Origin: Candidatus Omnitrophota bacterium
GTDB taxonomy: Bacteria > Omnitrophota > Gorgyraeia > Zapsychrales > JANLHA01
Direction: 5' to 3'
DNA: 64,000 bases
Assembly: GCA_022711395.1 (NCBI GenBank)
Contig: JAKLFA010000002.1
Span: forward strand, 131,864-195,863
Shown here: positions 1 to 64,000 of the stretch, one piece after another
Position numbering within the stretch: the first letter of the stretch is position 1
Layout of the letters: each line of letters opens with the position of its first letter
Translations under genes and position numbers: made by a program
The notes under the pieces: generated by a model
The model's input: only the letters and a program-made list of their open reading frames with translations
The model's database searches: none
What the model was told of the DNA's origin: nothing

Positions 1-3000
1 ACACGAAGGATATTGTCCCGTGTAATTAAAGAATGATATTCAGGCCGAATGTTCTGTTGTATAAGTTCCTCCGCCTCTGTTTCGCTTAAAGTTGCCGCGT
101 TGGTGGCCTCACCCGCGGCAGGTTTTGTTTCTATCGATTCAAGGCTATCAAAAAGCTCATTAAAGAACACAACGCCCTCAGCGTAGAGCGCGAGCGCCCG
201 CTCTTCCTTCCCATCATTTTTTAAATGATAGATCGGCAAGTTTGCCATGATCTTGGCCAATGACGCAGACAAGCGCTGTTGCCAGTAGGGGTCGTTTTTC
301 GCAAATTCTGATGATCCAAAAAATTCTTCAGCCAGGGCCGGGAACCGGCGTTCCAACTCTTGATAGACTTGCCAGGCATGGCTGTCTTCTGGAAATTCCA
401 CCGTGATCGAAACGGTCCCATCAGGGTTTTCTTGCCGGGTGGTTTTTTCCAGATCATAGTTGAGCAGGTCATACTTACCGATGACTGTATGCGCGATCTT
501 TGCCAGATCATAGACCGGATCACCAACATAATCACCGCGCGGGTCCAGCAGAACGAATCCTCCGTCTTCTCTGAAAAACATGTTATCAAAATGAAAATCG
601 CCATGCGTCAATCTTAGGGCCGGCGGAGCTAATCGTTTGAGCAATTCCGGGTTCTGTTCCAGTTCGAGCAACAACGGAAGCACGTTTCTGTGGCGCTTTC
701 CATTGATGACGATATACTCAGCCTCAATAACGCTTTGAAAGACTTCGGGCGCTTGGCGCTTGACTTGTTCCAGCGATTCCCGGACCCGGTCGATCAGGAC
801 TTCTTTGAGATACATTTCAGGAACTGGCGCTGTGCGGGCACCCAGCATATGCTCGCGCCAGAATGACAAGACCTCTTTGAGCCGATTGATGATGAAATCT
901 GCGTTTTGCTGATCATAGATAATCGATTGTGTTAACGTCCGCCCTTCGTAGAACGGCATTTCATAATAGGGCTGTTGTTCGCCCTTGGTGTCGACCGATG
1001 TGCCCGGGATGTTTTGCGCGAGATTGAGAATGATCGAACGGACGTCTCCGTTGGCAAAATATGCCCGGACTGGAGATGCGTAAGCGGTTTTAGCCTGAAC
1101 GTCGGCTGCCTCGGCCGCCAAATCCTCGGGAGAGACATTGATGACGCCTTCGACTTCTAAATTTTCCGCTGTCGCTGCTGTTGCCTGTGTTTTTTTGATC
1201 CGCCGATTGATTTCTTCAGCAGGGACATCGGTAACTGCCACATACAATGCGGCATACTCGTTATTTTCCTGTTGGGACTGGTAATGAAAGATCCCCTCCT
1301 CATCGATATAATCATCGGCCTTTTGATCTTTGGACCCGATGCTTCGTAGTCCCTCCCCGACTTTTATAAGTTCATATTCTCCCGGGTTGAGTTTGACCTC
1401 CTGGGAGATTTCCTTGATCGCCACCAGATCTTCCTCCGCGGAGGCTCCGACATGACCGCCGAAGAAATCTTTTTGCCCGGGAGCGTTGACATCCGGCCGC
1501 TGGGCGCGTTTTTGGATCAGGATTTTTCCTGTCGATCTATTATAGATCACCACATGGACAACCCGGTGAGCGGTGCCGTTTTTGTGCGCTGATCCACGGG
1601 TCACAAAAAGGCCGGATGGACGGCCGGTTTTTGTGCTGACCGCATCAAGAAGCTCATTGTCTTTCTCCCCCTTGTAATGGACTTCCAGGTTGTGCCGGAC
1701 CACCCTGGAAAAGAATGGCCGCAATTGGGCCGGCAGCCCCAAGAGCCACTGGACTTGAGCGGTGAATTTCTTTTTATCACGGCCCCAGGAACCGGAAGGG
1801 GATTCTTTGCGGACCCGTCTTTGGCCGAAGTCCGTTTTGATCATCTTGAGATTGTTGGTTGAACCGCCTTTAAGTTTATTCGAGACAGATCTGACCGTTC
1901 GCCGAAGACCTTCGTCCACGCCGGACACAGAGAAAGAATTTTTCATATGCGCGTTGGCCGGCACGGTGATTTGGCTTGCTGAACGGCTGGCAAGAATTGG
2001 AACGGTTTTTTGAGATGAGGCCGTTTGGTCTTTAGATGCCTCTTCGATATAAATTTGCTGGATCCGCTGCGCGAATTCTTTTTTGGTAAGACCTTCAGCG
2101 CCGTTGATTTGGGATGTGCCGTAAGTTTCATTACTGATGACGGTCTTGACTGCTTCAGCCAGATCGTAAATAGACAACGGGTAACGGATCTGGGTGTCAT
2201 CGGCTTCGACCGGCTCTCCACGCTCGATTTTTTGAACAGTTTCTGTCACAAAATTGGAACGGTCATCGGGGGTGTTTCGCCCAAAAAGCATGCCGCTGCG
2301 GATAATGCTGTGCTGTTCAAATTGGCGCACGGCGTCTTCCCCGCGCTGTTTTGTCTGTCCATAAAAATTGATTGGGCTGGGAGAGTCTGATGCCTCATAG
2401 GGTGTTTCTTTTTTTCCGTCAAAGACATAATCAGATGACAGATAAACAAAATGCCCGTTAAAGTATTTTCGGAAGGCGTTGACCGCGCCGGCATTGAGAT
2501 ATTCAGCTGCCTGCGGATCTTTGTCCGCCTCTTGCGGGTCCGCTTCACCTGCGGCATAAACGATCACATCCGGCCGCGTTTCCGCAATGAACTTTTTGAT
2601 CTCATCTTCTTTGGTGACATCGAGTCTTTGAAAATCAGGCGTTTCCGCAGAAAAACTTGTCCCGATCACAGCGACGCTGTTCCCTTGCCGCAAAGCGGAA
2701 TAAATGCGCTGTCCGGCAAATCCGGACGCCCCTACCACGGCCACGGTTTTAAAAGGAGAAACGAAGATAGACTTGATCTGAGGAAATTTATTTTTGATCT
2801 TTTCGACATTTTCCGGGGTCGTTTCGAGCACAAAAATATCATCCGATTGGCTTTTCAGGATGTCCTGAATTCCTTTAAAGGACACGGCCTGGGGGACGCT
2901 TCCATAGGGAAGTATAATGACATCCCCTTCATCTCCATTTTTCAAACTGACTTCATCCGTGAAGTAATATTGAACTCCGTCAAATTCGCCATAAATCCGG

Positions 3001-5021
3001 ATTTTTCCCTTTTTCGTTCGGCCAATACGCTCTGCCAAACTTATGCGCTCATCCTGGCCATTCTGAATATTTTTAAGAGAGCGGTCGATCCTTCGTCCGT
3101 TTTCACCCAGGCTGTTGAGGTCTAAGATCTTATCAAGTGAAGCTCTGGCAGAGTCCGAAAGGCTGACGCCGTCTGATGCCAGGCGCTGCAGCAAACGGTC
3201 CTTAAAAGCGGAAACATTATCCACGTTGATGGCGGACAATACGTCCACCTCTTCTTTGAGGATCAGGGTGATCGCGCTCGCCAATGAGGGATCCATGGTG
3301 TCTAAGACAAGGTCTTCTTGAAATTCTGGATCTTCATCAGGCCGTCGCTCCCGCGTGTGATACATTAAGAATTTTTTAAATTTTTTTCCTTCCGGTGTTT
3401 TTTTGAGGGCTGACCAGATTGTGGACTTACCAACTCCGGAACCGCCTGAGTAAATAAAGAATTTATTTCCGGTCTCAGCCACATCTTTTTCCAGAATTTC
3501 TCTGAATTCTTTTGCCGCTTTGGCGACATTCTCTTGCTTTTGCTGCTCAGTGGGACCGAAAATATTAACTAATTGGTGATCATAGTCTTTTCTAAACTTC
3601 ATCCACCATTGAACGGATAATTCCATGCGTTCCAGCCACTTGTCTTGACGCATATCGATCGGTTCGCGTTGTCTCAATCGCTTCCAGTGCTCATCAATAA
3701 TTAACCGGATATCATGCTCATCGTATCCTTCTGAGACCATTTGGGCGACCAGGTTTTCGACAGATGCTAATTCCTGGGCCAACTTTTCCGCTGGATTTTC
3801 TTTGGGGGTTTCATCTTCCACTACAGACGCGTTGGTGGCGGCGCCGGTTTCCGGGCGGACTTCGAGGGCCAGTTTTAAATTTTTTCCCACAACAGAAGAA
3901 CGCACCTGCGCGGCGCTGGCGGTGGTTCCGATCTCAATGGCCGCGTCCTGAAACCCGCCGGAAAAATACTGTCTGGGGATCACGGTCTGGCTCAATTCAT
4001 CGTAATCTTCCTTAATATAGTTGAACACGCCCTGTTTGTAGGCGTCCATGTATTGCTCATAGATGCGCTCTTTCATTCCTTCATCATCGATCTCGATGCC
4101 CGCGGTCTTGTTGCGGTCGATATACACCTGCGACATCAGGCTGTTTTTCACGGTCTGTTTATACCATTTGGCGAGGATCAGCGAGTGATAGATCTGGCGC
4201 AATGGCGCGAAGTTTTTGCCCTGGTTGACCTCTTTTTCAATTTCAGGCAGGATCAGCTCGCGGATCATGTCTTTGCTGATCTGTGAAAGTTCGTCTGACT
4301 TTGAAACATCCGGCGCGCCCTGAATGCTGGTGCCGTCTGCCTCGCTCTGGCGGCTTTTTTGAAGCGCGATGTAATCCTCATCGAGCATGACCTTAAGATG
4401 CGTGTCCACGATATAGACGGTATTTTTGTGTTCATAAACGACCGCGGTCTCGGGAAGGATCCAGACCTTGTTAAACACATCCGTCGGGACGCTTTCAAGG
4501 CCGTAGCGTTCTTTGGCAGCTTTGTGGATGCGGTCCCAGAATTTCTTGCCCAGTTCGTTTTCAGGATAGACCAGGGTCGCGGTGAGCTGTTTTAAAATAT
4601 AATCCTGCGCCAACAGGTCGCGGCCCAGTTCGGTCTTGCCCAGTTCCTCAGGGATAATACGGTCTTTTTCGTAAGGAGACAAATTGACCCAAAGATCATT
4701 GTGAGGCACGGTCATGGAGGCTAAAAAATATTTGACCAACCGCTGGGATTCGGCCGTTATGTCTTGCTGATCATATTCGGCATTCCCGCTGTCGATAATA
4801 AAATCGAATTGCAGCGGATTGTCCGGATGAACGGTCATGCCTTTTAAGAGAACAGGCACAAAAGCCGGACTTACGCTGACCATGGCTCCCGGCAGCGGAA
4901 GGCCGATCGATTGCGCGTAACCTGGCGGCAGAATGGTTGTGGAAAGAAAGCTGAAAACAAGAACAGCGGACAGAAGTCTTACGGCAAAACCAAAACGGTT
5001 TTGTTGAATGGTGTGGAACAT
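1..5021 (-). CDS. Giant secreted multi-domain protein, at least 1673 aa; C-terminus lies beyond the window start. Domain order: signal peptide; novel N-terminal region of about 430 aa; P-loop NTPase or kinase-like domain; RmlD-like NAD(P)-dependent sugar-nucleotide reductase domain; degenerate Nudix domain; aminoglycoside-phosphotransferase or choline-kinase-like domain
   Basis: Codon-by-codon hand translation of the minus frame (plus-strand triplets starting at positions divisible by 3) found no stop codon from the ATG at 5019-5021 down to position 3. An in-frame TAG lies upstream at 5058-5060. An AGGGGG ribosome-binding site sits 5 nt before the ATG. N-terminus MFHTIQQNRFGFAVRLLSAVLVFSFLSTTILPPGYAQ|SIG is signal-peptide-like. 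Motifs seen: FFIYSGGSGVGKST (Walker A, about 3429-3470); KTVAVVGASGFAGQRIY (Rossmann fold, about 2715-2760) plus FVYLSSDYVFDGKKETPY...PINFYGQTKQRGE (RmlD-like, about 2350-2450); VVHVVIYNRSTGKILIQKRAQ...PGQKDFFGGHVGASAEEDLVAIKEISQEVKL (Nudix-like, about 1410-1570); LRLTHGDFHFDNMFF and LLDPRGDYVGDPVYDLAK (aminoglycoside-phosphotransferase-like, about 510-620). The gene is missing from the supplied ORF track, apparently because the track only lists ORFs that both start and stop inside the window. Confidence 0.8.
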   Translation of the reverse strand, partial: MFHTIQQNRFGFAVRLLSAVLVFSFLSTTILPPGYAQSIGLPLPGAMVSVSPAFVPVLLKGMTVHPDNPLQFDFIIDSGNAEYDQQDITAESQRLVKYFLASMTVPHNDLWVNLSPYEKDRIIPEELGKTELGRDLLAQDYILKQLTATLVYPENELGKKFWDRIHKAAKERYGLESVPTDVFNKVWILPETAVVYEHKNTVYIVDTHLKVMLDEDYIALQKSRQSEADGTSIQGAPDVSKSDELSQISKDMIRELILPEIEKEVNQGKNFAPLRQIYHSLILAKWYKQTVKNSLMSQVYIDRNKTAGIEIDDEGMKERIYEQYMDAYKQGVFNYIKEDYDELSQTVIPRQYFSGGFQDAAIEIGTTASAAQVRSSVVGKNLKLALEVRPETGAATNASVVEDETPKENPAEKLAQELASVENLVAQMVSEGYDEHDIRLIIDEHWKRLRQREPIDMRQDKWLERMELSVQWWMKFRKDYDHQLVNIFGPTEQQKQENVAKAAKEFREILEKDVAETGNKFFIYSGGSGVGKSTIWSALKKTPEGKKFKKFLMYHTRERRPDEDPEFQEDLVLDTMDPSLASAITLILKEEVDVLSAINVDNVSAFKDRLLQRLASDGVSLSDSARASLDKILDLNSLGENGRRIDRSLKNIQNGQDERISLAERIGRTKKGKIRIYGEFDGVQYYFTDEVSLKNGDEGDVIILPYGSVPQAVSFKGIQDILKSQSDDIFVLETTPENVEKIKNKFPQIKSIFVSPFKTVAVVGASGFAGQRIYSALRQGNSVAVIGTSFSAETPDFQRLDVTKEDEIKKFIAETRPDVIVYAAGEADPQEADKDPQAAEYLNAGAVNAFRKYFNGHFVYLSSDYVFDGKKETPYEASDSPSPINFYGQTKQRGEDAVRQFEQHSIIRSGMLFGRNTPDDRSNFVTETVQKIERGEPVEADDTQIRYPLSIYDLAEAVKTVISNETYGTSQINGAEGLTKKEFAQRIQQIYIEEASKDQTASSQKTVPILASRSASQITVPANAHMKNSFSVSGVDEGLRRTVRSVSNKLKGGSTNNLKMIKTDFGQRRVRKESPSGSWGRDKKKFTAQVQWLLGLPAQLRPFFSRVVRHNLEVHYKGEKDNELLDAVSTKTGRPSGLFVTRGSAHKNGTAHRVVHVVIYNRSTGKILIQKRAQRPDVNAPGQKDFFGGHVGASAEEDLVAIKEISQEVKLNPGEYELIKVGEGLRSIGSKDQKADDYIDEEGIFHYQSQQENNEYAALYVAVTDVPAEEINRRIKKTQATAATAENLEVEGVINVSPEDLAAEAADVQAKTAYASPVRAYFANGDVRSIILNLAQNIPGTSVDTKGEQQPYYEMPFYEGRTLTQSIIYDQQNADFIINRLKEVLSFWREHMLGARTAPVPEMYLKEVLIDRVRESLEQVKRQAPEVFQSVIEAEYIVINGKRHRNVLPLLLELEQNPELLKRLAPPALRLTHGDFHFDNMFFREDGGFVLLDPRGDYVGDPVYDLAKIAHTVIGKYDLLNYDLEKTTRQENPDGTVSITVEFPEDSHAWQVYQELERRFPALAEEFFGSSEFAKNDPYWQQRLSASLAKIMANLPIYHLKNDGKEERALALYAEGVVFFNELFDSLESIETKPAAGEATNAATLSETEAEELIQQNIRPEYHSLITRDNILR

Positions 5022-5120
5022 GGCAGCCCCCTGCGTTTTGATATGAAAAAGCGTTTTCTATGCAGAAAAAGCATAGCATATTTTTGATGAAAAAACAAAC
5101 ATGATTAAATTAAGGGAATT

Positions 5121-6626
5121 TTAAGGTGAAACAGGTTTTCGTTCAAAGATCTTTATGGCTGGAATCCGGGTAGAGCTGTTAAGGTCGAAAATTTCCTTTT
5201 TGAGTGAAAAACCGAGCCCCTTAAGAAAATCTTCGGTCTGCTGCTCCTTGCTAAAGGGAAGAAAATCCGTCCCATCTTGCTCACGAAAAGCATTCACTTC
5301 TAAAAGAATGCTTTTATCGGTTCCTTCGACAAGTTTTTTTAGGTCTGACTTCATCGCGGGGCATTCGTAAAGCCGCCCTCCATCCGCCAGATATTCCAGG
5401 CCGGTAAAATAACGGATGCTTCGGTGCTCCTGGGAGACAATAATATGGTCGCTGGTGATATTCTCGTTGATCCATGCCGTGGCGCTGGCGTAATCAAGCG
5501 AATTGGTTTTTAAGCCGGAGATCCTTGACGTAGAGGGGGTGTATTGTTCGATTAAAAAGGCAAAAAGAAAAAGTGCCATTAATTTGGCTATCATAAGCGG
5601 GCGTTCCTTTTGAAACACTCTCTTTAATAGGCCCTCTCCCCCCATCCCCGCCAGGATCAAGATCGCGGGTTGAAGATAGAACACATAGCGCGCGTCGGTC
5701 TGCGGCAACAGAAGGTCTCCGGCCAGGCCAATGGCGAAAAAACCGGACAGAGCCATCAAAAATTTGTTTTTCGTCCAGCATCCAAAGAGAATACCAAGGA
5801 TCATCAACAGGCCGATCTCTTTAAAGAAATAACAGTAGAGCCAGTAACCGGAAATCAATGTGTGACGGAGATGAAAAATAGGCTGTATTCCCAGGCAGCG
5901 AACAGCAGACGGGACCACCAATTTTAACATGGAAGCGCTGATCAGTCCGGGGAACAGCAAGAATTTTCTCAGCCCCAAGATGATGTTCGGACTATACAGC
6001 AAAAGATAGCTCAGAAGGACGAATGGGATCAGGATCATGGCGCTCCACTTGGTCAGCAAGGCCATCAACAGCGTGAGGCTGATCGCCAGGTGAAGCCTGT
6101 TGGTGCTTGTGGGTTTGAGGCGGCTGATCAGAAAGATCAGGATGATGCCCCAGAGCATGAAAAGCATGTCGTTGAGGATAAAAAATCTGAGCCACGAAAA
6201 TGTGTGAAAACCGGTCAGTCCGATGACACAAAAAAGGCCCAAGGCCGGTCCGCTTAGAGACGTCCCTAGGAAGTAAAGAGCGATGATGGTTATGATGCTG
6301 ATGGTCAAGGCGGTCAAGCGGTAAGCGATGATCGGCGGCAGTTCGTTGTTGAGCGTTTTTCCTGCGGCGAGCAAGACCGGAAACAGCGGTGGATGATGTT
6401 CGTTGACCTGGGCGGATGCTATATCGGAGAGGTTTTTCACTATTTTTTCCGCCTGCCAGGCGTAGACAGCCTCGTCACTCATGAGAAACGAGTGGAAATT
6501 CCTGTCTGAAAGAGAGTAAAAACTTAAAAGCTGGCCCCAGAGGATCGACAGGAAGATCATGCCGCAAATGGCTGATTCCCAATGTTTAAGATTTTTTAAT
6601 TGAGGCTGAAATTTCATAGAGGCCAC
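5121..6626 (-). CDS. GT-C fold membrane glycosyltransferase (PMT_2, GT39/GT83, ArnT-like); about 10 transmembrane helices and a soluble C-terminal domain of about 130 aa
   Basis: 501-aa ORF. The first periplasmic loop reads MSDEAVYAWQA...HHPPLFPVLLAAG, matching the DE...HPPL signature of ArnT/PMT-type transferases that use a polyprenyl-phosphate-sugar donor. Many hydrophobic helices follow. Confidence 0.55.
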   Translation of the reverse strand: MASMKFQPQLKNLKHWESAICGMIFLSILWGQLLSFYSLSDRNFHSFLMSDEAVYAWQAEKIVKNLSDIASAQVNEHHPPLFPVLLAAGKTLNNELPPIIAYRLTALTISIITIIALYFLGTSLSGPALGLFCVIGLTGFHTFSWLRFFILNDMLFMLWGIILIFLISRLKPTSTNRLHLAISLTLLMALLTKWSAMILIPFVLLSYLLLYSPNIILGLRKFLLFPGLISASMLKLVVPSAVRCLGIQPIFHLRHTLISGYWLYCYFFKEIGLLMILGILFGCWTKNKFLMALSGFFAIGLAGDLLLPQTDARYVFYLQPAILILAGMGGEGLLKRVFQKERPLMIAKLMALFLFAFLIEQYTPSTSRISGLKTNSLDYASATAWINENITSDHIIVSQEHRSIRYFTGLEYLADGGRLYECPAMKSDLKKLVEGTDKSILLEVNAFREQDGTDFLPFSKEQQTEDFLKGLGFSLKKEIFDLNSSTRIPAIKIFERKPVSP

Positions 6627-6703
6627 AGGGTTTTAATAGACTTATTGTAGTATTTTTGGGGATATTTGATAGGAGTTTTTTGGTTTTCGGGGCGCCGTTC
6701 AAT

Positions 6704-6734
6704 AAAAAACCCCTAATGAGAATCAGGGGTTTTT
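6704..6734 (-). terminator. Intrinsic terminator (bidirectional hairpin flanked by A- and T-tracts), downstream of the tRNA-Met gene
   Basis: AAAAAA then cccctaatgagaatcagggg then TTTTT. On the minus strand the stem is followed by a run of six T. Confidence 0.5.
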
Positions 6735-6799
6735 CTGTATATGTTGATCGGTTCCGGATGGCTGTTTCAAGAGCCGAACCATGAACCTCAAGATGGTCA

Positions 6800-6875
6800 T
6801 GGTAGCGGGAAGTGGGATCGAACCACCGACATAACGGGTATGAACCGTTTGCTCTACCAACTGAGCTATCCCGCC
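6800..6875 (-). tRNA. tRNA with anticodon CAU: elongator tRNA-Met, or tRNA-Ile2 if the C is lysidine-modified
   Basis: Hand-folded 76-nt cloverleaf: GGCGGGAUAGCUCAGUUGGUAGAGCAAACGGUUCAUACCCGUUAUGUCGGUGGUUCGAUCCCACUUCCCGCUACCA. Anticodon loop UUCAUAC. Encoded CCA end. The anticodon stem lacks the GGG/CCC run that marks initiator tRNAs. Confidence 0.8.
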
Positions 6876-6969
6876 ACTATACTGAACAACAAAGGAGCTA
6901 AAATTTTACGATAAGTCGATTTAAATATCAAGCCTTTTCTTGAGAGGCCTGGCCCGAAAGTTTTTTCGC

Positions 6970-7272
6970 CTATGAATATAAAATGATCGAGATCAGGACC
7001 CCGATGATGACCAGGGAAACGATATAAAAGCTGTTGAAATAAAAAAGGTCCCGGATCCGTTCCCCTGCCGTATATTCAAACTGCACATTTTCATTTTTGA
7101 CCTCACCGCTTTTGCGCAGGGCCAGGACCTCCGCTTTTTTCAAACGCAAGAACTGGTCGGCGATCTTGTAAGCCTTCAGGTCGGTAGACTGGATCAGGTC
7201 CATGATCTTTTTTTCGGAGACCCCCAACAGGTTGGCGGCTTCCCGGACGGAAATATATTGGCTGTCTGCCAT
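6970..7272 (-). CDS. Small excisionase or MerR-type HTH (HTH_17-like) protein with a C-terminal transmembrane anchor
   Basis: 100 aa. ISVREAANLLGVSEKKIMDLIQSTDLKAYKIADQFLRLKKAEV is a helix-turn-helix. The C-terminus FYIVSLVIIGVLISIILYS is hydrophobic. Confidence 0.5.
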   Translation of the reverse strand: MADSQYISVREAANLLGVSEKKIMDLIQSTDLKAYKIADQFLRLKKAEVLALRKSGEVKNENVQFEYTAGERIRDLFYFNSFYIVSLVIIGVLISIILYS

Positions 7273-7299
7273 GGCGCTGGCCCTCTATTCGATTGACGG

Positions 7300-7830
7300 T
7301 TAGATCTGCGCGGTCGATGCCCAGGAATCGATCTGCGAACGCTCGAAGATCCAGGAATCTCCCGTGCGCTTGGCGGGGATCTTTCCGGCGTTGGCCAGGT
7401 CAATGATCGCGGAAGAATCGATCTGCAGATATTTGGCCAACTCATCGATATTCATGGTGTCCTCGATCATCTGGCACTGCCCCTGAAAAATGGCCCCTTC
7501 GACAATGTTGAGCTTCGGGGTCGTGATGTTGCCGGTCAAGACCGCGGTGGGCATCAAAACCAGCATGCGCTTGGCGATGACGTCCCCTCTGACCTTGCCG
7601 GCCAGGACAATGTTCTCCCCCGTGATATGGGCTTCCACGAAAGCGTTGTTTCCTATGGTCAGGGTCCCGCGGACATCCAGGGTCCCGTTGAAATTGCCGT
7701 TGACCTTGAGGTTTACAGGATCTTTAAAGGACAGAGAGCCCTGCATTTGGGCGCTGATCTCAATGGTCTTTTCCTCCTGGGAAGAGCTGGACGCTGAATC
7801 GGAACGTGTTTTGCTGGGTTTGAACGCCAT
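7300..7830 (-). CDS. Bactofilin (DUF583 beta-helical polymerising domain) fused to a C-terminal excisionase-type HTH domain
   Basis: 176 aa. SLSFKDPVNLKVNGNFNGTLDVRGTLTIGNNAFVEAHITGENIVLAGKVRGDVIAKRMLVLMPTAVLTGNITTPKLNIVEGAIFQGQCQM has the bactofilin repeat pattern. The C-terminal part MNIDELAKYLQIDSSAIIDLANAGKIPAKRTGDSWIFERSQIDSW matches the HTH_17 pattern. Confidence 0.6.
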   Translation of the reverse strand: MAFKPSKTRSDSASSSSQEEKTIEISAQMQGSLSFKDPVNLKVNGNFNGTLDVRGTLTIGNNAFVEAHITGENIVLAGKVRGDVIAKRMLVLMPTAVLTGNITTPKLNIVEGAIFQGQCQMIEDTMNIDELAKYLQIDSSAIIDLANAGKIPAKRTGDSWIFERSQIDSWASTAQI

Positions 7831-7835
7831 GGGAT

Positions 7836-8291
7836 TTACTCCTTGTTGTTTTGAGCTTTGATCCGCTTTTCGAAGGAACGAACGCCGATCAGAACGAAGA
7901 ACACGATCAGCGTAAAGACAGTTGCCGTGATATACTGCCCTACTCCGACGGCCATCCCGATGCAGGCGACCGTCCAGACCGTGGCGGCGGTGGTCAGCCC
8001 CACGACCTGGTCCCCGGCCCGGATGATGGTCCCGGCGCAGAGAAAACCGATGCCGGTGATGATGCCGTGCAGCAAACGGGTCGGGTCTAAATTGGTGTCT
8101 CTATATATATCAGAAACATAAATTGAAGTCAAGGCGACCAGGCAGGCGCTGATCCCGACGAGCATGTGGGTCCGCAGGCCCGCGCCCTTATGGCGGGATT
8201 CCCGCTCGAGCCCGATGAGGCCGCTTAAGAGCGTTGCCAGCAAGAGTTTCAGGATTATCGTGACCGGATCAGAAAATTCCATAACTATCAT
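7836..8291 (-). CDS. mgtC: MgtC/SapB family membrane protein
   Basis: LIGLERESRHKGAGLRTHMLVGISACLV matches the MgtC signature. 151 aa with several transmembrane helices. Confidence 0.65.
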   Translation of the reverse strand: MIVMEFSDPVTIILKLLLATLLSGLIGLERESRHKGAGLRTHMLVGISACLVALTSIYVSDIYRDTNLDPTRLLHGIITGIGFLCAGTIIRAGDQVVGLTTAATVWTVACIGMAVGVGQYITATVFTLIVFFVLIGVRSFEKRIKAQNNKE

Positions 8292-9277
8292 CTCCTTTTT
8301 CCCCGCGCGGGGCTGGGGTTTAGGTCCGGCGAATGGAAAGCGAAACCCGCGATCATCGCCGCGTTATCCATGCAGTAGGCCAGCGGCGGAATGTGCAAAG
8401 CGATGCCGTTGTTCCGGCAGGCGTTCTGCAGTTCAGAACGGAGGCCTGAGTTCGCCGCCACCCCTCCTCCGATCAGCAGCGTCCTGATCTGTTCCGTCTG
8501 GCAGGCCTGGATGCTTTTCTGGACCAGGATGTCGACGACGCTTTTTTGAAAAGCGCCAGCGACCCGGGCCTTGTCCAGGTCCTGCTTATGGCGCTGGACA
8601 TGATAAAGGACCGCGGTTTTTGTCCCGCTGAAACTGAAATCGAACGTTCCCTCAAGTCTTGCCGGTGTGAAGCGGAGGTTCTTGATATCTCCCGCTTCTT
8701 TGGCCAGCTTATCGATGATCGGACCGCCGGGATAGCCCAGGTCCATGATCCGGGCGACCTTATCAAAGGCCTCTCCGGCGGCATCATCCCGGGTCTGACC
8801 GAGGTGCTCAAAACGCGAAAGACGCTCGATCTTAAAAAGGCTTGTGTGGCCTCCGGAGACGATCAGCCCGATCGCCGGAAGCTGCGGGGCCGGTTCACGT
8901 GAAGACGGCTCCTTTAAAAAATTGGCGTATAAATGGGCCTGGATATGGTCAACTTCAATAAGCGGCTTGTTCAAAGCGAAGCTTAATGCCTTGGTAAAAG
9001 ACAGCCCGACCAAAAGCGATCCCAGGAGCCCCGGATGCCGCGTGACGGCGAAGGCGTCGATATCATCCAGACCGGTCCCGGCTTCAGCCAGGGCTTTTTT
9101 GACCACGGAGTTGATGAACTCCAGCTGCTTGCGTGAGGCGATCTCCGGGATCACCCCGCCGTAGGCCTCATGGTCGCGGACGCTTGAGGCGATCGCATTG
9201 GAAAGGACCGAACGGCCGTCTCTAACGACCGCGGCGCCTGTCTCGTCGCACGAAGTCTCTATGCCTAAAATGTTCAT
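8288..9277 (-). CDS. tsaD: tRNA N6-adenosine threonylcarbamoyltransferase TsaD
   Basis: Starts MNILGIETSCDETGAAVV and contains GGVAANSGLR. ATG at 9275-9277 preceded by an AGGA ribosome-binding site. The longer track ORF beginning at 9316 is a frame extension. Confidence 0.85.
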   Translation of the reverse strand: MNILGIETSCDETGAAVVRDGRSVLSNAIASSVRDHEAYGGVIPEIASRKQLEFINSVVKKALAEAGTGLDDIDAFAVTRHPGLLGSLLVGLSFTKALSFALNKPLIEVDHIQAHLYANFLKEPSSREPAPQLPAIGLIVSGGHTSLFKIERLSRFEHLGQTRDDAAGEAFDKVARIMDLGYPGGPIIDKLAKEAGDIKNLRFTPARLEGTFDFSFSGTKTAVLYHVQRHKQDLDKARVAGAFQKSVVDILVQKSIQACQTEQIRTLLIGGGVAANSGLRSELQNACRNNGIALHIPPLAYCMDNAAMIAGFAFHSPDLNPSPARGKRR

Positions 9278-9291
9278 GGTGGTCCTATAAT

Positions 9292-9396
9292 TCAGTGGCA
9301 AACATATTGTGTGCACGCGATGGAATGGCTGCTTATCAACAGCTCAGTGGAAGCAGCCCTTACATCGCACGATGTTTCAATCCCTAAGATATTCAT
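9292..9396 (-). other. 34-codon upstream ORF whose first 11 codons duplicate the tsaD start (MNILGIETSCD) with synonymous-only differences
   Basis: Upstream copy: ATG AAT ATC TTA GGG ATT GAA ACA TCG TGC GAT. tsaD: ATG AAC ATT TTA GGC ATA GAG ACT TCG TGC GAC. Seven third-position differences, none changing an amino acid. The upstream ORF stops at TGA (9292-9294), 14 nt before the tsaD ATG. Confidence 0.6.
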
Positions 9397-9410
9397 CAGT
9401 GTTGTCCAAA

Positions 9411-10769
9411 TTACGATGCCGGTTTTGCTTCCTCAGTCTTTGCTTCCGGTTTAACGACTTCCCCCGGCTGGGAAAGGGTTTTATAGACCCGGATGCCTTT
9501 GATCACGTTGATCGCGCTCTGGACCTGGTTGTCATCCAGCAGCTTTTGTCGGCGTTCCTTTTCAGCCTGCGTCAGTTTGGTCATCGCGGGGTCTTCGGAT
9601 TTTTCCTGTTCGACTTTATTAAAAAGCTCGTCTATGTCTTTCTCTGAGGTTTTTTCTTCCGTTGCTTCGGGTTTGGCGATTGGTTCCACCACGATGTCCG
9701 GGGTGATGCCTGTCCCGTGGATCGAGACGCCGGATGGTGTGAAGTATTTGCTGGTCGTAAGCCGTAAGCCCGAACCGTCGGGAAGCGGAATGACCGACTG
9801 GACAGAACCCTTTCCGAACGATTGTGTCCCCAGAATAACGGCCCGTTTATTGTCCTTAAGAGCCCCAGCAAGGATCTCGCTGCCTGACGCGCTTCCTTTA
9901 TTGATGAGGACCACCACCGGCCAGTCCAGGACCTTGTGATTGGTCGTCCGGGCGATGCTTTCCTCGTTCTGCGAGGGGCGGCGCCCTTTGGTGGAAACGA
10001 TCAGCGCGCCCTGCGGCAGAAAATCTTCCGTGATCTCGATGGCGACGTTCAAAAGCCCTCCGGGATTGTTGCGAAGATCAAGGATCAGGCTGTTGGCATC
10101 TTCTTTTTTGAGCTTTTCCAACGCCTTGTGGAACTCTTCGGCGGAATTTTCCCGGAATTCGGTCAGTCGGATATATCCGACCTGATCGGTCAGGATCTGA
10201 ACATCCTTCACGTCCTGGATCTGGATCACTTCACGTTTGATCGTAAAATCCAGGATCTTGAATTCGTCCTCCCGTAAGATCGTGATGTTGATCTCAGTTC
10301 CCGGATCGCCGCGCAACTTTTTGACGGCATCGCTCAGGGTGATGTCCCGGGTCAGCTCGTCCTCGATCTTCACGATGCGGTCCCCGGCCTTGATCCCCGC
10401 CTTCCAGGCGGGGGTATCTTCGATCGGAGAAATGACGGTCAAAAGCCCGTCTTTAATGGAGATCTCGATCCCCAGGCCGCCGAACTTGCCTTGGGTCTCG
10501 GTCTTCAGCTCCGAATATTCTTCTGCATCCATGAACTGGCTGTGAGCGTCGAGTGATGAGAGCATCCCGCGCAAAGAGCCGTAGATCAGGTCCTGCGGTG
10601 TTTTTTCATCGACATATTCCGTCTGGATCGTTGTCAAAGCGTAGGTGAACAGTTCGATCTGCGAATAGATATCCGCGGCCGCGGTCTTCGCGATCTGTGA
10701 GAACGCGATCGTTGTCAGGGCCAGAAAAACGAACCCCACGGCCAGGATAGTTACCAATCTCTTACGCAT
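9411..10769 (-). CDS. ctpA: C-terminal processing peptidase (S41, tail-specific protease) with a PDZ domain
   Basis: PDZ-like GGLGIEISIKDGLLTVISPIEDTPAWKAGIKAGDRIVKIED. S41 core NKGSASGSEILAGALKDNKRAVILGTQSFGKGSVQ. Confidence 0.8.
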   Translation of the reverse strand: MRKRLVTILAVGFVFLALTTIAFSQIAKTAAADIYSQIELFTYALTTIQTEYVDEKTPQDLIYGSLRGMLSSLDAHSQFMDAEEYSELKTETQGKFGGLGIEISIKDGLLTVISPIEDTPAWKAGIKAGDRIVKIEDELTRDITLSDAVKKLRGDPGTEINITILREDEFKILDFTIKREVIQIQDVKDVQILTDQVGYIRLTEFRENSAEEFHKALEKLKKEDANSLILDLRNNPGGLLNVAIEITEDFLPQGALIVSTKGRRPSQNEESIARTTNHKVLDWPVVVLINKGSASGSEILAGALKDNKRAVILGTQSFGKGSVQSVIPLPDGSGLRLTTSKYFTPSGVSIHGTGITPDIVVEPIAKPEATEEKTSEKDIDELFNKVEQEKSEDPAMTKLTQAEKERRQKLLDDNQVQSAINVIKGIRVYKTLSQPGEVVKPEAKTEEAKPAS

Positions 10770-12216
10770 TGAAAAGCCTCCTTTGTATGATATCTTTTAT
10801 CTTTTTCGGATTTCCCTTTCCCTGGGATTTTTTCATGGCCTGCCCTATCAAAAATCCGACAGCGCCATGATTTCCGTTCTTGATCTGGGTCACGACATCA
10901 GCGTGTTCTTTCAGTGTTTCATCGGCGATGGACTCCAGCAGCGCGTCATCCGAGACCTGTGACAGGCCGCTTTTTTCAATGAGGTCTTCGACGGTCTTTG
11001 AACCATCTTCCAAAAGCGTGATGAGGATATCTTTGCCGGCGAGGTTGGAAAGGTCTCCGTTCTCGACCTTTTCCACCAGAAGGACGAACTGCTCTGGTTT
11101 CAGGCTGAGGTCTTTCACTGAACAGCGCCGGTCCTTGAGTTCTTTTAAGAGCGGCCCGATGATCCAGTTGGCGATCTTCTTTATTTTGCCGGAATGCTTG
11201 GCGCAGTGTTCAAAAAAATCGGCCAGGTGGCGGTCCTGGACAATGATCGTGGCATCATAATCGGACAATCCGTAATCTTTCTGAAGGCGTTGGCATTTGG
11301 CCTGCGGGTTCTCGGGAAGAGTCAAGCGGATGCGCTCGATCTCGGCATCTTCCACGATGAACGGGACCAGGTCCGGCTCGGGGAAGTAACGGTAATCGTG
11401 AGCTTCCTCTTTGGTGCGCATGGTGAAGGTCGCCTGTTTATCTTCGTTCCAAAGGCGTGTTTCCTGGACGATCGTTCCTCCGGTCGCCAGGACCCGGAAC
11501 TGGCGCATTTCCTCAAATTCAAGCGCGGCCTTAACGGCCTTGAAAGAGTTCATGTTCTTCAGTTCGGTCTTGGTGCCAAGCCTGGTTTCGCCTGCCCGGC
11601 GCAAAGAAATATTCGCGTCGCAGCGCAGGCTCCCTTTTTCCATGTCGCAGTCCGAGACATCCAAATATTGAAGGGCCAACTTGAGCGCTGTTAAGTAATC
11701 ATAAGCTTCCTGCGGAGAACGCAGGTCCGGTTCCGTGACGATCTCCATCAAAGGGGTCCCAGTGCGGTTGTAATCCACGAGGCTGCAGCCTTCCGCGTTA
11801 TCATGGATCAACTTTCCGGCGTCTTCTTCGATGTGCGCCCGGTGGATGCGGATCCGTTTGGGATTTCCGTTGACCAGGATATCCAGATACCCATCGTGGC
11901 CGATCGGGAAATCAAATTGTGAGATCTGATAGCCCTTTGGAAGATCGGGGTAGTAATAATTTTTCCGGTCGAATTTGATGTAGGAGTTGACCGTGCAGTT
12001 CAAGGCCAGGGCTGTTTTGATCGCGGAATCCAGGGCGGATTTATTCAAGACCGGCAGGGTCCCCGGAAGCCCCAAACAGACCGGGCAGACACAGGTATTG
12101 GGCTCTTTGCCGAAGGCGTTCTCGCAGCCGCAGAAGATCTTTGTGCGGGTGCTGAATTGCAGGTGGACCTCCAGCCCGATCACGGTCTCAAAATCTTTTT
12201 GTGTCAATATGCTCAT
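10762..12216 (-). CDS. gatB: Asp-tRNA(Asn)/Glu-tRNA(Gln) amidotransferase subunit B
   Basis: N-terminus FETVIGLEVHLQ. 484 aa. Overlaps gatA in a gatCAB operon. Confidence 0.9.
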   Translation of the reverse strand: MSILTQKDFETVIGLEVHLQFSTRTKIFCGCENAFGKEPNTCVCPVCLGLPGTLPVLNKSALDSAIKTALALNCTVNSYIKFDRKNYYYPDLPKGYQISQFDFPIGHDGYLDILVNGNPKRIRIHRAHIEEDAGKLIHDNAEGCSLVDYNRTGTPLMEIVTEPDLRSPQEAYDYLTALKLALQYLDVSDCDMEKGSLRCDANISLRRAGETRLGTKTELKNMNSFKAVKAALEFEEMRQFRVLATGGTIVQETRLWNEDKQATFTMRTKEEAHDYRYFPEPDLVPFIVEDAEIERIRLTLPENPQAKCQRLQKDYGLSDYDATIIVQDRHLADFFEHCAKHSGKIKKIANWIIGPLLKELKDRRCSVKDLSLKPEQFVLLVEKVENGDLSNLAGKDILITLLEDGSKTVEDLIEKSGLSQVSDDALLESIADETLKEHADVVTQIKNGNHGAVGFLIGQAMKKSQGKGNPKKIKDIIQRRLFNA

Positions 12217-13658
12217 AAACCGCCAGCCTTCAAGGACGGGCGCTCTTTATGCCAGCCCGTGTTTTGTTCATAGGTATACGCGATGCGGAACAGCATCTCT
12301 TCGGCGAACGGTTTCGCGCAGATCTGAAATCCGATCGGCAGCCCTGATTTCGAAAATCCGCAAGGGACGGACATGGCGGGGATGCCGCTTAGGTTCGCCG
12401 AGATGGTGAAAATATCCGATAGATACATGGAAACAGGATCGTTGAGCTTCTCTCCGATCTTAAAGGCGGTCGTGGGCGTCGTGGGCGTCAGGATCGCGTC
12501 GCAATGCTCAAAGGCCGTGTCAAAATCCCGACGGATCAAAGTCCTGACCTTTTGGCCGCGCAGATAATACGCATCATAATAACCGGAAGAAAGAACGTAG
12601 GTCCCCAGCATGACCCGTCTCTTCGCTTCCCGGCCGAAACCCCGGTCGCGGGTCTCTTCATACATGTCAACGATCGCGCTTTTGCGCGGTTTTTGCGGCT
12701 GGACACGAAGCCCGAAGCGCACGCCGTCAAAGCGCGCGAGGTTGGAGCTGGCTTCCGCCGGAGCGATGATGTAATACGTGCTGACCGCGTATTCCGTATG
12801 CGGAAGCGAAACTTCGATAAAACGGGCGCCTTTATTTTTAAGAACAGAGATCGCCCCTTCCAGGGCTTCTTTGACCTCTGTGGAAATACCTTCAATGAAA
12901 TATTCTTTGGGAATGCCGATGGTGAGCCCTTTGCAGTCATTGATCAGGGCCCGTGTATAGTCAGGCACAGGGACCTCGGCGGATGTGGAATCCATCGTAT
13001 CATGCCCGGCAATGATGTTCATCAGAAGCGCGGAATCCGTGACATCTTTGGTCAAGGGCCCGATCTGGTCCAAACTTGATGCGAAGGCGATCAGGCCATA
13101 ACGGGAAACGCGGCCGTATGTCGGCTTCAATCCTACGACTCCGCAGAATGCGGCGGGCTGCCGGATCGAGCCTCCGGTGTCAGAACCCAGGGCCCATATG
13201 GCCTCCCCTGCGGCCACTGCCGCGGCGGATCCTCCGCTTGATCCTCCCGGAACGCAGCTGGTATCCCATGGGTTTCGGGTCGGGCCGTAGCAGGATGTTT
13301 CGGTGGATGAGCCAAAGGCGAACTCATCCATGTTGGTGTGCCCTAGGATCGGGATCCCGGCGGACCTCAGTTTTTGAATGACCGTCGCGTCATAGGGAGC
13401 GATATAATTTTTGAGGATCTTTGAAGAACAGGTCGTTTCCCAGCCTTCGATGTTGATGTTATCTTTGATCGAGACTGGGATCGGGACCTTTGCATCAGGC
13501 GCGGCTTCGGTCGATCGGGCGGTCCGCACATAGGCGTTTACCGTGCCGTCAAAGGTCTTGATAGCGGTCAACAAAGACGAAAAGATCTCCCCAACAGAGG
13601 TCTTTCCCTGTTTGAGGAGATCAAGAAGTTCATGGGCAGTGCAGGTATTTAAGTTCAT
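12213..13658 (-). CDS. gatA: Glutamyl-tRNA(Gln) amidotransferase subunit A
   Basis: Amidase signature GGSSGGSAAAVAAGE. 481 aa. Confidence 0.9.
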   Translation of the reverse strand: MNLNTCTAHELLDLLKQGKTSVGEIFSSLLTAIKTFDGTVNAYVRTARSTEAAPDAKVPIPVSIKDNINIEGWETTCSSKILKNYIAPYDATVIQKLRSAGIPILGHTNMDEFAFGSSTETSCYGPTRNPWDTSCVPGGSSGGSAAAVAAGEAIWALGSDTGGSIRQPAAFCGVVGLKPTYGRVSRYGLIAFASSLDQIGPLTKDVTDSALLMNIIAGHDTMDSTSAEVPVPDYTRALINDCKGLTIGIPKEYFIEGISTEVKEALEGAISVLKNKGARFIEVSLPHTEYAVSTYYIIAPAEASSNLARFDGVRFGLRVQPQKPRKSAIVDMYEETRDRGFGREAKRRVMLGTYVLSSGYYDAYYLRGQKVRTLIRRDFDTAFEHCDAILTPTTPTTAFKIGEKLNDPVSMYLSDIFTISANLSGIPAMSVPCGFSKSGLPIGFQICAKPFAEEMLFRIAYTYEQNTGWHKERPSLKAGGL

Positions 13659-13669
13659 ACAGCGTCGAT

Positions 13670-13957
13670 CTAGTTATCCACGATCTGCGGGACCTTAAAC
13701 GCCCCTTTTGCTTTGGAAATCGCGAATGATAAGGCCTTTTCCTGGGTCAATGACGGTTTTATGGAATCGTCACGGTATACGTTTTTCAGCGGAAGCACGT
13801 GACTGGTCGGTTTGATGTCTGTCACATCTAGTTTTTGAAGCTGAGCGATGTAATCAAGAATGGAACTGAGGTCCTCAGCCATCGGTTTGAGTTCTTCCTC
13901 CGCCAGGCTCATGCGGGCCAGGGCGGAAATATACTGGAGGTCGGTGTTTGTTATCAT
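13670..13957 (-). CDS. gatC: Glu-tRNA(Gln) amidotransferase subunit C
   Basis: MITNTDLQYISALARMSLAEEELKPMAEDLSSILDYIAQLQ. The true start is an internal Met of the longer track ORF. Confidence 0.8.
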   Translation of the reverse strand: MITNTDLQYISALARMSLAEEELKPMAEDLSSILDYIAQLQKLDVTDIKPTSHVLPLKNVYRDDSIKPSLTQEKALSFAISKAKGAFKVPQIVDN

Positions 13958-14027
13958 AATATTAAAATAAATACATATAAATTTAGAACATATATTAACA
14001 TTGGCAGGGGTTGATGACAAGGGCAAA

Positions 14028-14408
14028 CTACGCGAATTGTCTGCGCACGTCTTCCGGGATCGGCATGGGACGGAACTGTTCATTCACGCAAACCAGCGTG
14101 ACCTTCGCCTCGACCAAGACCAATCCGGTCTGAGCGTTCTTGACCTGCTGAAGGAAGGTGATCGTGGCCTTTGACAGATCAATGACCTGCGCGCCGCACT
14201 CGATCTCATCCGCGAAACGGGCGGGTTTTTTGTACTGGATGGAACATTCTTTGACCGGATAGAACAGAACCTTTCCGTTATGCTCGGTCACGCTCAGGCC
14301 CCGTTGAGTAAAGAACTCGATCCGGGCTTCTTCCATGAATTTCAGGTAATTGGCGTAATAGACCACTCCGCCGGCATCGGTGTCATGATAGTAAATCCTT
14401 CGCTTCAT
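14028..14408 (-). CDS. Acyl-CoA thioesterase of the YbgC/4HBT hotdog family
   Basis: MKRRIYYHDTDAGGVVYYANYLKFMEEARIEF is the hotdog thioesterase motif. The start could also be the upstream Met at 14462. Confidence 0.7.
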   Translation of the reverse strand: MKRRIYYHDTDAGGVVYYANYLKFMEEARIEFFTQRGLSVTEHNGKVLFYPVKECSIQYKKPARFADEIECGAQVIDLSKATITFLQQVKNAQTGLVLVEAKVTLVCVNEQFRPMPIPEDVRRQFA

Positions 14409-14493
14409 TTGGAGATCCCTTCGTATGGTTACCATTGTGTCCATTGCAGGTGTTTTTGTCAAGCCAAGTTGATGAAAATTTTCTTCTCAGCCC

Positions 14494-14522
14494 TTGAAAA
14501 TAAAACTATTAAATGCTATATT
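14494..14522 (+). promoter_or_regulatory. Near-consensus sigma70 promoter: TTGAAA, 17-nt spacer, TATATT
   Basis: -35 at 14494-14499. Spacer 17 nt. -10 at 14517-14522. The predicted transcription start, near 14529, is the first base of the hairpin below. Confidence 0.5.
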
Positions 14523-14528
14523 TATTTC

Positions 14529-14573
14529 AGCCACGGAACTTTTCATTCGTGAAAAGTGATGTGGCTTTTTTTA
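14529..14573 (+). terminator. Intrinsic terminator or attenuator: two-tier hairpin with a UUCG tetraloop followed by a seven-U tract, 40 nt upstream of the PilZ gene start
   Basis: Outer stem agccac/gtggct. Inner stem acttttca/tgaaaagt. Loop ttcg. Then ttttttt. No plus-strand gene lies upstream. Confidence 0.6.
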
Positions 14574-14613
14574 TGTGTTGTTGATCGTCACACTCTAAGG
14601 GGGGGAAGAGAAC

Positions 14614-15024
14614 ATGGATGAGAACATTTTTCAAAAAAGACGTTTGTCGCGTTCCTTTCTTGGTCATGAGAAGCGTTACCTTCCACGTTGGTATGTCGCC
14701 AACACCGCTGAATACGCGCTGGACGCCAGCTCTCCCCTTCGCAGCTGCAAGACGGTCGATATCAGCTGTTCGGGGGCGTGTTTGAACGTTTCCGAGATCC
14801 TGATGCCTGGACAGCCCTTGAATATGACGATCCATTTGGATGAGGAACGACAGGTCAATGTCCATGGCAAGGTGGTCTGGAACAAGATCTCAGAAGATCA
14901 ACGCCTGGCAGGCATTGAATTTTTCGAGATCGAACCGGAGGATCAGGAACTGATCCTGGACTACGCCTTTGAGATCAGTCCGGATGATCTTGTCCAGCAT
15001 TGGTTCGAAGGCTGGGAGAAATAA
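14614..15024 (+). CDS. Stand-alone PilZ-domain protein (c-di-GMP receptor)
   Basis: RRLSRSF (RxxxR motif) and DISCSGA (D-x-S-x-x-G motif). 136 aa. Ribosome-binding site AAGGGGGGGA. The only plus-strand CDS in the window. Confidence 0.75.
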   Translation: MDENIFQKRRLSRSFLGHEKRYLPRWYVANTAEYALDASSPLRSCKTVDISCSGACLNVSEILMPGQPLNMTIHLDEERQVNVHGKVVWNKISEDQRLAGIEFFEIEPEDQELILDYAFEISPDDLVQHWFEGWEK

Positions 15025-15043
15025 TCCGTCCGCGTTAGACAGT

Positions 15044-15856
15044 TTATTTTTTTGCTTTTTCCCGCGTTTTTGCCAACCAATTTGTCAGTTGAACATAATC
15101 CGAAATACTAATTTGATCCGCTCGCAATTGAGGGTCGATCCGGCAATCGCTAAAAATGGCATGAGTCTCTTCTTTTTTGAGCACGGAACCTAGAGAGTTG
15201 GCGATCTTTTTTCGGCGGTTTTGGAAGGCTGCTCGGGTGACCGTAAACAGCAGTTCCTCATCCAAAGCCCGCGGTTCGGGCTGGCGGAATGTGAATTTCA
15301 GAAAACATGATGAAACTTTTGGGACCGGTGAAAAAGCGGTGTTTGGAATTTTGAAGAGGATCTTCAGGTCCGCGAAATATTGGATCAGACAGGTTAACGC
15401 CCCATAGTCTTTGCTGAACGGCTCGGCCGTTAGCCGTTGGCCGAATTCCAATTGGGTCATGAGGAAAACGTCAGAAACGCCGGCGCGGTTCTTGATGAGC
15501 CACTCGATGATGGGGGTTGAGATGTTGTAAGGGATATTGCCAAAGATCTTGGTAGCGCCAGCAAGGTCTGAGGCGCTCAGCGTGAGGATGTCCGCCTCGA
15601 TGATCCGTAATTGATCCGTTTGGAGGTCGTTGCGGGAATGCAGGGCTTTAATGAGGCCGGGATCTTTTTCAACTGCGATGATACGGGCTCCCCGCTCAAT
15701 GAGCGGCCGTGTCATGGCCCCCGGTCCTGCGCCGATCTCAAGGATCGTGTCTTTTGCGGAAGGCTCAACGGCATCCAGGATCCGCGTAATGATGCGCGGA
15801 TTCACAAGAAAATTTTGGCCGAGGTGTTTTTTGGCGGAAGGGCGTGCTTTTGTCAT
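15044..15856 (-). CDS. rsmA: 16S rRNA (adenine1518/1519-N6)-dimethyltransferase
   Basis: HLGQNFLVNPRII and ILEIGAGPGAMT. 270 aa. Confidence 0.9.
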   Translation of the reverse strand: MTKARPSAKKHLGQNFLVNPRIITRILDAVEPSAKDTILEIGAGPGAMTRPLIERGARIIAVEKDPGLIKALHSRNDLQTDQLRIIEADILTLSASDLAGATKIFGNIPYNISTPIIEWLIKNRAGVSDVFLMTQLEFGQRLTAEPFSKDYGALTCLIQYFADLKILFKIPNTAFSPVPKVSSCFLKFTFRQPEPRALDEELLFTVTRAAFQNRRKKIANSLGSVLKKEETHAIFSDCRIDPQLRADQISISDYVQLTNWLAKTREKAKK

Positions 15857-16863
15857 GAGGAGGATCGCCTGCTTAAAAGTTGTTTTGTGGTCAAGTCTGC
15901 CGCCATGATGATCGCCTCTGTCATGGACGAGGCGTCCGCCCTGTTTTTTCCAGCGATATCGAAGGCGGTGCCGTGCGCCGTGGATGTCCGGATGAACGGC
16001 AGGCCGATCGTCAGGTTGACCAGTTGCGTAAAATAAAGCGCTTTGATCGGCGTCAGGCCCTGGTCATGGTACATCGCAATGATCAGGTCATAGGATTTGG
16101 CGTTCGATGGGATAAAAAGCGTGTCGGCCGCGAAGGGGCCTTCGGCCATGATCCCGTTCTGCTTCGCTGCTTGTATAGCGGGAATGACCGTTTCCTGTTC
16201 TTCCAAACCCAGTTTTCCCCCCTCGCCTGCGTGCGGATTCAGGCCGCAGACAGCGATCCTCGGTTGTGGGATCTTAAAAAGCGTCCGCAAGGTCCGGTCA
16301 CAGAGCTCGATGCTTTTGAGGACTTTCTCCCGGGTGATCCCTTTTGGGACATCTTTTAGGGGGACGTGACGGGTGACGATGATCGTTTTAAAAGGCCCTC
16401 CGGCAAACATCATTTCAAAATCCTTGATTCCGAACGCATCAGCCAAAACTTCAGTATGCCCCGGGAAGTGTTCTCCTGAAAGCATGATCGCTTCCTTGCT
16501 GACAGGGGCTGTGACCAGGCCATCGACCGTGCCGGAACGTAAAAGATCAATGGCTTTTCGCAAATAGGCGTAGGCCGCTTTTCCGCAGGCCGCATTGGTC
16601 TTGCCGATCTGCAACTGAGAAGGGTCGATCATCCGCATATCGAGAAATTCGATATTTTCAGCAAGCTCTCCCCCGTCACGCATGTAGACAGAATGGTCGC
16701 CAATGATGACAAAATCCGCCAGGGTCCGGATGCGTTCTGATCGTAAAGCTTTTACGGTGATCTCCGCTCCGATGCCTGCAGGGTCCCCCAGGGTGATGCC
16801 GAGTTTTGGTCTGATAGCGTGGTGTCGTATCATCGATCGTTCCTTAAGGTTGCTTGATCTCAA
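15853..16863 (-). CDS. pdxA: 4-hydroxythreonine-4-phosphate dehydrogenase
   Basis: GITLGDPAGIGAEI...GHTEVLAD...HGTAFDIAGK. The start may be the internal Met at 16833. Confidence 0.85.
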   Translation of the reverse strand: MRSSNLKERSMIRHHAIRPKLGITLGDPAGIGAEITVKALRSERIRTLADFVIIGDHSVYMRDGGELAENIEFLDMRMIDPSQLQIGKTNAACGKAAYAYLRKAIDLLRSGTVDGLVTAPVSKEAIMLSGEHFPGHTEVLADAFGIKDFEMMFAGGPFKTIIVTRHVPLKDVPKGITREKVLKSIELCDRTLRTLFKIPQPRIAVCGLNPHAGEGGKLGLEEQETVIPAIQAAKQNGIMAEGPFAADTLFIPSNAKSYDLIIAMYHDQGLTPIKALYFTQLVNLTIGLPFIRTSTAHGTAFDIAGKNRADASSMTEAIIMAADLTTKQLLSRRSSS

Positions 16864-17797
16864 TGTATGCTTTTTTCCGTTCTTTGTCTATCCAGCGCTG
16901 CAGTTCTTCCTTGAATTTGGTGCTTAGAAGGAAGTTCGATATTTGATTTTTAACATCGTCAAGGGGGGCAGTTTCTTTTTCGGTCTTGCCCAGCATTTTC
17001 ACGATGAATATCCCTTTTTCAGATTCGATAGGATCAGAGACCTGGTTGATATCGAGTTTGAACAGTTCTTTTTCAAGGTCAGGAAGAAGTTCCCCTTTCG
17101 CGATAGTGCCCAAAGAGGGCAAAGTCGAGAATTCGTTGGCCACGCTGCGGAAGTTCTCGCCGCTCTTAACGCGCTCGGAGGCCTGCTCGGCTTTAAGCTG
17201 GGCGGAGGATCGGTCCTCTCCTTCATATGGGATAAAGATCGAATCAAGATTGATGCGTTCCGGTTTGGTAAAATCCAGGATATGATCATGATAATATTGC
17301 GTTACTTCTTGAGGCGTCACGAAAATCTTGGCCTTGATCTCCTGTTCTAGAAAATATTTAGTGATGAGCTGATTGGAGATCTGCTGGCGCAGGTCAGTGA
17401 TGGAAAGGCCATCCTTGGCCAGGGCGCTTAGAAACACGGCTTCGGAAGGATATTTGGCCTGGATCTCGGTCAGACGTCCAGTGACCGCGGCGGGTTTCGC
17501 CTCATAACCCTTGGCCTTTGCCGCGCTGAGGATCAGGCGGTCATCGATCAGACGTTCAATCCCGTTTTCCTCCAGGTCTTTGGCTGCGGACTGGAGTTCT
17601 TTTTCAGACACAATACTCGTTTCGAGCTGTTTATAGGATGCGATAAGAAAATTTTTCAGGTCTTTGAGAGTGATAATGTCTTCATTGACGACCGCGATGA
17701 TGGCATCCTCCAAGGCCAGGGCTGGTCCGCAAAAGGCTGGCATCAGGCCGAAGATCAGGAATGCGAACATGAACATGATCGAACAAAATTTTTTCAT
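16844..17797 (-). CDS. surA: SurA-like periplasmic chaperone and parvulin-type peptidyl-prolyl isomerase
   Basis: Signal peptide, SurA N-terminal region, parvulin core GENFRSVANEFS...GELL...SDPIESEKGIFIVK. The surA-pdxA-rsmA order matches the enterobacterial operon. Confidence 0.7.
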   Translation of the reverse strand: MKKFCSIMFMFAFLIFGLMPAFCGPALALEDAIIAVVNEDIITLKDLKNFLIASYKQLETSIVSEKELQSAAKDLEENGIERLIDDRLILSAAKAKGYEAKPAAVTGRLTEIQAKYPSEAVFLSALAKDGLSITDLRQQISNQLITKYFLEQEIKAKIFVTPQEVTQYYHDHILDFTKPERINLDSIFIPYEGEDRSSAQLKAEQASERVKSGENFRSVANEFSTLPSLGTIAKGELLPDLEKELFKLDINQVSDPIESEKGIFIVKMLGKTEKETAPLDDVKNQISNFLLSTKFKEELQRWIDKERKKAYIEIKQP

Positions 17798-17813
17798 TGC
17801 GCAGGGTTCTCCT

Positions 17814-19694
17814 TCATGGTTGGATATCGGATTTTAAATGTTCAACGGATTCCTTCAGCAAGCGGCAATACATGTCAAAACCTACTGCGGCGATGTAACC
17901 GCTTTGCTGCTTTCCTAAAAGGTTTCCGGCCCCCCGGATCTGAAGGTCTTCAAAGGCGATCTGAAAGCCGGCGCCCAGTTCGCTGTATTTTTCCAAGGCA
18001 TTGAGGCGCGTTTGGGACCGGTAGCTTAAGACTTTTTTGGGCGGGACAATAAAGTAAGCGTAAGCCTGGTTGGTGAAACGTCCCACCCGTCCTCTCAATT
18101 GGTGCAGGTCCGCCAGCCCAAAACGGTCAGCCCGGTTTATGATCAGCGTATTCGCGTTGGGGATATCGATCCCCGATTCAATGATCGTTGTGCAGACCAG
18201 GATGTCGATCTGATTTTTCAAAAATTTTAGCATAATTTCTTCCAAAAGTCTCGGAGGCATTTGTCCATGACCGATCGCGATCCGCGCCTGGGGAAACAGC
18301 TTCTGGAGCTTGACCGCCAATCTTTCAATGTCCTGAACGCGGTTGTGCAGAAAAAAGACCTGGCCTTTGCGGTCGAGTTCCCGTTTAATGGCCTGGTGTA
18401 TGATCGGCTCATCGTATTCAACGATCTCGGTCACGACCGGGACACGGTTTTGTGGAGGCGTTGAGATTACGCTCATGTCTTTGGCCCCGGAAAGGGCCAT
18501 ATAAAGCGTGCGGGGAATCGGCGTCGCCGTCATGGTCAGGACGTCAGCCAGCACGCGAAGGTGTTTAAGCTTCTCTTTGGCCTTGACGCCGAAGCGCTGT
18601 TCTTCATCAATAATGATCAGCCCGAGGTCTTTGAATGAGACATCTTTTGACAGCAGGCGGTGTGTTCCGATCGCGATATCAATGCTTCCATCGCTGAGTC
18701 CGGCGATGGTCTGCGCCTGTTCTTTTTTAGTGCGAAAACGGCTGAGCATGGCGATCTTGACAGGGAACTGTTTCATGCGGTCGGTGAAATTATAGAAATG
18801 CTGCTCTGCCAGGATCGTCGTGGGGACAAGGATCGCGACCTGCTTGTGGTCCATCACGGCTTTGAACGCAGCCCGCAAGGCCACTTCGGTCTTGCCGAAT
18901 CCGACATCGCCGCAAAGCAGGCGGTCCATGGGGGATTCTGATTCCATGTCCGTTTTGACATGCTCGATCGCCTGGACCTGGTCAGGTGTTTCTTCGAACG
19001 GGAATTGGTGTTCAAATTCTTTCTGCCAGTCGCTGTCCTGCGAAAACCGGAAACCTTTCAGGCTGGCCCGCAAAGCCTGCACCCGCAGAAGCTCCAGGGC
19101 CAGGCGTTCCACGCTTTTCTGGATCCGGTTGCGCGTGCTTTGCCATTCCTTTGTGCCGAGCTTATGGGTCTGGGGCGGTTTTTTTGAAAACCCGATATAT
19201 TTCTGGATCAAATGGATGTCGTGCGCCGGGACAAAAAGTTTGTCGCCCTCCCTGTATTCGATCACGAGGTGCTCTTTCATCTCGTTTTTCACCTCAACGG
19301 GCGTGATCCCCAGGTATCGGCCGATCCCGTGATTGGCGTGAACAATGTAGTCGCCTTGTTCGATATCCACAAAGTTATTAAGCGGCATCTCCACATCGAA
19401 CGGCTGAAGGCTTGGTTTTTTACGGGGAAGAACGATCACGATCTGGTGATGAAGGATCGGCTTGTCAGAACGCATGTTCAGGCTTTCGATCCGTTCAATG
19501 CGGTCGTATTCAAAAACGATACGGATGGGATTCTGAAAACGAACGGGAAAGATATCCAGGACCTCTCCGCGCTGGGAGAAATCCCCTTCGGCGTTAAGCT
19601 GGCGCACTTTATCATATTTGAACGCCACCAGTTGGCGCACGATCTTTTCGGGAGTGATGGTCTGGCCGACGAAGATTTTGAATGATTGGAACAT
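17814..19694 (-). CDS. mfd: Transcription-repair coupling factor Mfd, minimal form of about 626 aa. Has D3, the D4 RNA-polymerase-interacting domain and the D5/D6 translocase. Lacks the N-terminal UvrB-homology module D1a-D2-D1b and the C-terminal D7
   Basis: GEVLDIFP...IRIVFEYDRIERI (D3); GDYIVHANHGIGRYLGI (D4); DEEQRFGV and helicase motifs; ends ...LLKESVEHLKSDIQP right after D6. Only 124 bp separate the start from the secDF stop. The track's start at 19712 is a GTG; the first ATG is at 19692-19694. Confidence 0.8.
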   Translation of the reverse strand: MFQSFKIFVGQTITPEKIVRQLVAFKYDKVRQLNAEGDFSQRGEVLDIFPVRFQNPIRIVFEYDRIERIESLNMRSDKPILHHQIVIVLPRKKPSLQPFDVEMPLNNFVDIEQGDYIVHANHGIGRYLGITPVEVKNEMKEHLVIEYREGDKLFVPAHDIHLIQKYIGFSKKPPQTHKLGTKEWQSTRNRIQKSVERLALELLRVQALRASLKGFRFSQDSDWQKEFEHQFPFEETPDQVQAIEHVKTDMESESPMDRLLCGDVGFGKTEVALRAAFKAVMDHKQVAILVPTTILAEQHFYNFTDRMKQFPVKIAMLSRFRTKKEQAQTIAGLSDGSIDIAIGTHRLLSKDVSFKDLGLIIIDEEQRFGVKAKEKLKHLRVLADVLTMTATPIPRTLYMALSGAKDMSVISTPPQNRVPVVTEIVEYDEPIIHQAIKRELDRKGQVFFLHNRVQDIERLAVKLQKLFPQARIAIGHGQMPPRLLEEIMLKFLKNQIDILVCTTIIESGIDIPNANTLIINRADRFGLADLHQLRGRVGRFTNQAYAYFIVPPKKVLSYRSQTRLNALEKYSELGAGFQIAFEDLQIRGAGNLLGKQQSGYIAAVGFDMYCRLLKESVEHLKSDIQP

Positions 19695-19699
19695 ACAAA

Positions 19700-19800
19700 G
19701 GCACTGCGACACTATGGCACTGCGACACCAAGAAAAAAATTTAAATCGGCCTATATATGTTCAGCACAGAAAATTCACGGGTCGTGCTTCGGTCTTTTAG
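19700..19800. repeat. Repeat-rich intergenic region between secDF and mfd: ggcactgcgacac twice, then agtgcc/agtgtc half-sites repeated
   Basis: ggcactgcgacac tat ggcactgcgacac ... tagtgccttagtgtcatagtgccacagtgtc. Confidence 0.5.
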
Positions 19801-19836
19801 TGCCTTAGTGTCATAGTGCCACAGTGTCTTTGTTTT

Positions 19837-22029
19837 TTATTTCTTCTTTTTCTCCCATGCCAAAACCAGCGGAGCGGCAATGAAAATGGTCGAATATGTT
19901 CCGGCCACAAAGCCAACGAGCAGACACAGCGAGAAAGTGTGAAGAAGTTCCCCTCCCTTTAGAAAAAGGCACACGACCACGATCAGGGTCGTGAGGGTTG
20001 TCAGGATCGTGCGGCTTAAGGTCTGGTTAATGCTGGTGTTGATGATTTCTTTCAGCGTTGAACGGCGCATGAGATTTGTGTTCTCCCGGACACGGTCGTA
20101 GATCACGATCGTATCGTTGATCGAATAACCGGCGATGGTCAACAGGGCCGTGATCGTCAGAAGATCGACCTGACCGCCCATCCAGGTGACAACGCCAAGG
20201 GTAATAATGACGTCATGCAAAAGGGCGATGACCCCGGCGCTGGCGAAATCAAAGTGGTGGAAACGGAATCCCACGTAGATCAGGATTCCGCCCATTGCGA
20301 ATATGACAGCCAGGATCGCTTTTTTTCTCAATTCCTTTCCGACCACAGGGCCGACCTTCTCGATGCGCAGAACGGTGTAGGGATTGTCTGACATTTGGGA
20401 TTTGAAAATGGCAATGGTCTGGGCCTCTTTGTCCTGGGAGGTCCGGATGATAACGGTTTCCGGTTTTTCCGGGATCTGCTGAATGACGGCGTCCCCCATC
20501 CCGGCTCCGGCGAAATGCTGGCGGAGAACAGCCGTATCGACCGGTTTTTCAAAACGGTATTCCTGGACCTGGCCTCCGGCGAAATCGATCCCGTAGACCT
20601 TATCCTGATTTTTGAAAAAGTAGGTCAAGCTGGCGATGATGATGATGAGAGATACAGCTATGCAAAAGTTGCGTTTGTTGATGAAATTGATGTTCGTCTT
20701 TGTGAATATTTTCATCATCGGGAGCTTCTTGATCCATCCCAGCTCCAGCAGCAGCAGGAAAATGGTCCGTGTGACAAAAAGCGCGGTGAATAAACTTGCC
20801 AAAAGGCCGATGGAAAGCGTGACCGCGAATCCCTTGATCGGCCCGGATCCGAATTGAAAAAGGATGAACGCGGCGATCAGGGTCGTCAGGTTCGAGTCAA
20901 TGATCGCGGAAAAGGCTTTGTTGAACCCTCTTGAAACAGCGGCATTGAGCGGCGTTCCGTTCTCAAGCTCTTCCCGGATCCGTTCATTGATAAGCACGTT
21001 GGCGTCCACCGCCATGCCCAGCGTGAGGATGATGCCGGCGATGCCCGGTAAGGTCAGAGTTGCCGGCGCGCCAAAGAGAAACCGCAACGAACCCATGATC
21101 CCTAAGATCAGGATGAGGTTCATGGCCAAGGCAAGGTTTGTGATGATGCCCGCGGTCCGATAATAAATAAGAACGAAAAGCATGAGCAGCACACCACCGG
21201 CGAGCGTGGCATAAAGACCGGATTGAATGGATTCCTGCCCTAAGAGCGGTCCAACGGTGCGGTCTTCCTCAATGTGCATCGGTGCCGGCAAGGACCCTGA
21301 ACGCAGGGCCAGCGCCAGCAAAGACGCCTCTTCTTCGGTGAAGGACCCCTGGATCACGGCGCTGCCGGAAAGGATCGGTTCATTGATATTGGGCGCGGAT
21401 TGGATCACTCCGTCGATAATGATCGCCAACTGTTGATTGACATGGGCTCGCGTGACTTCCGCGAACTGTTTTGCCCCTGCTGCTTTGAAACTGAGCTTGA
21501 CGATCGGTTGGCCAAAGGCCTGGGTATTATAATCAATGCTCGCGTTGGCGATCTCATCGCCTTTGAGGAGCGTTTTTCCAACGAGCAATTTTTGATTTTT
21601 GTTTTTGACGCTGAGATAGCGGTATCCGGCCGGAATGTTCCCTTCGATCGCCTGCTTGTTCATTTCCAGCGATGTGTCGACCAGCGCGAATTCCAGTTGG
21701 GCGACCTTTCCGATCAGATCAAGAGCCCGGTTGCGGTCCGTGATGCCGGGAAGCTGGATGATGATCTGGTCCTCTCCCTGGCGTTGGATGACCGGTTCAG
21801 CGACGCCCAGACTGTCAATGCGGTTGCGCAGGATCTCAATGGCGCGTTCAACGGCGTCCTGGCGGGCATTTTCGTCAAGGGTCTCGGTCTCGACCTTGAG
21901 GATCAGGTGCATCCCGCCTTTTAGGTCCAGGCCAAGGTTGATGCGCTTTTCGACCGGAAACGCGAAAAACAGCATGGTGGCCAGGACAGCGAGAACGGTT
22001 AAGATACGGATATTCAGGTTTTTGCTCAT
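19837..22029 (-). CDS. secDF: Protein translocase subunit SecDF (fused)
   Basis: About 730 aa from the internal Met MSKNLNIRILTVLAVL. The longer track ORF would overlap yajC. Confidence 0.85.
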   Translation of the reverse strand: MSKNLNIRILTVLAVLATMLFFAFPVEKRINLGLDLKGGMHLILKVETETLDENARQDAVERAIEILRNRIDSLGVAEPVIQRQGEDQIIIQLPGITDRNRALDLIGKVAQLEFALVDTSLEMNKQAIEGNIPAGYRYLSVKNKNQKLLVGKTLLKGDEIANASIDYNTQAFGQPIVKLSFKAAGAKQFAEVTRAHVNQQLAIIIDGVIQSAPNINEPILSGSAVIQGSFTEEEASLLALALRSGSLPAPMHIEEDRTVGPLLGQESIQSGLYATLAGGVLLMLFVLIYYRTAGIITNLALAMNLILILGIMGSLRFLFGAPATLTLPGIAGIILTLGMAVDANVLINERIREELENGTPLNAAVSRGFNKAFSAIIDSNLTTLIAAFILFQFGSGPIKGFAVTLSIGLLASLFTALFVTRTIFLLLLELGWIKKLPMMKIFTKTNINFINKRNFCIAVSLIIIIASLTYFFKNQDKVYGIDFAGGQVQEYRFEKPVDTAVLRQHFAGAGMGDAVIQQIPEKPETVIIRTSQDKEAQTIAIFKSQMSDNPYTVLRIEKVGPVVGKELRKKAILAVIFAMGGILIYVGFRFHHFDFASAGVIALLHDVIITLGVVTWMGGQVDLLTITALLTIAGYSINDTIVIYDRVRENTNLMRRSTLKEIINTSINQTLSRTILTTLTTLIVVVCLFLKGGELLHTFSLCLLVGFVAGTYSTIFIAAPLVLAWEKKKK

Positions 22030-22057
22030 GCTCGTCTTCTCTCCTCTTTCTACAAGA

Positions 22058-22339
22058 TCAGTTTTGTGGGTCCTTGATCGTTGAAATCGATTCTTTATCG
22101 AATTCGATGCGGACATTGTCATCCACTCGAAGGACAATGGTCTTTTCTTTGATCTGTACGACTGTGCCGTAGATGCCTCCGGCGGTCACGACACGGTCGT
22201 TCTTCTGCAGCGCGTCAATACGCTTTTTGTGTTCCTGCTGTTTCTTTTTTTCCGGGCGGATCACCAGGATCTGGAACATCAAGAACATGAAAAGCAACGG
22301 GACTGCTAATTGAAAAAAAGCGTTCTGTCCTGCTGGCAT
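22058..22339 (-). CDS. yajC: Preprotein translocase subunit YajC
   Basis: FQLAVPLLFMFLMFQILVIRPEKKKQQEH...RIDALQKNDRVVTAGGIYGTV. Confidence 0.8.
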   Translation of the reverse strand: MPAGQNAFFQLAVPLLFMFLMFQILVIRPEKKKQQEHKKRIDALQKNDRVVTAGGIYGTVVQIKEKTIVLRVDDNVRIEFDKESISTIKDPQN

Positions 22340-22378
22340 CGAAGAGCCTTTCGTTTTTTTAAATTAACAACTTTGCGT

Positions 22379-22630
22379 TTATTTGGCTTTTTTGGCCTTC
22401 TTAACAAGCGAACGGACGGTGTCGCTCATCTGCGCGCCTTTTGCCACCCAAGCATCGATCTTTTCGATGTTCAGGTCAGAAACGGCCGGTTTCTGTGAGG
22501 GATCATAAAATCCCAAAAGGTCCAGGATGCGGCCTTGGCGTGTGATGTTGCGCGGGATCGCGACAACGCGGTAATTATAACGGCTTTTTGCTTTTGAATC
22601 TGATCTTTGTAAGCGAATACGGACTTCCAT
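22379..22630 (-). CDS. rpsP: 30S ribosomal protein S16
   Basis: MEVRIRLQRSDSKAKSRYNYRVVAIPRNITRQGRILDLLGFYDP. Confidence 0.9.
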   Translation of the reverse strand: MEVRIRLQRSDSKAKSRYNYRVVAIPRNITRQGRILDLLGFYDPSQKPAVSDLNIEKIDAWVAKGAQMSDTVRSLVKKAKKAK

Positions 22631-22644
22631 TGAATAAACCTCCC

Positions 22645-24183
22645 TTATTTGGTTTTGTGTTTTTTACGTTTTGAGTGGTGGGACGAAGATTGAGCCTGTT
22701 CGATCGCCACCATTTGAGCCCGTGCTTTATTGACGGTCTCTTGATATTCGGTTTTTGGGTTTGAATCCGCGACAATGCCTGCCCCTGCCTGGATATAGGC
22801 GCGGCCGTCAACGACAACGATCGTGCGGATGGTGATGCATGAATCCAGATTTCCGGAAAAGCTGAAGTAGCCGATGCATCCGCCATAAGGCCCGCGGGCC
22901 GTCGGTTCCAGCTCATCAATGATCTCTATGGCGCGGATCTTCGGGGCTCCCGAAAGCGTTCCGGCCGGGAACGCCGCCTGAAGCACATCCAGCGCGTCGT
23001 GCTCTTTTTTGAGTTTTCCGCGGACACTTGAGACGATGTGCATGACATGGGAATATCGCTCAACGGTCATGAATTCAGGAACTTGAACGCTGCCCTCTTC
23101 GCAGACGCGGCCGAGGTCATTGCGGCCGAGGTCGACCAGCATGACATGTTCGGCCCGCTCTTTTGGGTCAGCGAGCAGGTCAGTGGCCAACTGGGTGTCC
23201 TGGACCTCATCTTTGCCGCGCGGCCGTGTTCCGGCGATCGGGCGGGTTTCAACGATGCCGTCTTCACACCGCACCAGCAGCTCCGGCGATGATCCAACGA
23301 TCTGGACATTCTTGAAATTCAGGAAATACATGTATGGTGACGGGTTTAATGCTCTTAAAGCCCGGTAGACATGGATGGGATCGGTCTTGAGTTTCGTTTC
23401 AAACCGTTGGGACAGGACGGCTTGAATGATCTCGCCTTTATAGATCTCTTTTTTCGCCCGGCTGACCATGCGTTTATAGGTCGCCTCATCCATGTTGGAA
23501 CGGAAAGCCATTTTTCGTGAAGACGTCCGAGGCGCCGGGTCCACCGGGACGTTCAATGGCTTGCGAAGGTCGCTGATGATCCGGTCAATGTGCTGACAGG
23601 CCAGGATGTAATTTTTTAACTTTTGCGCTTTTGAAGCGCCTTCCTGATTGAACACGCAGCTAACGATCTTGATCTTGTGGTTGATGTGGTCGAAAATGAT
23701 CAGATCTTGCGCCAGGATCAAAAGGGCTTCCGGCAGTCCGGTATCATCGTTCGGCTGATGGGGAAGGTGTTCGAAAGACCGGACCGTATCGTAGCCGATG
23801 TATCCGACCAGCCCGCCGCAAAAGCGCGGCAGCCCGGGGACCTCGACGAACGAATATTGGGCCATGATGCTGCGTATGATCGGTAAAGGCGAACCGGCGT
23901 CCTTGAACGTGTCGGTTTTGGATGGGCCGTGCAAATGGCGCACGGTCACGCAACCGTCCTTGGCTTCGATCACGAGCCGGGGATCGCGCGCCAAAAACGA
24001 ATAGCGGGCGACCTTCTCCTCTCCTTCAACGGATTCCAGTAAGAACGAGTAGTCGGCATTTTTCGCGATCTTGAAATAGGTAGAGACCGGCGTGTCCAGA
24101 TCCGCCCACACCTCCTGATAGACGGGAATCAGGTTTCCTTTGGAACACAACTTCAGATAATCATCTTTTGGCGGATAGGTCAT
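22645..24183 (-). CDS. trpE: Chorismate-utilising enzyme, anthranilate synthase component I family (TrpE or PabB-like)
   Basis: [33 protein letters not shown]...RGPYGG. 512 aa. No trpG nearby. Confidence 0.6.
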
Positions 24184-24554
24184 GATGTTTTGATGCCCTC
24201 GATCGTTCGATAAAAGCAGCTCTTTTTAAATGTGTGGCAGGCGGCTCCGACCTGTTTGACCGTTAAAAGCAAGGTATCACAATCACAGTCATAACGGATC
24301 TCTTTGACGTATTGAAAATGCCCGGATGTCATGCCCTTGATCCAGAACTCCTGACGGGAACGGGACCAGTAGGCGGCTTTGCCTTCCTTGATCGTCGCTT
24401 TGAGCGAATCCAGGTTCATATAGGCCATCATCAGGACCTCTTTTGTTTTGTAATCCTGAACGATGGCCGGGATCAATCCGTCCGAATTAAAACGCAGCTT
24501 GCTCAGCGTGCGTTTGGTGATCTTCAATGTTTCAAGCTTTTGCTTTGCTGTCAT
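24180..24554 (-). CDS. hisI: Phosphoribosyl-AMP cyclohydrolase (monofunctional)
   Basis: [10 protein letters not shown]...EVLMMAYMN...SRQEFWIKG...CDCDTLLL. Confidence 0.85.
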
Positions 24555-25309
24555 GATCGGACCTCAATTCCTTTCGCTTTGAGATGACGTTTAACGTCTG
24601 AAACCGTCATTTCTCCGTAATGAAACACGGACGCAGCCAATGCGGCATCCGCCTGTGTCCTTAAGAAAACATCCGAAAAATGTTCAAATTTCCCCGCTCC
24701 CCCGGAGGCGATGACCGGGATGCGCACCGCGTGGCAGACGGCATCCGTCAGGGCCAGGTCATAACCATCCTTTGTACCATCGGCATCCATACTGGTCAAA
24801 AGGATCTCGCCGGCGCCAAGCCTTTCAACGGTCTTCACCCATTCGATGGCGTCCTTGCCGGTGTCAATGCGTCCGCCGTGGATATAAACGTTCCATCGAG
24901 AGGAACCGCTGCGTTTGGCATCGACAGCGACCACAATGCACTGGCTTCCGAAACGCTGGGATGCCTCGCTGATCAGCTGCGGGTCTTTGACCGCCGCTGA
25001 ATTGATGGATACTTTATCCGCCCCAGCGTTGAGAAGTTCACGGATATCCTCGACCGACCGGATCCCTCCGCCGACCGTAAGCGGCATGAAGACCTGTTCC
25101 GCGGTCGCCTTCACCACATCCAAAAAAATATTCCTTTGCTCATGGCTCGCCGTAATATCCAGAAAGACGATCTCATCGGCCTTTGCCTCATCATATTTTT
25201 TGGCGATCTCAACGGGATCCCCGGCATCGCGCAATTGAACGAAATTCACGCCCTTGACCACGCGGCCGTTTTTCACATCCAGGCATGGGATGATGCGCTT
25301 GGTCAACAT
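24551..25309 (-). CDS. hisF: Imidazole glycerol phosphate synthase cyclase subunit
   Basis: [16 protein letters not shown]...LTVGGGIRS...SINSAAV. Confidence 0.9.
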
Positions 25310-26022
25310 AAGCTTAAGGCCTCTTTCAGGTCCAAGGTTCCTTCATATAAAGCCCTCCCGGTGATCGCGCCGTATAATCCTTCCGGTTCAAGCTGAAGGA
25401 GTTTTTTTATGTCATCAATATTCGAGATCCCTCCGGAAGCGATCACATCGATCGAAACCGCCCGCAAGACCTTTTTTAGCGCTTCGATGTTCGGCCCGGT
25501 CAGCATCCCGTCGCGGGCGATATCGGTATAGATCAGGCAGCGCAATCCGTCATGCTCGAGCTGTTTAGCGAAAGCCACCGCGTCAAGGTCGGTCTGTTCG
25601 GTCCAACCGAGCTTTGTGACCTTGCCGTTAGAGGCATCGATGCTGACGGCGATATGATCCGGCCACTGGTGCAGCATGGAACGCAATGCCAGGGGGTCGG
25701 TGATCGCGCGGGTCCCGAAAATGACGCGCTGGATACCGATCTCCAAAAGCCGGGCCACGTCCTCTTCCGTACGGATGCCCCCCCCAACCTCAATGGGGAT
25801 CTGCACGGAGCCGGCGATCTGCTTGATTGCATCCCAGTTCTTGACCGAGCCGCTTTGTGCGCCGTCCAGGTCTACGACATGGAGCCATTGGGCTCCTTCC
25901 TGTTCCCAGCGTTGTGCCACGCTGGAAGGGTCGCTGCTGTATTCGGTCACTTGATCGAACTTGCCCTGTTTTAGGCGGACAACATTGCCTTTTTGAATAT
26001 CAATAGCTGGGAAAATGATCAT
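25303..26022 (-). CDS. hisA: 1-(5-phosphoribosyl)-5-[(5-phosphoribosylamino)methylideneamino]imidazole-4-carboxamide isomerase
   Basis: [17 protein letters not shown]...VVDLDGA...GGGIRT. Confidence 0.9.
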
Positions 26023-26039
26023 CTATTTAGGACGCCTTG

Positions 26040-26642
26040 CTATTTTAAGTTAATGAAATTTTCCAAAATCTTTAATCCGGCGGTCTGGCTCTTTTCCGGG
26101 TGGAACTGGACCGCAAAAAGATTGTCCTTCGCGACCGCTGAGCAGTAGTCGGTCCCGTATTGCGTCGTCGAAGCTATTGCGCGATCATCCGCCGGTTTGA
26201 CATAGAACGAGTGACAGAAATACACGTATTCTCCGTTTTTGATGCCGTTCCATAGGGCGCAAGGGCGCAATTGAAGCTGGTTCCATCCCATCTGGGGGAC
26301 TTTGACCGAATCGCTGAACCGTTCGACCGTTCCTTTTAAAATGCCCAGGCCTTCCGTCGTACCGTATTCAAAGCTTTTTTCAAAAAGAAGCTGAAAACCC
26401 AGACAGATGCCCAAAAAAGGTTTTCCCATTTTAACAGTATCTTTGACGGGTTCAATCATTTTTAATGAACGCAGCTTTTCCATGGCCGGAGCGATGGCCC
26501 CGACCCCGGGAAGGACCACATGGGTCGCTGATCGAATATCCAAAATGGACTGGGTGATGCGGCAATCCCTGGCGCCTGCCTGCTCGAGGGCCTTTTGGAC
26601 CGAACGCAAATTTCCCATTCCGTAGTCGATGATCGCGATCAT
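26040..26642 (-). CDS. hisH: Imidazole glycerol phosphate synthase glutaminase subunit
   Basis: MIAIIDYGMGNLRSV...LPGVGA...GICLGFQLL. Confidence 0.9.
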   Translation of the reverse strand: MIAIIDYGMGNLRSVQKALEQAGARDCRITQSILDIRSATHVVLPGVGAIAPAMEKLRSLKMIEPVKDTVKMGKPFLGICLGFQLLFEKSFEYGTTEGLGILKGTVERFSDSVKVPQMGWNQLQLRPCALWNGIKNGEYVYFCHSFYVKPADDRAIASTTQYGTDYCSAVAKDNLFAVQFHPEKSQTAGLKILENFINLK

Positions 26643-26652
26643 TTCTTATCCG

Positions 26653-27261
26653 TTAATCAATGATCCCCTTGGTCGAGGGGACGTTGCCTTTCCGTTTGGG
26701 GTTGATGCTCGTGGCCTGTTCGAGCGCTAATCCCAGGGATTTAAACACAGTTTCAAGGTTCGTATGCAGGTCATCGCTGGCGTTCTTGACCTCCACATAG
26801 ATCGTCGCATCCAGGCTGTGAGCGAAAGACTCCAAAAAATGTTCGACATAGTTTGCTTTATAGCCTTCCTGTTCCAGCTGGTCCTTTCCGCCCAGGTCCA
26901 GCGTCAGATATCCGCGTCCGCTGATATCGACCACGGAATGGCCGATGGTCGATTCCATGGGGGCGAACCCTGAACCGAAGCGCCGGATCCCCTCTTTTTC
27001 TCCCAAGGCCTTTTTAAAGATCTTTCCCAGCACGATGCCGATATCTTCGTTGGTATGGTGAGGGTCGATCTCAAGGTCCGCCTTTTGGACTTCCAGATCC
27101 AGGTCAAAACATCCATGAAAGGCGAACAGTTCAAGCATGTGATCAAGAAACCCGATCTGCGTTTTGATGCGCGTTTTTCCGGTTCCGTCGATATTCAGCA
27201 CGGCCCGGATCTCGGTCTCTTTGCTCTTGCGTTCCAATTCTGCTGTGCGTGCGTTCTGCAT
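26653..27261 (-). CDS. hisB: Imidazoleglycerol-phosphate dehydratase
   Basis: RKSKETEIRAVLNIDGTG...DPHHTNEDIGIVLG...HSVVDISGR. Start at an internal Met. Confidence 0.85.
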   Translation of the reverse strand: MQNARTAELERKSKETEIRAVLNIDGTGKTRIKTQIGFLDHMLELFAFHGCFDLDLEVQKADLEIDPHHTNEDIGIVLGKIFKKALGEKEGIRRFGSGFAPMESTIGHSVVDISGRGYLTLDLGGKDQLEQEGYKANYVEHFLESFAHSLDATIYVEVKNASDDLHTNLETVFKSLGLALEQATSINPKRKGNVPSTKGIID

Positions 27262-27280
27262 CTGGGGTCTCCCTTTGCGT

Positions 27281-28507
27281 TTATTTTTCGAAACGGACTT
27301 TAATTGATTCATAGTGCTTCTGCAGGCCTTCGAGTTGGGCAACCCGCTCGATCGGTCCGCGGATCTTTTCCAAGGCCCGCTTTGAATAAGCGATCACATG
27401 GTTCTTTTTGGTGAAATCCGAAAGGCATAGTCCGGAAAAGAACCGCGCGCTGCCCATGGTGGGAAGCACATGGCTTGGACCGGCCCCGTAATCGCCCAAC
27501 GCTGTCGGGCTGTAGGGCCCCAAGAAGATCGCTCCGGCGTTCTTGATGCCTTTGAGGATCTTTTTGTGGTCATTGGTCAGGATCTGCAAATGCTCAGGCG
27601 CCAGCCGGTTGGTGATCTCGACCATTTCCTCAGAATTTTCACAGAGGACGCCGTAGCCGTTATGAAAACGCTGCTTAACGATCTTTAAAAGTTTTTTGGA
27701 TGTCGTCAGCAGGATCGCCAGACCGCCGATATGCTCTGCCTGGCCTTCCAGTTCGGCGATGACATATTCCGGATTGCTGTATCGGTTGGCGATGACCACA
27801 AGCTCAGACGGCCCCGCCAGCATGTCAATGTCCACATATCCGAAAAGTTGGCGTTTGGCCTCTGTTACATACATATTGCCCGGGCCGACGATCTTGTCGA
27901 CCTTGGCGATCGTTTTTGTTCCCAAAGCAAGAGCGGCGATCGCCTGGGCCCCGCCGACCTTGTAAACTTCATCGACCTTCAAAAGATTCGCCACGGCCAG
28001 GATATAGGGATTGATGTAGCCTTCTTTATTCGGAGGCGTGGCGATCACGATGCGCTTAACGCCTGCGACCTTGGCCGGGATCGCGGTCATATACACCGAT
28101 GAGACCAAAGGCGCGGTCCCAGCCGGAATATAGATCCCGACGCTTTCCAATGGCAGGATCTCCTCTTTAAGAAGGATCCCATCGGCGTCCTTGATCCGGG
28201 CCGGTTTCTGCACCTGCGCCTTATAGAAGGTGGTCACGTTCTGAATGATGATCTTCAGGTCATTGATAAAATCGCTGGTGATATTCTGGAACGCGCCGCT
28301 GATCTCGCATTCCGGAACGCGCATTTCCTTGGCGGACAGTTTTGCCTGGTCAAAGCGTTTGGTATATTTTAAAACAGCGTCATCTCCGTTGAGACGGATG
28401 TCGTCAATGATATGCCGCACTTTTTCCTCAATGCTTTTTTTGCGGCTGACCAAATGGCGGTCATAGAGCTGCTGAAGTCCCTGTCCGTTTTGTTTTAAAA
28501 GTTTCAT
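27281..28507 (-). CDS. hisD: Histidinol dehydrogenase
   Basis: 408 aa, hisD family. Histidine operon context. Confidence 0.85.
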   Translation of the reverse strand: MKLLKQNGQGLQQLYDRHLVSRKKSIEEKVRHIIDDIRLNGDDAVLKYTKRFDQAKLSAKEMRVPECEISGAFQNITSDFINDLKIIIQNVTTFYKAQVQKPARIKDADGILLKEEILPLESVGIYIPAGTAPLVSSVYMTAIPAKVAGVKRIVIATPPNKEGYINPYILAVANLLKVDEVYKVGGAQAIAALALGTKTIAKVDKIVGPGNMYVTEAKRQLFGYVDIDMLAGPSELVVIANRYSNPEYVIAELEGQAEHIGGLAILLTTSKKLLKIVKQRFHNGYGVLCENSEEMVEITNRLAPEHLQILTNDHKKILKGIKNAGAIFLGPYSPTALGDYGAGPSHVLPTMGSARFFSGLCLSDFTKKNHVIAYSKRALEKIRGPIERVAQLEGLQKHYESIKVRFEK

Positions 28508-28516
28508 ACATGTCCC

Positions 28517-31147
28517 TTATGGTAATGGAGCCTGGATGAGCTGCTCTGTGAGCAGGCGTTCAGCTTCGCGTAACGCTTGTGGAAGATAGGCGGTTTCTTT
28601 GCTTCCGGCCTGTGCGAACTGCGCCCGCCCTCCTCCGCTGCCGTGCATTACGGGAGCAATGGTTTTAACAATATCCTGGGCCGATATGCCAGCCTTGACA
28701 AGGTCATCCGTCAAAGCGATGATCAGGCTGCCCCGGTCCTCGGCTTTGGACGCAAAGACGACCGCGCAACTTTTAGCCTTCTGTTTTGCAATGTCGGATA
28801 GATTTCGAAGCATATTGATATCGACCGCCTCAAATGTGTGCGTGATGACGCGCACGTTTTTTGCATCTTTGGAGCGATCTATGATCGAATCCAAATCCGT
28901 TTTCAATGCCTCAAATGCCTGCTGCTGCAGTTCTTTGCTCTTTTCTTTTGTTTTTTGTTTTTCCGCGTCCTCTTTTGTTTGCTGCTCTCTGAGTTTGATG
29001 AAGGCTTCCGCCAGTGAAGCGGTCGTGGCCTCGATTCGCCGGATCCCCTGGGCGATCGCGCTTTCGGAAATGATCTTAAACAGTTTGATCTCACCGGTGT
29101 TATCTAAATGAGTTCCGCCGCAAAGTTCGGTCGAACAGCCCGGAACATGGATCACGCGCACCGTTTGCCCGTATTTTTCCGCGAAGAACGCCAAGGCTCC
29201 CTTTTCGCGGGCTTCGGTCATGGTCATTTCATTTTTTTCAACGCGGATATTCGCCTGCACGTGGCGGTTCACTTCCGCTTCAACGGCATCGCGCTCCTGC
29301 TGCGAGAGCCCCTGGGGATGTGTAAAATCAAAACGCAGACGGTTTTCATCAACGACCGATCCCTGCTGCTGAACATGTTCGCCTAAGATTTTACGCAACG
29401 CGGCCTGAAGCAGATGTGTTGATGTGTGATTGCGCATGATGGAAAGCCGCCGGGATTCATCCACTAAGGCTTCAACGCTGTCATCCACGCGGACCTGCCC
29501 CTCCTCCACGGTGGCAGTGTGCAGGAACACGTCATCGATCTTTTGAGTGTCCTTAACGAGCAGTTTTGCCGGCTTTCCTTGCCTGGCTAAGATCTCCCCG
29601 GAGTCTCCCACCTGACCGCCGGATTCGGCATAAAATGGTGTTTGATCAAGGACGACACGGACCTGTTCTCCGGTGATGGCTTTGGAAACGGAATCCTGGC
29701 CCTTAAAAATGCGCAGGATCTTGGCCTCGGAATGCAATGTCTTGTAGCCTAAAAATTTTGTTTTGGGGACATTGAGGTCCAGGCCCATATCCACGAAAAC
29801 CTCGCCGGTCATTTTGCTGCCCTCCCGGGAAAGTTCACGATGGTCATTCATGTCCTTGGTATATATCGTCATCGCGTCTTCGATCTCTTCATCTAATAGT
29901 CCGACTTCTTTTTTAAGAATTGAGAGACTTGTTTCACAAGGAAGCCCATAAGTTGTATGGAAAACAAAAAGCAGTTTTCCAATTTTCTGTGCGAAAGCTG
30001 TTGAGTCATATCCCTTTTTATCAGTTATTTCAGCTCTTAATTTTGGAATATTTTCCAAAAGAACTTTTGCAAAAGCCTCTTCAGTTTTTCTGATGAGCGC
30101 CGTAATGGCATCAACTTTTTCAAGAAGTTCCGGATATTGTTTGCCCATGACTTCCGCTATGGTTGGAACAAGTTTATAGACATGTGCACTGGTATCAGGG
30201 CCATGAAAGCTGAAAACAATGTTTGCCGCACGATTGATCAGGCTTTTCACGACCGAACCCCGCTCTTTGTTCGACGGAATGATGCCGTCGCTGATCGCAA
30301 ACGTTGCGGCACGGACATGATCGGCGATGATGCGTTTGTCTTCAACGCTTAAATTGCCTGAGATCTCACGCTCAATGGCAGTGATGACCGGGACAAAAAG
30401 ATCCGTTTCAAAATTATTTTTCACGCCCTGCATGACCGAACAGAGGCGTTCCAGGCCCATACCGGTATCGATATTCTTGCTGGGCAAAGGTTCCAGTATT
30501 CCCCCGTCCTTGCGGTTGAACTGCGTAAAGACCAGGTTCCACACTTCGGTGAAACGGCCCGCGATATCATCCGGGTCCTTGGGGACAGAGGGGTCAGCCG
30601 GATCATAATCAAAAAAGATCTCTGAACACGGCCCGCATGGCCCGTTAGGACCGTTCTGCTTGGCGTTGGAAGGCCAGAAGTTGCTTTTATCTCCCAGTTT
30701 GAAGATCTTGTGTTCAGGGATGCCGATCGCGTTTTTCCAGATCTCAAAAGCTTCCTGATCGTCCTGGTAGACCGAGACCCAAAGCCGTTCTTTCGGAATC
30801 TCCAAAACCTGCGTCAGGAACTCCCACGCCCAGTGGATCGCCTCGCTCTTGAAATAATCTCCGAAAGAAAAATTCCCCAGCATTTCAAAGAACGTGTGGT
30901 GGCAATTGGTCTTTCCCACCACATCGAGGTCGTCGGTTCGGATGCATTTTTGGGATGTGGCAGCGCGCGTGTAGCTGTCGATGTTCCCCAAAAATTGCCG
31001 CTTGAACTGCTGCATCCCAGCGGTCGTGAACAGAACCGTGGGGTCGTCTTTCGGGACCACGGAGTCGCTGGCAACGATCGTGTGCCCTTTGGATTTAAAA
31101 AAGTCCAGGAATCTGGATCGGATCTCGTTTGCTGTTAAGTATTTCAT
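28517..31147 (-). CDS. alaS: Alanine--tRNA ligase
   Basis: 876 aa. FTTAGMQQFK...TNCHHTFFEMLGNFSFGDYFK. Confidence 0.9.
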   Translation of the reverse strand: MKYLTANEIRSRFLDFFKSKGHTIVASDSVVPKDDPTVLFTTAGMQQFKRQFLGNIDSYTRAATSQKCIRTDDLDVVGKTNCHHTFFEMLGNFSFGDYFKSEAIHWAWEFLTQVLEIPKERLWVSVYQDDQEAFEIWKNAIGIPEHKIFKLGDKSNFWPSNAKQNGPNGPCGPCSEIFFDYDPADPSVPKDPDDIAGRFTEVWNLVFTQFNRKDGGILEPLPSKNIDTGMGLERLCSVMQGVKNNFETDLFVPVITAIEREISGNLSVEDKRIIADHVRAATFAISDGIIPSNKERGSVVKSLINRAANIVFSFHGPDTSAHVYKLVPTIAEVMGKQYPELLEKVDAITALIRKTEEAFAKVLLENIPKLRAEITDKKGYDSTAFAQKIGKLLFVFHTTYGLPCETSLSILKKEVGLLDEEIEDAMTIYTKDMNDHRELSREGSKMTGEVFVDMGLDLNVPKTKFLGYKTLHSEAKILRIFKGQDSVSKAITGEQVRVVLDQTPFYAESGGQVGDSGEILARQGKPAKLLVKDTQKIDDVFLHTATVEEGQVRVDDSVEALVDESRRLSIMRNHTSTHLLQAALRKILGEHVQQQGSVVDENRLRFDFTHPQGLSQQERDAVEAEVNRHVQANIRVEKNEMTMTEAREKGALAFFAEKYGQTVRVIHVPGCSTELCGGTHLDNTGEIKLFKIISESAIAQGIRRIEATTASLAEAFIKLREQQTKEDAEKQKTKEKSKELQQQAFEALKTDLDSIIDRSKDAKNVRVITHTFEAVDINMLRNLSDIAKQKAKSCAVVFASKAEDRGSLIIALTDDLVKAGISAQDIVKTIAPVMHGSGGGRAQFAQAGSKETAYLPQALREAERLLTEQLIQAPLP

Positions 31148-31626
31148 TTCACCACTTGGTTCAGTTCTTTTATGATCGTTTGTGTTTGAAAACCGCGCCG
31201 GGACAGGTATCCGAACAGCCGTCTGCGGACGGTCTGCCTGTCCAGGCCGCGGTATTTGTTTTTCCGTTTCAGGATGATCGACCGTACCGCGTCAGCCTCA
31301 TTATAGAGGTCTGTTGCGGTCTCTACGGCGTGATCGATCAGCTCCGTATCAATTCCCTTGTGTTTCAATTCCTGCTTTATCCGACGCAGCCCGAGCGGTT
31401 TTCCCAGTCTTGAGCGCGTCCATCCAATACTGAATTGGCGGTCATCAATAAGACCGCTGGTCTTGAAATACCGGATCGTCTCCTCAATGACCGGATCGGG
31501 AAAGCCTTTTTCACGCAGTTTTTTCTGAAGTTCAAATACACTGCGGGGCCGGTATTTTAAAGATCGGAAAACAACCTCTTTTGCCTTTTTAAACAGTTGC
31601 TGGCTTTCCGGTGAGGACTGTTCCAT
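31144..31626 (-). CDS. recX: Recombination regulator RecX
   Basis: 160 aa directly downstream of recA, with start/stop overlap. Confidence 0.75.
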   Translation of the reverse strand: MEQSSPESQQLFKKAKEVVFRSLKYRPRSVFELQKKLREKGFPDPVIEETIRYFKTSGLIDDRQFSIGWTRSRLGKPLGLRRIKQELKHKGIDTELIDHAVETATDLYNEADAVRSIILKRKNKYRGLDRQTVRRRLFGYLSRRGFQTQTIIKELNQVVK

Positions 31627-31629
31627 CGG

Positions 31630-32646
31630 TTATTTGGCGGCTTCGGCTTTAGCGCGGATCTCTTTTTCCAGCTTGTCCAAAAGCTTGGGATTGTCCATAA
31701 GGTATTTACGCACCGCGTCCTTTCCTTGGCCGATCTTCTCTTCACCGTAAGAGAACCATGACCCGGATTTTTGGATGATATCGTAATTGACCCCCAGGTC
31801 CAGAATATCGCTGGCTTTGGAGATCCCTTCATCAAAATAGATCTCAAATTCCGCCGTGCGGAACGGTGCCGCGACCTTGTTCTTGACGATCTTGGCGCGG
31901 ATGCGGTTGCCGATGAACTCTTCGCCTTTTTTGATCGCTTCGACTCGGCGCAGGTCAACCCGGACCGATGAATAGAATTTCAGCGCGTTGCCGCCGGTGG
32001 TCGTTTCGGGATTTCCGAACATGACACCGATCTTCATGCGGATCTGATTGATGAAGATCACGGTCGTTTTAGAACGGTTGATCGCCGCCGTTAATTTGCG
32101 CAAAGCCTGTGACATAAGGCGGGCCTGCAGCCCCATATGGCTGTCACCCATGTCCCCTTCGATCTCGGCCCGCGGGGTGAGCGCTGCGACCGAGTCCACA
32201 ACGATCAGGTCCACCGCGTTTGAGCGCACCAGTGTTTCGGCGATCTCTAATGCCTGTTCACCGGTGTCCGGCTGTGAGATCAAAAGATCTTCGAGCTTAA
32301 CGCCGACTTTTTGCGCATAGCTGGCATCAAAGGCATGTTCAGCGTCGATGAACGCCGCGACGCCTCCCAGTCTTTGAGATTGGTGAATGACGCTTAAAGT
32401 CAGGGTCGTTTTTCCGGATGACTCCGGCCCGTAGATCTCGATCACTCGACCTCTGGGGAATCCTCCTACACCCAGAGCGACGTCCAAAGAGGGCGATCCG
32501 GTTGGGATCGCATCCACATTTTGTTTGACGCTGCCATCAAGCTTCATGATGGAGCCTTTTCCAAACTGCTTTTCAATCTGGCTTAAAGCAAGATCCAAAG
32601 CTTTCAATTTTTCCTGGTTATCAGCCGTTTTCTTCGTTTCTGCCAT
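31630..32646 (-). CDS. recA: Recombinase A
   Basis: [19 protein letters not shown]. 338 aa. Confidence 0.95.
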
Positions 32647-32693
32647 TTCATCCTCCTTCGTTCCCGCAAGCTGTCGTTAAAAAACCCTCAGTA

Positions 32694-32707
32694 TGTTCCC
32701 TTGAACA
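32694..32707. promoter_or_regulatory. Candidate LexA (SOS) operator TGTTC-N4-GAACA, about 50 nt upstream of the recA start codon
   Basis: tgttcccttgaaca, a 5+4+5 palindrome, within the AT-rich recA upstream region. Confidence 0.4.
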
Positions 32708-32898
32708 CATCGGTGAGATTGGTTTTTTTATAAGGCTCATGGAAGGCAATCTATAAAAATCAATATAAATTTGCCTAAATGAATAGGCATTATACATGAG
32801 CCCAAAAAAGTTGTCAATTACCGTATATTTTATATAAATAATATTATATTTAAATAGAAGCACTCCTGGGAACGCCTTAAGAGCGGGTTTTTATGGAT

Positions 32899-33636
32899 TT
32901 AAGCGTTGATGGTGAGCTGGATCGCAGAAAGGACTGAAATGGCGGCGGTCTCCACCCGTAAAACAGTTTTTCCCAGTGAAATGGGAATCGCCCCTGCCTC
33001 CATGGCTGCTTGAACTTCTGCCGGTGTGAAATCTCCCTCCGGTCCGATCAAGACCAGGATCTTTGGTCTTAAAATGTTCAGGTTTAAACAGGCACTGATT
33101 GGCTGGCGGGGATCGACTAGGCACGGGATAAAAGCGGACGTCTCTGGATCGATCAGGGTTAGAACATCTCTAAACTCGGTTATCGGATGCAGCCGTGGCA
33201 TCCAAAGGCGGCGGCTTTGTTTGGCGGCGCTTAAAACAATGGATTGGAATCGCTGGTCCTTCTTTGCGGAGCGATCGGGCAACAGCTTGACCTCTGTGCG
33301 CTCGGTCTTTAAAGGGATGATCTCATCAGCTCCAAGTTCGGTGGCCTTTTCCAGGATCCATTCAAATTTGGTCTTTTTTGGTATGGCACAGGCCAGTGCG
33401 ATTGAGAACCGGTTGGTGTGTGGTTCTCGGCGGACGTCCAGGATGCGAGCTGAGACCATTTGGCTGGAGATCGAATCCAGCTCGCATTCAGCTTCTTCCC
33501 CTCTCCCGTTAAAAACGCAGAATCGGTCGCCTTTTTTTAAACGCATAACGTCTTTAAGGTGGTGGACTTCGTCCTTTTCATGGATGGCAATGTCATCTGT
33601 GGTGGCGAAAGAAATGTCGGCGTAGGAGCGGTGCAT
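32899..33636 (-). CDS. rsmE: 16S rRNA (uracil1498-N3)-methyltransferase
   Basis: RFCVFNGRGEEAECEL...LIGPEGDFTPAEV. The track ORF's N-terminal extension reads through the tRNA-Ala gene. Confidence 0.8.
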   Translation of the reverse strand: MHRSYADISFATTDDIAIHEKDEVHHLKDVMRLKKGDRFCVFNGRGEEAECELDSISSQMVSARILDVRREPHTNRFSIALACAIPKKTKFEWILEKATELGADEIIPLKTERTEVKLLPDRSAKKDQRFQSIVLSAAKQSRRLWMPRLHPITEFRDVLTLIDPETSAFIPCLVDPRQPISACLNLNILRPKILVLIGPEGDFTPAEVQAAMEAGAIPISLGKTVLRVETAAISVLSAIQLTINA

Positions 33637-33667
33637 ATATTCGGATGGTTTTTCTGAAGAATAAACA

Positions 33668-33743
33668 TGGTGGACCGAGGGGGAGTCGAACCCCCGGCCT
33701 CCTGATTGCGAACCAGGCGCTCTCCCAACTGAGCTATCGGCCC
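33668..33743 (-). tRNA. tRNA-Ala (anticodon CGC)
   Basis: GGGCCGAUAGCUCAGUUGGGAGAGCGCCUGGUUCGCAAUCAGGAGGCCGGGGGUUCGACUCCCCCUCGGUCCACCA. Has the G3:U70 alanine identity pair. Confidence 0.85.
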
Positions 33744-33835
33744 ACGTTTTAAAATACCTGAGCATCATAGCAAAAGCTCAGAGTTCTGACAAGATGGATT
33801 TTATAGAATGTCGTTTGAAGGGAAATTTTCAGTCT

Positions 33836-34456
33836 TCAGCGGGACACCTGGCTGAATGAAAATCCTGTTTGAACGGAAAAACGCGGATTTGTCAGGTCCG
33901 AATCCAGTTGCGATGGATCCGCGGCCCGGCTGAGCTCAACCGTTAAGGTGTTGAGAGGCTGCCCTCCTCCCGGAAATTCTTGCATGACAAAGTCGCATTG
34001 ATCGCAAATCATGGAAGCTGATTGCGGTTGCCAGGTTAGGGAGAAGACGCGTTCCGTGACCCCAGAGAGGGAACCGTGATAACAAATGATCTGTGCATCG
34101 AAAAGATCTTTGCCGCTGCCCAAAAGATCCCTAAAGCAAAAACCTGGGTCAGCGGAAATGCTTTCACTCCTGTCAATGATCACTCCGACAGGGTCGGTTT
34201 GGACGTTTGGAAAACTTCCAAATTGCGGGACTGTGATGATCCCCGATCCGCGCGCTTCCCATGCCATTTTTTTGATGCGCACCAGGGCCGCGCTCAACTG
34301 CGTGGTATTGCGCAGCCTGATCGAGGCCACATTTTGGGTCCTGCGGATCGCTGTATCGACCGAAACAATCCCCACGACGGCAACACCGATCAGCATGGAT
34401 GTGATCAGAAGTTCCGTGAGCGTCAAGGCTGATTTTGAAATTGCGGGATTTTTCAT
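33836..34456 (-). CDS. Minor pilin or pseudopilin (prepilin-type N-terminal domain)
   Basis: ALTLTELLITSMLIGVAVVGI is an N-terminal hydrophobic prepilin helix. Confidence 0.55.
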   Translation of the reverse strand: MKNPAISKSALTLTELLITSMLIGVAVVGIVSVDTAIRRTQNVASIRLRNTTQLSAALVRIKKMAWEARGSGIITVPQFGSFPNVQTDPVGVIIDRSESISADPGFCFRDLLGSGKDLFDAQIICYHGSLSGVTERVFSLTWQPQSASMICDQCDFVMQEFPGGGQPLNTLTVELSRAADPSQLDSDLTNPRFSVQTGFSFSQVSR

Positions 34457-34466
34457 GATCGGGTTT

Positions 34467-34925
34467 CTACCAGCTCACATTGACCGTGATCTCTTTGGCT
34501 CCTGTAAAATCGTTTGTCACGTTATAAACAACAAGAAAGGGCATATCATCCTTCACGATGGTTTTTGAGTAGCTTCCGCCGTTTACAAAGTTGCCCGCCG
34601 GGTCAACCCAGGCCTCTGTTGTGATCTGTCCCCTGAGGCTTTCAATGATATCCTGGGCGATGAACGCGGCTTGAACTTCTCGAGTGCTTTCGGCTGCCGG
34701 GCGGCTTAAGGCTGAAAGTGTTGCCAGGATGCCCGCTGTCGCCATGGCAAAGATCAGTGTCGCGACGATCACTTCGACCATTGAAAAACCGTTACGGCCT
34801 AGAAGTTGTCTGCTAATTGCAGACCGGCCCGTTGAAAACAGCTTGTTTTGGGCAGAGATGATGACCATTTCCCGCTCCTGTTGAAACACAGCTGACATCA
34901 GCTGAGTCCGATATGATTTTAACAT
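34467..34925 (-). CDS. Type IV pilin-like protein; start uncertain because the track ORF overlaps the upstream gene
   Basis: Prepilin cleavage motif RNGF|SMVEVIVATLIFAMATAGILA (G-F with Glu at +5). Confidence 0.55.
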   Translation of the reverse strand: MLKSYRTQLMSAVFQQEREMVIISAQNKLFSTGRSAISRQLLGRNGFSMVEVIVATLIFAMATAGILATLSALSRPAAESTREVQAAFIAQDIIESLRGQITTEAWVDPAGNFVNGGSYSKTIVKDDMPFLVVYNVTNDFTGAKEITVNVSW

Positions 34926-35319
34926 GAAATGTCAGGTTGAGTTCTGTGAATGTTTTGTCAGCGTAACAAGCGAACGTGGTCCCTCCCGGGGTGGCTGAGC
35001 AGATATAGGTCCAGCCGTTGTCAGGAAAACCCAATTCAAACTTTTGAAGGATCTGGGAAAAGCTCGACGAGCAAGCATTATCCGGTTCGTTCGGCCAAAA
35101 GTGGCCGGTGTTCATGTAAATGGTCTGCTGGGCGGCGAAGATCGCACGCATATTGGTCCTTGTCCGTTCGATATCCTGATCAATCACCAGCATGCGGAGT
35201 TTTGGCAGCGCAAGGGCCGCCAAGGTTGCAATGATGACCATGACGACCATGATCTCTACAAGGGTGAAGCCGTTCTTTTTTTGATGCTGTGTTGAGCGTG
35301 TAATTGGCATAAGGAGCAT
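34813..35319 (-). CDS. Type IV pilin or pseudopilin
   Basis: KKNGF|TLVEIMVVMVIIATLAALALP. Confidence 0.65.
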   Translation of the reverse strand: MLLMPITRSTQHQKKNGFTLVEIMVVMVIIATLAALALPKLRMLVIDQDIERTRTNMRAIFAAQQTIYMNTGHFWPNEPDNACSSSFSQILQKFELGFPDNGWTYICSATPGGTTFACYADKTFTELNLTFHVKIISDSADVSCVSTGAGNGHHLCPKQAVFNGPVCN

Positions 35320-35320
35320 T

Positions 35321-35761
35321 TTAGTTATATTTCATTTTTGCACAAAGGGTCGCATTATTCAAACAAATGATCCTGCCGTCAAAACCGATGGCCAGAGTAT
35401 AAAGCGTTGTCGATCCGCTCATCCGGTTGATGCGGATCGGCGCTGTTTCACCAGCAGAATAATAAGGGTAACTGAAATTCGGTGGTTTACGGCTGTTGTC
35501 AAAATCGATGGCTGTGAAATTCGAGGTCCAGAAGCTGCACGGGTAAGCGGAGCATGTTTTTCTGAAATTATCGACCGCATAACGTTGTTCAGATGCGTAG
35601 ATCGCAATTAAAAACTGTTCCCCCTCTTTTGCACGGAACCGTTCGATCACGGTGCCCATTTTCGGAAGTGCCGCTGCAGAAAGGATGCCAACGATCACAA
35701 CGACGACCATGATCTCGATCAATGTGAAAGCTGCCGAAAAGTTTTTGGTTGCGGACGACAT
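35321..35761 (-). CDS. Type IV pilin or pseudopilin
   Basis: SAAF|TLIEIMVVVVIVGILSAAALP. Confidence 0.65.
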   Translation of the reverse strand: MSSATKNFSAAFTLIEIMVVVVIVGILSAAALPKMGTVIERFRAKEGEQFLIAIYASEQRYAVDNFRKTCSAYPCSFWTSNFTAIDFDNSRKPPNFSYPYYSAGETAPIRINRMSGSTTLYTLAIGFDGRIICLNNATLCAKMKYN

Positions 35762-35805
35762 GGTTTTGGGTCACGTGATGGTTATGCGCATTTATGATTG
35801 TGTTG

Positions 35806-35840
35806 AAAAGCCGGCCCTCAAACAGCGAGGGCCGGCTTTT
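35806..35840 (-). terminator. Intrinsic terminator (10-bp GC-rich stem) immediately after the putative major pilin gene
   Basis: gccggccctc aaacagc gagggccggc, flanked by AAAA and TTTT. Confidence 0.6.
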
Positions 35841-35865
35841 CGTAATAGAAAACTTAAACGCCTCC

Positions 35866-36327
35866 TTACTTCAAGCCGGAAAAGGCTCCTATTCCGGTCC
35901 GTGTGACGTTCGTAGATGTTTGTGCGACGATAATCTGAGATCCGGTGCTCCCACCATCAAGCGTGTTGCGGTATGCCGTAATCGTGTATCCCACCGTTGA
36001 CGGAGAGGTGATCGAATAGGTGAAGTGCGCATTCGGCGACGAAGCAGGTGTTTCAATGTCCAGCTGGGTGAAACCGCCGTTGCCGCAGTTGACGTAAGTC
36101 CCATTATTCTGAAGGTAGCACCTTTCCATGGAAGAACGGATCGTCGCGATCGCGGATAACGCTTCCGCGCTTCTTGAGAATTCGACGGTTGAGAACAGAC
36201 GAGGTAAAGCTAAACTCGCCAAGACACCAACGATGATGATGACAATGATAATTTCAAGCAGTGTAAAACCGCTTTGGTTGCGTTTTAAACTCATTTTTTC
36301 GTCTCCTTTATGTATAACAGAATTCAC
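35866..36327 (-). CDS. pilA: Type IV major pilin (PilA-like)
   Basis: NQSGF|TLLEIIIVIIIVGVLASLALP. Followed by its own terminator. Confidence 0.7.
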   Translation of the reverse strand: MNSVIHKGDEKMSLKRNQSGFTLLEIIIVIIIVGVLASLALPRLFSTVEFSRSAEALSAIATIRSSMERCYLQNNGTYVNCGNGGFTQLDIETPASSPNAHFTYSITSPSTVGYTITAYRNTLDGGSTGSQIIVAQTSTNVTRTGIGAFSGLK

Positions 36328-36410
36328 TAATTTTTGATTTTAGGTTTAACCGCGTTTCACTGCGCTTTTTTCGCCTGGCATCACATCCTTTCAGGGTTGA
36401 TGGGTTTGAG

Positions 36411-36448
36411 CTTAAAAACAAAAACCACTCTATCCTTTTAGAGTGGTT
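36411..36448 (-). terminator. Intrinsic terminator after the pilB-pilC transcript
   Basis: aaccactcta tccttt tagagtggtt. On the minus strand the stem is followed by TTTGTTTTT. Confidence 0.55.
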
Positions 36449-36662
36449 TTAATTCGATGTTCGAATTATCGGCAGCTGGCTATCCCAAATGGTTTGGGAC
36501 CCTGTAGTTTTGTGCCCTACCCTCACGGATAGTTTACCTTGAACAATAATTCTCATATGTTCTTGCCTTAAGTATAGCTGATTCAAGCTTAAATATCAAT
36601 GTCTACAGACCTACCTATATAATAATAAATATATATAAATAAAAAAAGAATTTTCTTAAGAA

Positions 36663-37916
36663 TTAACCTCCTCCGCCTCCGCCCAACTGGGCAATGTTGA
36701 ACATCGGTAGAAACATCGCCAGGACAATGATGCCGATCACCGCTCCCATGAAGACAAGCATGAATGGCTCAATGACGGTTGCAAGGCGCTTCATGAACGT
36801 TTCGACCGTTTCCTGATAGAAATTGGCGACATGCTTCAGCATTTTGCTGAGTTCCCCGGTCTCTTCTCCCACGATGATCATTTGGATGGCCATGCCCGGG
36901 AAGAACTCGCTTCTCTCCATCGGGGCGGCCAGCAACTCGCCTCTGCGGACGCTTTCTTTGATATCGGAAATCACATTAGCGCAGGTCATGTTATCGACAA
37001 GCCGCTGGCTGATATCCAAGGCTTGAAGGATCGGAACGCCGCTGTCAACGAGGATCGCCATCTGGGACGTGAAGCGTTCCACGATGATGAGGCGGAAGAT
37101 GTTTCCGAATGTGGGCAGGCTTAATAGGAATTTCTCCTTTGCGAATCGGCCGGATGGGGTTTGGATGTAGCGTTTTATGAGAAAGACCGCCACAGCGATA
37201 GTGCCGATGATCAAAAGGAATTTCTCCTTGATAAATCGGAACGTGCCCAAAAGGATCTTGGTGATGAGTGGCAGGTCTACGCCCATAGTCGTGAAAATGC
37301 TTTCGAAACGCGGCCCAACGAAAAGTGCGAAAAATGAAACGGCTCCCATACAGATGAAGAACAGGATCACAGGATACATGATCGACGATATGATCGTTGA
37401 GCGGAAGTGCGCTTGTTGTTCCAGATAAAAGGATAATTTGTTCAAGACCTTAGGCAGGGTCCCTGCTGCTTCACCGACTTCAATGAGGCTGACCCAGAAT
37501 TGATTGAAGACCTTGGGATGATGGGCCATGGCCTCTGAAAGCGCGCTGCCGTGCTCAACATCACGGTTGACCTGTTCGATCACGCTGTAAAGTTTTTCGC
37601 TTTCGATCTGGCTGAGGATGACCTCCAGGCTTCTTAAAAGGGTCACGCCGGATTCAAGCATGGTGACAAGCTGGCGGGAAAAAGAGATCACATCATGGAG
37701 TTTGATCTTCTTATGGGTGAATTTTTTTTCCTTTGTTTTTTTAGGGGCTGCAGCGGCCGCCTCGATGCCCGGTTCGCTGGATACCGATTCAATCTTAAGA
37801 ACGAAGTATCCCTGCTTTTGAAGTTTCTCAATAAGGGATTCCCTGGAAAAGTCCTCAACGACGTTGGTAAGGGTTTTGCCATATGAGTCTTTAATGGTGT
37901 ATTTGAATTTTGGCAA
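36663..37916 (-). CDS. pilC: Type IV pilus or type II secretion platform protein (PilC/GspF family)
   Basis: 417 aa with two GspF-type repeats and inner-membrane helices. Confidence 0.8.
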   Translation of the reverse strand: MPKFKYTIKDSYGKTLTNVVEDFSRESLIEKLQKQGYFVLKIESVSSEPGIEAAAAAPKKTKEKKFTHKKIKLHDVISFSRQLVTMLESGVTLLRSLEVILSQIESEKLYSVIEQVNRDVEHGSALSEAMAHHPKVFNQFWVSLIEVGEAAGTLPKVLNKLSFYLEQQAHFRSTIISSIMYPVILFFICMGAVSFFALFVGPRFESIFTTMGVDLPLITKILLGTFRFIKEKFLLIIGTIAVAVFLIKRYIQTPSGRFAKEKFLLSLPTFGNIFRLIIVERFTSQMAILVDSGVPILQALDISQRLVDNMTCANVISDIKESVRRGELLAAPMERSEFFPGMAIQMIIVGEETGELSKMLKHVANFYQETVETFMKRLATVIEPFMLVFMGAVIGIIVLAMFLPMFNIAQLGGGGGG

Positions 37917-37938
37917 TGTCCGGGCTCCTTAAAGGTGC

Positions 37939-39654
37939 TTACGTGGAAGACGTGACGCTGACGATTTCATCAAAACTTGTGATCCCCGCCTCAACTTTTT
38001 TTATACCGTCATCGAACAGGGTGTCCATCCCGTTCTTTCTGGCCGCGTCGAGGATCTTGATATAGGTCGCTTCCTTGGAGATCAATTCACGAATGGCATC
38101 ATCGATCAGCATGGTCTCGGTCAGGATGATACGGCCGTGGTAACCGGTATGATTGCACTCCTCACAGCCCTTGGCTTTATAGATGAGGTCGCTTTTAAAG
38201 CTGATCCCTCCGAAGAGGTCAGGGTTCGGCTCAACGGGTTCTTTGCATTTTGAACACAGGCGCCGGGCCAGCCGTTGAGCAACGATACATATCAGAGACG
38301 GTGTTAAAAGGTATGATTCTATGCCGATATCGAGGAGTCGGGTAATGGCGGAAGCGGCGTCGTTGGTGTGCAGTGTGCTTAAGACAAAGTGCCCTGTCAG
38401 GGCCGCGCGCACGCAGATCTGGGCTGTTTCAAGGTCACGGACCTCTCCGACCATGATGACATCCGGGTCCTGGCGCAAAAATGAGCGAAGCGCTGAGGCG
38501 AACGTAAGCCCGATGTCAGGCTTGACCTGGACCTGGTTGATGCCTTCGAGCTTAAACTCCACCGGGTCTTCAGCGGTCATGATGTTCTTTCGCGGGTCGA
38601 TCGTTTCGCTGAGGGCGGAATAGAGCGTGGTGGACTTTCCGCTTCCGGTCGGACCGGTCACAAAGAAAAGACCATAAGGCCTTTTTAGCGATTTTTTGAT
38701 GTTTTCCAATTGCGTCGGGTCGAATCCGAGGTTGGAAAGTTCGAGTTTGACGGCTTCTTTATCCAGGATACGCATGACGACCTTCTCTCCCCAGACGGTG
38801 GGGATCGTTGAAACACGGATGTCAACGACGCGGTCGTTATGTTTGAACGAAATGGCCCCATCCTGGGGAAGGCGTTTTTCTGCAATATCCAGACGGGAAA
38901 GGATCTTCAGGCGTGAAACAATGGCGGAATGCAGGCTTCTTGATGGCGGCGGGATCTGATAGAGCGCCCCGTCGATCCGGTAGCGAAGGTTGATCCGTTC
39001 CTTAAAGGGTTCGATGTGAATGTCGCTTGATCGTTGTTCGATCGCCTGTTTGATAATGAGGTCCACAAGCTTGATGACCGGGGCCTCTTCGGCTTTTTCG
39101 ATCAATTTATCAAGGTCTGTGGCCTTGCTGCTGTCCTTCTTCTGTTCACCCGTTCCGTCTTCTTTTTTTTCATGATCGGTCTGGTCCAAAGGGCCTTGCG
39201 CGGCATGCGACCGGATGATCGTATAGAAGTCCTGGATGGCGGCGACAAGGCTGCTATGGGTGGCGATGATCAGGTTGATCTCACATCCAGTGATCATTTT
39301 CAGGTTGTCCAGCATCATAAGGTCCAGGGGATCGGTGACCGCGCACGTAAGGACGTGGCCTTTTTTGGTTATGGGCAGGACAAGATTGGTTTTGGCGAAA
39401 TCATGGGGAACGAGCTTGTCGAGCCCCTGGGAGGTATTTGGTTTTAAGAGATTATTATCTTTGTTGGCATAAGGAAGATTCAGCTGTGTTCCCAGAGCGG
39501 CGATGATATCATCTTCGGTCAGGGTCCCCATTTTAACAAGGATCTCCCCCAGCCGTCCCCGTTCCCGCTTTTGACGGCTGATGGCGTCTTTTAATTGCTC
39601 TTCAGAGATCAGGCCCTGTTGAATTAGGATTTCACCAAGTTTTTGATGCGCCAC
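37939..39654 (-). CDS. pilB: Type IV pilus assembly ATPase PilB/GspE, with an N-terminal GspE_N domain
   Basis: Walker A GPTGSGKSTT. Tetracysteine zinc motif CSKCK...CEEC. 571 aa. Confidence 0.85.
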   Translation of the reverse strand: MAHQKLGEILIQQGLISEEQLKDAISRQKRERGRLGEILVKMGTLTEDDIIAALGTQLNLPYANKDNNLLKPNTSQGLDKLVPHDFAKTNLVLPITKKGHVLTCAVTDPLDLMMLDNLKMITGCEINLIIATHSSLVAAIQDFYTIIRSHAAQGPLDQTDHEKKEDGTGEQKKDSSKATDLDKLIEKAEEAPVIKLVDLIIKQAIEQRSSDIHIEPFKERINLRYRIDGALYQIPPPSRSLHSAIVSRLKILSRLDIAEKRLPQDGAISFKHNDRVVDIRVSTIPTVWGEKVVMRILDKEAVKLELSNLGFDPTQLENIKKSLKRPYGLFFVTGPTGSGKSTTLYSALSETIDPRKNIMTAEDPVEFKLEGINQVQVKPDIGLTFASALRSFLRQDPDVIMVGEVRDLETAQICVRAALTGHFVLSTLHTNDAASAITRLLDIGIESYLLTPSLICIVAQRLARRLCSKCKEPVEPNPDLFGGISFKSDLIYKAKGCEECNHTGYHGRIILTETMLIDDAIRELISKEATYIKILDAARKNGMDTLFDDGIKKVEAGITSFDEIVSVTSST

Positions 39655-39666
39655 GCCAATGGTCCT

Positions 39667-41109
39667 TTATTTATCGGGAAGGTCCTGTTCCCGAATAAGT
39701 TTTTTCGTCACATTATTCTTCATCGTCGAGGTGTTGTCCACAATGTGTGGGGTGATAAAAATGAGAAGTTCCCGCTCCTGGGAAATCACTTGTTTGTGCC
39801 GGAAGGCCGCGCCCAGGACGGGGATATCTCCCAATAAAGGGACTTTCGTCAGGGTTGTTGTTGTTTCTTCCCGGAGAAGTCCGCCGATCACGATCGTTGA
39901 GCCGTCCATGATCTTCAAAACCGCGGAAGCGGTCCGGGTTTCAGGATCCTTAAAGGTGGTGCCTCCGATGGTCAATCCGGATTTCGCAAGCGTGTGTGAC
40001 GGGACAAGGGCCATGGTGATTTCCCGGGTATCCAAGTTCGCTTGGGGTGTTACGGTCAGGATGACCCCCGTTTCAGCCCGTTCCGCTTCAACGGTCTGGG
40101 TTGTTGTGCTGTCGGATGAGCCGGTGCTTGTTGTCTTTTCTCCGATCGCCTCGTTCGTGCTGATCTTGATCTGTGCTGTTTGGTTGTTGAGGGTTAAGAT
40201 CCGTGGCCGGGCGAGGTTCTTGGTGTCTCCCTGGGTCCGGAGAAAATTCAACGTCGCAGTAAACCCTCTGGCATCCATGAGCCCGGTCGTCAGACGGGCT
40301 TCCTCGTAATCAACATTAGGAAGTTCATCTAAAAGCGGAAAAGACCCATCCCAGGGAAACGCGTTCTGGTAGGATCCGCCGCTCAAAATCAAGGGCGTGT
40401 CTCCCCATTTGATGCCAAGCTTATCGGTGATCGCTTTTGCCACTTCGATCATTTCCACTTCAATGAGAACCTGCGGCACATTGATATCAAGGCGGGCGAT
40501 CGTCTGTTCAATGACAGGAAAATTCGCTGCGATATCCGTAATGATCAAACTGTTGGTCCGGGAGTCTTCAGAGATCTTCCCATCTTTTGTCAGGACCTTT
40601 TTAATGGCCTCTGTGATACCGGAGTCGGTGCGGGATGATTCTTCGCCGCCCCCCCCGCTTTCGGTGCTGATATTCAATAATGTATTGATGGGTGATGAAG
40701 CCACCGCCGCATTTTTGAGCTGATAGATGCGTGTCACGAGCTCGATCTCAGGTTTTTTGATCGGTTTAACGATATAGATATTGGATCCGGGCTGGATTTC
40801 ATAGGTGAGATCATTCGCTCGCAGGATCTGTTCGAGGGCCTGCTCAATCGGGACTTTTTCAAGATAGACGGTCACGGTCTTGCGGCTGATCTCCTGTGAG
40901 GCGACCAGGTTGAGCTGGCTTTGTTTGGAAAAGATCTTCAGGATGTCCACCAGAGGGGCGTCCTGAAAATCCATGGAGATCGTTTTTGAATATTCAGGAT
41001 AAATGAACGGACTTGAGGTGTCGATTTCAATGTTCTCTGAGTGGCCTGCAACCCCATCGAGAACGCAAATCACGCTGCAGCACATGAGCAAGGTGACAAT
41101 ATATTTCAT
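39667..41109 (-). CDS. pilQ: Secretin (PilQ/GspD family), compact at 480 aa
   Basis: Signal peptide, N0/N1-like domains, secretin core IVIGGLLREETTTTLTKVPLLGDIPVLGAAFRHK. Confidence 0.8.
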   Translation of the reverse strand: MKYIVTLLMCCSVICVLDGVAGHSENIEIDTSSPFIYPEYSKTISMDFQDAPLVDILKIFSKQSQLNLVASQEISRKTVTVYLEKVPIEQALEQILRANDLTYEIQPGSNIYIVKPIKKPEIELVTRIYQLKNAAVASSPINTLLNISTESGGGGEESSRTDSGITEAIKKVLTKDGKISEDSRTNSLIITDIAANFPVIEQTIARLDINVPQVLIEVEMIEVAKAITDKLGIKWGDTPLILSGGSYQNAFPWDGSFPLLDELPNVDYEEARLTTGLMDARGFTATLNFLRTQGDTKNLARPRILTLNNQTAQIKISTNEAIGEKTTSTGSSDSTTTQTVEAERAETGVILTVTPQANLDTREITMALVPSHTLAKSGLTIGGTTFKDPETRTASAVLKIMDGSTIVIGGLLREETTTTLTKVPLLGDIPVLGAAFRHKQVISQERELLIFITPHIVDNTSTMKNNVTKKLIREQDLPDK

Positions 41110-41124
41110 CTTGAGCCTCTCCTT

Positions 41125-41679
41125 TTATGGCGAAAACCAATAAATGTTTTTTGTATCGATCCCCATTTTAACACCCTGTGTATTGATTTCAATCACGGTC
41201 CACCCGCTTAATTTGTCCCCAATGGAAAGGACTTCATTATTAACGATCGCCTGTGGAATATCTGTGTCCCAAACGATCCCCTGGACTCTGAAATTTGGTT
41301 TCGGGATGGGAATGGGCTCGCCACCTTTATCGCTCACGGGTGGTGGCAAGAGCGGCATAGGCTCTGTTTTGACCGGTGGCGTCTTGATCTCTTCAACAGG
41401 GGCCTCCGGGACGGGGAGCGCGGATTGAAAAGGGTTCTTGAGCGTGATGATCGCGTCCACGGGGCAGCGACTTTTCGTCTGGCTTGTCAAACGGTCATGC
41501 AGGGACTGCAATGGTTTGGTATCAAGGGTTGACGGAAACGGCGATCTGCCAGCCAGGGCCTCCCGCAAAGGATCAACGGTCACGGGTTTGATATTCTGCT
41601 GGGCATGCGATGGCGATATGCCGAATGCCAGTGCGATACAAAGCAAGCCGATGATTTTTAAGAGATAAGGTCTATTCAT
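41125..41679 (-). CDS. Periplasmic proline-rich protein, PilP-like candidate
   Basis: Signal peptide, a Pro-rich linker, and a C-terminal beta domain (FRVQGIVWDTD...). Fits the PilP position between pilO and pilQ. Confidence 0.4.
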   Translation of the reverse strand: MNRPYLLKIIGLLCIALAFGISPSHAQQNIKPVTVDPLREALAGRSPFPSTLDTKPLQSLHDRLTSQTKSRCPVDAIITLKNPFQSALPVPEAPVEEIKTPPVKTEPMPLLPPPVSDKGGEPIPIPKPNFRVQGIVWDTDIPQAIVNNEVLSIGDKLSGWTVIEINTQGVKMGIDTKNIYWFSP

Positions 41680-42307
41680 CTTTCAAAAAATTTACCGCGT
41701 GTACGGTGATCGTAACGGAAAACTCACTTGTCGTATCTTGTCCCTCTGAAGATGACCTGATGGGACGCCTGTTTGACTGGCTGGATTTTGCGACCGAAGT
41801 TGACCCGAGATTAAAATTTTGGATCGTGATGACCTCGGGAAGGATTTCCAGCTGTTCGATAAATGCCCACATGGATTTATAATTTTGGGATGACAGAGTA
41901 AGCGTCAACGGAAAGATCGTAAATTTTTCCTTTTGCATGGGTTCTCCGGGAGAGAACGAGTGGATCCGCACATTATAATTCTTGGCCAGCTCAGCCATGA
42001 GATTGATCAGACTTTTTTCGGATATTTCCGGGGGCAGCGCAGCTAAGATTTTTTTGCTGAATGCTTCGACTTCGTTTAGTTCATTGAGCTTCGCCAGTTT
42101 ATCCTGTGCGGTCTTGACCTGGATGTTGAGTTGGGACAGCTTACCTTTGTTCACGTTATAAACCCAGATACAGAGAAAGATCGATACAATAACGCCAACG
42201 AATTGAGCGGAAATGTCCCAGCGTTTTTTAAAAAATTCAAGGACCTCCTTCCAGTTGACATTTTTAAGGTCCTTGATATCGATTTGGCTAAGTTCTTTGA
42301 GGTTCAT
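41672..42307 (-). CDS. pilO: PilO-like inner-membrane pilus alignment protein
   Basis: One transmembrane helix, a coiled coil, then a periplasmic domain. Call rests mainly on synteny. Confidence 0.45.
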   Translation of the reverse strand: MNLKELSQIDIKDLKNVNWKEVLEFFKKRWDISAQFVGVIVSIFLCIWVYNVNKGKLSQLNIQVKTAQDKLAKLNELNEVEAFSKKILAALPPEISEKSLINLMAELAKNYNVRIHSFSPGEPMQKEKFTIFPLTLTLSSQNYKSMWAFIEQLEILPEVITIQNFNLGSTSVAKSSQSNRRPIRSSSEGQDTTSEFSVTITVHAVNFLKDE

Positions 42308-43860
42308 TTTTGCTGATCCTCACAGGAAATGCTGAATTCAGTTATTGTATATTCCTCGGTTTTGGTCTCAGTGATCGAATTGCGTTTGACCCTGTCAAAG
42401 AGATTGGCCAGGTCCGGGTTTTCATCCACCGAGGCGATGAAATCATTGATCACGCGGACCTGTTCATGGGCTTCAGGCAAATAGATTTTTCCAGTTATGG
42501 AGATGCGGGCCCGTTTTTCTGCCGGAGCGGCTGTCGTGGGCTTGTTGGGGTCGGGCGATAATGATTCAGCGTCCACGTATTGGATCGATAGATTTGTCAG
42601 CCAGATGCCTTTCGGCATCAGGGAAGATATTTTATACAGGATAAAAGCAACCTCGCTTTTCATCTGGACATTGCTGTATTGGGCAACTTTAGAAAAAAGC
42701 GCTTTGGCTTGCTGCTCAATATCAGTTGAAGAAAGAACCTCATATTTTCCAAGCTGTGAATTGATCTTGGAGAGAACGCCTTGATTATATTTCATGAGTC
42801 CGGCGGTAATGAAATTGGTCAAAAGCGGGGCGATCAGGCAGCCCGCCAGCGTTCCCGCCATGATAAAAATGCGCGTGTTCTTGGCTGACGGTAAAACACC
42901 GGATCGTATGATGCCCACGGCTTTAGGGGACAGATCGAAATCCCGTGTTGAAAAAGTTTTTCCTTTAAGGGTCGCGCCATAGGCAATGAGCGTATCGATG
43001 TTGGGAGGCGTCAGGTTCAGGTTCAATTCCTGAACGTTGATCATGCGCGTCGGGATGTTGATGTCTTTGGAAAGTTCAGGGCTTACGTCATGAATATCGA
43101 AATCAGCCAGGATCAGGAACTTTGTGATCTTGCTCTGGGGGTTTTGCCGGCTGAAAAAATTGACCGAGACCCCGATGTTGTCGGCCAGCACGCCGCGGAA
43201 GACCTGCGGATTTGAATCGAGCGTCCCTAAATTGAGGGTGCGGATGAACTGCATGACATCGTTATCAAAGACCATGATCTCACTCTCATCAGCGGAAAGG
43301 GATAGCGTGGCGGTCGTTTCGGAGCGGTTCAGAAATTTCTGATTACGGAGGATCCTGGCGGAAGCCACGCCGGCAGGTTCAATATGAGAAATTTCAAACC
43401 CCGCATTGCGGAAGATTTGCACATATTCATCAAGGGCGGTTTTCCGTATCGCGATAAAAATGATCCGCAGCATTTTTTGAGTGCGGTCAGTAAACGGTTC
43501 AGCGTGATACGTGTAAACCAGTTCATGGATCGGTATGGGGACGTATTTTGTGACTTCGAATTCAATGACACTGCGGATCTCATCAGAGCTCATGAATGGG
43601 ATGTGGAATGACCGAAAGATCAATTTCTGGGTCGGCAGAGCCAGGCCGACTTCAGTAACATCGCTGGCGATCGGAACAAGTTTTTCCTTGAGGAATGCGG
43701 ACCGACGTAAATATTCGGGAGCCTCGGCGTCAGGATCGCCTTTTTGCGGAACAGGAAACGGCAGGGTCATACTGGTAGAAATTTTTCCATTGTCGACCCG
43801 GACAATGCTGAGTGATGTTTCGCCCCAAAAGACGCCGATTTGAGATTTTGTTTTTGCCAT
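42304..43860 (-). CDS. pilM: PilM-PilN fusion (actin-like ATPase fold PilM plus a C-terminal transmembrane and coiled-coil PilN-like segment)
   Basis: 518 aa. A PilM-like N-terminal region of about 340 aa. Transmembrane helix IFIMAGTLAGCLIAPLLTNFI followed by a periplasmic tail. Confidence 0.55.
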   Translation of the reverse strand: MAKTKSQIGVFWGETSLSIVRVDNGKISTSMTLPFPVPQKGDPDAEAPEYLRRSAFLKEKLVPIASDVTEVGLALPTQKLIFRSFHIPFMSSDEIRSVIEFEVTKYVPIPIHELVYTYHAEPFTDRTQKMLRIIFIAIRKTALDEYVQIFRNAGFEISHIEPAGVASARILRNQKFLNRSETTATLSLSADESEIMVFDNDVMQFIRTLNLGTLDSNPQVFRGVLADNIGVSVNFFSRQNPQSKITKFLILADFDIHDVSPELSKDINIPTRMINVQELNLNLTPPNIDTLIAYGATLKGKTFSTRDFDLSPKAVGIIRSGVLPSAKNTRIFIMAGTLAGCLIAPLLTNFITAGLMKYNQGVLSKINSQLGKYEVLSSTDIEQQAKALFSKVAQYSNVQMKSEVAFILYKISSLMPKGIWLTNLSIQYVDAESLSPDPNKPTTAAPAEKRARISITGKIYLPEAHEQVRVINDFIASVDENPDLANLFDRVKRNSITETKTEEYTITEFSISCEDQQK

Positions 43861-43951
43861 ATATATAATATATTAATTTCTTATAGTAGTTACTTTACTA
43901 TAACAAGGCAATAAAGCATTTGCAATCAGGAAAGAGAGTTTTTTTGGTGTT

Positions 43952-44353
43952 TTAGTAGGTGGTCGTTATGACAAGAAGATCGGTCTGGTTCGGCGTGGTG
44001 CCGGCGTATTCTTCATCGGTCATAACAATGATGTTGGAAGAGAACTCTTTTTGGCCGGAATCGTTTATAACGCCCGTGCTAACAAACGGCATTACGGTGT
44101 TGGTAAGCCGACCGGTATGGTATCGATAGAGGAACCCTCTGGCCTCTTCTTCAGCTTTGATCGAATCAATGATCGATTGGCTGGACGTTACTTGGCTGAC
44201 AGAGATGCTCATAAAGCCGATGACAACAACGGTAAGGGCCATGATCATGACGATCACGGTCAAGAGCATGAACCCCTGGTCATTACGAGAGGTCGTTTTT
44301 CTCATTGCCCTCTTTCTTCGGTTTTGGAGATCAGGCTGTGGCATCTCGGGCAT
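43952..44353 (-). CDS. Minor pilin or pseudopilin
   Basis: QGF|MLLTVIVMIMALTVVVIGF, with no Glu at +5. Confidence 0.5.
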   Translation of the reverse strand: MPEMPQPDLQNRRKRAMRKTTSRNDQGFMLLTVIVMIMALTVVVIGFMSISVSQVTSSQSIIDSIKAEEEARGFLYRYHTGRLTNTVMPFVSTGVINDSGQKEFSSNIIVMTDEEYAGTTPNQTDLLVITTTY

Positions 44354-44544
44354 CGTTTGAGCTCTTTACTGTCCCTGTAGTCAGGAAAAAGATTCGCGCA
44401 AAACGGACAGCGCGTAAAAAATCTTGTTTCCTTGTCGGTTACCGAACGCTTGTTTAAATTATAGAATATCCAATGAACAAATACAATCATCAAAAAAAAA
44501 GAAACAAAAATGGAAATCGCGATGCCTAGGTCGAGCTGGATCAT
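44302..44544 (-). CDS. Small membrane protein with a C-terminal zinc ribbon (CPFC...CPRC)
   Basis: 80 aa. Transmembrane helix, then two CxxC pairs. Confidence 0.4.
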   Translation of the reverse strand: MIQLDLGIAISIFVSFFLMIVFVHWIFYNLNKRSVTDKETRFFTRCPFCANLFPDYRDSKELKRCPRCHSLISKTEERGQ

Positions 44545-45026
44545 AGCGTGTTCTGTATGCTTAAAGGTTTATATACCGGCGGATCAGGATTGATCCGGAG
44601 CGTTTTAATGGCGTTTTTATCGATCCGTTGTGCCGGTGAATGCTCGGGCTCGAGAAAGGTTTCTTTAAGGGATGCCTTGTGTTTTTTGAACAATGTTTTT
44701 TTGTATTGAAGGTCAGAAGGACTTTGCTGTGGGGCATGAGAACCATCCTCGAGCGGGGGCTGGTTGTAAATTGTTTTTTTTGCCGCCGGGATGGGGATAT
44801 GGTCGGGTATCATCTGGTTCTTTTGCGAAGCGTAAAATAGTGGGTCGGCTGACTGAATGTTCTCAAGAAAAGACCCCAAGTAAACAAAGACCGGTTTGTG
44901 AGCTACTGGTCTTACGGGGACCGTGAAAACGAAGATGTTCGCGATAATGAGATGGATCGCCAAGGCCAATAATAGACCGCAGCTCTCGCTTTTTTGAAAG
45001 AGTTTTTGGTGAGAGGCCTTGATCAT
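44541..45026 (-). CDS. TonB/TolA-like N-terminal membrane anchor with a Pro-rich spacer; no recognisable C-terminal TonB domain
   Basis: 161 aa. Transmembrane helix plus a proline-rich stretch. Sits directly downstream of exbB-exbD. Confidence 0.35.
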   Translation of the reverse strand: MIKASHQKLFQKSESCGLLLALAIHLIIANIFVFTVPVRPVAHKPVFVYLGSFLENIQSADPLFYASQKNQMIPDHIPIPAAKKTIYNQPPLEDGSHAPQQSPSDLQYKKTLFKKHKASLKETFLEPEHSPAQRIDKNAIKTLRINPDPPVYKPLSIQNTL

Positions 45027-45424
45027 TCCCTAGTCGTCGCGATGTTGATTTTTTCGATTCCGAGCTGCCGGCAAAGATCCCATATATCAACGATACGCCC
45101 CATGGAAGAGCGACGATCCGCCTTGATCATGACCAGGGTATCTTTTGTGGCGCTTTCTGTAAGCAGGGCTTCCAGTTCTTTGACGGTCGTGACCTTGCCA
45201 TTGCAGTAAACGACGTTCTCCCCCGTGATCGAGATCGTGAACCCTTCGTTTGAGATTGTGTCGCTGGTGACGGCTTTAGGAAGTTTGACGTTGATCCCGG
45301 ATTGAAAAGTGAATGAGGACGATAGCATGAAAAAAATAAGGAGCAAAAAAATAACATCGATCAATGGGGCAAGATCGATCTGCTGCAGCCCGTTCTCGAT
45401 TTTCATATTTCGTTTAAATTGCAT
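45023..45424 (-). CDS. exbD: Biopolymer transport protein ExbD/TolR
   Basis: IDLAPLIDVIFLLLIFFM. 133 aa. Confidence 0.8.
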   Translation of the reverse strand: MQFKRNMKIENGLQQIDLAPLIDVIFLLLIFFMLSSSFTFQSGINVKLPKAVTSDTISNEGFTISITGENVVYCNGKVTTVKELEALLTESATKDTLVMIKADRRSSMGRIVDIWDLCRQLGIEKINIATTRE

Positions 45425-45458
45425 AAAGCACCTCTTGAGAGATTATCAATATGGCATG

Positions 45459-46175
45459 TTAAGCTTCGGATGTTTCGGATAAATGGCATAAAAAATTTAC
45501 GAGTTCCGTTGCGGTGCGCTCCATATCGCGGATAAAGGTGTTCACGCGGCTCACCAGGTAATTGTATGCGACATATGTCGGGATCGCGACGAACAGACCG
45601 GCGACCGTTGTGAGCAAGGCTTCGCCGATCCCTCCGGCCAAGTCGCCTGGTGTCACGGGATTCATGGTCGCGGCGCGGGCTTGGATCGTATGAAAACTTG
45701 AGGTCATCCCTGTGACCGTTCCAAGGAGCCCGAGAAGTGGCGCAATGTGGGCGATCGTTGCCAGGGCTGTGAAGCGTTTCTCCAAGATCGGGATCTCAAA
45801 AAGGCTGATGTCCTCCATGGCTTCTTTGATTTCATCTTTTGACGTGCCATATTTTAAGATGCCCGCTTTCATGATCTTTGCGACCGGAGAAGGATCTTCT
45901 TCGCAAATAGCGGCAGCTTCTTGCATTTTGTCCTTTCGCAACAGATCAAAGACCCTCTCTTTGAGCTGATGGACATCCGTGTTGATTCGGCTGAAGTAGA
46001 TCAATTTTCCCAGGATGATCCCGATGGCCACCACCGAACAGATGATCAGCGGGACCATGATCGGACCGCCGGTTATCAGAAAATCTTTAACGCTCAATTG
46101 CCACACTCCCATAATAGCCTCCCCTTGTGTATTGTCGGATGAAGTTTTAATCTTCTGTTTTGATGTTTGTTTCAA
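45459..46175 (-). CDS. exbB: MotA/TolQ/ExbB proton-channel protein
   Basis: 238 aa, three transmembrane helices, ExbB signature region. Confidence 0.8.
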   Translation of the reverse strand: MKQTSKQKIKTSSDNTQGEAIMGVWQLSVKDFLITGGPIMVPLIICSVVAIGIILGKLIYFSRINTDVHQLKERVFDLLRKDKMQEAAAICEEDPSPVAKIMKAGILKYGTSKDEIKEAMEDISLFEIPILEKRFTALATIAHIAPLLGLLGTVTGMTSSFHTIQARAATMNPVTPGDLAGGIGEALLTTVAGLFVAIPTYVAYNYLVSRVNTFIRDMERTATELVNFLCHLSETSEA

Positions 46176-48639
46176 CCCATTCGAGACGTTCCTGGGCGTA
46201 CTTGGATTCCTCGGTATTGAGGGCGATCAATTTCTTGTAGATCGCCTGCGCTTCTTGCCATTTTTGTTGGTCTTCAAAAATACGGGCGGTTCGCAAATAG
46301 GATTTGATCGTCCAGCTGGTCGGCGTCCCTCCCAGGTAGATCGCTTTCAAATATTCTTCAGCGGCCTGATCGGTCTTGTTCATTTGCTCCAGAAGGTCTC
46401 CGATCAAAAAAAGGAGCTCGGTCTTATCGTGCGTGCTTGAGCCTTGAGGAGTATCAACGGCCGTCTGATAGATCTTAAGGGCCTCTTCCGGGCGGTCCTT
46501 TTGCTTATAGATTTCCGCGATCTGTATAAGGGCATCCCGGCTGTAATCGGGAAGCGTTTGGGCGATCTGTTGATAGGTTTCGATCGCCTTTTCCTGCTGA
46601 AAGTCGGATGAGAAGATCTCCGCTATAGCGATCTGGGTCTTGGCATAGATGTCTTTATTTTCCGGCTGGATCCGACGGTAATGCTCAAGAGCTTTTTCAA
46701 ATTTTCTTTGGGCCTGATAAGCTTGCCCGATATCATAGTGGACAACATCGATGTGCGGGCTGCCGGGAAAAGTATCCAGGAATGTTTGATAGAGCGAAAT
46801 GGCCCTATCCAGCTCGTTGACCTCGAAATAGTGGTCGGCCACCCAGAGTTGCGCTTCCTGATGGGCGTCTGAACCCGGGAATTCTGAAATGATCGCTTCA
46901 AAGGCCTTCAACGCGTCCTTTGTTTTTTTGGAAAGGTAGAGGCTTTTCGCCTGTTGAAGGCGAGCGCTCTGAACCAGGCTTTTCGTCGTGTTCGGGTTCG
47001 AGATAAGCTTGGAGAGATACTCCAGAGCATGGTCGTAATCTTCGTTATTGAAATAGGCCAGGGCCGTCAAGTACTGCGCATCGAGCGATAGATGACTGTA
47101 AGGGTTTTCCTCAAGGAATCGTTTGAAATGCTCTGCGGCCAGGGCCCAGCCATCGGTCCGGAAATGGGCAATGCCCAAGTAATATTGAGCGTCTGATAAA
47201 TACCGGCTTTTTGGGAAATTGGTCTGCAGGCTCTGGAATGATATCTTCGCGGCCTCGATGTTGTTGAGGTGCAGAAAGGTAACCCCCTGCTGAAACTGAG
47301 CGTAATCCGCATAGAGGCTGTCAGGATATCGGCGGAGCACCTGGTCATAGGTCCGTAAGGCCAGATCATATTTTTCTACTTCCTGGTAGGCGTCCCCGAT
47401 CTGGCTCAACGCGCTGGCTTTGACGATGTTGCTTTTGCTCTGCTCGATGATGGTCTCAAATGTGGAGACCGCTTTTTTTGTGTCCCCCATTTTCAGATAG
47501 GTCCAAGCCAATCCATAGTAGGATCGTTCCAGAAGATGTTCCTGACCGGTTAGGGACCGGAGATGCTCGATCAGCTCCATAAACTGTTGGGAGGCTTTGG
47601 AATAATCGTTGAGCTCAAAGTAGATATTCGCTCGGTTCAGCCTGGCCTCCAGCACGCGCGGGCTTTTTGGAAAATCGTTGATCAGCAGATCAAAAGTCTT
47701 GAGGGCCTCCGGGTAATGCTCGGTTTGAGTTAAGAGATTGCCTTTGCCAAAATAGACCTCATCCTGGCTGTTCAGTTTTTCTTCGGTTGAGATCGTTTCG
47801 GCCTGTTTGAAATTTTCCTCTGCCAGATCGAATTTTTTAAGTTTGATATAACACCATCCCATTCCGATGCGTGACATGAAGCGCATGTTGGCTGAGGCAT
47901 TGCTTTCCGCGACCTTTGCATAGAATGTGACGGCCTTCAATGGGTCGCCCACGTAATAGAGGTTTTCAGCGAGATAGAACATCGCCTTTAAAGCGTTTTG
48001 TGAATTGGGGAATTTTTGAAGGTAGGTTTCTAAAATATCGATCGCTTCGCGATTTTTTCCGGTATTGATCTTGATCTCACCGAGCCGGAACAAGGAATCT
48101 TCGATCAGCATATGTTCGGGAAAGGACCTCAAAAGATTGTTGAATGAGTCCTCGGCTTGTGTATAGTCGCCCTGTTCATAATACGCCCACCCCTGGGAAT
48201 AATACGCCTGAGGAACATATGGAGAATCCGGGAAATCCGCAAGGACTTGTTTGAAGTAGTCCAAGGCTTGACGGTAATCGGAACCTTTGAGATGGGTCTC
48301 CCCCATCCAGAAAAGGACGGCATCTTCAAGTTCATCATTAGTCCGAAGCTGCTGGAAGATATCGAAGGCTTTTAAATATTGATTTTTGAAAAAGAAACAC
48401 TGCCCTTTGAGCAGCTGGGCTTTGGGAATATAGGGGCTCTGTGGAAACTCTGCCAGAAATTGATCAATGTAACGCAACGCGATATCGTAGAAGCCGTCAT
48501 CAAAGGCCTTTTGCGCGACAAAAAAGAGGTCTTTTTCGGCGTTGTCCCTGGTCTGTGCGAAACAAACCCGAAAAGATAGGGGCGTTTGGATTAAAAGTAG
48601 GCCGCATAAGCATGCGGTCATAAGTGGACGATATTTCAT
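46147..48639 (-). CDS. Large secreted tetratricopeptide-repeat protein
   Basis: 830 aa. Signal peptide and many TPR-like A/Y/L-rich repeats. Confidence 0.65.
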   Translation of the reverse strand: MKYRPLMTACLCGLLLIQTPLSFRVCFAQTRDNAEKDLFFVAQKAFDDGFYDIALRYIDQFLAEFPQSPYIPKAQLLKGQCFFFKNQYLKAFDIFQQLRTNDELEDAVLFWMGETHLKGSDYRQALDYFKQVLADFPDSPYVPQAYYSQGWAYYEQGDYTQAEDSFNNLLRSFPEHMLIEDSLFRLGEIKINTGKNREAIDILETYLQKFPNSQNALKAMFYLAENLYYVGDPLKAVTFYAKVAESNASANMRFMSRIGMGWCYIKLKKFDLAEENFKQAETISTEEKLNSQDEVYFGKGNLLTQTEHYPEALKTFDLLINDFPKSPRVLEARLNRANIYFELNDYSKASQQFMELIEHLRSLTGQEHLLERSYYGLAWTYLKMGDTKKAVSTFETIIEQSKSNIVKASALSQIGDAYQEVEKYDLALRTYDQVLRRYPDSLYADYAQFQQGVTFLHLNNIEAAKISFQSLQTNFPKSRYLSDAQYYLGIAHFRTDGWALAAEHFKRFLEENPYSHLSLDAQYLTALAYFNNEDYDHALEYLSKLISNPNTTKSLVQSARLQQAKSLYLSKKTKDALKAFEAIISEFPGSDAHQEAQLWVADHYFEVNELDRAISLYQTFLDTFPGSPHIDVVHYDIGQAYQAQRKFEKALEHYRRIQPENKDIYAKTQIAIAEIFSSDFQQEKAIETYQQIAQTLPDYSRDALIQIAEIYKQKDRPEEALKIYQTAVDTPQGSSTHDKTELLFLIGDLLEQMNKTDQAAEEYLKAIYLGGTPTSWTIKSYLRTARIFEDQQKWQEAQAIYKKLIALNTEESKYAQERLEWVETNIKTED

Positions 48640-48699
48640 AGAAAATTTATAAATATATTAAGAAAAATTTTTCTTATTATAGCAACTTTAAAGGGGATT

Positions 48700-51507
48700 T
48701 CAACCGTGTTGATGGGAAGGTTTGCTTCCTTCCAAGAGGATGTCTTTCAAATATTGTCCGGTGTAGGACGATTTGTGTGTGATGAGGGATTCCGGTGGGC
48801 CGGCAAAAAGGACATGCCCTCCTTTATCTCCGCCTTCAGGGCCCAGGTCAATGACGTAATCAGCGTTTTTGATCACTTCAAGATTGTGTTCAACGACCAG
48901 GATCGTGTTCCCCTTGTCAACAAGCCTCTGAAGGACCATTAAAAGTTTATGGACATCAGCGAAATGGAGCCCTGTGGTCGGTTCATCCAGGATATAAAGG
49001 GTATTGCCGGTGCTTTGTTTGCAGAGTTCACTGGCGAGCTTTACGCGCTGAGCCTCTCCTCCGGAAAGCGTGGTGGCGGGCTGCCCGAGTTTGATATATC
49101 CGAGGCCGACATCGATCAGCGTCTGCAAGACGCGTTGGATCGAAGGAATATTTTCGAAACATGTGAAGGCCTCTTCTACGGAGAGATCAAGGATGTCCGC
49201 GATATTCTTCTCTTTAAAATAGATCTCCAGGGTCTGTTCGTTAAATCGTTTGCCATGACAGACCTCACACTCCACATACACATCCGGCAGAAAGTGCATC
49301 TCTATTTTTTTGATCCCGTCACCGCTGCAGGCTTCACAGCGGCCCCCCTTGACGTTGAAGCTGAAACGCCCGGGCTTGTATCCACGGACCTTGGATTCAG
49401 GCAATCGGCTTAAAATATTACGGATGTCACTAAAGACTCCTGTGTATGTCGCAGCGTTCGATCGTGGGGTGCGGCCTATCGGCGATTGATCCACCACAAT
49501 AACTTTATCAATATGCTCCATGCCCTTGATCGAGCGGAGTTTTCCGACCGGTTCTTTGGAATTGTAGAGTTCTTTGGCCAGGGCTGGAAAGAGCGTGTTT
49601 TCAACCAGTGATGATTTGCCCGATCCGGAGACGCCGGTCACGCAGACAAAGGTCCGCAACGGGATCTCGACGTCGATGTTCTTTAAATTATTTTCTTGCG
49701 CGCCTTTGAGGATCAGTTTTTCAGTTTTGTGAATGTCCCGGCGTTTTTCAGGGACGGGGATCTTTTGATGGCCAAGTAAATACTGGGCTGTGAGCGATTT
49801 CTTGCATTTCAGCAGCCCGGGGACGTCTCCCGCATAGATGACTTCTCCCCCATGGAGGCCGGCAGCTGGTCCCAGATCGATGATAAAATCGGCGTTCCTG
49901 ATCGCCGCTTCATCGTGTTCCACCACGATCAGCGTGTTGCCGATGTCCCTTAGGGCATGCAGGGTATTGAGCAGTCGGGCGTTATCTCTTTGGTGAAGGC
50001 CGATGCTGGGCTCATCAAGGACATAGATGACGCCCACCAGGCCGGATCCGACCTGAGTGGCCAGGCGGATCCGTTCAGCCTCTCCACCGGACAATGTCAA
50101 ACTTTTGCGTTCCAGAGTCAAATATTCGAGGCCGACATTGATGCAGAATTCTAGTCGCCGGTTGATCTCTTTGATGATCGGTCCAGCGATGATCGACTGC
50201 TCCTTGTTTAAGTGAAGACTGCTGAAAAAAGCTTTGGCATCCTTGATCGAAAGGGCGCAGACATCGGAAATGTTTTTTTCGTCAAGTCTGACGGAGAGGG
50301 ATTCGGTCTTGAGACGGCTTCCGTGGCATGCCGGACAGGGGTGCACGGACATATAGTTTGATATTTCGTCCTTGAGCCAGTCGCTATCGGTCTCAGTGAA
50401 CAGTCTTTGCATATACGCCAGGGCGCCGGTGAACGGCTTGCCCCAGACAGAATCGTTTGATCCGTTGAGGATAACATCTTTAAACTTTTTGGAAAGTTTG
50501 CTGTAAGGAAGTTCCGTGTCAATGTTGTGGAGGTCCGCGATTTCCCTCAGAACGGCACGGTAATACATCATGTAGTTGTGCCTGCCTTTGCGCCAGGGAG
50601 CGATCGCGTAGACCCAGGGCTTGTCCGGGTCCGGGACCAAACGGCTGGGATCGATCTCCATTTTTGTTCCCAAACCATTGCAGGACGGGCAGGCCCCGTA
50701 GGGTGAATTAAAGGAAAAGGTCCTCGGTTCGATCTCTGGGATGTTGATGCCGCATCCTGTGCAGGCAAAGTGCTCGCTGAAGGTCAGTTCTTCCTTTCGG
50801 TCAGGGCTTTGAACGATCAGAAGGCCCTTTCCTAATTGCAGAGCGGTCTCAATGGAGTCGGTCAGGCGCTGCTTGATCTCGGGTTTGATCGATAACCGAT
50901 CGACGACGATCTCAATATGGTGAACTTTATAACGGTCGAGCTTGATCGCTTCATCGGTCTTGTAGATCTGGCCGTCCACGCGCAAGCGCGCGAAGCCGGC
51001 TTTTGAGACCTGTTGCTGGATGGCGCGGTATTCCCCTTTACGTCCTTTGATGAGAGGCGCGAGGATGTTCACTTTTGTCTCCACGGGCAGGGTGAGGATC
51101 TGTTCAACGATCTCCTGGGCGCTTTGACGGGTGATCGGCCTGCCGCAGACCGGGCAGTGCGGCTGCCCGACACGGGCGAACAAAAGGCGCAAATAATCAT
51201 AGATCTCGGTCTGTGTCGCCACGGTGGAACGGGGGTTGCGGCTGATGGTTTTTTGCTCGATGGCGATCGTTGGTGATAATCCATCGATTGATTCGATCTT
51301 GGGTTTTTGGAGCTGATCCAGGAATTGCCTGGCGTAGGCGGAAAGGCTTTCCACGTAACGCCGCTGCCCTTCTGCATAGATCGTGTCAAAGGCCAAGGAG
51401 GATTTGCCTGAGCCGCTTAAGCCCGTAATGACGACGAACTGATCGCGCGGGATCTCAAGGTCAAACCCTTTCAGGTTATGTTCTTGCGCATTTTTGATGC
51501 GGATCAT
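48700..51507 (-). CDS. uvrA: Excinuclease ABC subunit A
   Basis: NLKGFDLEIPRDQFVVITGLSGSGKSSLAFDTI. Two ABC modules and zinc fingers. About 935 aa. Confidence 0.95.
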   Translation of the reverse strand: MIRIKNAQEHNLKGFDLEIPRDQFVVITGLSGSGKSSLAFDTIYAEGQRRYVESLSAYARQFLDQLQKPKIESIDGLSPTIAIEQKTISRNPRSTVATQTEIYDYLRLLFARVGQPHCPVCGRPITRQSAQEIVEQILTLPVETKVNILAPLIKGRKGEYRAIQQQVSKAGFARLRVDGQIYKTDEAIKLDRYKVHHIEIVVDRLSIKPEIKQRLTDSIETALQLGKGLLIVQSPDRKEELTFSEHFACTGCGINIPEIEPRTFSFNSPYGACPSCNGLGTKMEIDPSRLVPDPDKPWVYAIAPWRKGRHNYMMYYRAVLREIADLHNIDTELPYSKLSKKFKDVILNGSNDSVWGKPFTGALAYMQRLFTETDSDWLKDEISNYMSVHPCPACHGSRLKTESLSVRLDEKNISDVCALSIKDAKAFFSSLHLNKEQSIIAGPIIKEINRRLEFCINVGLEYLTLERKSLTLSGGEAERIRLATQVGSGLVGVIYVLDEPSIGLHQRDNARLLNTLHALRDIGNTLIVVEHDEAAIRNADFIIDLGPAAGLHGGEVIYAGDVPGLLKCKKSLTAQYLLGHQKIPVPEKRRDIHKTEKLILKGAQENNLKNIDVEIPLRTFVCVTGVSGSGKSSLVENTLFPALAKELYNSKEPVGKLRSIKGMEHIDKVIVVDQSPIGRTPRSNAATYTGVFSDIRNILSRLPESKVRGYKPGRFSFNVKGGRCEACSGDGIKKIEMHFLPDVYVECEVCHGKRFNEQTLEIYFKEKNIADILDLSVEEAFTCFENIPSIQRVLQTLIDVGLGYIKLGQPATTLSGGEAQRVKLASELCKQSTGNTLYILDEPTTGLHFADVHKLLMVLQRLVDKGNTILVVEHNLEVIKNADYVIDLGPEGGDKGGHVLFAGPPESLITHKSSYTGQYLKDILLEGSKPSHQHG

Positions 51508-51556
51508 TGAATGATGGACCATGGCACTGAGGTTTTCGGAATTTGGTTACAGAAAT

Positions 51557-51594
51557 AAAATAGCCTCGCTCTTTTGATCGAGCGAGGCTATTTT
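51557..51594. terminator. Bidirectional intrinsic terminator (11-bp stem) between the K-rich protein gene and uvrA
   Basis: AAAA tagcctcgctc ttttgatc gagcgaggcta TTTT. Confidence 0.6.
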
Positions 51595-51609
51595 ATCACA
51601 AAAAAGAAA

Positions 51610-51930
51610 TTATTTTTTCTTTTTTGATTTCTTGGCTGGTTTCTTTTTGGCAGCTTTTTTAGCGACCTTCTTCTTTGCGACTTTTTTAGCAGCCTTCTTC
51701 TTTTTGCTGCCGCCTCTTACCATCTTTGCGCAAGAGATGTCACCGTCTTTATCAATGAAATAGAGGTAACCCGCCTCTTTCTTGACGCCGACTTTAGCGA
51801 CCTTTTTAGGCTTACCGCCTTTTTTGTCGCCGCGCGCCATAACTGCACAGGAAACATCACCGTTTTTGTCAACGAAGTAAAGGAGACCTTTTTCCTTCTT
51901 GACTCCAACTTTTGCCACTTTCTTTGCCAT
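51610..51930 (-). CDS. Small lysine/alanine-rich basic protein: two copies of a 33-aa repeat plus a histone H1/Hc1-like (AKK)n tail
   Basis: AKKVAKVGVKKEKGLLYFVDKNGDVSCAVMARG and PKKVAKVGVKKEAGYLYFIDKDGDISCAKMVRG, then AAKKVAKKKVAKKAAKKKPAKKSKKKK. Strong GGGGGTG ribosome-binding site. Own terminator. Confidence 0.6.
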   Translation of the reverse strand: MAKKVAKVGVKKEKGLLYFVDKNGDVSCAVMARGDKKGGKPKKVAKVGVKKEAGYLYFIDKDGDISCAKMVRGGSKKKKAAKKVAKKKVAKKAAKKKPAKKSKKKK

Positions 51931-51983
51931 AGTTTCACCCCCTTTCTTATGATTTTATTTTGAAGCGTAAAAAGAAAATCTTT

Positions 51984-52817
51984 TTACGTCCCAATGCGAC
52001 TGGATCCACAGTGCCCTTTCAAGGTTTCAATGGCCGAAAGAACGGCCAGGTAACTTGTTTTAGGATTATCCGGGCAGACGGCATTTTCGGTCCGTGTCAA
52101 AAGGCGGCCGAAATCGCCGACAGCTTCGATTTCATGCGAATTTTTTGTAAATTTCGGTGAAGCAGAGATCCGGACCCTGATCTTATCTTTAGAGCGGGTC
52201 GCCAACGCCAAGGTGGCAGCCACATTGATGTTTTGGGGGAAAGCCTTCACGGCATCATCGACGGTCCCATCAAAAATGACGGTTTCCTCCTGGATCTGTT
52301 CCAAGATAATGCCTTTTTTCATGATATAAGGATTGTTCTTAAAGCCGCTGATAGGTTTGCGCGTCGTCAGGGTAATCTGAGAAAAACCGATCTGGGCGCA
52401 AGCTTTTAGGCTGTCAATGCCGGCAATGGCTCCTGATGGAACAAGGATCCGGCACTGATTGGACTTGGCTAGCTTGAACAGGTGGTCGGCGTTCAAAAGC
52501 TGGCCGACGCTGATCACGAGAACGTCTTTTTTTTGGGCCAGAATGGTCTCGATCAGATGAACCGTCTCGGTGGAGCTGACCGCTTCAACGATAAAATTAG
52601 AATGATCGAGCAGATCCTGGAAGGTCGCTTTGGCAAGGGATGGGTCTTTCAGCTGGGCGGCAAGGTCCTTCGACTTGTGAGTGTCGATGTCATAAAGGCC
52701 GGCTAACGAGACGGGAAACATCTTCATCTCGTCGGTAATGCTGTGCGCTATTCGGGAGCCGATCGCCCCGCAGCCTAAAATCCCGATATTGAGTTCGTAA
52801 CCGTCTGAACGTTTCAT
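51984..52817 (-). CDS. nadX: L-aspartate dehydrogenase
   Basis: IGILGCGAIGSRI, PSGAIAGIDSL, FPQNINVAATLALA, DNPKTSYLAVLSAIETL match NadX/Asp_DH motifs. Confidence 0.7.
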   Translation of the reverse strand: MKRSDGYELNIGILGCGAIGSRIAHSITDEMKMFPVSLAGLYDIDTHKSKDLAAQLKDPSLAKATFQDLLDHSNFIVEAVSSTETVHLIETILAQKKDVLVISVGQLLNADHLFKLAKSNQCRILVPSGAIAGIDSLKACAQIGFSQITLTTRKPISGFKNNPYIMKKGIILEQIQEETVIFDGTVDDAVKAFPQNINVAATLALATRSKDKIRVRISASPKFTKNSHEIEAVGDFGRLLTRTENAVCPDNPKTSYLAVLSAIETLKGHCGSSRIGT

Positions 52818-52871
52818 GCTTTTGATGAAAATCCTCGACGAACAATTTTAAAATATTATAAGCATAAAATT

Positions 52872-53714
52872 TTAAATTTGCAAAATAATATTATCAATTA
52901 ATCGGGCCTTTCCAAAAAATACCGCCAAGGCGATCACGCAACGTCCTTCTAAACGCGGAACCGGGCGAAGGGTCTGGGCGTCCGCGCATTCAATATAATC
53001 GATCCGTCCCGACGTCCGGATGATCATGGAACGGATCAAAGCCTTAATGGCCTTGGGGTCTTTCTCCCCTTTTCCGACGGATCTTTTGGCCGCTTGAAGC
53101 GATGCGAAAAGCACGGTGGCTTCGGATCGTTCTTGGGGCGTTAAATAGATATTGCGAGAACTCATCGCGAGCCCATCGGGTTCGCGGACGGTGGCGATGA
53201 CTCGGATCTTAACGGGAAAGTTCAGGTCGCGAGCCATTTTCTGGATCACGACGGTCTGCTGATAATCTTTTTGGCCGAAATAGGCCTGGTCAGGGTTGAC
53301 GATCAAAAAGAGCTTTGCGACCACAGTGGCCACTCCCCGGAAATGATGAGGGCGGCTCTTTCCGCAAAGGGTTTTGGTCACATCGGGGACATCGACAAGG
53401 CTGCAGCAGCCGAAAGGGTACATCTCTTCGACGGATGGGTAGAAAACGACATCAGCTCCAGCTGCAGCCGCCATCCGGCAGTCACGGCGTTTATCGCGCG
53501 GATAGTTACGGTAATCCTCTTTAGGCCCGAACTGTGTGGGGTTCACGAAAATACTGACAACGCACAGGCCATGGTCTTTTTTGCAGCGCTGAATGAGGGA
53601 AAGGTGCCCTTGGTGGAAGGCGCCCATCGTCGGTACAAAACCGATGCTTTTGCCTTCCGTGCGTGCTTTTTGGACCGCCAGGCGTAGTTTTTGGATGGTG
53701 TGAATGGTTTGCAT
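52872..53714 (-). CDS. panC: Pantoate--beta-alanine ligase
   Basis: GFVPTMGAFHQGHLSLI...FVNPTQFGPKEDY. Start at an internal Met. Confidence 0.85.
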   Translation of the reverse strand: MQTIHTIQKLRLAVQKARTEGKSIGFVPTMGAFHQGHLSLIQRCKKDHGLCVVSIFVNPTQFGPKEDYRNYPRDKRRDCRMAAAAGADVVFYPSVEEMYPFGCCSLVDVPDVTKTLCGKSRPHHFRGVATVVAKLFLIVNPDQAYFGQKDYQQTVVIQKMARDLNFPVKIRVIATVREPDGLAMSSRNIYLTPQERSEATVLFASLQAAKRSVGKGEKDPKAIKALIRSMIIRTSGRIDYIECADAQTLRPVPRLEGRCVIALAVFFGKARLIDNIILQI

Positions 53715-54130
53715 CAGTGATCGTTTGTGATGTCTGGTTCGATTTCCCTTAACGGACCCATGACAAATTCCCTTTCCCACATGCGGGGATGCGGGATTGT
53801 CAGCGTCGGAGTCTTAATAACAGCATTATCATATAAGAGGATATCAATGTCAATGGTGCGTGGGCCGTTTTTTTCACAGCGGACACGGCCCAATTTTTCT
53901 TCGATGGCAAGGGTTGTTCGCAGAAGGGCCTCTGCCGAAAGTGACGTTTGGGCTTTGGCCACGGCATTTAAGAATTTTGGCTGTTTGGGACCTCCCACTG
54001 GATCGGTTTCTATGAACGAAGAAATCTTTAGAAAGGAGATCCCATTTTTTTTGAGCTCCTCTAAAGCAGCCTCGAGGTTGGCCTTACGGTCCCCCAGGTT
54101 GGATCCTAATCCAAGAAATACCACGGGCAC
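53714..54130 (-). CDS. folK: 2-amino-4-hydroxy-6-hydroxymethyldihydropteridine diphosphokinase
   Basis: VFLGLGSNLGDR...RTIDIDILLYD...IPHPRMWEREFV. Confidence 0.85.
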   Translation of the reverse strand: MPVVFLGLGSNLGDRKANLEAALEELKKNGISFLKISSFIETDPVGGPKQPKFLNAVAKAQTSLSAEALLRTTLAIEEKLGRVRCEKNGPRTIDIDILLYDNAVIKTPTLTIPHPRMWEREFVMGPLREIEPDITNDH

Positions 54131-54156
54131 GGGATGGCCCCTTCCTTCCTTCGCAA

Positions 54157-55329
54157 TCAGGATAAGACGTTTTTGAGACGGTCAACAGCTTCAGTGATGC
54201 GCTCTTTGCTGACGGTAAGCGCCATTCGGATATAACCTTCTCCAGAATTCCCGAAACCGATGCCAGGAGTAGCGACGATATCGGCCTTTTCAAGAAAGGT
54301 CTTTGCCGCCAGCATGGAGTCTCCATTGAACTGTTTTGGGAGTTTTGCCCAGACATAAAAAGCGGCCTTTGGAGGAGTGATCTTCCATCCGTAGTTGCGG
54401 ACCCCGTTGATCAGGCAATCTCTTCGTTCTTCGTAAAGCCGTCGAAGGTCATCGACTTCTGCATCGGGCGTCCTTAGGGCATCGATCGCCGCGACCTGGA
54501 TCGCCTGAAAGATGCCGGAGTCATAGTTTGTCTTCACTTTTCCCAGGGCTTGGATCAGCTTTGGATTTCCGCAAGCCCAGCCCACCCTCCAGCCGGCCAT
54601 GTTGTAGGTCTTTGATAGGGAATGGAATTCGATCGCAAGATCTTTAGCTCCTTCGATCTCCAGGATCGAGACGGGCGCTTCTCCGTCAAAATAGATCTCA
54701 GAATAGGCCATATCCGAGATGAGGATCATTCCTTTTTCACGGGCGATGGCAACAAGTTGCTCATAAAATTCACGTGTGGCGATCGCTGCCGTTGGATTGT
54801 TGGGATAGTTGATATACATGAATTTGGCATTCTTGATCTCAGCCACGCGCTCCAAGTCCGGGAGAAAATCTTTGCTTTCTTTAAGAGGGATCTCAACGAT
54901 CTTTCCTCCGGCGAAGTTGATGGTCGGCCGGTAGGCAGGATAACACGGGTCTGTCAGAAGGACTTTATCGCCGGGATTGATGATCCCCAGGGGCAAATGG
55001 GCCAGCCCTTCTTTTGATCCGATGAGTGGATAAATTTCGTTATTGGGGTCCAGAGAGACTTCAAAGCGTTTTTTGAACCAGCCCGCGATCTCCTGTCGCA
55101 GTTCCGGGAGCCCTGCGTCAAGCGCGTAGTGATGGTTTGCCGGATTCTCAACGGCCTTTTTGAGGGATTCAATGATGTGGGGAAATGTCGGACTGTCAGG
55201 ATCGCCGATCCCCAGGTTGATAACATCTCTCCCCTCAGCGATCGCGGCCCGTTTTGCTTTGTCGATCTCAACAAACAGATAAGGCGGGACCATTTTTAAA
55301 CGGTCAGAAAATTCAATTTCAACAGCCAT
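54157..55329 (-). CDS. dapL: PLP-dependent aminotransferase class I; candidate LL-diaminopimelate aminotransferase (DapL)
   Basis: FSDRLKMVPPYLFVEIDKAKRAAIAEGRDVINLGIGDPDSP resembles the DapL N-terminus. Lies immediately upstream of dapB-dapA-dapF-lysA. Confidence 0.5.
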   Translation of the reverse strand: MAVEIEFSDRLKMVPPYLFVEIDKAKRAAIAEGRDVINLGIGDPDSPTFPHIIESLKKAVENPANHHYALDAGLPELRQEIAGWFKKRFEVSLDPNNEIYPLIGSKEGLAHLPLGIINPGDKVLLTDPCYPAYRPTINFAGGKIVEIPLKESKDFLPDLERVAEIKNAKFMYINYPNNPTAAIATREFYEQLVAIAREKGMILISDMAYSEIYFDGEAPVSILEIEGAKDLAIEFHSLSKTYNMAGWRVGWACGNPKLIQALGKVKTNYDSGIFQAIQVAAIDALRTPDAEVDDLRRLYEERRDCLINGVRNYGWKITPPKAAFYVWAKLPKQFNGDSMLAAKTFLEKADIVATPGIGFGNSGEGYIRMALTVSKERITEAVDRLKNVLS

Positions 55330-55379
55330 GAAAAAACTCCTTCTTTGTGTTATTCCAGAGCGGAAGATATTTTTTAAAC

Positions 55380-56096
55380 TTAAAGGCTAAGGACATCCTG
55401 CATGGAAAAGAAACCGCTGGTCTTTCCCTTCAGGAATTTGGCCGCAACCAGTGCGCCCTTGGCGAAGATATCCCGTGTTTTGGCGTGGTGCTTGATCACG
55501 ATCAGGTCCTCCGCGCTTTCGAAGCGCACTTCATGGTCCCCGATGATCTCCCCTTCGCGGATTGCTTCGATATCGTGGACCTTTTTTGAAGAGTGGTCTT
55601 CAACGATCTTTGCCAGGGTCTTGGCTGTGCCGGACGGCGCGTCTTTTTTATGGACATGATGCGCTTCGGTCATGGTGACGGAATAATCGGCAGGCGTGGC
55701 CCGCGCCAGAAGCTCAACACTTTTAAAAAGAACATTAACACCCACGGACATGTTCGATGAGAACACAATGGCGATATCCTTGGCCGCTTCCTTAATGCGT
55801 TCGATCTGCGCCGGAACAAGTCCGGTCGTTCCGATGACCATGTTGATCCCGTGCTCCCGGCAGAATTTCAGGTTTTGGATGGTGGAATCCGGAGATGTGA
55901 AGTCGATCAGCACATCACAGCCTTTAATGCTGTAAAGATCAGACGACACATTGATACCATTTAGGGTTTCATGCACATTGGGATGGTCAGACCGTTCCAA
56001 CAGGGCGGAAATCTTGAATTCCGTGTCCTTGATCGCCAGAAAAACGATCCGCTGGCCCATTCGGCCCAGGCAACCGGTGACAGCAAGCTTGATCAT
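55380..56096 (-). CDS. dapB: 4-hydroxy-tetrahydrodipicolinate reductase
   Basis: MIKLAVTGCLGRMGQRIV...HHVHKKDAPSGTA. Confidence 0.85.
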   Translation of the reverse strand: MIKLAVTGCLGRMGQRIVFLAIKDTEFKISALLERSDHPNVHETLNGINVSSDLYSIKGCDVLIDFTSPDSTIQNLKFCREHGINMVIGTTGLVPAQIERIKEAAKDIAIVFSSNMSVGVNVLFKSVELLARATPADYSVTMTEAHHVHKKDAPSGTAKTLAKIVEDHSSKKVHDIEAIREGEIIGDHEVRFESAEDLIVIKHHAKTRDIFAKGALVAAKFLKGKTSGFFSMQDVLSL

Positions 56097-56108
56097 GGTG
56101 AGTTCCTC

Positions 56109-56987
56109 TTATTTTAGTAATCCGTACTCTTTTAATGCATCCTTGAGTTTTTCTTTATTTTTCGTTGAAAGGCCGCACAACGGAAGCCTTAAGTCCGCAG
56201 AACACATCCCGAGCAGCTCCATTGCCTCTTTGACCGGAGCGGGATTAGTTTCGATAAAAAGCGCTTTGACAAGCGGCAGCATTTTATAATGCATTTTCTG
56301 GGCAGTTTTGATGTCCCCCTGTTCAAAGGCTGTGATCATTTGGGCGACATCCGCCGGGATGATGTTGGCGGCAACGGAGATCACGCCCACTCCGCCAATG
56401 CTTAAAAGCGGCAGCGTGAGAGCGTCGTCTCCTGAAAAAAGGAGAAAATCCTTTGGACAGATCTGTTTGATCGTCTGCATCTGCTCGAGTGAACCGGCGG
56501 CTTCTTTTACGCCGATGATATTCTTGCAGTCCTTGGCCAAACGGGCCATGGTCTCCGGCTCGATGTTCCGAGAAGTTCTTCCGGGAATATTATAGAGCAC
56601 GATAGGGATATTAACGCTGTCGGCAATCGCCTTAAAATGAAGATATAACCCTTCCTGGGTTGGTTTATTATAGTAGGGCGTCACACTCAGGACTGCGTCA
56701 GCTCCGGCCTTGGCGGCGTGCTTTGTCAAACGGATCGCCTCAGCTGTTGAATTGGACCCGGTGCCGGCGAGGATCGGAACTTTCTTTTCCGCCGCCTCAA
56801 TGCAGATCTCGATCACGCGGTCGTGTTCTTCGTGAGAAAGCGTTGGCGACTCTCCGGTCGTTCCGCACGGCAGGATCGCCGACGTTCCATTTTTGATCTG
56901 GAACTGAACGAGTTTCTTTAACGTTTGTTCATCGACTTTGTCTTTTTTAAAGGGTGTCACGATCGCGACAATCGATCCTTTGAGCAT
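56109..56987 (-). CDS. dapA: 4-hydroxy-tetrahydrodipicolinate synthase
   Basis: GSIVAIVTPF...PCGTTGESPTLS...VPILAGTGSNST. Confidence 0.9.
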   Translation of the reverse strand: MLKGSIVAIVTPFKKDKVDEQTLKKLVQFQIKNGTSAILPCGTTGESPTLSHEEHDRVIEICIEAAEKKVPILAGTGSNSTAEAIRLTKHAAKAGADAVLSVTPYYNKPTQEGLYLHFKAIADSVNIPIVLYNIPGRTSRNIEPETMARLAKDCKNIIGVKEAAGSLEQMQTIKQICPKDFLLFSGDDALTLPLLSIGGVGVISVAANIIPADVAQMITAFEQGDIKTAQKMHYKMLPLVKALFIETNPAPVKEAMELLGMCSADLRLPLCGLSTKNKEKLKDALKEYGLLK

Positions 56988-57009
56988 GTTTTTGTCTCCC
57001 GTTTATGAA

Positions 57010-57840
57010 TTATGAAATAAAAAAATGACCTTGGGCAATGAACTTTGCCGGTCCCTTCAGCCAAACGTTGTTGATCCTGTTGTCGGTGATATCAAAGGTT
57101 ACATCCAGGATATCCCCATTCTGGGTCATGACTTTCATCCGGGCGTCCGTTTTGGAACGGGTTTCAGGATACATCTGCATGAACGCGATCAGTGCGGATG
57201 CAACGCTTCCCGTTCCGCAGGCGCGGGTCTCATCTTCCACTCCCCGCTCATAGGTCCGTGCGGCAATGAGGCCGGGTTTGATCTGTTCGATGAAATTGAC
57301 ATTGGTCCCTCGGGGAGCGAACTTCTTATGGTAACGGATCATGCGCCCGATGGTCCGCACGTCGATCTTTGGAAGCCCTTCGACCAGAATCACGGCATGC
57401 GGAACCCCCGTATCGATATACTGGACGCGAAGCTTGCGTTTTTGAATTGTCAAAAAAACATCAGGCCGGTAATCTTTTGGTTCGCTCAGACGGATCGTGG
57501 CGATCTCATCAGACGCTTCAGCGAGGATGATCCCAGCGGGCGTTTCGATTCCAAAAAGTTTCTTACTCGGTTTTTTATAGCGGACGATATAGGCTGCCAT
57601 GCATCGGGCCCCGTTGCCGCACATCTCCGCTTCAGAGCCGTCTGCGTTGATGATCCGCATCTTGTAGTCGGCCTTTTTAGAACGCTCAAGGATCAGGATC
57701 CCGTCCGCTCCGATCCCGTTGGTCCGGTCGCACATCGTTAGAGCGAGCGTTTTTAAATTGACGCCTTTAAGCGGTTCGAGGATCAGGAAATCGTTTCCCG
57801 CGCCGGTCATTTTCACGAATGAGATCGTTTTTTGGGACAT
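57010..57840 (-). CDS. dapF: Diaminopimelate epimerase
   Basis: FVKMTGAGNDFLI...MCGNGARC...ACGTGSVA. Confidence 0.9.
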   Translation of the reverse strand: MSQKTISFVKMTGAGNDFLILEPLKGVNLKTLALTMCDRTNGIGADGILILERSKKADYKMRIINADGSEAEMCGNGARCMAAYIVRYKKPSKKLFGIETPAGIILAEASDEIATIRLSEPKDYRPDVFLTIQKRKLRVQYIDTGVPHAVILVEGLPKIDVRTIGRMIRYHKKFAPRGTNVNFIEQIKPGLIAARTYERGVEDETRACGTGSVASALIAFMQMYPETRSKTDARMKVMTQNGDILDVTFDITDNRINNVWLKGPAKFIAQGHFFIS

Positions 57841-57843
57841 GGA

Positions 57844-59118
57844 TCAATCCTTTGATTTCAAAAATGTGGGGATCTTCTCTCCCCGGATAAGGTCTTGGAA
57901 CGTCTCGCGTTCCCTGATGATCGAAAATTGACTGCCCTGGACCATGACTTCCGCCGCTCTCGGCCGGACGTTATAATTGCTGGCCATGGCATAGCCGTAA
58001 GCGCCGGCGCTCATGATCGCCAAGAGGTCGCCTTTTTGAACGTGCGGCAGGCGCCGGGCTTTTGCAAAAACGTCAGCACTTTCACAGATCGGCCCCACCA
58101 CATCGTAAATCCCGGACTGAGCGGCGGTCTTTTCGACCGGGATGATCTCATGGTGCGCGTCATACATCGCTGGGCGCACAAGGTCGTTCATCCCCGCATC
58201 AACAATGATGAATTTTTTCAGGCCATTATCCTTGATATACAGTGTTTCGGTCACGAAGATCCCGGAATTGCCGGAAATGAACCGTCCCGGCTCCATGATC
58301 AGATTAAGACCGATCTTATCGATCAACGGAATAAGACGGTCAGCAAATTTTTCAAGCGGGTCCAAGCGCTCATTTTTATAAGGGATCCCAAAACCCCCTC
58401 CCAGATCAAAATATTGGACAAAGATCTTTTCCTGGGTCAGGATGTTGAGAAAATTCAGGACCTTTTTAACAGCCGTAACATAGGGACCGACGGATTGGAT
58501 CTGAGAGCCGATATGGATATGCAGCCCGTTGATCGTCACATGCTGGAATTGTTCCCTCCTGCGGAGGATATCATGCGCCGCCGCAAGATCGAGCCCGAAT
58601 TTTTTTGTCAGGGTTCCGGTTGCGATCTTCTCATGGGTTGGCGCGTGGACATCAGGATTGATGCGCAGCGCGACCGATGCCTTCAGTTTGAGCGCGCCGG
58701 CGATCCGGTCGATTTCCGCAAGTTCAGGGAGCGATTCAACGTTAAAGAACAGGATCCCCGCTGTCAGGGCTTCCCTGATCTCGTATTCGGTCTTTCCAAC
58801 GGAAGCGAAAACGATCTTTTTTGGATCAATGCCGGCAAGAAGGGCCTTTTTCAGTTCCCCGACAGAGACAATATCCGCCCCCGCCCCCTGGTTCGCCAAA
58901 AGTTTTAAGACCGCAAGGCTGTCATTTGATTTCATTGCAAAGCATACGAGCGGATTGACAGGCTTGAAAGCCTTTTGCAGCGCCTTGAACTGGCTGACGA
59001 AGGCGTTCGCGCTGTAAATATAGCAGGGTGTGCCGACGGACTTGACGATCTTATCGACCGCAACCCCCTCACAAAACAGTTTATTCTTGCGATATTTAAA
59101 ATAAGGCGTTGTCATCAT
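57844..59118 (-). CDS. lysA: Diaminopimelate decarboxylase
   Basis: Fold-III PLP decarboxylase: HIGSQI, GGGFGIPY, EPGRFI. 424 aa. Confidence 0.85.
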   Translation of the reverse strand: MMTTPYFKYRKNKLFCEGVAVDKIVKSVGTPCYIYSANAFVSQFKALQKAFKPVNPLVCFAMKSNDSLAVLKLLANQGAGADIVSVGELKKALLAGIDPKKIVFASVGKTEYEIREALTAGILFFNVESLPELAEIDRIAGALKLKASVALRINPDVHAPTHEKIATGTLTKKFGLDLAAAHDILRRREQFQHVTINGLHIHIGSQIQSVGPYVTAVKKVLNFLNILTQEKIFVQYFDLGGGFGIPYKNERLDPLEKFADRLIPLIDKIGLNLIMEPGRFISGNSGIFVTETLYIKDNGLKKFIIVDAGMNDLVRPAMYDAHHEIIPVEKTAAQSGIYDVVGPICESADVFAKARRLPHVQKGDLLAIMSAGAYGYAMASNYNVRPRAAEVMVQGSQFSIIRERETFQDLIRGEKIPTFLKSKD

Positions 59119-59120
59119 TT

Positions 59121-60464
59121 TTAGGCTTCTGTCCTTCTGGCTGAACGCTTTGAGCTGACCGAATGTTTGGGATCGATGATCTTTTTGACGATCTGCGGGT
59201 TCAACAGCGGATGAATGCTCGCGAGCTGCTGGTCCGTCATGCTCAGGATCGGCGTTTGTGTTTTGAGTTTGGATTTGATCAGTTTGCCGATGATGGTATG
59301 GGCATCTTTGAAGGCCACGCCGTTCTCGACAAGATAATCCGCCAAGTCTGTTGCGTAGAGCGACTCATCCGTTAATTGGCCTGAAAGATTTTCGGGCTTG
59401 AACTTAATATTAAGCAGAAGCTCGGCTAAAACGGTCAGAGATTCTTGAACGACGGCAAAAGAGTCAAAGAGCGGTTCCTTGTCGTGCTGAAGGTCTCGGT
59501 TATAGGATAACGGCAGCCCTTTAAGAAGGACGAGAACGTTTAACAGGTTTCCGTAGAGACGCCCGGTGTAACCGCGCATAAGTTCAAGGACATCCGGATT
59601 TTTTTTCTGCGGCATCAGCGAGCTTCCGGTGCAGAACGCATCGTCAATATCAATGAAATTAAACTCCGTGCTGGACCACAGGATCATGTCCTCGCACAGG
59701 CGTGAAAGATGCATGCCGATGATCGAAAGGACGCTCAAGATCTCGACAATGAAATCGCGGTCAGAAACAGTCGCCAGCGTGTTATCCGGCGGATTGACGG
59801 GTTTTGTCAGGCCGTCCTTGGCCGGAAGTTTGTAATGCTTGGCACTGATCATCGTGCCAGCCAGAGCGCCGGACCCCAGTGTCAGTTCAATACCGTTGTA
59901 GGCGTTTAAAAGACGGGCTTCATCGCGTTCCAGCATCGTGATATAGGCTCCCAAGACGTCCTTTACGGCGACCGGCATCGCGTGCTGCAGATGTGTGTAG
60001 CCAGGCATGATCAGCGTGCTGTATTTCGTTGCGAGACTTGAAAGCGACTCGATCACGCTGGTCAGCGCACGTTCGGTTTTGAGAAGATGGATCAGACAGA
60101 AAAGCTTGGTGTCGAAGAGGACCTGATCGTTGCGTGAACGGCATGTGTGGAGCTTCAGAGCGGTCTTGCCGACCTTCGGGTCCTTTTCAAGCAGGTGCTG
60201 GATGTAGGAATGGATGTCTTCGAAGTCAGGGCCCGGTTTGAACGTTCCCTCGTGGATCGAAGACAGGATACGCTTAAGTCCTCCGGCCAGCTTCGCGTGC
60301 TCGGAGGCGTTCAGCAAGCGCGCTTTTTTCAGGACATCGATGTGCTTCAGCGAGCCGATGCAGTCATACTCAGCGAGGATCCAGTCAAAATGGATCGATC
60401 CGCAGTATTCCTCGACCAACTTATGCGTTTCCTTGCTGAAACGTCCACCCCAGAGTTTACTCAT
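59121..60464 (-). CDS. argH: Argininosuccinate lyase
   Basis: MSKLWGGRFSKETHKLVEEY...GSSLMPQKKNPD. Confidence 0.9.
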   Translation of the reverse strand: MSKLWGGRFSKETHKLVEEYCGSIHFDWILAEYDCIGSLKHIDVLKKARLLNASEHAKLAGGLKRILSSIHEGTFKPGPDFEDIHSYIQHLLEKDPKVGKTALKLHTCRSRNDQVLFDTKLFCLIHLLKTERALTSVIESLSSLATKYSTLIMPGYTHLQHAMPVAVKDVLGAYITMLERDEARLLNAYNGIELTLGSGALAGTMISAKHYKLPAKDGLTKPVNPPDNTLATVSDRDFIVEILSVLSIIGMHLSRLCEDMILWSSTEFNFIDIDDAFCTGSSLMPQKKNPDVLELMRGYTGRLYGNLLNVLVLLKGLPLSYNRDLQHDKEPLFDSFAVVQESLTVLAELLLNIKFKPENLSGQLTDESLYATDLADYLVENGVAFKDAHTIIGKLIKSKLKTQTPILSMTDQQLASIHPLLNPQIVKKIIDPKHSVSSKRSARRTEA

Positions 60465-60510
60465 GACGGGATCCTTTCACACCGGCTTTTTATTGATCAT
60501 GAAACGGTAT

Positions 60511-61680
60511 TTATTCTTTAAAAGGCATCGCCCATAGGGCGTTGAATCCTTCAGCTTTTGATTGATCGAACTTGTCACCCGCGCTATAGGTTGCCATGGC
60601 TTTTTTATAGCGGGATAATTTGGACTTTCGTCCGACGACCAGACAGTTTCCCTTGAACAGTTTGACGCGGACTGTGCCGGAGGTCCGCAAATGGATCTGA
60701 TCAAATTGCGCATCCAGTTGTTTCTTCAAAGGCGTTTCCCATAATCCGTTGTAGGTCAGTTCCGCATATTTGTGCGAGGCGCGAGCCTTATATTGCATGG
60801 TCTCACGGTCCAAGACCAGGGCCTCCAGTTCCGAAAGGGCCGCATGCAGGATCGTGCCGGCCGGATTCTCATAGACTTCTCGGGATTTGATGCCGACCAG
60901 GCGGTTTTCGATCATGTCCACGCGTCCTACTCCGTGCTTTCCGCCGATCTCGTTGAGCTTTGTGATCAGGGTGACCGGCTTATAGGAAATGCCATTGATC
61001 TTTGTAGGGATCCCCTTTGCGAATTCGATCTCAACGTATTCCGGCTTATTGGGCGCGGTGAGCGGGTTTTTGGAAAGTGTGAACACTTCTTCCGGGGGCT
61101 CGGCCCAGGGATCTTCCAAAATACCGCATTCGATGGCTTTTCCGTAGACATTGGTATCAATGCTATACGGGCTTTTTTTTGTCACCTTGACTGGAATATT
61201 TTTGGCCTTGGCATATTCGATCTCTTCTTCGCGCGTCTTGAACTCCCAAATGCGCACGGGCGCGATGATCTCCATCTCAGGGGCCATCAGCCGGAATGTC
61301 GTCTCGAACCGGACCTGGTCATTGCCCTTGCCGGTACAACCATGGACCAGGCCTTGAGCTTTTTCTTTTTTCGCGATCAGGACTTGATGCTTGGCGATCA
61401 ATGGGCGCGACAGGGCGCAGGCCAAGACATATTTACCTTGGTAAAGCGCGCCGGCCTTAAGGGCCGGAAAGACGTATTCTTTAATGAACTCTTCCTGCAG
61501 GTTCAGACAATAGACTTTTTCCGCGCCGGATTTTAAGGCCTTTTTCTTAACAGCCGAAAAATCATCCCCCTGCCCGACATCGGCGACAAAGGCAATGGTC
61601 TCAAATCCCCGTTCTTTCAGCCAGGGAATGATGCAGGAGGTGTCCAACCCTCCGGAGTAAGCAAGAACAACTTTTTTCAT
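60511..61680 (-). CDS. argG: Argininosuccinate synthase
   Basis: KVVLAYSGGLDTSC. 389 aa. Confidence 0.9.
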   Translation of the reverse strand: MKKVVLAYSGGLDTSCIIPWLKERGFETIAFVADVGQGDDFSAVKKKALKSGAEKVYCLNLQEEFIKEYVFPALKAGALYQGKYVLACALSRPLIAKHQVLIAKKEKAQGLVHGCTGKGNDQVRFETTFRLMAPEMEIIAPVRIWEFKTREEEIEYAKAKNIPVKVTKKSPYSIDTNVYGKAIECGILEDPWAEPPEEVFTLSKNPLTAPNKPEYVEIEFAKGIPTKINGISYKPVTLITKLNEIGGKHGVGRVDMIENRLVGIKSREVYENPAGTILHAALSELEALVLDRETMQYKARASHKYAELTYNGLWETPLKKQLDAQFDQIHLRTSGTVRVKLFKGNCLVVGRKSKLSRYKKAMATYSAGDKFDQSKAEGFNALWAMPFKE

Positions 61681-61688
61681 AGATCACC

Positions 61689-62621
61689 TCAGGTGTTTTT
61701 TGGGTCGCATAAAAGAAAGATCAAGATCGCTTTTTCCACATGCATGCGGTTTTCCGCCTGATCAAAGACGATCGAATGAGAGCCGTCAATGACGTCAGCG
61801 GTCACTTCTTCCCCACGGTGGGCAGGAAGGCAATGCATGAAAATAAAATCTTCACGGGCATGTTTCACCAACTGGCCGTTGATCTGGAAATCCTTGAAAT
61901 CCTGCAGACGTTTTTGGGTTTCCTCTTCCTGCCCCATGCTGGTCCAAACGTCCGCATAGATCACATGGGCGCCTTTGGCCGCTTTCACCGGGCTGTTGGT
62001 CAGCGTGATCGCGCAGCCGCTTTCCTCAGCATAGGCTCGGGCGTTTTTTAAAACCTTGGCATTGGGCCCGTAGCCTTTTGGCGTGGCGATCTTGATGTGG
62101 ATCCCCAACTTGGCGCAGATCATCATCAGGGAATGACAGACATTATTGCCGTCTCCGATGAAACTGACCGTTAAATTGTTCAGGTGGCCAAAATGTTCCT
62201 GAATGCTCAGGACGTCGGCGAATGCCTGACAGGGATGATCCAGGTCTGACAGGCCGTTGATGACCGGAACATCGGCGAACTTTCCCAGGTCGATAACATC
62301 CTGATGAGCGAACGTTCTCGCCACGATGCAGTCCAAATAACGGGACAGGGTTTTGGCAACATCTTCGGTCGTTTCGCGCTGGCCGAGGTTGATATCGTCA
62401 GGGCCGAGATAGATACAGTGTCCGCCCAGTTGGAACGCTCCGACCTCAAAAGACACCCTCGTCCGGTTGGACGGCTTTTGAAAGACCAGGCCGATCGTTC
62501 TGCCTTTTAGATGATCGGTCGTGAGCCCCCGGTCTTTTTTGAGCTTAAGGGCGAGTCCTAGGATCTCTTCGATCTCTGCCTTGGTCAGGTCCGCAATTGA
62601 AATCAAGTCACGTTTTTTCAT
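61689..62621 (-). CDS. argF: Ornithine carbamoyltransferase
   Basis: SNRTRVSFE, DHPCQAF, HCLPAHRGEEV. Confidence 0.85.
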   Translation of the reverse strand: MKKRDLISIADLTKAEIEEILGLALKLKKDRGLTTDHLKGRTIGLVFQKPSNRTRVSFEVGAFQLGGHCIYLGPDDINLGQRETTEDVAKTLSRYLDCIVARTFAHQDVIDLGKFADVPVINGLSDLDHPCQAFADVLSIQEHFGHLNNLTVSFIGDGNNVCHSLMMICAKLGIHIKIATPKGYGPNAKVLKNARAYAEESGCAITLTNSPVKAAKGAHVIYADVWTSMGQEEETQKRLQDFKDFQINGQLVKHAREDFIFMHCLPAHRGEEVTADVIDGSHSIVFDQAENRMHVEKAILIFLLCDPKNT

Positions 62622-63808
62622 GATTTTCCTGTCACTTTCGAAATGGCGTCTTCCATGATGGCGAACGCCTTTTCCATCTGCTTTCGCGTGATGGACAATG
62701 CCGGGAGGATGCGCAGGATGTTCCCTTGGGTGCAGTTGATCAAAAGGCCCTGTTCAAAGCAGGCCTGAACGATCTCTGCCCCCGGGATCGTCAGTTCAAT
62801 GCCGATCATCAAGCCCAATCCGCGGACATCTTTTATGCACGTGAATTTTTCTTTCCATGACTCGAAGCGCTGAATGGCGACTTGGCCGAGTTCCCGTGTG
62901 TTCTTTAAAAGTTTTTGCGATTCGATCGCTTTAAAAACTCCAAGCGCGGCTTTGCAAACTAACGGGCTGCCACCGAATGTGGACGCATGCATGCCTGGTT
63001 TGAAGATATCGGTCAAGCGTCGTTGGACGACCATCGCACCGATCGGAAGTCCTCCCCCTAAGGATTTCGCCAGGGTCATGATGTCCGGGATAATGCCGTA
63101 ATGTTTAAATGCGAACATTTCTCCGGTCCGTCCGATCCCGGTCTGGACTTCATCAAAGATCAATAACAGGTTATGCTGGTCGCAGAGCGCGCGCAGTTGC
63201 TGAATGTAGTCTTTGCGGGCCACGTGAACGCCGCCCTCGCCCTGCACAGGCTCAAGCATGACGGCAACGGTCTTTGGTGTGATGCTGTTTTTGATCGCCG
63301 TCAGATCATTGAACGGGACATGCACGAAGCCCTGCGGTAGTGGCGCGAATCCGGCCTGATATTTTTCTTGACCGGTCGCCGCCAGTGCGCCCAGGGTGCG
63401 GCCATGGAATGAATTGCGCATTGTAATGATCTCGTAGCGGTCCCCTTTTCCGAAAGCGCGGGCGAATTTGATCGCGCTTTCAGCGGCCTCAGCCCCGCTG
63501 TTACAAAAAAATACCTTGGCGTCAAACGAGTGATGGACGATCTCTTTAGCCAGTTTGGCCTGGTTTGGGTGATAAACGTTGTTGGGAACGTGGATCAATT
63601 TCCCTACCTGGTCGCGAATACCGGCCATGACCTTGGGATTGCAATGGCCGACGTTGTTGACCCCCCAGCCAGGGAAAAAATCCAGGTAGTCCTTGCCGTG
63701 AATATCGGTGAGGACAGACCCCTTCCCTTTGACGAACACGACCGGGGTCCGTGTGTATGTATTTAAAATGAAATCTTGGTAGTCTTTTAAAATTTGGTCT
63801 TTTGTCAT
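62618..63808 (-). CDS. argD: Acetylornithine aminotransferase
   Basis: Class III aminotransferase: LIFDEVQTGIGRTG, TLAKSLGGG. Confidence 0.85.
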   Translation of the reverse strand: MTKDQILKDYQDFILNTYTRTPVVFVKGKGSVLTDIHGKDYLDFFPGWGVNNVGHCNPKVMAGIRDQVGKLIHVPNNVYHPNQAKLAKEIVHHSFDAKVFFCNSGAEAAESAIKFARAFGKGDRYEIITMRNSFHGRTLGALAATGQEKYQAGFAPLPQGFVHVPFNDLTAIKNSITPKTVAVMLEPVQGEGGVHVARKDYIQQLRALCDQHNLLLIFDEVQTGIGRTGEMFAFKHYGIIPDIMTLAKSLGGGLPIGAMVVQRRLTDIFKPGMHASTFGGSPLVCKAALGVFKAIESQKLLKNTRELGQVAIQRFESWKEKFTCIKDVRGLGLMIGIELTIPGAEIVQACFEQGLLINCTQGNILRILPALSITRKQMEKAFAIMEDAISKVTGKS

Positions 63809-63811
63809 TGA

Positions 63812-64000
63812 TTAAACCTTTGATGGCTCATGTTCTTTAAGGATCTGCGTTCCGATACCTTGATCGGTAAAGATCTCCAGCAGCAGCGCGTGCCGTAAAC
63901 GGGCGTTGACAATGTGCGTTTTATGAACTCCTCCGTGAAGGGCCTCAATGCAGGAATTGACTTTTGGGATCATCCCACCTGAAATGACACCGGTGCGGAT
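63812..64000 (-). CDS. argB: Acetylglutamate kinase, C-terminal fragment only; the gene continues beyond the window end
   Basis: Minus-strand translation [62 protein letters not shown] with stop at 63812-63814. Not in the track because it is truncated at the window edge. Confidence 0.75.

Follow-up and report, generated by a model that had tools for sequence, protein, structure and literature searches.

A cysteine-free multi-enzyme protein of Omnitrophota, probably exported, carries the conserved head and tail of a very large protein family

Omnitrophota are ubiquitous, uncultured and mostly ultra-small bacteria that are thought to live on other cells, and their huge secreted multi-enzyme proteins are an open puzzle. 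These giants have been described as 'Archaeovorins' (West-Roberts et al., 10.1101/2023.11.21.568195) and as 'multi-enzyme metabolic clusters' (10.64898/2026.06.07.730766). They are defined by their length, 10,000 to 147,000 aa, and about 94% of them have a signal peptide and/or transmembrane (TM) segments (10.1101/2023.11.21.568195; 10.64898/2026.06.07.730766). They adjoin T2SS/Tad loci, and extracellular sugar pre-processing was proposed by West-Roberts et al. for their glycolytic-type domains (10.1101/2023.11.21.568195), in a phylum inferred to be host-dependent or predatory (PMC10066038).

The gene described here starts in a window of 64,000 nucleotides, which is the whole stretch of Omnitrophota DNA that was analysed. 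Like the giants, its product comes from Omnitrophota, combines many unrelated enzyme domains with repeat scaffolds, and has a signal peptide and a hydrophobic segment; T2SS/Tad-type loci are present in the same genomes. The family to which it belongs also shares the domain vocabulary of the giants (sugar and nucleotide enzymes, ROK and other kinases, NUDIX, radical SAM, receiver domains, HEAT and TPR repeats). An earlier, sequence-only reading of this DNA had stated that no comparable protein was known, which is too strong, because long multi-enzyme proteins with signal peptides have already been described in Omnitrophota (10.1101/2023.11.21.568195; 10.64898/2026.06.07.730766). Unlike the giants, which have at least 10,000 aa, the protein is 2,849 aa long, and full-text searches of both preprints found no description of the head module (N-module), the tail motif (C-motif), the junction motifs or the cysteine depletion reported below.

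Positions 1-5021 of the window, read on the minus strand, translate into 1,673 codons without a stop, beginning with the ATG at 5021. This ATG is the first start downstream of an in-frame stop located 12 codons before it, and a ribosome-binding site read from the sequence, AGGGGG (5027-5032, minus strand), lies 5 nt 5' of the start codon. The frame is missing from the mechanical ORF list since that list leaves out any ORF running off the source; the gap in the ORF track is therefore a listing artefact, as the sequence-only reading had proposed in arguing for a single gene, and against both an alternative genetic code and a desert of pseudogenes. All 1,673 translated residues are identical to residues 1-1673 of P0209, a protein of 2,849 aa called by JGI on the metagenome contig Ga0116241_10000030 (516,161 bp), and the NCBI protein HSA31335.1 (P0001) differs from the window protein by one residue, so the same frame is carried by independent assemblies. 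The frame does continue past the window, as had been claimed, but the protein is not one of about 1,673 residues: the window holds its N-terminal 59%, ends in the start of the next module (aa 1646-1673; 1-86, minus strand), and the gene runs 1,176 codons past the window edge. No in-frame stop was found in the 1,673 window codons or in the full 2,849.

The protein begins with a predicted Sec-type signal peptide (aa 1-36; 4914-5021, minus strand), also recognised in the earlier reading, whose positive n-region, with R9 and R15, is followed by an uncharged core and by YAQ, the predicted signal peptidase I cut being GYA/QS. Among 183 family members, the n-region carries a median net charge of +3, reaching +1 or more in 98%, and [YF]AQ is present in 65%; these statistics support Sec export. 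The near absence of cysteine constitutes an independent, compositional signature of export. There is no cysteine in the 2,849 residues of the window protein, in keeping with a family whose mature proteins are nearly devoid of it: cysteine content is about 0.107% in the family against 1.114% in 506 flanking ORFs (p=7e-46), a ten-fold depletion, and 40% of the family's remaining cysteines lie within the signal peptide. Radical-SAM members keep their CxxxCxxC ligands. In the window, the Sec-exported soluble proteins (Ctp, SurA-like, secretin) are cysteine-free as well, against 1.37% in cytoplasmic-like ORFs. Such extreme depletion is the pattern of proteins that cross the outer membrane unfolded, for example autotransporter passengers.

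Next comes the N-module (aa 37-395; 3837-4913, minus strand). The stretch from aa 1 to about 360-400 is shared with 118 of the 120 best matches, at 46-69% identity and always at the N-terminus, and the N-module is the sole part common to them. Its conserved blocks are LP.PG.MV, WVNLSPYE.DRIIP..LGKTELGRD.LAQDYILKQ, FNKVWI.PE, EIEKEVN.GKNFAPLRQIYHSLILAKWYK and IPR.YFSGG. The sequence-only reading had called this N-terminal region novel, and it has indeed no sequence match in Pfam, NCBIfam or PDB, nor any match in a fold search; however, it is not a private oddity but the signature of at least 8,381 cluster representatives recognised by its profile (6,757 at E<=1e-30). Among 150 representatives listed, whose proteins measure 420-4,969 aa, the N-module is N-terminal in all and forms a single stretch in all but two; it occurs in one copy per protein and only at the N-terminus. 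P0001 has a single N-module, to which the profile gives 648.6 bits over aa 1-397. Structure models suggest a mixed alpha/beta fold with long helices, at moderate confidence only (pTM 0.62-0.67). A linker and helical extension (aa 402-514; 3480-3818, minus strand), conserved in P0002 and P0003 and without any family match, leads to the enzyme cassette.

The first enzyme module (aa 515-757; 2751-3479, minus strand) had been described as a Walker-A P-loop. The P-loop is real, and it can be refined into a guanylate-kinase-like fold: TIGR03263 matches in two stretches (E=1.4e-6), and the P-loop, TRxxR and GExDGxxYxF motifs of guanylate kinase are all present (GGSGVGKST at aa 526-534, HTRERR and GEFDGVQYYF). 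The alignment with PDB guanylate kinase is split (GK 8-47 to aa 520-560, GK 47-126 to aa 676-755) by an insertion of 115 aa (aa 561-675; 2997-3341, minus strand) inside the GMP-binding subdomain. With 28.1 bits against a cut-off of 160, and this insertion at GK position 47, the module was not assigned to the guanylate kinase equivalog. The second module (aa 758-1044; 1890-2750, minus strand) is an RmlD-like extended SDR, matching PF04321 (RmlD_sub_bind) at E=1.8e-42 and 145.9 bits against a cut-off of 27; the narrower dTDP-4-dehydrorhamnose reductase equivalog (TIGR01214) was rejected, at 146.5 bits below a cut-off of 224. Its best PDB relatives are MAT2B (1e-26) and RmlD (3e-21), with which it aligns residue for residue at the NAD(P)-binding GxxGxxG (GASGFAG, aa 764-770) and at the stretches bearing the catalytic Ser/Thr-Tyr-Lys (SSDYVFDG, aa 862-869, and YGQTK, aa 887-891, a YGxTK motif). 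Unlike RmlD and MAT2B, the module is cysteine-free and embedded in a protein of 2,849 aa that is probably exported, and rmlA, rmlB and rmlC are missing both from the 10 kb downstream of the gene and from the 59 kb of window upstream of it.

The remainder of the cassette has an APH/choline-kinase-like fold. Part 1 of its N-lobe (aa 1045-1113; 1683-1889, minus strand) contains a Gly-rich loop, LKGGSTNN, and a putative ATP-binding Lys in RVRKES; in P0002, the same N-lobe sequence falls within one contiguous APH match (profile positions 5-210). The rest of the kinase (aa 1350-1639; 105-974, minus strand) matches PF01636 over profile positions 143-210 (E=9.5e-9; 35.8 bits against a cut-off of 23.2) and carries the hinge YYEMPFYEGRT, the catalytic loop HGDFHFDN (aa 1473-1480; HxDxxxxN) and the metal-binding LLDPRGD (aa 1491-1497). 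It thereby shares with PF01636 kinases the Gly-rich loop, the Lys, HGDxxxxN and the downstream metal-binding Asp, but its N-lobe, unlike theirs, is broken between strands by a Nudix-bearing insertion of 236 aa (aa 1114-1349; 975-1682, minus strand). BLAST matches stop and resume on either side of this insertion (query 12-1113 and query 1350-1627), which is missing in P0002, where the kinase is contiguous, and occupies the same position in P0003. Once the insertion is removed, the kinase still has no sequence match in the PDB. The inserted module has a YfcD/IDI-like Nudix fold, with PF00293 at E=0.0027 and 18.2 bits, below the Pfam gathering cut-off of 21.1, and with a weak best PDB match, YfcD 2fkb (E=0.12). 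Its box, GGHVGASAEEDLVAIKEISQEVKL (aa 1188-1211), departs from GX5EX7REUXEEXGU by R to K, by Q for the first E of EE, by K for G and by an upstream E off by one, whereas P0003 keeps KEGTEE. Such degeneration suggests binding rather than catalysis; the reductase and kinase catalytic motifs are retained.

Every motif quoted in the sequence-only reading was thus found in the translation (between aa 526 and 1497), and its reductase, its APH/choline-kinase-like domain and its degenerate Nudix box with Lys for Arg all held, the box also having Gln for one Glu and no Gly. Its picture of modules simply in series did not, given the Nudix domain nested in the kinase N-lobe and the interrupted P-loop module. 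Its expectation that the domain order is not common was borne out: a search with the cargo only found the exact cassette in 5 clusters. The cassette is rare, and none of these is a named, characterised homologue.

The full-length protein (P0209, locus L080) continues beyond the window with a small module (to aa 1775), a first block of HEAT repeats (aa 1795-2190), a hydrophobic hairpin (aa 2228-2281) also present in the protein's subfamily, a second HEAT block (aa 2330-2600) and the C-motif (aa 2771-2849). The latter comprises about 60 aa (GGID...GF.PVIINI.P...LPLLGL) and was defined as one copy of GGID..(~35 aa)..GF.PVII.I.P...LP.LGL within about 110 aa of the stop; P0209 ends in such a copy, VGGIDMNTIDIDRQGG...IQGFTPVIIDITPINSVLPILGL. 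It is modelled as a beta-rich element of 3 strands, and has no relative in Pfam, NCBIfam, PDB or by fold. Short motifs mark the module boundaries: TNASVV (aa 396-401; 3819-3836, minus strand) at the end of the N-module, TNAATL (aa 1640-1645; 87-104, minus strand) at the end of the cassette, and, in the whole protein, four copies of TNA[SA]x[LV] (aa 396, 1640, 1775 and 2225), each at a boundary. They correspond to the family motif D.AM[LMVI], observed 196 times for 9.4 expected, whose canonical D.AM form is absent from these 2,849 aa. Over the family, module boundaries bear D.AM[LMVI], [AS]SSP[IVL] or variants of these; the junction motifs are enriched about 21-fold and 75-fold and are encoded by varied codons.

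As far as labels show, the N-module-headed clusters (at least 8,381) come from Omnitrophota only, and the 79 genomic loci kept all belong to Omnitrophota or to placeholder-labelled PVC bins. Several genomes have 4 to 8 family copies, often in same-strand tandem arrays. The C-motif almost always accompanies the N-module: its HMM gave 84 matches among the ORFs of the 79 loci, never more than one per ORF, 67 of them with an N-module and the remaining 17 either cut by an edge or in the 3' half of a split N-module gene. Identities of the two elements are correlated (Spearman 0.64, a value reached by 0 of 300 Mantel permutations), which shared descent alone could explain. Cargo, on the other hand, is common to 0.9% of member pairs and unrelated in 99%; it includes kinases, NDK, PGK, PGI, ROK, UDP-glucose pyrophosphorylase, methyltransferases, radical SAM enzymes and receiver domains, as well as ankyrin, HEAT and TPR repeats. 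This is a very large, phylum-restricted and apparently undescribed family, whose constant head module and tail motif enclose freely swapped enzyme and repeat modules, and we are highly confident that the window protein is an intact, exported member of it.

The surroundings of the gene are housekeeping. In the 79 loci, no secretion or partner gene consistently adjoins family members, and no recurrent transporter or TpsB/Omp85 gene was found among the neighbours, nor beside the window gene. The window does encode a complete secretin-based T2SS/T4P-like machine, but at a distance of 29 kb from the gene and not adjacent to it.

Several known export systems resemble this architecture. TpsA exoproteins and polymorphic toxins likewise begin with a Sec signal peptide and a conserved domain several hundred residues long, continue with a long variable remainder exchanged by recombination, and they are cysteine-poor and multi-copy. 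However, the TPS domain PF05860 was unmatched in 20 N-modules even at E<=10, the N-module is predicted to be mixed alpha/beta with long helices and no beta-helix, no TpsB/Omp85 gene adjoins, a C-terminal motif is obligatory, and the cargo consists of metabolic enzymes and repeats instead of toxins with immunity genes. In MARTX toxins, conserved ends surround a variable array of effector modules, which are freed by cleavage between them. The likeness is one of logic only: Pfam detected no RtxA repeats or cysteine protease domain in P0209, a protein without any cysteine, and a Sec signal peptide stands in place of the type I secretion signal. Finally, T9SS cargo shares with the family an N-terminal Sec signal peptide on otherwise unrelated proteins and a conserved beta-rich element of about 60-80 residues at the very C-terminus. 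T9SS is a Bacteroidota system, though, its cargo has no conserved N-module, and its CTD is a 7-stranded Ig-like sandwich (PMC11285876) against the 3 strands predicted for the C-motif; no Por_Secre_tail/CTD match was obtained in P0209 (Pfam, E<=0.1) or in P0005, P0013 and P0046 (NCBIfam, E<=0.1).

How should such a protein be understood? The explanation that we favour, with somewhat better than even confidence, is that of an intact family member built on a common frame: a cleavable Sec signal peptide, an N-module of about 360 aa, variable cargo with junction motifs, and a C-terminal motif of about 60 aa. Its cargo comprises a guanylate-kinase-like NMP kinase with an RmlD-like NAD(P)H-dependent sugar-nucleotide reductase, then a small-molecule kinase of the APH/choline-kinase-like type whose N-lobe harbours a YfcD-like Nudix, and lastly the small module and the two HEAT blocks with the hairpin between them. 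Sec would translocate the protein, which most likely works outside the producer's cytoplasm; the hairpin would probably be a membrane tether, with both large parts on the far side, and N-module and C-motif may act jointly as a sorting, anchoring or assembly device of all members. The cargo could carry out nucleotide and sugar-phosphate chemistry, or merely bind such ligands, either on the cell surface or where the cell touches a partner or prey, delivery to another cell being conjectural. Against this counts the supply of cofactors, which is not obvious in the periplasm or outside the cell: three of the four folds depend on ATP or NAD(P)H, which argues against ordinary periplasmic catalysis. 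It is also hard to picture receiver or radical-SAM members working after Sec export. Some family loci in MAGs are broken by frameshifts or masked bases, and the long frame might be an artefact, either a chimera made in assembly or several ordinary genes fused and decaying. This is hardly credible here: the frame was recovered in the JGI 516-kb contig and in NCBI MAG contigs, its 2,849 codons are stop-free with uniform G+C, P0002 (53% identical) and P0003 (44% identical) have the same module order, and the head and tail hallmarks are both at the expected ends. A fused pathway working in the producer's cytoplasm, with the N-terminal helix as an uncleaved anchor, would suit four enzyme folds that other organisms keep in the cytoplasm and that depend on ATP or NAD(P)H, as well as the housekeeping context and an N-terminus modelled by AlphaFold as a helix of 19-23 residues. 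We consider it very improbable, since the positive charges before the hydrophobic core predict an N-in, C-out orientation, the core is followed by the conserved [YF]AQ signal-peptidase-type site, the ten-fold cysteine depletion fits exported and not cytoplasmic proteins of the same genome, and a conserved C-motif would have no reason in a cytoplasmic role.

Two further alternatives agree on export. The protein may be a resident enzyme or scaffold of the envelope, tethered by its hairpin in the periplasm or on the surface, that processes or binds scavenged nucleotides, sugar phosphates and nucleotide-sugars. The ligands would come from the environment or from lysed prey, which is essentially the idea of the sequence-only reading. 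We regard this as possible, if well short of probable. A signal peptide plus a hairpin corresponds to the 'SP+TM' class, to which 39% of Omnitrophota long proteins reportedly belong, the cysteine depletion is as strong as in bona fide periplasmic proteins of this organism, a degenerate Nudix box would suit binding, and extracellular sugar pre-processing has been proposed in the phylum (West-Roberts et al., 10.1101/2023.11.21.568195). Yet kinase and reductase catalytic motifs are intact despite no known periplasmic supply of ATP or NAD(P)H, and the receiver, radical-SAM and ankyrin cargo in the same frame, the obligatory C-motif and the junction motifs are left unexplained. Alternatively, the family may be a phylum-wide repertoire of delivered effectors, by a logic comparable to that of MARTX or two-partner-secretion exoproteins: after Sec and outer-membrane passage, its members would act on or inside a host or prey, head and tail serving translocation or sorting, and junctions being cleaved so that single cargo modules are set free. 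This is doubtful, even though much would fit, namely a cargo repertoire cytosolic in character together with the ankyrin, HEAT and TPR repeats typical of effectors, cofactor needs better suited to a cytoplasm than to a periplasm, the extreme cysteine depletion, junction motifs under protein-level selection, multi-copy, tandemly arrayed and cargo-swapping genes, the secretin machine encoded in the window, the T2SS/Tad loci next to the giants (10.1101/2023.11.21.568195) and the presumed dependence on hosts or prey (PMC10066038). On the other side, the 79 loci link the family to neither a protease domain nor a dedicated transporter gene, the sequence tests for TPS, T9SS CTD and MARTX were all negative, and the hairpin of the window protein and its subfamily favours membrane retention; it could hold this member in the inner membrane, contrary to secretion.

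Going further, head and tail might constitute a previously unrecognised delivery or display platform of the whole phylum, which we judge unlikely. Sec would export a cysteine-free precursor, and N-module and C-motif would jointly mediate passage through, or anchoring in, the outer envelope; D.AM[LMVI], SSSP[IV] and TNA[SA]xL would be processing sites freeing cytosolic-type enzymes and repeat scaffolds, for release at or inside a host or prey cell, and the same modular grammar may build the 10,000-147,000-aa giants. If the frame is indeed a sorting or delivery device, it would represent a new secretion logic in diderm bacteria and would explain the signal peptides on cytoplasm-type enzymes in Omnitrophota; if it is an envelope anchor only, the family would still be among the largest uncatalogued bacterial domain families. 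In both cases the window gene offers a tractable handle on the puzzle of the giants: it marks out a family whose members are of normal size (about 0.6-5 kaa) and make up at least 8,381 sequence clusters, with a sharply defined grammar of head, tail and junctions, recognisable by profile and countable per genome. Members can be expressed piecewise, the smallest found with both head and tail having 585 aa.

On the minus strand, positions 5021 to 1 of the window translate into 1,673 sense codons with zero stops, as the sequence-only reading had claimed for a single uninterrupted frame. That reading was also correct on why the supplied track lacks this gene: the ORF lister leaves out ORFs running off the source. 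No other start codon comes between the ATG at 5021 and an in-frame stop located 12 codons upstream, and a ribosome-binding site (AGGGGG) lies 5 nt ahead of this ATG. An alternative genetic code, a pseudogene or a missed stop are ruled out, since table 11 gives a clean frame and the calls made by JGI and by NCBI agree. The translation is identical to residues 1 to 1673 of a protein encoded on a 516 kb JGI metagenome contig (P0209, contig Ga0116241_10000030), and one residue separates it from NCBI HSA31335.1, a Candidatus Omnitrophota MAG protein annotated 'sugar nucleotide-binding protein, partial'. A real and unbroken frame is thus present in independent assemblies, and P0209 supplies the C-terminus sought beyond the window edge, for a total of 2,849 aa. 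The exact window protein was already deposited, under a generic name.

This protein belongs to a large family built on a head-and-tail plan. Among the 120 best database matches, 118 have in common with the query only residues 1 to approximately 360-400, at 46 to 69% identity, and the shared region always lies at their N-terminus. The Pfam domains found in the remainders are highly diverse: HEAT, ankyrin, TPR, ROK, NDK, PGK, PGI, PFK, UDP-glucose pyrophosphorylase, aldose epimerase, methyltransferases, Nudix, HAD, radical SAM, receiver, GGDEF and others. We call the shared region following the signal peptide the head (N-module), a C-terminal motif of about 60 residues the tail (C-motif), and the modules between them the cargo. 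A profile of 20 N-modules, run against 1.84 billion proteins clustered at 50%, retrieved 8,381 representatives, 6,757 of these at E<=1e-30. The N-module occupied the extreme N-terminus in 150 of the 150 matches listed (proteins of 420 to 4,969 aa), as a single matched stretch in all but two. At least 582 family loci were confirmed in GTDB species genomes, and the 79 loci kept all correspond to Omnitrophota MAGs or placeholder-labelled PVC bins. Some members (P0006, P0057, and those of loci L003, L005 and L008, among others) carry the NCBI labels 'Candidatus Bathyarchaeia archaeon' or 'uncultured Planctomycetales'; these probably reflect mis-binning or placeholder taxonomy, not occurrence outside Omnitrophota. 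Single assemblies contain 4 to 8 family copies, and same-strand tandem arrays of 2 to 4 genes are common; no N-module paralogue was detected by tblastn elsewhere in the 64-kb window.

In the 79 loci, the C-motif is found at the end of nearly every complete family ORF, ending a median of 11 residues ahead of the stop. Its HMM matched 84 ORFs, 67 of them with an N-module; the remaining 17 are all cut by the locus edge, or represent the 3' half of an N-module gene that is frameshifted or masked. Repeated head-tail units within longer proteins are ruled out, as the HMM found no ORF with a second C-motif in these loci and nearly all members have one N-module stretch. Head and tail are coupled: N-module and C-motif identities co-vary (Spearman 0.64, a value reached by 0 of 300 Mantel permutations), a co-variation that may reflect co-inheritance and is no proof of contact. 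The cargo is swapped, with at least 30% of it common to only 0.9% of member pairs, and to only 1.5% even when the N-modules are at least 60% identical. In several MAGs (L001:6257-9787, L029, L040, L042 and L050), a family gene is broken by a frameshift, a stop or masked bases, leaving one ORF with the N-module and another with the C-motif; either faulty assembly or true decay may account for this.

Neither end resembles a catalogued domain. The N-module gave no consistent match to Pfam at E<=1 or E<=10, no match to NCBIfam, and its profile had 0 matches at E<=10 among PDB sequences; Foldseek of a 585-aa model against the PDB returned a best E of 0.79. Pfam-A (2025) and NCBIfam 20.0 contain no model for head or tail. 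In the shortest member found with both ends, P0129 (585 aa), all that separates the N-module from the C-motif is a linker of some 110 aa, which includes a hydrophobic helical hairpin; this member would make a handy experimental construct.

The modules are separated by short recurrent motifs, situated behind the N-module, directly ahead of the C-motif and between cargo modules. In 209 family proteins, D.AM[LMVI] was observed 196 times for 9.4 expected (about 21-fold), versus 6 for 6.0 in flanking proteins, and [AS]SSP[IVL] 136 times for 1.8 expected (about 75-fold). Codons at these sites are diverse (121 distinct 15-mers for 133 sites), so that selection acts at the protein level, and a DNA-level recombination scar is ruled out. 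We also dropped the idea that the motif is an internal start served by a Shine-Dalgarno sequence, since the conserved residue is Asp (GAY), which offers no GGAG-compatible codon. The most interesting possibility is that the junction motifs may be processing sites. In the window protein the motif takes the variant form TNA[SA]x[LV], found at aa 396 (nt 3819-3836), aa 1640 (nt 87-104), aa 1775 and aa 2225. The resulting segments are the head, the enzyme cassette, the small module, HEAT block 1, the hairpin together with HEAT block 2, and the tail. The cassette boundary set in this way coincides with the limit of the region common to P0002, a relative 53% identical with the same module order.

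The sequence-only reading had placed four domains one after another in the cassette. All four were matched by profiles, but the Nudix fold does not lie beside the kinase: the kinase surrounds it. Pfam detected RmlD_sub_bind (E=1.8e-42), APH (E=9.5e-9) and, under its threshold, NUDIX (E=0.0027), and NCBIfam detected a guanylate kinase split over two stretches (E=1.4e-6). Against PDB guanylate kinases (GK), the P-loop module also matches in two pieces, GK 8-47 on aa 520-560 and GK 47-126 on aa 676-755, so that the module is a guanylate-kinase-like fold whose GMP-binding part holds a 115-aa insertion. The reductase aligns to MAT2B and RmlD in the PDB, with GASGFAG, SSDYVFDG and YGQTK conserved; its score is far under the RmlD equivalog cut-off of NCBIfam. 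The APH match is contiguous in P0002 (profile positions 5-210), where BLAST places query residues 12-1113 and 1350-1627 on adjoining segments. Hence aa 1114-1349, with the Nudix fold, are an insertion between the N-lobe of the kinase (LKGGSTNN, RVRKES) and its hinge (YYEMPFYEGRT). A second relative, P0003 (44% identical), has a Nudix-bearing insertion at the same kinase position. The kinase retains HGDFHFDN and LLDPRGD, and the Nudix box is indeed degenerate, as had been noticed: K replaces R, Q replaces one Glu and the Gly is missing. The specific combination of enzymes carries less weight than the family behind it.

Beyond the window, P0209 continues with the small module, to which no family was assigned, then five HEAT-like repeats, a strongly hydrophobic hairpin (aa 2228-2281), four further HEAT-like repeats, and a stretch without assigned family that leads to the C-terminal motif VGGIDMNTIDIDRQGG..IQFDMTGMEPLLNMDIQGFTPVIIDITPINSVLPILGL. 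In many family members, HEAT-type cargo modules open with a conserved header, (D.AML or TNASIL)-(G/S)GPWTL.GAR..L; P0209 has it at aa 1775-1800 and 2225-2330, the hairpin being inserted inside the second copy.

Where does such a protein act? A canonical tripartite Sec signal is present at the N-terminus throughout the family: an n-region whose net charge has a median of +3 and reaches +1 or more in 98% of members, next an uncharged core, then [YF]AQ. Composition was examined as well. The full-length window protein has no Cys among its 2,849 residues, and in the 79 loci Cys makes up 0.107% of residues in family ORFs, compared with 1.114% in the 506 ORFs that flank them on those contigs (p=7e-46). 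The 209 family proteins have 313 Cys in all, 125 of which fall within the first 40 residues, and radical-SAM members keep their CxxxCxxC ligands. Soluble Sec-exported housekeeping proteins encoded in the window served as an internal control: the Ctp protease (9411-10769), SurA-like chaperone (16844-17797) and secretin (39667-41109) have no Cys after residue 40, and Cys averages 1.37% in 34 cytoplasmic-like ORFs; pilins encoded in the window retain Cys pairs. The organism seems generally to exclude cysteine from its exported proteome. Being Cys-poor like the exported controls, the family therefore carries the compositional signature of the organism's exported proteins; judged from sequence, this argues strongly against a cytoplasmic location.

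The window protein is thus very probably an exported member of the head-and-tail family, and Sec would take it out of the cytoplasm. The cargo has no strongly hydrophobic segment in 131 of 149 members. Such a segment does occur in the window protein itself and, within its C-tail subtype, in 6 of 7 members; under a laxer hydrophobicity cut-off, 25 of 142 other members have one. Because it has this segment beside its signal peptide, the window protein belongs to the class of Omnitrophota long proteins that has been termed 'signal peptide plus TM'. The hairpin would tether it, and head and tail may form a sorting, anchoring or assembly device common to the family. The cassette would supply nucleotide and sugar-phosphate chemistry, with putative roles of NMP kinase, small-molecule kinase, NDP-sugar-type reductase, and NDP-X-binding or -hydrolysing Nudix, and the HEAT blocks would supply protein binding. 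Residence in the envelope of the producer, which the hairpin and the absence of any linked transporter both favour, can be proposed only tentatively. A delivered or processed effector is a slightly less probable alternative; an action touching or inside another cell is favoured because the enzymes depend on ATP and NAD(P)H and because family cargo is cytosolic or effector-like in kind.

Signal-peptide-bearing multi-enzyme long proteins of Omnitrophota are already the subject of two preprints (10.1101/2023.11.21.568195; 10.64898/2026.06.07.730766), and Seymour et al. 2023 touched on the same phenomenon. Neither Pfam and NCBIfam nor the searchable literature yielded a description of the head-and-tail frame and its scale, of the junction motifs or of the Cys depletion. 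The family resembles TpsA exoproteins, T9SS cargo and MARTX toxins in logic only, sequence-based membership tests being negative for each.

When neighbours were clustered over the 79 loci, no conserved gene, whether for a partner or for secretion, proved to accompany family members consistently; loosely recurrent neighbours are stand-alone receiver domains (12 loci), ABC ATPases (8), GAF-ANTAR proteins (6), TrpG and GT-C/TPR membrane proteins. A possible export route for the window protein is a complete secretin-based T2SS/T4P-like locus, at 33.8-43.9 kb and not adjoining the family gene (33836-43860, minus strand, and also 46147-48639). It encodes four prepilin-like ORFs with N-methylation motifs, GspF (T2SSF), a 480-aa secretin, a PilM-like protein and GspE with an MshEN c-di-GMP-binding domain, and an 830-aa TPR protein with a signal peptide is encoded further along. 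On the same strand as the window gene and 99 nt upstream of it, a 498-aa multi-spanning membrane protein (5121-6617, minus) has no Pfam match and no homologue beside other family members in the 79 loci. A bactofilin domain fused to a C-terminal HTH_17 DNA-binding domain follows at 7300-7830 (minus), adjoined by a second small HTH_17 gene (JGI call). Downstream of the window gene and outside the window (L080:18673-24144), a GDSL-like protein is found with a trehalose set (GT20 OtsA, an OtsB-like phosphatase and a GH15 trehalase/glucoamylase); the presence of sugar metabolism beside a sugar-nucleotide-type cargo may be a coincidence.

Follow-up and report, generated by a model that had tools for sequence, protein, structure and literature searches.

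A putative PMT_2/ArnT-like GT-C membrane glycosyltransferase beside a large multi-enzyme protein in Candidatus Omnitrophota

Introduction

The locus studied here lies in a stretch of 64 kb (64,000 nucleotides, called the window) from a Candidatus Omnitrophota genome. The gene of a membrane protein is followed on the same strand, after a short spacer, by the gene of a large multi-domain protein. The locus raises two questions: what the membrane protein is, and whether the two genes belong together. The sequence-only reading had taken the membrane protein for a PMT_2/ArnT-type GT-C glycosyltransferase. It had also proposed that the pair may form an operon, with the large protein as substrate or partner enzyme. 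In the Omnitrophota MAG, the membrane protein is annotated as "hypothetical protein". The analysis supports correcting this annotation to GT-C, PMT_2/ArnT-like glycosyltransferase with intact catalytic residues.

Gene Structure and Predicted Topology

In the ORF list, the GT-C gene is a reading frame of 501 aa from a GTG start (5121..6626, minus strand). An ATG at 6617 gives a protein of 498 aa that is 100% identical to P0001, a public gene call from a Candidatus Omnitrophota MAG. On the sequence, this ATG is likely the start of the gene. The coding sequence of the 498-aa protein occupies 5121..6617 on the minus strand, with the stop codon at 5121-5123 and the GTG at 6626 as the alternative start. 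The ORF is full-length and has the same sequence in five independent assemblies.

Hydropathy and the AF2 model gave about 11 transmembrane (TM) helices, followed by a soluble C-terminal domain of some 140 aa. The polytopic protein described earlier was thus recovered, with 501 aa when counted from the GTG and 498 aa from the ATG. A short, Lys-rich N-terminus precedes the helices. The first loop comprises residues 34-93 and holds "MSDEAVYAWQAEK" and "NEHHPPLF". Both parts of the DE...HPPL first-loop signature were found where the sequence-only reading had placed them. The codons of D48-E49, the catalytic Asp-Glu pair of the predicted first periplasmic loop, lie at 6471..6476, and those of H74-H75-P76-P77-L78, the HPPL signature at the entry of TM2, at 6384..6398. 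The codon of D150 lies at 6168..6170 and the codons of R310-Y311 at 5685..5690, all on the minus strand.

Family Assignment of the GT-C Protein

The PMT_2 (PF13231) score of the GT-C protein itself was 20.4 bits (E 6.6e-4), which is under the Pfam gathering cut-off of 26.1, and no NCBIfam model matched the protein. Family membership was therefore tested independently. An exhaustive HMMER search over 1.84 billion cluster representatives gave 390 relatives, mostly about 500 aa long, at E ≤ 1e-3; 158 of them reached E ≤ 1e-10. Full-length homologues had 38-42% identity. Relatives carry the NCBI name "glycosyltransferase family 39 protein", and PF13231 is precomputed on the homologues P0002 and P0003. 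Distant PMT_2 proteins made up most of the matches in a word-index homologue search run with the family alignment. PMT_2 was matched by 79 of the 82 family members at E ≤ 0.01 (best 4e-16), Pfam PMT by 23 and Glyco_transf_22 by 15. Since the protein's own PMT_2 score is under the cut-off, yet 79 of its 82 relatives match PMT_2, its sequence identifies it as a divergent member of the PMT_2 clan.

In the 82-sequence alignment, D48 and R310 were invariant, and E49, Y52, W54, P76, P77, D150 and K190 were at least 90% conserved, D150 being nearly invariant. A PDB sequence search with a 3-sequence profile gave nothing meaningful, and matches appeared only with the 82-sequence profile. The latter matched ArnT of Cupriavidus metallidurans (5EZM) with E 1.3e-11 over 333 profile positions, from TM1 to about TM11. 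Yeast Pmt1 (6P25) was matched with E 1.9e-10 over 150 profile positions, and PglB and STT3 with E of about 1e-5. When aligned with the ArnT/PMT loop, the catalytic Asp/Glu on which the earlier assignment depended was retained, with D48 invariant and E49 at least 90% conserved.

The AF2 model of the GT-C protein, built from a 24-sequence alignment, had a mean pLDDT of 76.6 and a pTM of 0.80. A Foldseek search of the PDB with this model gave 14 matches at E ≤ 1e-3. All of them were GT-C enzymes (ALG12, STT3, ArnT, PglB and AglB), with query-normalised TM-scores of 0.5-0.58. ALG3, ALG9, Pmt4, AftB and Emb were among the weaker matches beyond E ≤ 1e-3. The features of the GT-C superfamily, namely 8-13 TM helices with the GT-C fold and acidic residues in the first extracytoplasmic loop, were present. 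The protein is very probably a member of the GT-C superfamily of PMT_2/ArnT-like type, as had been proposed. This identity is supported by the profile matches to 5EZM and 6P25, the PMT_2 matches of the family, the invariant D48 with the nearly invariant E49, and the top structural matches, which were all to GT-C enzymes.

Comparison with ArnT and PMT

ArnT (CAZy GT83; Cupriavidus metallidurans, PDB 5EZM/5F15) has the same GT-C fold, belongs to the same clan and is the best sequence-profile match. In the alignment of the family profile with 5EZM, D48-E49 fell on "PDE" of ArnT, H74-H75-PPL on "EKPPF", D150 on the Asp of "LDMTL" and Y311 on the Tyr of "PGY". The deposited ArnT chain is apparently offset by three residues, and the aligned positions are presumably D55/E56, E84/K85, D158 and Y345 of ArnT. 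We take D55, D158, K85, R270 and Y345 to be the catalytic and lipid-phosphate residues of ArnT, with Y345 presumably in contact with the lipid phosphate. The equivalents of D55, D158 and Y345 are present in the HMM alignment as D48, D150 and Y311, and the position of K85 is occupied by His75. The equivalent of R270 was not resolved in the HMM alignment; the invariant R310 adjoins Y311. Both proteins also have a PP motif after the first loop and a C-terminal periplasmic domain. The GT-C protein differs from ArnT in being about 50 to 80 aa shorter, in having H74-H75 in place of E84-K85, and in its C-terminal domain, which is small and poorly modelled.

The PMTs (CAZy GT39; yeast Pmt1-Pmt2, PDB 6P25; bacterial PMT_2 proteins) share the DE motif of loop 1 and the PMT_2/PMT profile matches. 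The GT-C protein has 498 aa, whereas PMTs have more than 700 aa. Neither the MIR nor the PMT_4TMC domain was found by Pfam in the GT-C protein or its family. The ArnT equivalog model of NCBIfam did not match the GT-C protein, and no Ara4N pathway genes (arnA-D, arnEF) were found within the 64-kb window or the next 10 kb downstream. Nothing points to lipid A as the acceptor. Lacking nearby arn genes, a match to the ArnT equivalog and the MIR and PMT_4TMC domains, the protein is, as judged from these comparisons, neither a strict ArnT nor a strict PMT.

Neighbouring 2849-aa Protein

The ORF downstream of the GT-C gene runs without a stop from 5021 to window position 1. It comprises the first 1673 codons (1..5021, minus strand) of a gene that runs past the window edge; on the 516-kb source contig, the full-length protein has 2849 aa. 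It starts with a predicted signal peptide (aa 1-36, nt 5021-4914), which is followed by a conserved N-domain (aa 37 to about 400, nt 4913-3822) and a guanylate-kinase-like P-loop (about aa 520-564). An RmlD-like domain (aa 760-1028, nt 2744-1938; RmlD_sub_bind/Epimerase, E 1.8e-42) retains GxxGxxG and YxxxK. A NUDIX-like domain (aa 1152-1234, weak match) and an APH kinase-like domain (aa 1447-1510, nt 683-492) come next, all on the minus strand. Beyond these enzymatic domains, the protein has many HEAT_PBS repeats, a strong TM helix at aa 2259-2284, HEAT repeats again and a C-terminal tail. A GDSL-lipase-like gene comes after it on the source contig. The earlier description of a "giant" secreted protein with sugar-nucleotide domains stood in part: the signal-peptide-like start and the RmlD domain are there, but a protein of 2849 aa is large and not giant for Omnitrophota.

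The N-domain behind the signal peptide had no Pfam match. A search with the first 400 or so residues of the protein found more than 1050 homologues. The top 120 were 46-79% identical, and the named ones were nearly all from Omnitrophota. The cargo behind the N-domain differs among the homologues (ankyrin, NUDIX, PGI, PGM and others). At the predicted cleavage site, both A36 and Q37 show at least 90% conservation. Other family members also have the C-terminal tail (about 100 aa), among them a 585-aa protein that is little beyond N-domain and tail. By sequence, the 2849-aa protein belongs to a very large Omnitrophota family in which N-domain and C-terminal tail are conserved and the cargo varies. 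One genome can carry more than one N-domain protein: two stand in tandem in a related genome (locus L009), and a second one, P0277, is present in the MAG of P0001. The AF2 model of the N-domain (pLDDT 76.5) had no significant Foldseek match in the PDB (best E 0.4, TM-score about 0.1). The weak Foldseek matches to NheA/MakA are not taken as meaningful.

The 2849-aa protein fits the type of the Omnitrophota long multi-enzyme proteins as described in two reports (West-Roberts et al. 2023, bioRxiv 10.1101/2023.11.21.568195; 2026 preprint 10.64898/2026.06.07.730766). The shared features are the signal peptide, the TM helix, the sugar-metabolism, kinase and NUDIX domains and the HEAT scaffolding. 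The protein is far shorter than the surveyed proteins of at least 10,000 aa. In these reports, the flanks of the 14 largest giants (at least 80,000 aa) are described as holding glycoside hydrolases and genes for secretion or pili, with no mention of a GT-C/PMT-type transferase in the passages searched. The family of N-domain, variable cargo and C-terminal tail is a more unusual object at this locus than the GT-C protein.

Spacer, Transcription and Window Setting

The spacer from the GT-C gene to the large gene comprises 99 nt (5022..5120, minus strand), close to the gap of about 100 bp given earlier, and the ATG of the next gene lies at 5021 on the same strand. The spacer contains a hairpin, CTATGC-N7-GCATAG (5076-5058), and a chance-level promoter-like match reaches into it (5146-5118). 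The hairpin had been called weak, and this was borne out by its 6-bp stem and by the lack of a U-run behind it on the coding strand. The fold z-score of the spacer was -0.36, no better than that of shuffled sequence. No intrinsic terminator was found on the coding strand of the spacer, so the two genes may be co-transcribed in the source species, by read-through from the GT-C gene into the large gene. The promoter and terminator scan around both genes gave counts at shuffle level, and no promoter conclusion was drawn from it.

A strong intrinsic terminator lies at 6700..6735 (minus strand; dG -24.6 kcal/mol, z -4.55, none of 200 shuffles as stable), after a tRNA-Met (CAT) at 6800..6875 (minus strand). 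This terminator implies that the GT-C gene opens a new transcription unit, cut off from upstream transcription.

All ORFs of at least 200 aa outside larger ORFs lie on the minus strand of the 64-kb window. The plus-strand ORFs are overlapped by larger minus-strand ORFs with clear Pfam matches. The two genes are indeed co-directional, as had been stressed, but with every gene in the window on the minus strand, this orientation is uninformative as a sign of an operon. The rest of the window holds housekeeping genes (Gat-CAB, TsaD, CtpB, Mfd, SecDF, the Trp, His, Lys and Arg pathways, AlaRS, RecA and UvrA) and a cluster of T2SS/type IV pilus genes. Scans of the window ORFs (200 aa or longer), of the 10 kb of downstream flank and of the 2849-aa protein showed neither a GT2 polyprenyl-phosphate sugar synthase (ArnC/GtrB/Ppm1-like) nor a GtrA/ArnEF-like flippase. 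No other glycan genes were found among the scanned window ORFs. A small GtrA/ArnE-type flippase may be encoded among the ORFs of less than 200 aa, or synthase and flippase genes may lie elsewhere in the genome.

Gene Pairing in Related Genomes

The comparative sample was modest. A 12-sequence alignment gave 5 loci each from the genome and metagenome collections, and the HMM scans for the N-domain and the GT-C covered 24 loci, 13 of them independent GT-C loci. The databases hold only three close relatives of the GT-C protein (37-42% identity), one of them on a contig that stops within the gene, which makes the co-occurrence sample small.

In the closest relative (L001, GCA_038222225.1), the flanking housekeeping proteins are 64-93% identical to those of the window and stand in the same order up to the tRNA-Met. 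The syntenic GT-C is only 38% identical; behind it come a convergent 608-aa membrane protein and a TPR-bearing membrane protein in place of a large N-domain protein. The closest N-domain homologues in this genome (79%, the tandem pair of L009) are on another contig. They are preceded by methyltransferase and T2SSE genes, and no GT-C was found in the 6.4 kb upstream. In a second relative (L010, GCA_040753435.1), synteny is kept, with BacA and a CitMHS transporter before the tRNA-Met. An N-domain protein of 66% identity lies 1.5 kb after the tRNA-Met, without a GT-C. At L003, a GT-C homologue of 42% identity is followed by DAHP synthase, and at L021 the contig ends inside the GT-C gene.

The more distant GT-C loci (L012-L020, 23-33% identity) typically have two or three tandem GT-C paralogues. 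Among them, an N-domain protein within 10 kb was found only at L017, where 380 nt separate a protein of 2604 aa with Response_reg cargo from three tandem PMT_2 GT-Cs downstream of it. The same GT-C triplet occurs at L012, and the 10-kb flanks that were read contain no N-domain protein. At L017, the gene order is the reverse of that at the source locus and the cargo is unrelated. Three further N-domain loci had no GT-C nearby. An N-domain protein was thus found near a GT-C at two of the 13 independent GT-C loci, the source locus and L017. Co-occurrence across related genomes had been set beforehand as the test of the pair, and the pair was not kept in the relatives. The proposal of an operon or module of the GT-C and the large protein found no support in these results, with the pair split between L001 and L009 and absent at L003 and L010.

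The tRNA-Met forms the conserved left edge of a variable slot in three related genomes. On sequence comparison, the source arrangement looks like a union of the contents of two relatives in this slot. The 38% identity of the syntenic GT-Cs may reflect fast divergence or non-orthologous replacement. These two cannot be told apart, because pairwise identity among the four closest GT-C family members is 37-44% throughout.

Function and Alternative Explanations

Taken as a whole, the locus is probably best explained by a real GT-C enzyme with an incidental neighbour. The protein would be a functional inner-membrane glycosyltransferase with the GT-C fold, of the PMT_2/ArnT-like clan. Its N-terminus, with three Lys before TM1, is predicted to be cytoplasmic, and the first loop with the catalytic D48-E49 periplasmic. 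HPPL, D150, K190 and R310-Y311 would line the predicted lipid-phosphate donor site, and a small alpha/beta domain would lie behind the last helix. Its analogues ArnT, PMT and STT3 suggest that the enzyme uses a polyprenyl-phosphate-linked donor and passes the sugar to the acceptor on the outer side of the membrane, where its active site would lie. An envelope lipid or glycan is weakly favoured over a protein as this acceptor. The gene would begin a transcription unit after the tRNA-Met terminator, with possible read-through into the next gene. The adjacency to the 2849-aa protein would be a species-specific juxtaposition in the variable slot downstream of the tRNA-Met. Because the whole region lies on one strand and the slot after the tRNA-Met is variable, comparative support would be needed before adjacency in the source genome is taken as a sign of an operon.

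A dedicated two-gene glycosylation module was not supported. The two genes could form such an operon if the GT-C O-glycosylated the exported large protein at Sec, or if the sugar-nucleotide domains of the large protein fed the donor pathway. The 99-nt spacer without a terminator agrees with this reading. So do the signal peptide with its conserved A-Q cleavage-like site, by which much of the large protein may face the periplasm, the RmlD-like domain that keeps GxxGxxG and YxxxK, and the second adjacency of N-domain protein and GT-C at L017. However, the closest relative has the two genes apart and others lack the pair, the order at L017 is reversed with Response_reg cargo, and the L012 triplet has no N-domain protein in the flanks read. 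Co-directionality carries no information. GT-C enzymes require a lipid-linked donor, and neither a GT2 synthase nor a flippase was found in the window (ORFs of at least 200 aa) or within the large protein. N-domain proteins also occur more than once per genome, which makes a chance adjacency plausible. A dedicated operon is quite unlikely on this evidence. If the link to the large protein were true, it would be the first handle on the modification of the long surface proteins of Omnitrophota; the evidence points the other way. In a broader form, the exported N-domain of more than 1000 Omnitrophota proteins would be the acceptor of this GT-C subfamily, glycosylated at the Sec exit, and the two adjacencies would be remnants. 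This is highly doubtful; if true, it would mean a lineage-specific O-glycosylation system for the long multi-enzyme proteins of the phylum.

An incidental neighbour is also part of the reading of the GT-C as a general periplasmic protein O-glycosyltransferase, a PMT analogue that would act on many Sec-exported proteins, perhaps including the large one. The DE motif, the Pmt1 match (E 1.9e-10) and the Pfam PMT matches of 23 of the 82 members are consistent with it, and the gene stands alone amid housekeeping genes, as that of a general modifier might. Yet the MIR and PMT_4TMC domains are missing, and the ArnT alignment is longer (333 against 150 profile positions for Pmt1). The large protein, moreover, has no marked Ser/Thr/Pro-rich linker: its richest 30 aa past the signal-peptide region have an S+T+P fraction of 0.37. 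This general role is unlikely. The Pfam score below the cut-off and the 38% identity to the syntenic copy in the close relative could also indicate a degenerate, non-catalytic relic kept as a membrane protein. All family-conserved residues are intact, however, including D48, E49, D150, K190 and R310, and the full-length ORF is identical in five independent assemblies, which makes a relic extremely improbable.

The G+C content at the locus is only slightly lower, 0.475-0.478 against about 0.50-0.53, and an island integrated at the tRNA-Met was considered.

N-Domain Family

The 2849-aa large protein encoded beside the PMT_2/ArnT-like membrane glycosyltransferase (GT-C) begins with a signal peptide and a conserved domain, together about 400 aa (N-domain; window 3822–5021, minus strand; L004:11597–12796 in the full-length locus; alignment A5). 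A homologue search showed that more than 1050 proteins carried this N-terminal part, with 46–79% identity in the best 120 of them, and nearly all named homologues came from Omnitrophota. The domain proper, after the signal peptide, had no Pfam match, and the AF2 model of the N-domain (pLDDT 76.5) had no significant fold match in the PDB. The cargo encoded 3′ of the N-domain was highly varied: ankyrin, NUDIX, PGI, PGM, Response_reg, and ADK/PRK/TreT. The N-domain has the look of a conserved module for export or anchoring whose fold is not known.

Proteins bearing the N-domain also shared a C-terminal tail roughly 100 aa long ('GGIDMN...GFTPVIIDITPI...'). The tail occupied aa 2744–2849 of the large protein (L004:19826–20143), with counterparts in GCA_040753435.1 (L010:11471–11755), in GCA_038222225.1 (L009:8911–9996), and at a distant GT-C locus (L017:7605–7826). 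Since both the N-domain and the tail are shared, and a 585-aa family member consists essentially of these two parts, the family layout reads as two conserved ends with interchangeable cargo in the middle.

Many N-domain ORFs of 500–650 aa were followed, 6–260 nt downstream, by a second large ORF in the same direction (659, 1070, 501, and 1165 aa). Such pairs were located at L009:6469–9999, L022:921–5959, L023:10001–13416, and the P0240 locus. The second ORF of L009 corresponded to the HEAT and tail portion of the window's large protein. The paired ORFs may be genuine two-gene forms, assembly errors, or split or interrupted genes.

Low GT-C Identity and the tRNA-Met Slot

The window GT-C (5121–6617, minus strand) shared only 38% identity with its syntenic counterpart in the close relative GCA_038222225.1 (L001:10001–11527); the housekeeping proteins flanking GT-C were 64–93% identical between the two genomes. 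Pairwise identity among the four closest family members was 37–44% throughout. The low identity of the syntenic pair would reflect either allele replacement at a surface-related locus or very rapid divergence. In more distant family members, two or three paralogues stood side by side in conserved tandem arrays (L012:8354–12811; L017:8344–12806; also L014, L016, L018, and L020), and the L012 and L017 triplets were orthologues sharing about 40% identity. What recurs beside a GT-C in this family is another GT-C.

The slot holding the window GT-C and its syntenic counterpart is edged by tRNA-Met (window 6800–6875, minus strand; L001:9633–9708; L010:8419–8493) and then a strong hairpin terminator (window 6700–6735, minus strand). 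Its content differed across three related genomes: GT-C, the large protein, and a GDSL lipase in the window's genome; GT-C and two membrane proteins in L001; and small ORFs and an N-domain protein in L010. The slot could be a rearrangement or integration hotspot.

Other Features of the Window

A c-di-GMP-I riboswitch (RF01051; 36468–36548, minus strand) scored 57.7 bits, where the gathering score is 35. It lay between a T2SSF gene (36663–37916) and a row of five genes resembling those for type IV pilins or pseudopilins (33836–36327); four of the five had GF(T/S)L/MxEI-type N-termini. This position suggests that pilin expression is controlled by c-di-GMP.

The listed start of an RsmE-like RNA methyltransferase ORF (32899–33768, minus strand) fell within tRNA-Ala (CGC) (33668–33743, minus strand). 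The methyltransferase gene must actually begin downstream of the tRNA.

Follow-up and report, generated by a model that had tools for sequence, protein, structure and literature searches.

A bactofilin fused to an excisionase-type winged helix and its predicted tail-anchored winged-helix partner form a conserved two-gene module in uncultured Omnitrophota

Bactofilins are scaffolds with a wide distribution, and the way in which they recruit their clients is still poorly understood. Canonical members such as BacA/BacB, the T. thermophilus bactofilin and H. pylori CcmA have in common a PF04519 core, a polymerisation phenylalanine and a short, basic and disordered N-terminal tail. In BacA, F130 is a residue of the C-terminal polymerisation interface and the membrane-targeting sequence (MTS) reads MFSKQAKS (consensus MFSKKKK), with F2 and K4/K7 being critical; client membrane proteins help bactofilins to bind the membrane (PMC12448750). 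The BacNOP scaffold of Myxococcus xanthus is tied to the DNA-segregation machinery ParB/ParA, and this link is made by the adaptor PadC and ParB rather than by a domain fused to the bactofilin (PMC5703909). The HTH protein BacR (YhbD, DUF4004) of B. subtilis shares an operon with the bactofilins BacE and BacF, which bind BacR near its HTH, recruit it to the membrane and prevent it from binding DNA (PMC13649987). Our searches of the literature for bactofilins in combination with Omnitrophota, Omnitrophica or excisionase returned nothing relevant.

Three further systems are instructive for the locus described below. RacA-DivIVA of B. subtilis combines a MerR/Xis-type winged helix, which binds DNA, with a polymeric scaffold associated with the membrane, and the two reside on separate proteins. 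BldC and the excisionases (lambda-type Xis, Pukovnik Xis and RdfS) are small, monomeric, basic winged-helix proteins that act as free-standing DNA-bending factors, the excisionases in association with an integrase; BldC, Xis and RdfS bind DNA cooperatively in a head-to-tail manner. RodZ is a bitopic protein with a periplasmic domain whose cytoplasmic XRE-type HTH docks onto the actin-like MreB instead of DNA, and it provides a precedent for an HTH that serves as a protein-protein connector. Rpp-TerS and CbpM-CbpA are comparable precedents for the winged helix as a protein adaptor.

We analysed a 64,000-nucleotide stretch of a Candidatus Omnitrophota genome (GenBank assembly GCA_022711395.1, contig JAKLFA010000002.1, positions 131,864 to 195,863; hereafter the window), in which two adjacent genes, A and B, encode a bactofilin and a small membrane protein, each with an HTH. 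All features given here are on the minus strand. ORF A (7300..7830) encodes 176 amino acids (aa) from an ATG start codon to a TAA stop codon at 7300-7302, and a Shine-Dalgarno-like AAGGAG (7839-7844) lies ahead of it. A sequence-only reading of this DNA had proposed that the bactofilin and the HTH are fused in a single ORF, and this was borne out. The frame contains no internal stop codons and its translation includes both of the peptides cited in that reading, GAIFQGQCQM and IDELAKYLQIDSS. Pfam assigned Bactofilin (PF04519) to residues 23-120 with 80.2 bits (cut-off 27.9; profile positions 3-98 of 98) and HTH_17 (PF12728) to residues 126-171 with 36.7 bits (cut-off 27), and the C-terminal segment also scored above the cut-off of the NCBIfam family TIGR01764 "excise" (30.6 against 28.8). 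A frameshift or misassembly that had joined a separate HTH to the bactofilin was rejected since the best 120 of 911 matches in a search with the first subfamily and the best 120 of 2330 matches in an independent search with a second subfamily all retained both domains, at lengths of 168-190 aa (170-190 aa in the first search).

The structure of A was examined on an AF2 model with a mean pLDDT of 82. The N-terminal tail (residues 1-19; 7774..7830) is predicted to be disordered, with pLDDT below 50 at residues 6-18. It begins with a motif, M-[AGS]-[LFI]-[RK]-x-[RK]-[RK], which is conserved among 120 homologues and reads MAFKPSK in the window copy. This motif resembles the bactofilin MTS, but its hydrophobic residue is at position 3 and thus shifted by one. 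In the second subfamily, A begins with MAKKKEE and is without an MTS-like hydrophobic residue. The core (residues 20-121; 7468..7773) was modelled as all beta with a pLDDT of about 90 across residues 21-116, and Foldseek matched it to C. crescentus BacA (2n3d, TM 0.83, rmsd 2.1 Å) and to the T. thermophilus bactofilin (6rib, TM 0.76). The model places the core in the right-handed beta-helix fold, which is here a prediction and not a solved structure. F115 is invariant in a 65-sequence alignment of the close subfamily and aligns with BacA F130 (GAIFQG versus GAFFQG). The core is expected to polymerise, and every subunit of the polymer would bear a C-terminal winged helix. The linker between the core and the winged helix varies from about 5 to 35 residues in A-type fusions. 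At about 5 residues, it would place the winged helix beside the C-terminal polymerisation face and could affect that interface, and for this reason polymerisation of A is not guaranteed.

The C-terminal winged helix of A (A-HTH; residues 125-172; 7315..7458) has the predicted fold of Xis, BldC and the MerR-like RacA. Its secondary structure elements, as assigned by DSSP on the AF2 model, follow the order strand-helix-helix-strand-strand-helix. Foldseek matched it to BldC (6ama), RdfS (8dgl), Pukovnik Xis (4j2n) and RacA (5i44), and its best sequence matches in the PDB are RacA and BldC with E values of about 1e-3. In comparison with canonical bactofilins, A therefore carries a folded C-terminal winged helix in place of a disordered tail.

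The stop codon of A and the ATG of B (7272) are separated by exactly 27 nt, as had been read from the sequence. This spacer (7273..7299) holds the Shine-Dalgarno-like GAGGG of B at about 7281-7286. ORF B (6970..7272, stop codon at 6970-6972) encodes 100 aa; a search for homologues gave 186 matches, and the 120 listed run from 98 to 108 aa. HTH_17 was assigned to residues 6-53 with 33.9 bits, and TIGR01764 scored 33.1. The winged helix of B (B-HTH; residues 5-55; 7108..7260) is mildly basic and shows on its AF2 model the same strand-helix-helix-strand-strand-helix topology by DSSP. Its Foldseek matches include Pukovnik Xis (rmsd 0.9 Å, 32% identity), BldC and RacA; over A-HTH and B-HTH together, the BldC matches have TM values of 0.76-0.87. 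The sequence-only reading had called the second HTH a paralogue, but the two winged helices are not close paralogues, since BLASTP found no similarity between them and their kinship is visible at the profile level only (profile-profile probability of 95%, 19% identity).

The remainder of B comprises a conserved motif and a predicted membrane anchor. Residues 67-80 (7033..7074) form an aromatic juxtamembrane motif, Y-T-x-x-E-R-x-x-D-F-F-Y-F-N, followed by D-F-Y at 81-83; the corresponding segment in the second subfamily reads RDFWRFNNFY or LDFWRYNGFY. Hydropathy and AF2 both indicate a C-terminal transmembrane tail anchor at residues 81-100 (6973..7032): mean Kyte-Doolittle hydropathy reaches 2.55 over the C-terminal 19 residues, and a helix was modelled at residues 81-99 with a pLDDT of 94. 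These results agree with the earlier description of B as an HTH_17-like domain with a single transmembrane helix. Across 61 aligned family members, the hydrophobic stretch ends within a few residues of the C-terminus, and because it reaches almost to the end of the protein, B likely has no extracytoplasmic domain.

The two genes are a real and conserved two-gene module of uncultured Omnitrophota. In 56 of 57 related loci, B comes immediately after A; the lone exception stops at a contig edge. The gap between the stop codon of A and the start codon of B has a median of 7 nt in the 57 loci, 19 of which have a 4-nt ATGA overlap. The second subfamily, which is about 38% identical and located in another neighbourhood (frr ... 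acpS-ydjC), has kept the pair, so the two genes shift between neighbourhoods as one unit. In the most diverged fusion subfamily (P0304-like), no B partner was present in the loci recovered and the fusion is located behind a ParA/MinD-type ATPase, a neighbour that hints at a positioning role involving the nucleoid. Neither the fragments nor the multi-stretch matches yielded a Rosetta-stone fusion of A with B, all of them being fragments of the A fusion or other fusions. Other fusions met in these searches were with PilZ and a protein with three tandem HTH_17 repeats. Searches of the six-frame translation with the family HMMs found no additional bactofilin or HTH copies in the window.

The architecture of A occurs in thousands of database proteins, and every one with a named organism is from Omnitrophota. 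A scan of GTDB species genomes using an 8-sequence alignment as the query found the fusion in 53 of them. The earlier claim that this combination is uncommon stands for bactofilins at large, where about 25-30 of the best 150 among 10,211 cluster representatives (E ≤ 0.001) span both domains, but not for Omnitrophota, in which it is abundant by the match counts of both homologue searches and by the GTDB scan. Within the close subfamily, the mean pairwise identity is 84% for the core of A, 65% for A-HTH and 72% for B-HTH. Residues 67-83 of B are 73% identical on average versus 43% for the transmembrane segment. Conservation of the pair exceeds that of the neighbouring tsaD, whose product in the same loci is about 58-60% identical to the window copy. 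A is further set apart from canonical bactofilins by its obligatory pairing with a tail-anchored winged-helix protein and by the unusual conservation of its core.

The genomic context is that of a housekeeping operon. Upstream of A is mgtC (7836..8291; PF02308, 134 bits), whose stop codon falls in the ribosome-binding region of A; the start codon of A is 5 nt past mgtC. Downstream of B is a tRNA-Met(CAT) gene (6800..6875; ARAGORN and Rfam) at a distance of 94 nt. The gene order gatCAB-ctp-tsaD-(mgtC)-A-B-tRNA-Met is kept across dozens of Omnitrophota species genomes. About 60% of related loci have mgtC between tsaD and A, and of 25 related loci tested, 20 have tRNA-Met on the downstream side of B; judged from this synteny, the tRNA-Met neighbour is ancestral. 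Several neighbours are envelope-related, namely MgtC, the Ctp protease, a polysaccharide deacetylase (PF04748) and a glycosyltransferase of the PMT_2 type. The annotation of the flanking genes reported no family of phage integrases or recombinases, and no ParB, parS or origin marker turned up in the 21 ORFs that were annotated from 3 to 32,646 of the window. Neither the window annotation nor the related loci showed ParA, ParB or PadC genes accompanying the A-B module as it occurs in the window.

Full-length copies of A-B numbered 0 in 72,556 plasmids and 0 in 50,697 phage records. A Leptospira plasmid match at 71% query cover proved to be an ordinary bactofilin of 146 aa. The plasmid role raised in the sequence-only reading is thus unlikely in view of the housekeeping operon and of these counts. 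Identification of A as MADS MAD1 (NF047737; 40.4 against a cut-off of 80) and of B as MamR (NF040990; 26.4 against a cut-off of 100) was rejected, PADLOC mad1 giving 27 bits only; on these scores, the matches reflect the common HTH_17 fold only. A true excisionase, that is, a recombination directionality factor, was likewise rejected on the grounds of the housekeeping operon, the lack of an annotated integrase and the lack of a full-length plasmid or phage match.

The charge of the two winged helices bears directly on their possible function. The close structural relatives of both domains in Foldseek (BldC, Xis, RdfS and RacA) are all DNA binders, and the Rpp-TerS and CbpM-CbpA structures were among the Foldseek matches as well. 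A-HTH has a net charge of -4.3 ± 1 (n=65), and of -2.1 ± 1 in the second subfamily; the domain was acidic in each of the three subfamilies examined. Lys/Arg make up at most 4% at any of positions 139-148 in its recognition helix. Asp/Glu occupy position 138 in 99%, position 144 in 89% and wing position 158 in 84% of sequences, and the wing tip is acidic. By alignment, position 144 corresponds to the Arg of K-T-V-x-R-W in BldC and RacA; Pukovnik Xis has an Asn there instead (K-T-V-R-N-Y). The RacA recognition helix reads K-T-V-Q-R-W and is basic, whereas that of A reads x-x-I-x-E/D-L/W. The closest non-bactofilin relative of A-HTH, the protein with three tandem HTH_17 repeats (P0268), has kept K/R at these sites. 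Some basic residues are still conserved in A-HTH (K150 in 86%, K/R155 in 95% and R164 in 99%). Judged by its sequence, the fused A-HTH does not appear to be a standard DNA-binding domain. Acidity does not preclude DNA binding by a winged helix, and avidity on a polymer could offset weak sites.

B-HTH, in contrast, has a net charge of +2.0 ± 1.3, and its basic residues K21, K22, K/R36, R43, K45 and K/R46 are each at least 97% conserved. Basic contact residues of the K-T-V-x-R-W type are absent from A and partly kept in B, where K21, K22 and the wing residues R43, K45 and K46 remain but D25 takes the canonical Arg position. Because this Asp is invariant, the competence of B to bind DNA is uncertain. 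The relevant charged surface positions in both domains are nearly invariant and offer no usable covariation.

Our preferred model, which we put forward tentatively, is that of a membrane-attached bactofilin platform in which A-HTH serves as a protein adaptor and B as a membrane receptor with possible DNA contact. A and B would constitute one conserved two-protein cytoskeletal module of Omnitrophota, co-produced from a translationally coupled gene pair. B would be a tail-anchored inner-membrane protein with its winged helix and aromatic juxtamembrane motif on the cytoplasmic side, and would act as the receptor or anchor for the A polymer. In the subfamily of the window copy, the N-terminal basic motif of A may lend weak membrane affinity; in the second subfamily, membrane attachment would need B because the MTS-like hydrophobic N-terminus is absent. 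A-HTH is most likely a protein-protein adaptor because the basic surface for reading DNA is lost and the domain is acidic instead, and it could dock onto the basic winged helix of B or onto another client. If the module touches DNA at all, B-HTH is the better candidate for the contact. What the data show are the domain architecture, the predicted folds, the conservation, the gene pairing and the charge pattern; polymerisation, membrane topology, the A-B contact and the presence or absence of DNA binding are inferred. RodZ-MreB is our working analogy for B, although B differs in its HTH_17 fold, in having no extracytoplasmic part and in its bactofilin partner.

A rather unlikely but substantive alternative is that the module tethers the chromosome to the membrane, with the winged-helix arrays of the A polymer binding DNA by avidity, perhaps cooperatively in the head-to-tail manner of BldC, Xis and RdfS, and with B-HTH binding DNA too. 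It would then be a fused equivalent of RacA-DivIVA or BacNOP-PadC-ParB that anchors or positions the chromosome. Both domains are bona fide HTH_17 or excisionase-type winged helices, their nearest structures are all DNA-bound, and the best PDB sequence match of A-HTH is itself a chromosome anchor, RacA. The wing and the helix start of B are still basic, the most diverged fusion subfamily shares an operon with a ParA/MinD-type ATPase, and bactofilins are tied to chromosome organisation through PadC and ParB/ParA in Myxococcus (PMC5703909). The anchoring module suggested by the sequence-only reading is nevertheless only partly supported. B keeps six conserved basic positions, but the sequence evidence weakens this reading for A-HTH: the domain is acidic in every subfamily examined, Asp/Glu take the place of the canonical Arg and also occupy the wing tip, and its recognition helix is nearly devoid of Lys/Arg, unlike that of its nearest stand-alone relative. 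The absence of ParB, parS and origin markers among the 21 ORFs also weighs against a tether. In its fullest form, a self-contained cytoskeleton that anchors the chromosome to the membrane, with DNA bound either by arrays of the acidic-faced A-HTH or by filament-held B-HTH, we regard the idea as unlikely. If true, such a cytoskeleton would replace the separate adaptor layers of RacA-DivIVA and PadC-ParB and would be conserved across Omnitrophota.

It is improbable that A is a conventional envelope bactofilin, comparable to BacA-PbpC or CcmA, whose winged helices serve only incidentally as tags for oligomerisation or solubility and make neither DNA contacts nor specific HTH-HTH contacts. The envelope-related neighbours noted above would suit such a scaffold, and a connection between bactofilins and membrane proteins recurs in the literature (PMC13649987, PMC12448750). 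However, purifying selection acts strongly on both winged helices, surface charges included, and the envelope-related genes are outside the conserved unit because the A-B pair moves between neighbourhoods.

Slightly more doubtful still is a transcription factor gated by the filament or the membrane, similar to BacR, in which B or A-HTH is sequestered and the acidic A-HTH acts as a decoy for the DNA-binding face of B. For this idea, which the sequence-only reading had also raised, there is a precedent in the sequestration of BacR by BacE/BacF in B. subtilis (PMC13649987), where a small HTH protein is likewise encoded with a bactofilin and located at the membrane. The charges of the two domains are complementary (-4 for A-HTH versus +2 for B-HTH), and the spacing of the two genes suggests that they are tightly co-expressed. 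The likeness is limited, as BacR is soluble, belongs to DUF4004 and is encoded upstream of the bactofilins, whereas B has an HTH_17 fold, is tail-anchored and is encoded downstream; unlike BacE and BacF, bactofilin A itself bears an HTH. The Pfam scan found no DUF4004 match in A or B, and B matched HTH-type families only. B would be permanently inserted in the membrane, with no evident release mechanism, protease site or sensor domain, and with A starting so close to mgtC there is no intergenic operator region beside the pair in the window. The very high conservation of the bactofilin core (84% identity) points to a structural role over one that is purely regulatory. Finally, that the pair is the remnant of a mobile element, an excisionase-type gene at a tRNA-Met attachment site with an incidental bactofilin fusion, is effectively refuted: the TIGR01764 "excisionase family" scores of A and B, the weak MAD1 matches and the tRNA-Met gene 94 nt from B are outweighed by an operon order conserved across dozens of species genomes, by the absence of integrases and recombinases among the annotated neighbours and of full-length plasmid or phage matches, and by a MAD1 score far under its cut-off (40 versus 80). 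BldC and the excisionases share their small monomeric fold with A-HTH and B-HTH but differ in context, A-HTH being acidic and neither gene being associated with a mobile element.

Under the preferred model of a membrane-attached platform, Omnitrophota would have hard-wired a client-binding module into their bactofilin, with a winged helix on each subunit and a dedicated tail-anchored partner. At least two subfamilies of this phylum, deeply diverged from each other, preserve the two genes together. The pair is compact and tractable (176 and 100 aa) for studying how a bactofilin lattice is coupled to the membrane and perhaps also to DNA. Should the winged helices prove to bind DNA, A would be the first cytoskeletal polymer of the bactofilin family to have a DNA-binding domain of its own; should they instead bind each other, the module would clearly illustrate how an HTH of the excisionase type can be re-used to connect proteins. 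A-B would also open a first view of cell biology in Omnitrophota, which are known here from metagenome-assembled genomes only.

Two adjacent minus-strand ORFs, together spanning 6970-7830, make up the gene pair. ORF A (7300-7830, minus) encodes 176 aa between an ATG start and a TAA stop, with AAGGAG 8 nt 5' of the ATG and overlapping the stop of mgtC, the gene before A. ORF B (6970-7272, minus; 100 aa) starts 27 nt past the TAA of A and is preceded by GAGGG. In Pfam, Bactofilin matched residues 23-120 of A at 80.2 bits (cut-off 27.9) and HTH_17 matched its residues 126-171 at 36.7 bits (cut-off 27); HTH_17 also matched residues 6-53 of B at 33.9 bits. The NCBIfam 'excisionase family' domain TIGR01764 was above threshold in both proteins, and the NCBIfam matches of the pair to MAD1 and MamR were far under their respective cut-offs. 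The last 19 residues of B have a mean hydropathy of 2.55. Since ORF calls, profile scores and the hydropathy of the B terminus agree, the sequence-only reading was accurate in describing, at the coordinates it gave, a bactofilin fused to an excisionase-type HTH and followed by a small membrane-anchored HTH protein. In this genome A and B share one reading frame (6970-7830, minus), separated by the TAA and 27 nt, such that hypothetical read-through of the stop codon would yield one bactofilin-HTH-HTH-TM polypeptide. Other loci do not keep A and B in frame, so this is probably a coincidence.

The AF2 model of A (mean pLDDT 82) consists of a disordered N-tail (residues 1-19), a beta-helix (21-116) and, after about five linker residues, a winged helix at 125-172 with the topology strand-helix-helix-strand-strand-helix. 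Using Foldseek, the core of this model matched the T. thermophilus bactofilin and C. crescentus BacA, while its C-terminal domain matched BldC, the RdfS excisionase, Pukovnik Xis, RacA, CbpM and Rpp. The model of B (mean pLDDT 74) has an A-type winged helix at 6-55 and a linker, followed by a short helix (69-79) and a TM helix (81-99); its winged helix superposes on Pukovnik Xis with an rmsd of 0.9 A. In a profile search of the PDB, GAIFQG of A aligned with GAFFQG of BacA, which makes F115 the counterpart of BacA F130; F115 does not vary across the 65 aligned sequences of the close subfamily. The F130R exchange in BacA disrupts the polymerisation interface (PMC12448750).

The search for relatives of A gave 911 homologues, and the best 120 of these (66-99% identity, 168-190 aa) all contain both Pfam domains. 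Every homologue bearing an organism name is from Candidatus Omnitrophota. Scanning one genome per GTDB species identified 53 loci with an A-type fusion, one of them on a complete 3.36-Mb chromosome. Those named to phylum level are Omnitrophota or Omnitrophica; the remainder are filed under unspecific names, 'uncultured Planctomycetales' for example, and we take these to be mislabels. When 1.84 billion cluster representatives were searched exhaustively with HMMER (E <= 0.001), 10,211 bactofilin-like matches emerged, and both domains were covered in roughly 25-30 of the best 150, down to about 31% identity. By these counts and the Omnitrophota-named homologues, the fusion is rare among all bactofilins yet characteristic of Omnitrophota, so its earlier description as apparently uncommon holds for bactofilins overall but not within this phylum. 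The fusion is a conserved family rather than an accident. Separately, the database protein P0280 joins a core of the window-type bactofilin subfamily to PilZ, a c-di-GMP-binding domain. Public annotations already show the bactofilin-HTH architecture as 'polymer-forming cytoskeletal protein' or 'excisionase family DNA binding protein'. Our literature search found no paper that treats bactofilins together with Omnitrophota or an excisionase, the query for bactofilin and Omnitrophica gave only an unrelated phylogeny paper, and such a fusion is undescribed in the general bactofilin literature surveyed.

B had 186 homologues; the 120 of them that were listed have lengths of about 100 aa, and wherever one carries an organism name it is Omnitrophota. 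Of 57 related loci, 56 have a B homologue as the gene directly after A, and the remaining one is cut by a contig end. The median distance from the A stop to the B start in these loci is 7 nt, and in 19 the two genes overlap by ATGA, a signature of translational coupling. By its gene arrangement, the A-B pair is the conserved unit. The usual order is gatCAB-ctp-(PF04748 deacetylase)-tsaD-(mgtC)-A-B-tRNA-Met. In the window, the tRNA-Met has a sigma-70-like promoter match of its own (TTGATA-17-TAAAAT, 6931-6903, minus) and is followed by a CCCCT...AGGGG hairpin and T-run (about 6703-6735, minus), read from the sequence; with a loop of more than 8 nt, it lies outside the automatic hairpin scan. 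This hairpin likely marks the end of the transcription unit.

Nearly all long probable-gene ORFs in 5121-63808 are on the minus strand, a very strong bias over about 59 kb; they include secDF, mfd, surA, pdxA, rsmA, gatCAB, the his operon, alaS, recX, recA and a type IV pilus cluster. The genes of this cluster (36663-43860) encode, among others, PilM, PilO, PilC, a secretin and a PilB-like ATPase that carries an MshEN domain. At the end of the cluster, a c-di-GMP-I riboswitch (36468-36548, minus), scoring 57.7 bits against a gathering score of 35, is placed just 5' of a type IV pilin gene (35866-36327, minus) with N_methyl and ComP_DUS domains. An ORF that continues past the left window edge covers at least 1685 aa (3-5057, minus). 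Its annotated domains are RmlD/NAD-epimerase (aa 772-1040) and APH phosphotransferase (aa 1459-1522), the remainder being unannotated.

The pairing extends to a second subfamily (P0252-like), about 38% identical to A and comprising 2330 members at E <= 1e-20, the named ones again from Omnitrophota or Omnitrophica. It may be either a paralogue within the same genomes or the orthologue in another class. Its neighbourhood differs (frr ... A'-B'-(greA)-acpS-ydjC). B' directly follows A' (L063, 6001-6828; L064, 6001-6898), is 94-97 aa long with HTH_17 and a TM tail, and keeps the aromatic juxtamembrane motif of B as RDFWRFNNFY or LDFWRYNGFY. The most diverged fusions (P0304-like, 31% identity to A) are the only subfamily for which a B-like partner was undetected within the loci recovered. 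On metagenome contigs (L060, 866-4317; L059, 1112-4567), they follow a ParA/MinD-type ATPase with a C-terminal CBM48/AMPK1_CBM glycogen-binding-type domain, together with two unannotated ORFs. Such a locus may encode a positioning system driven by ParA, with the bactofilin-HTH protein as one component.

The HTH of A is acidic throughout the family: its net charge is -4.3 +/- 1 (range -6 to -2, n=65), the second subfamily is less acidic than the close one (-2.1 +/- 1), and the P0304 group is at about -8 by hand count. Over 140 sequences, Lys/Arg does not exceed 4% at any position of the recognition helix (139-148), and Asp/Glu occupies position 138 in 99%, 144 in 89% and the wing tip 158 in 84%. 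Position 144 aligns with the Arg of K-T-V-x-R-W in BldC and RacA, in whose place Pukovnik Xis has K-T-V-R-N-Y. The closest non-bactofilin relative of this HTH, P0268 (231 aa, three tandem HTH_17 repeats), is basic and retains Lys/Arg at the sites where A is acidic. The winged helix of B has a net charge of +2, with K21, K22, K/R36, R43, K45 and K/R46 each conserved in at least 97%; at the canonical Arg position, though, B resembles A in having Asp, and this D25 is invariant. Judging from these residues, B is a possible DNA binder. The sequence-only reading had proposed a polymerising scaffold with a DNA-binding head; because of the acidic charge, the Asp/Glu at 138, 144 and 158 and the scarcity of Lys/Arg, such a head is not suggested for A. 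Direct tethering of DNA by both domains, as the equivalent of a fused RacA-DivIVA or of BacNOP-PadC-ParB, is weakened on the side of A; we consider it rather unlikely, though the strongest of the rivals.

The N-terminal pattern of A, M-[AGS]-[LFI]-[RK]-x-[RK]-[RK], resembles the membrane-targeting sequence of bactofilins (MFSKQAKS in BacA, consensus MFSKKKK; PMC12448750), but its hydrophobic residue is displaced by one position. Because of this shift and since the second-subfamily N-terminus, MAKKKEE, has no such residue, the membrane affinity of A itself is uncertain, which fits B as the anchor. In the close subfamily, mean pairwise identity is 84% for the bactofilin core of A, 65% for its HTH and 32% for its N-tail, and 72%, 73% and 43% for the HTH, juxtamembrane motif and TM segment of B. 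At those same loci, identity to the window copy is only about 58-60% for the flanking TsaD. By this comparison, both winged helices and the juxtamembrane motif of B are functional surfaces rather than decaying appendages. A conventional envelope scaffold, in which the HTHs have no special role, is improbable.

We tentatively favor a membrane-attached bactofilin platform. A would polymerise, tail-anchored B would be its membrane receptor, and the acidic winged helix of A would be a protein-protein adaptor that may dock on the basic winged helix of B. RodZ(HTH)-MreB, Rpp-TerS and CbpM-CbpA are working analogies for such adaptor use of an HTH, and the Rpp and CbpM structures are among the structural matches of the A and B winged helices. 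A further working analogy is BacR-BacE/F, where the bactofilins bind close to the HTH of BacR, bring the protein to the membrane and keep it from binding DNA (PMC13649987). That the pair is itself a BacR-like regulatory switch seems quite improbable. A mobile-element excisionase is hardly credible, as the housekeeping gene order is conserved, the tRNA-Met neighbour is ancestral and full-length copies are absent from plasmid and phage collections. Under the favored platform model, B would hold A at the membrane. In sum, the bactofilin here carries its own winged-helix module, and a tail-anchored winged-helix protein is its obligate partner.
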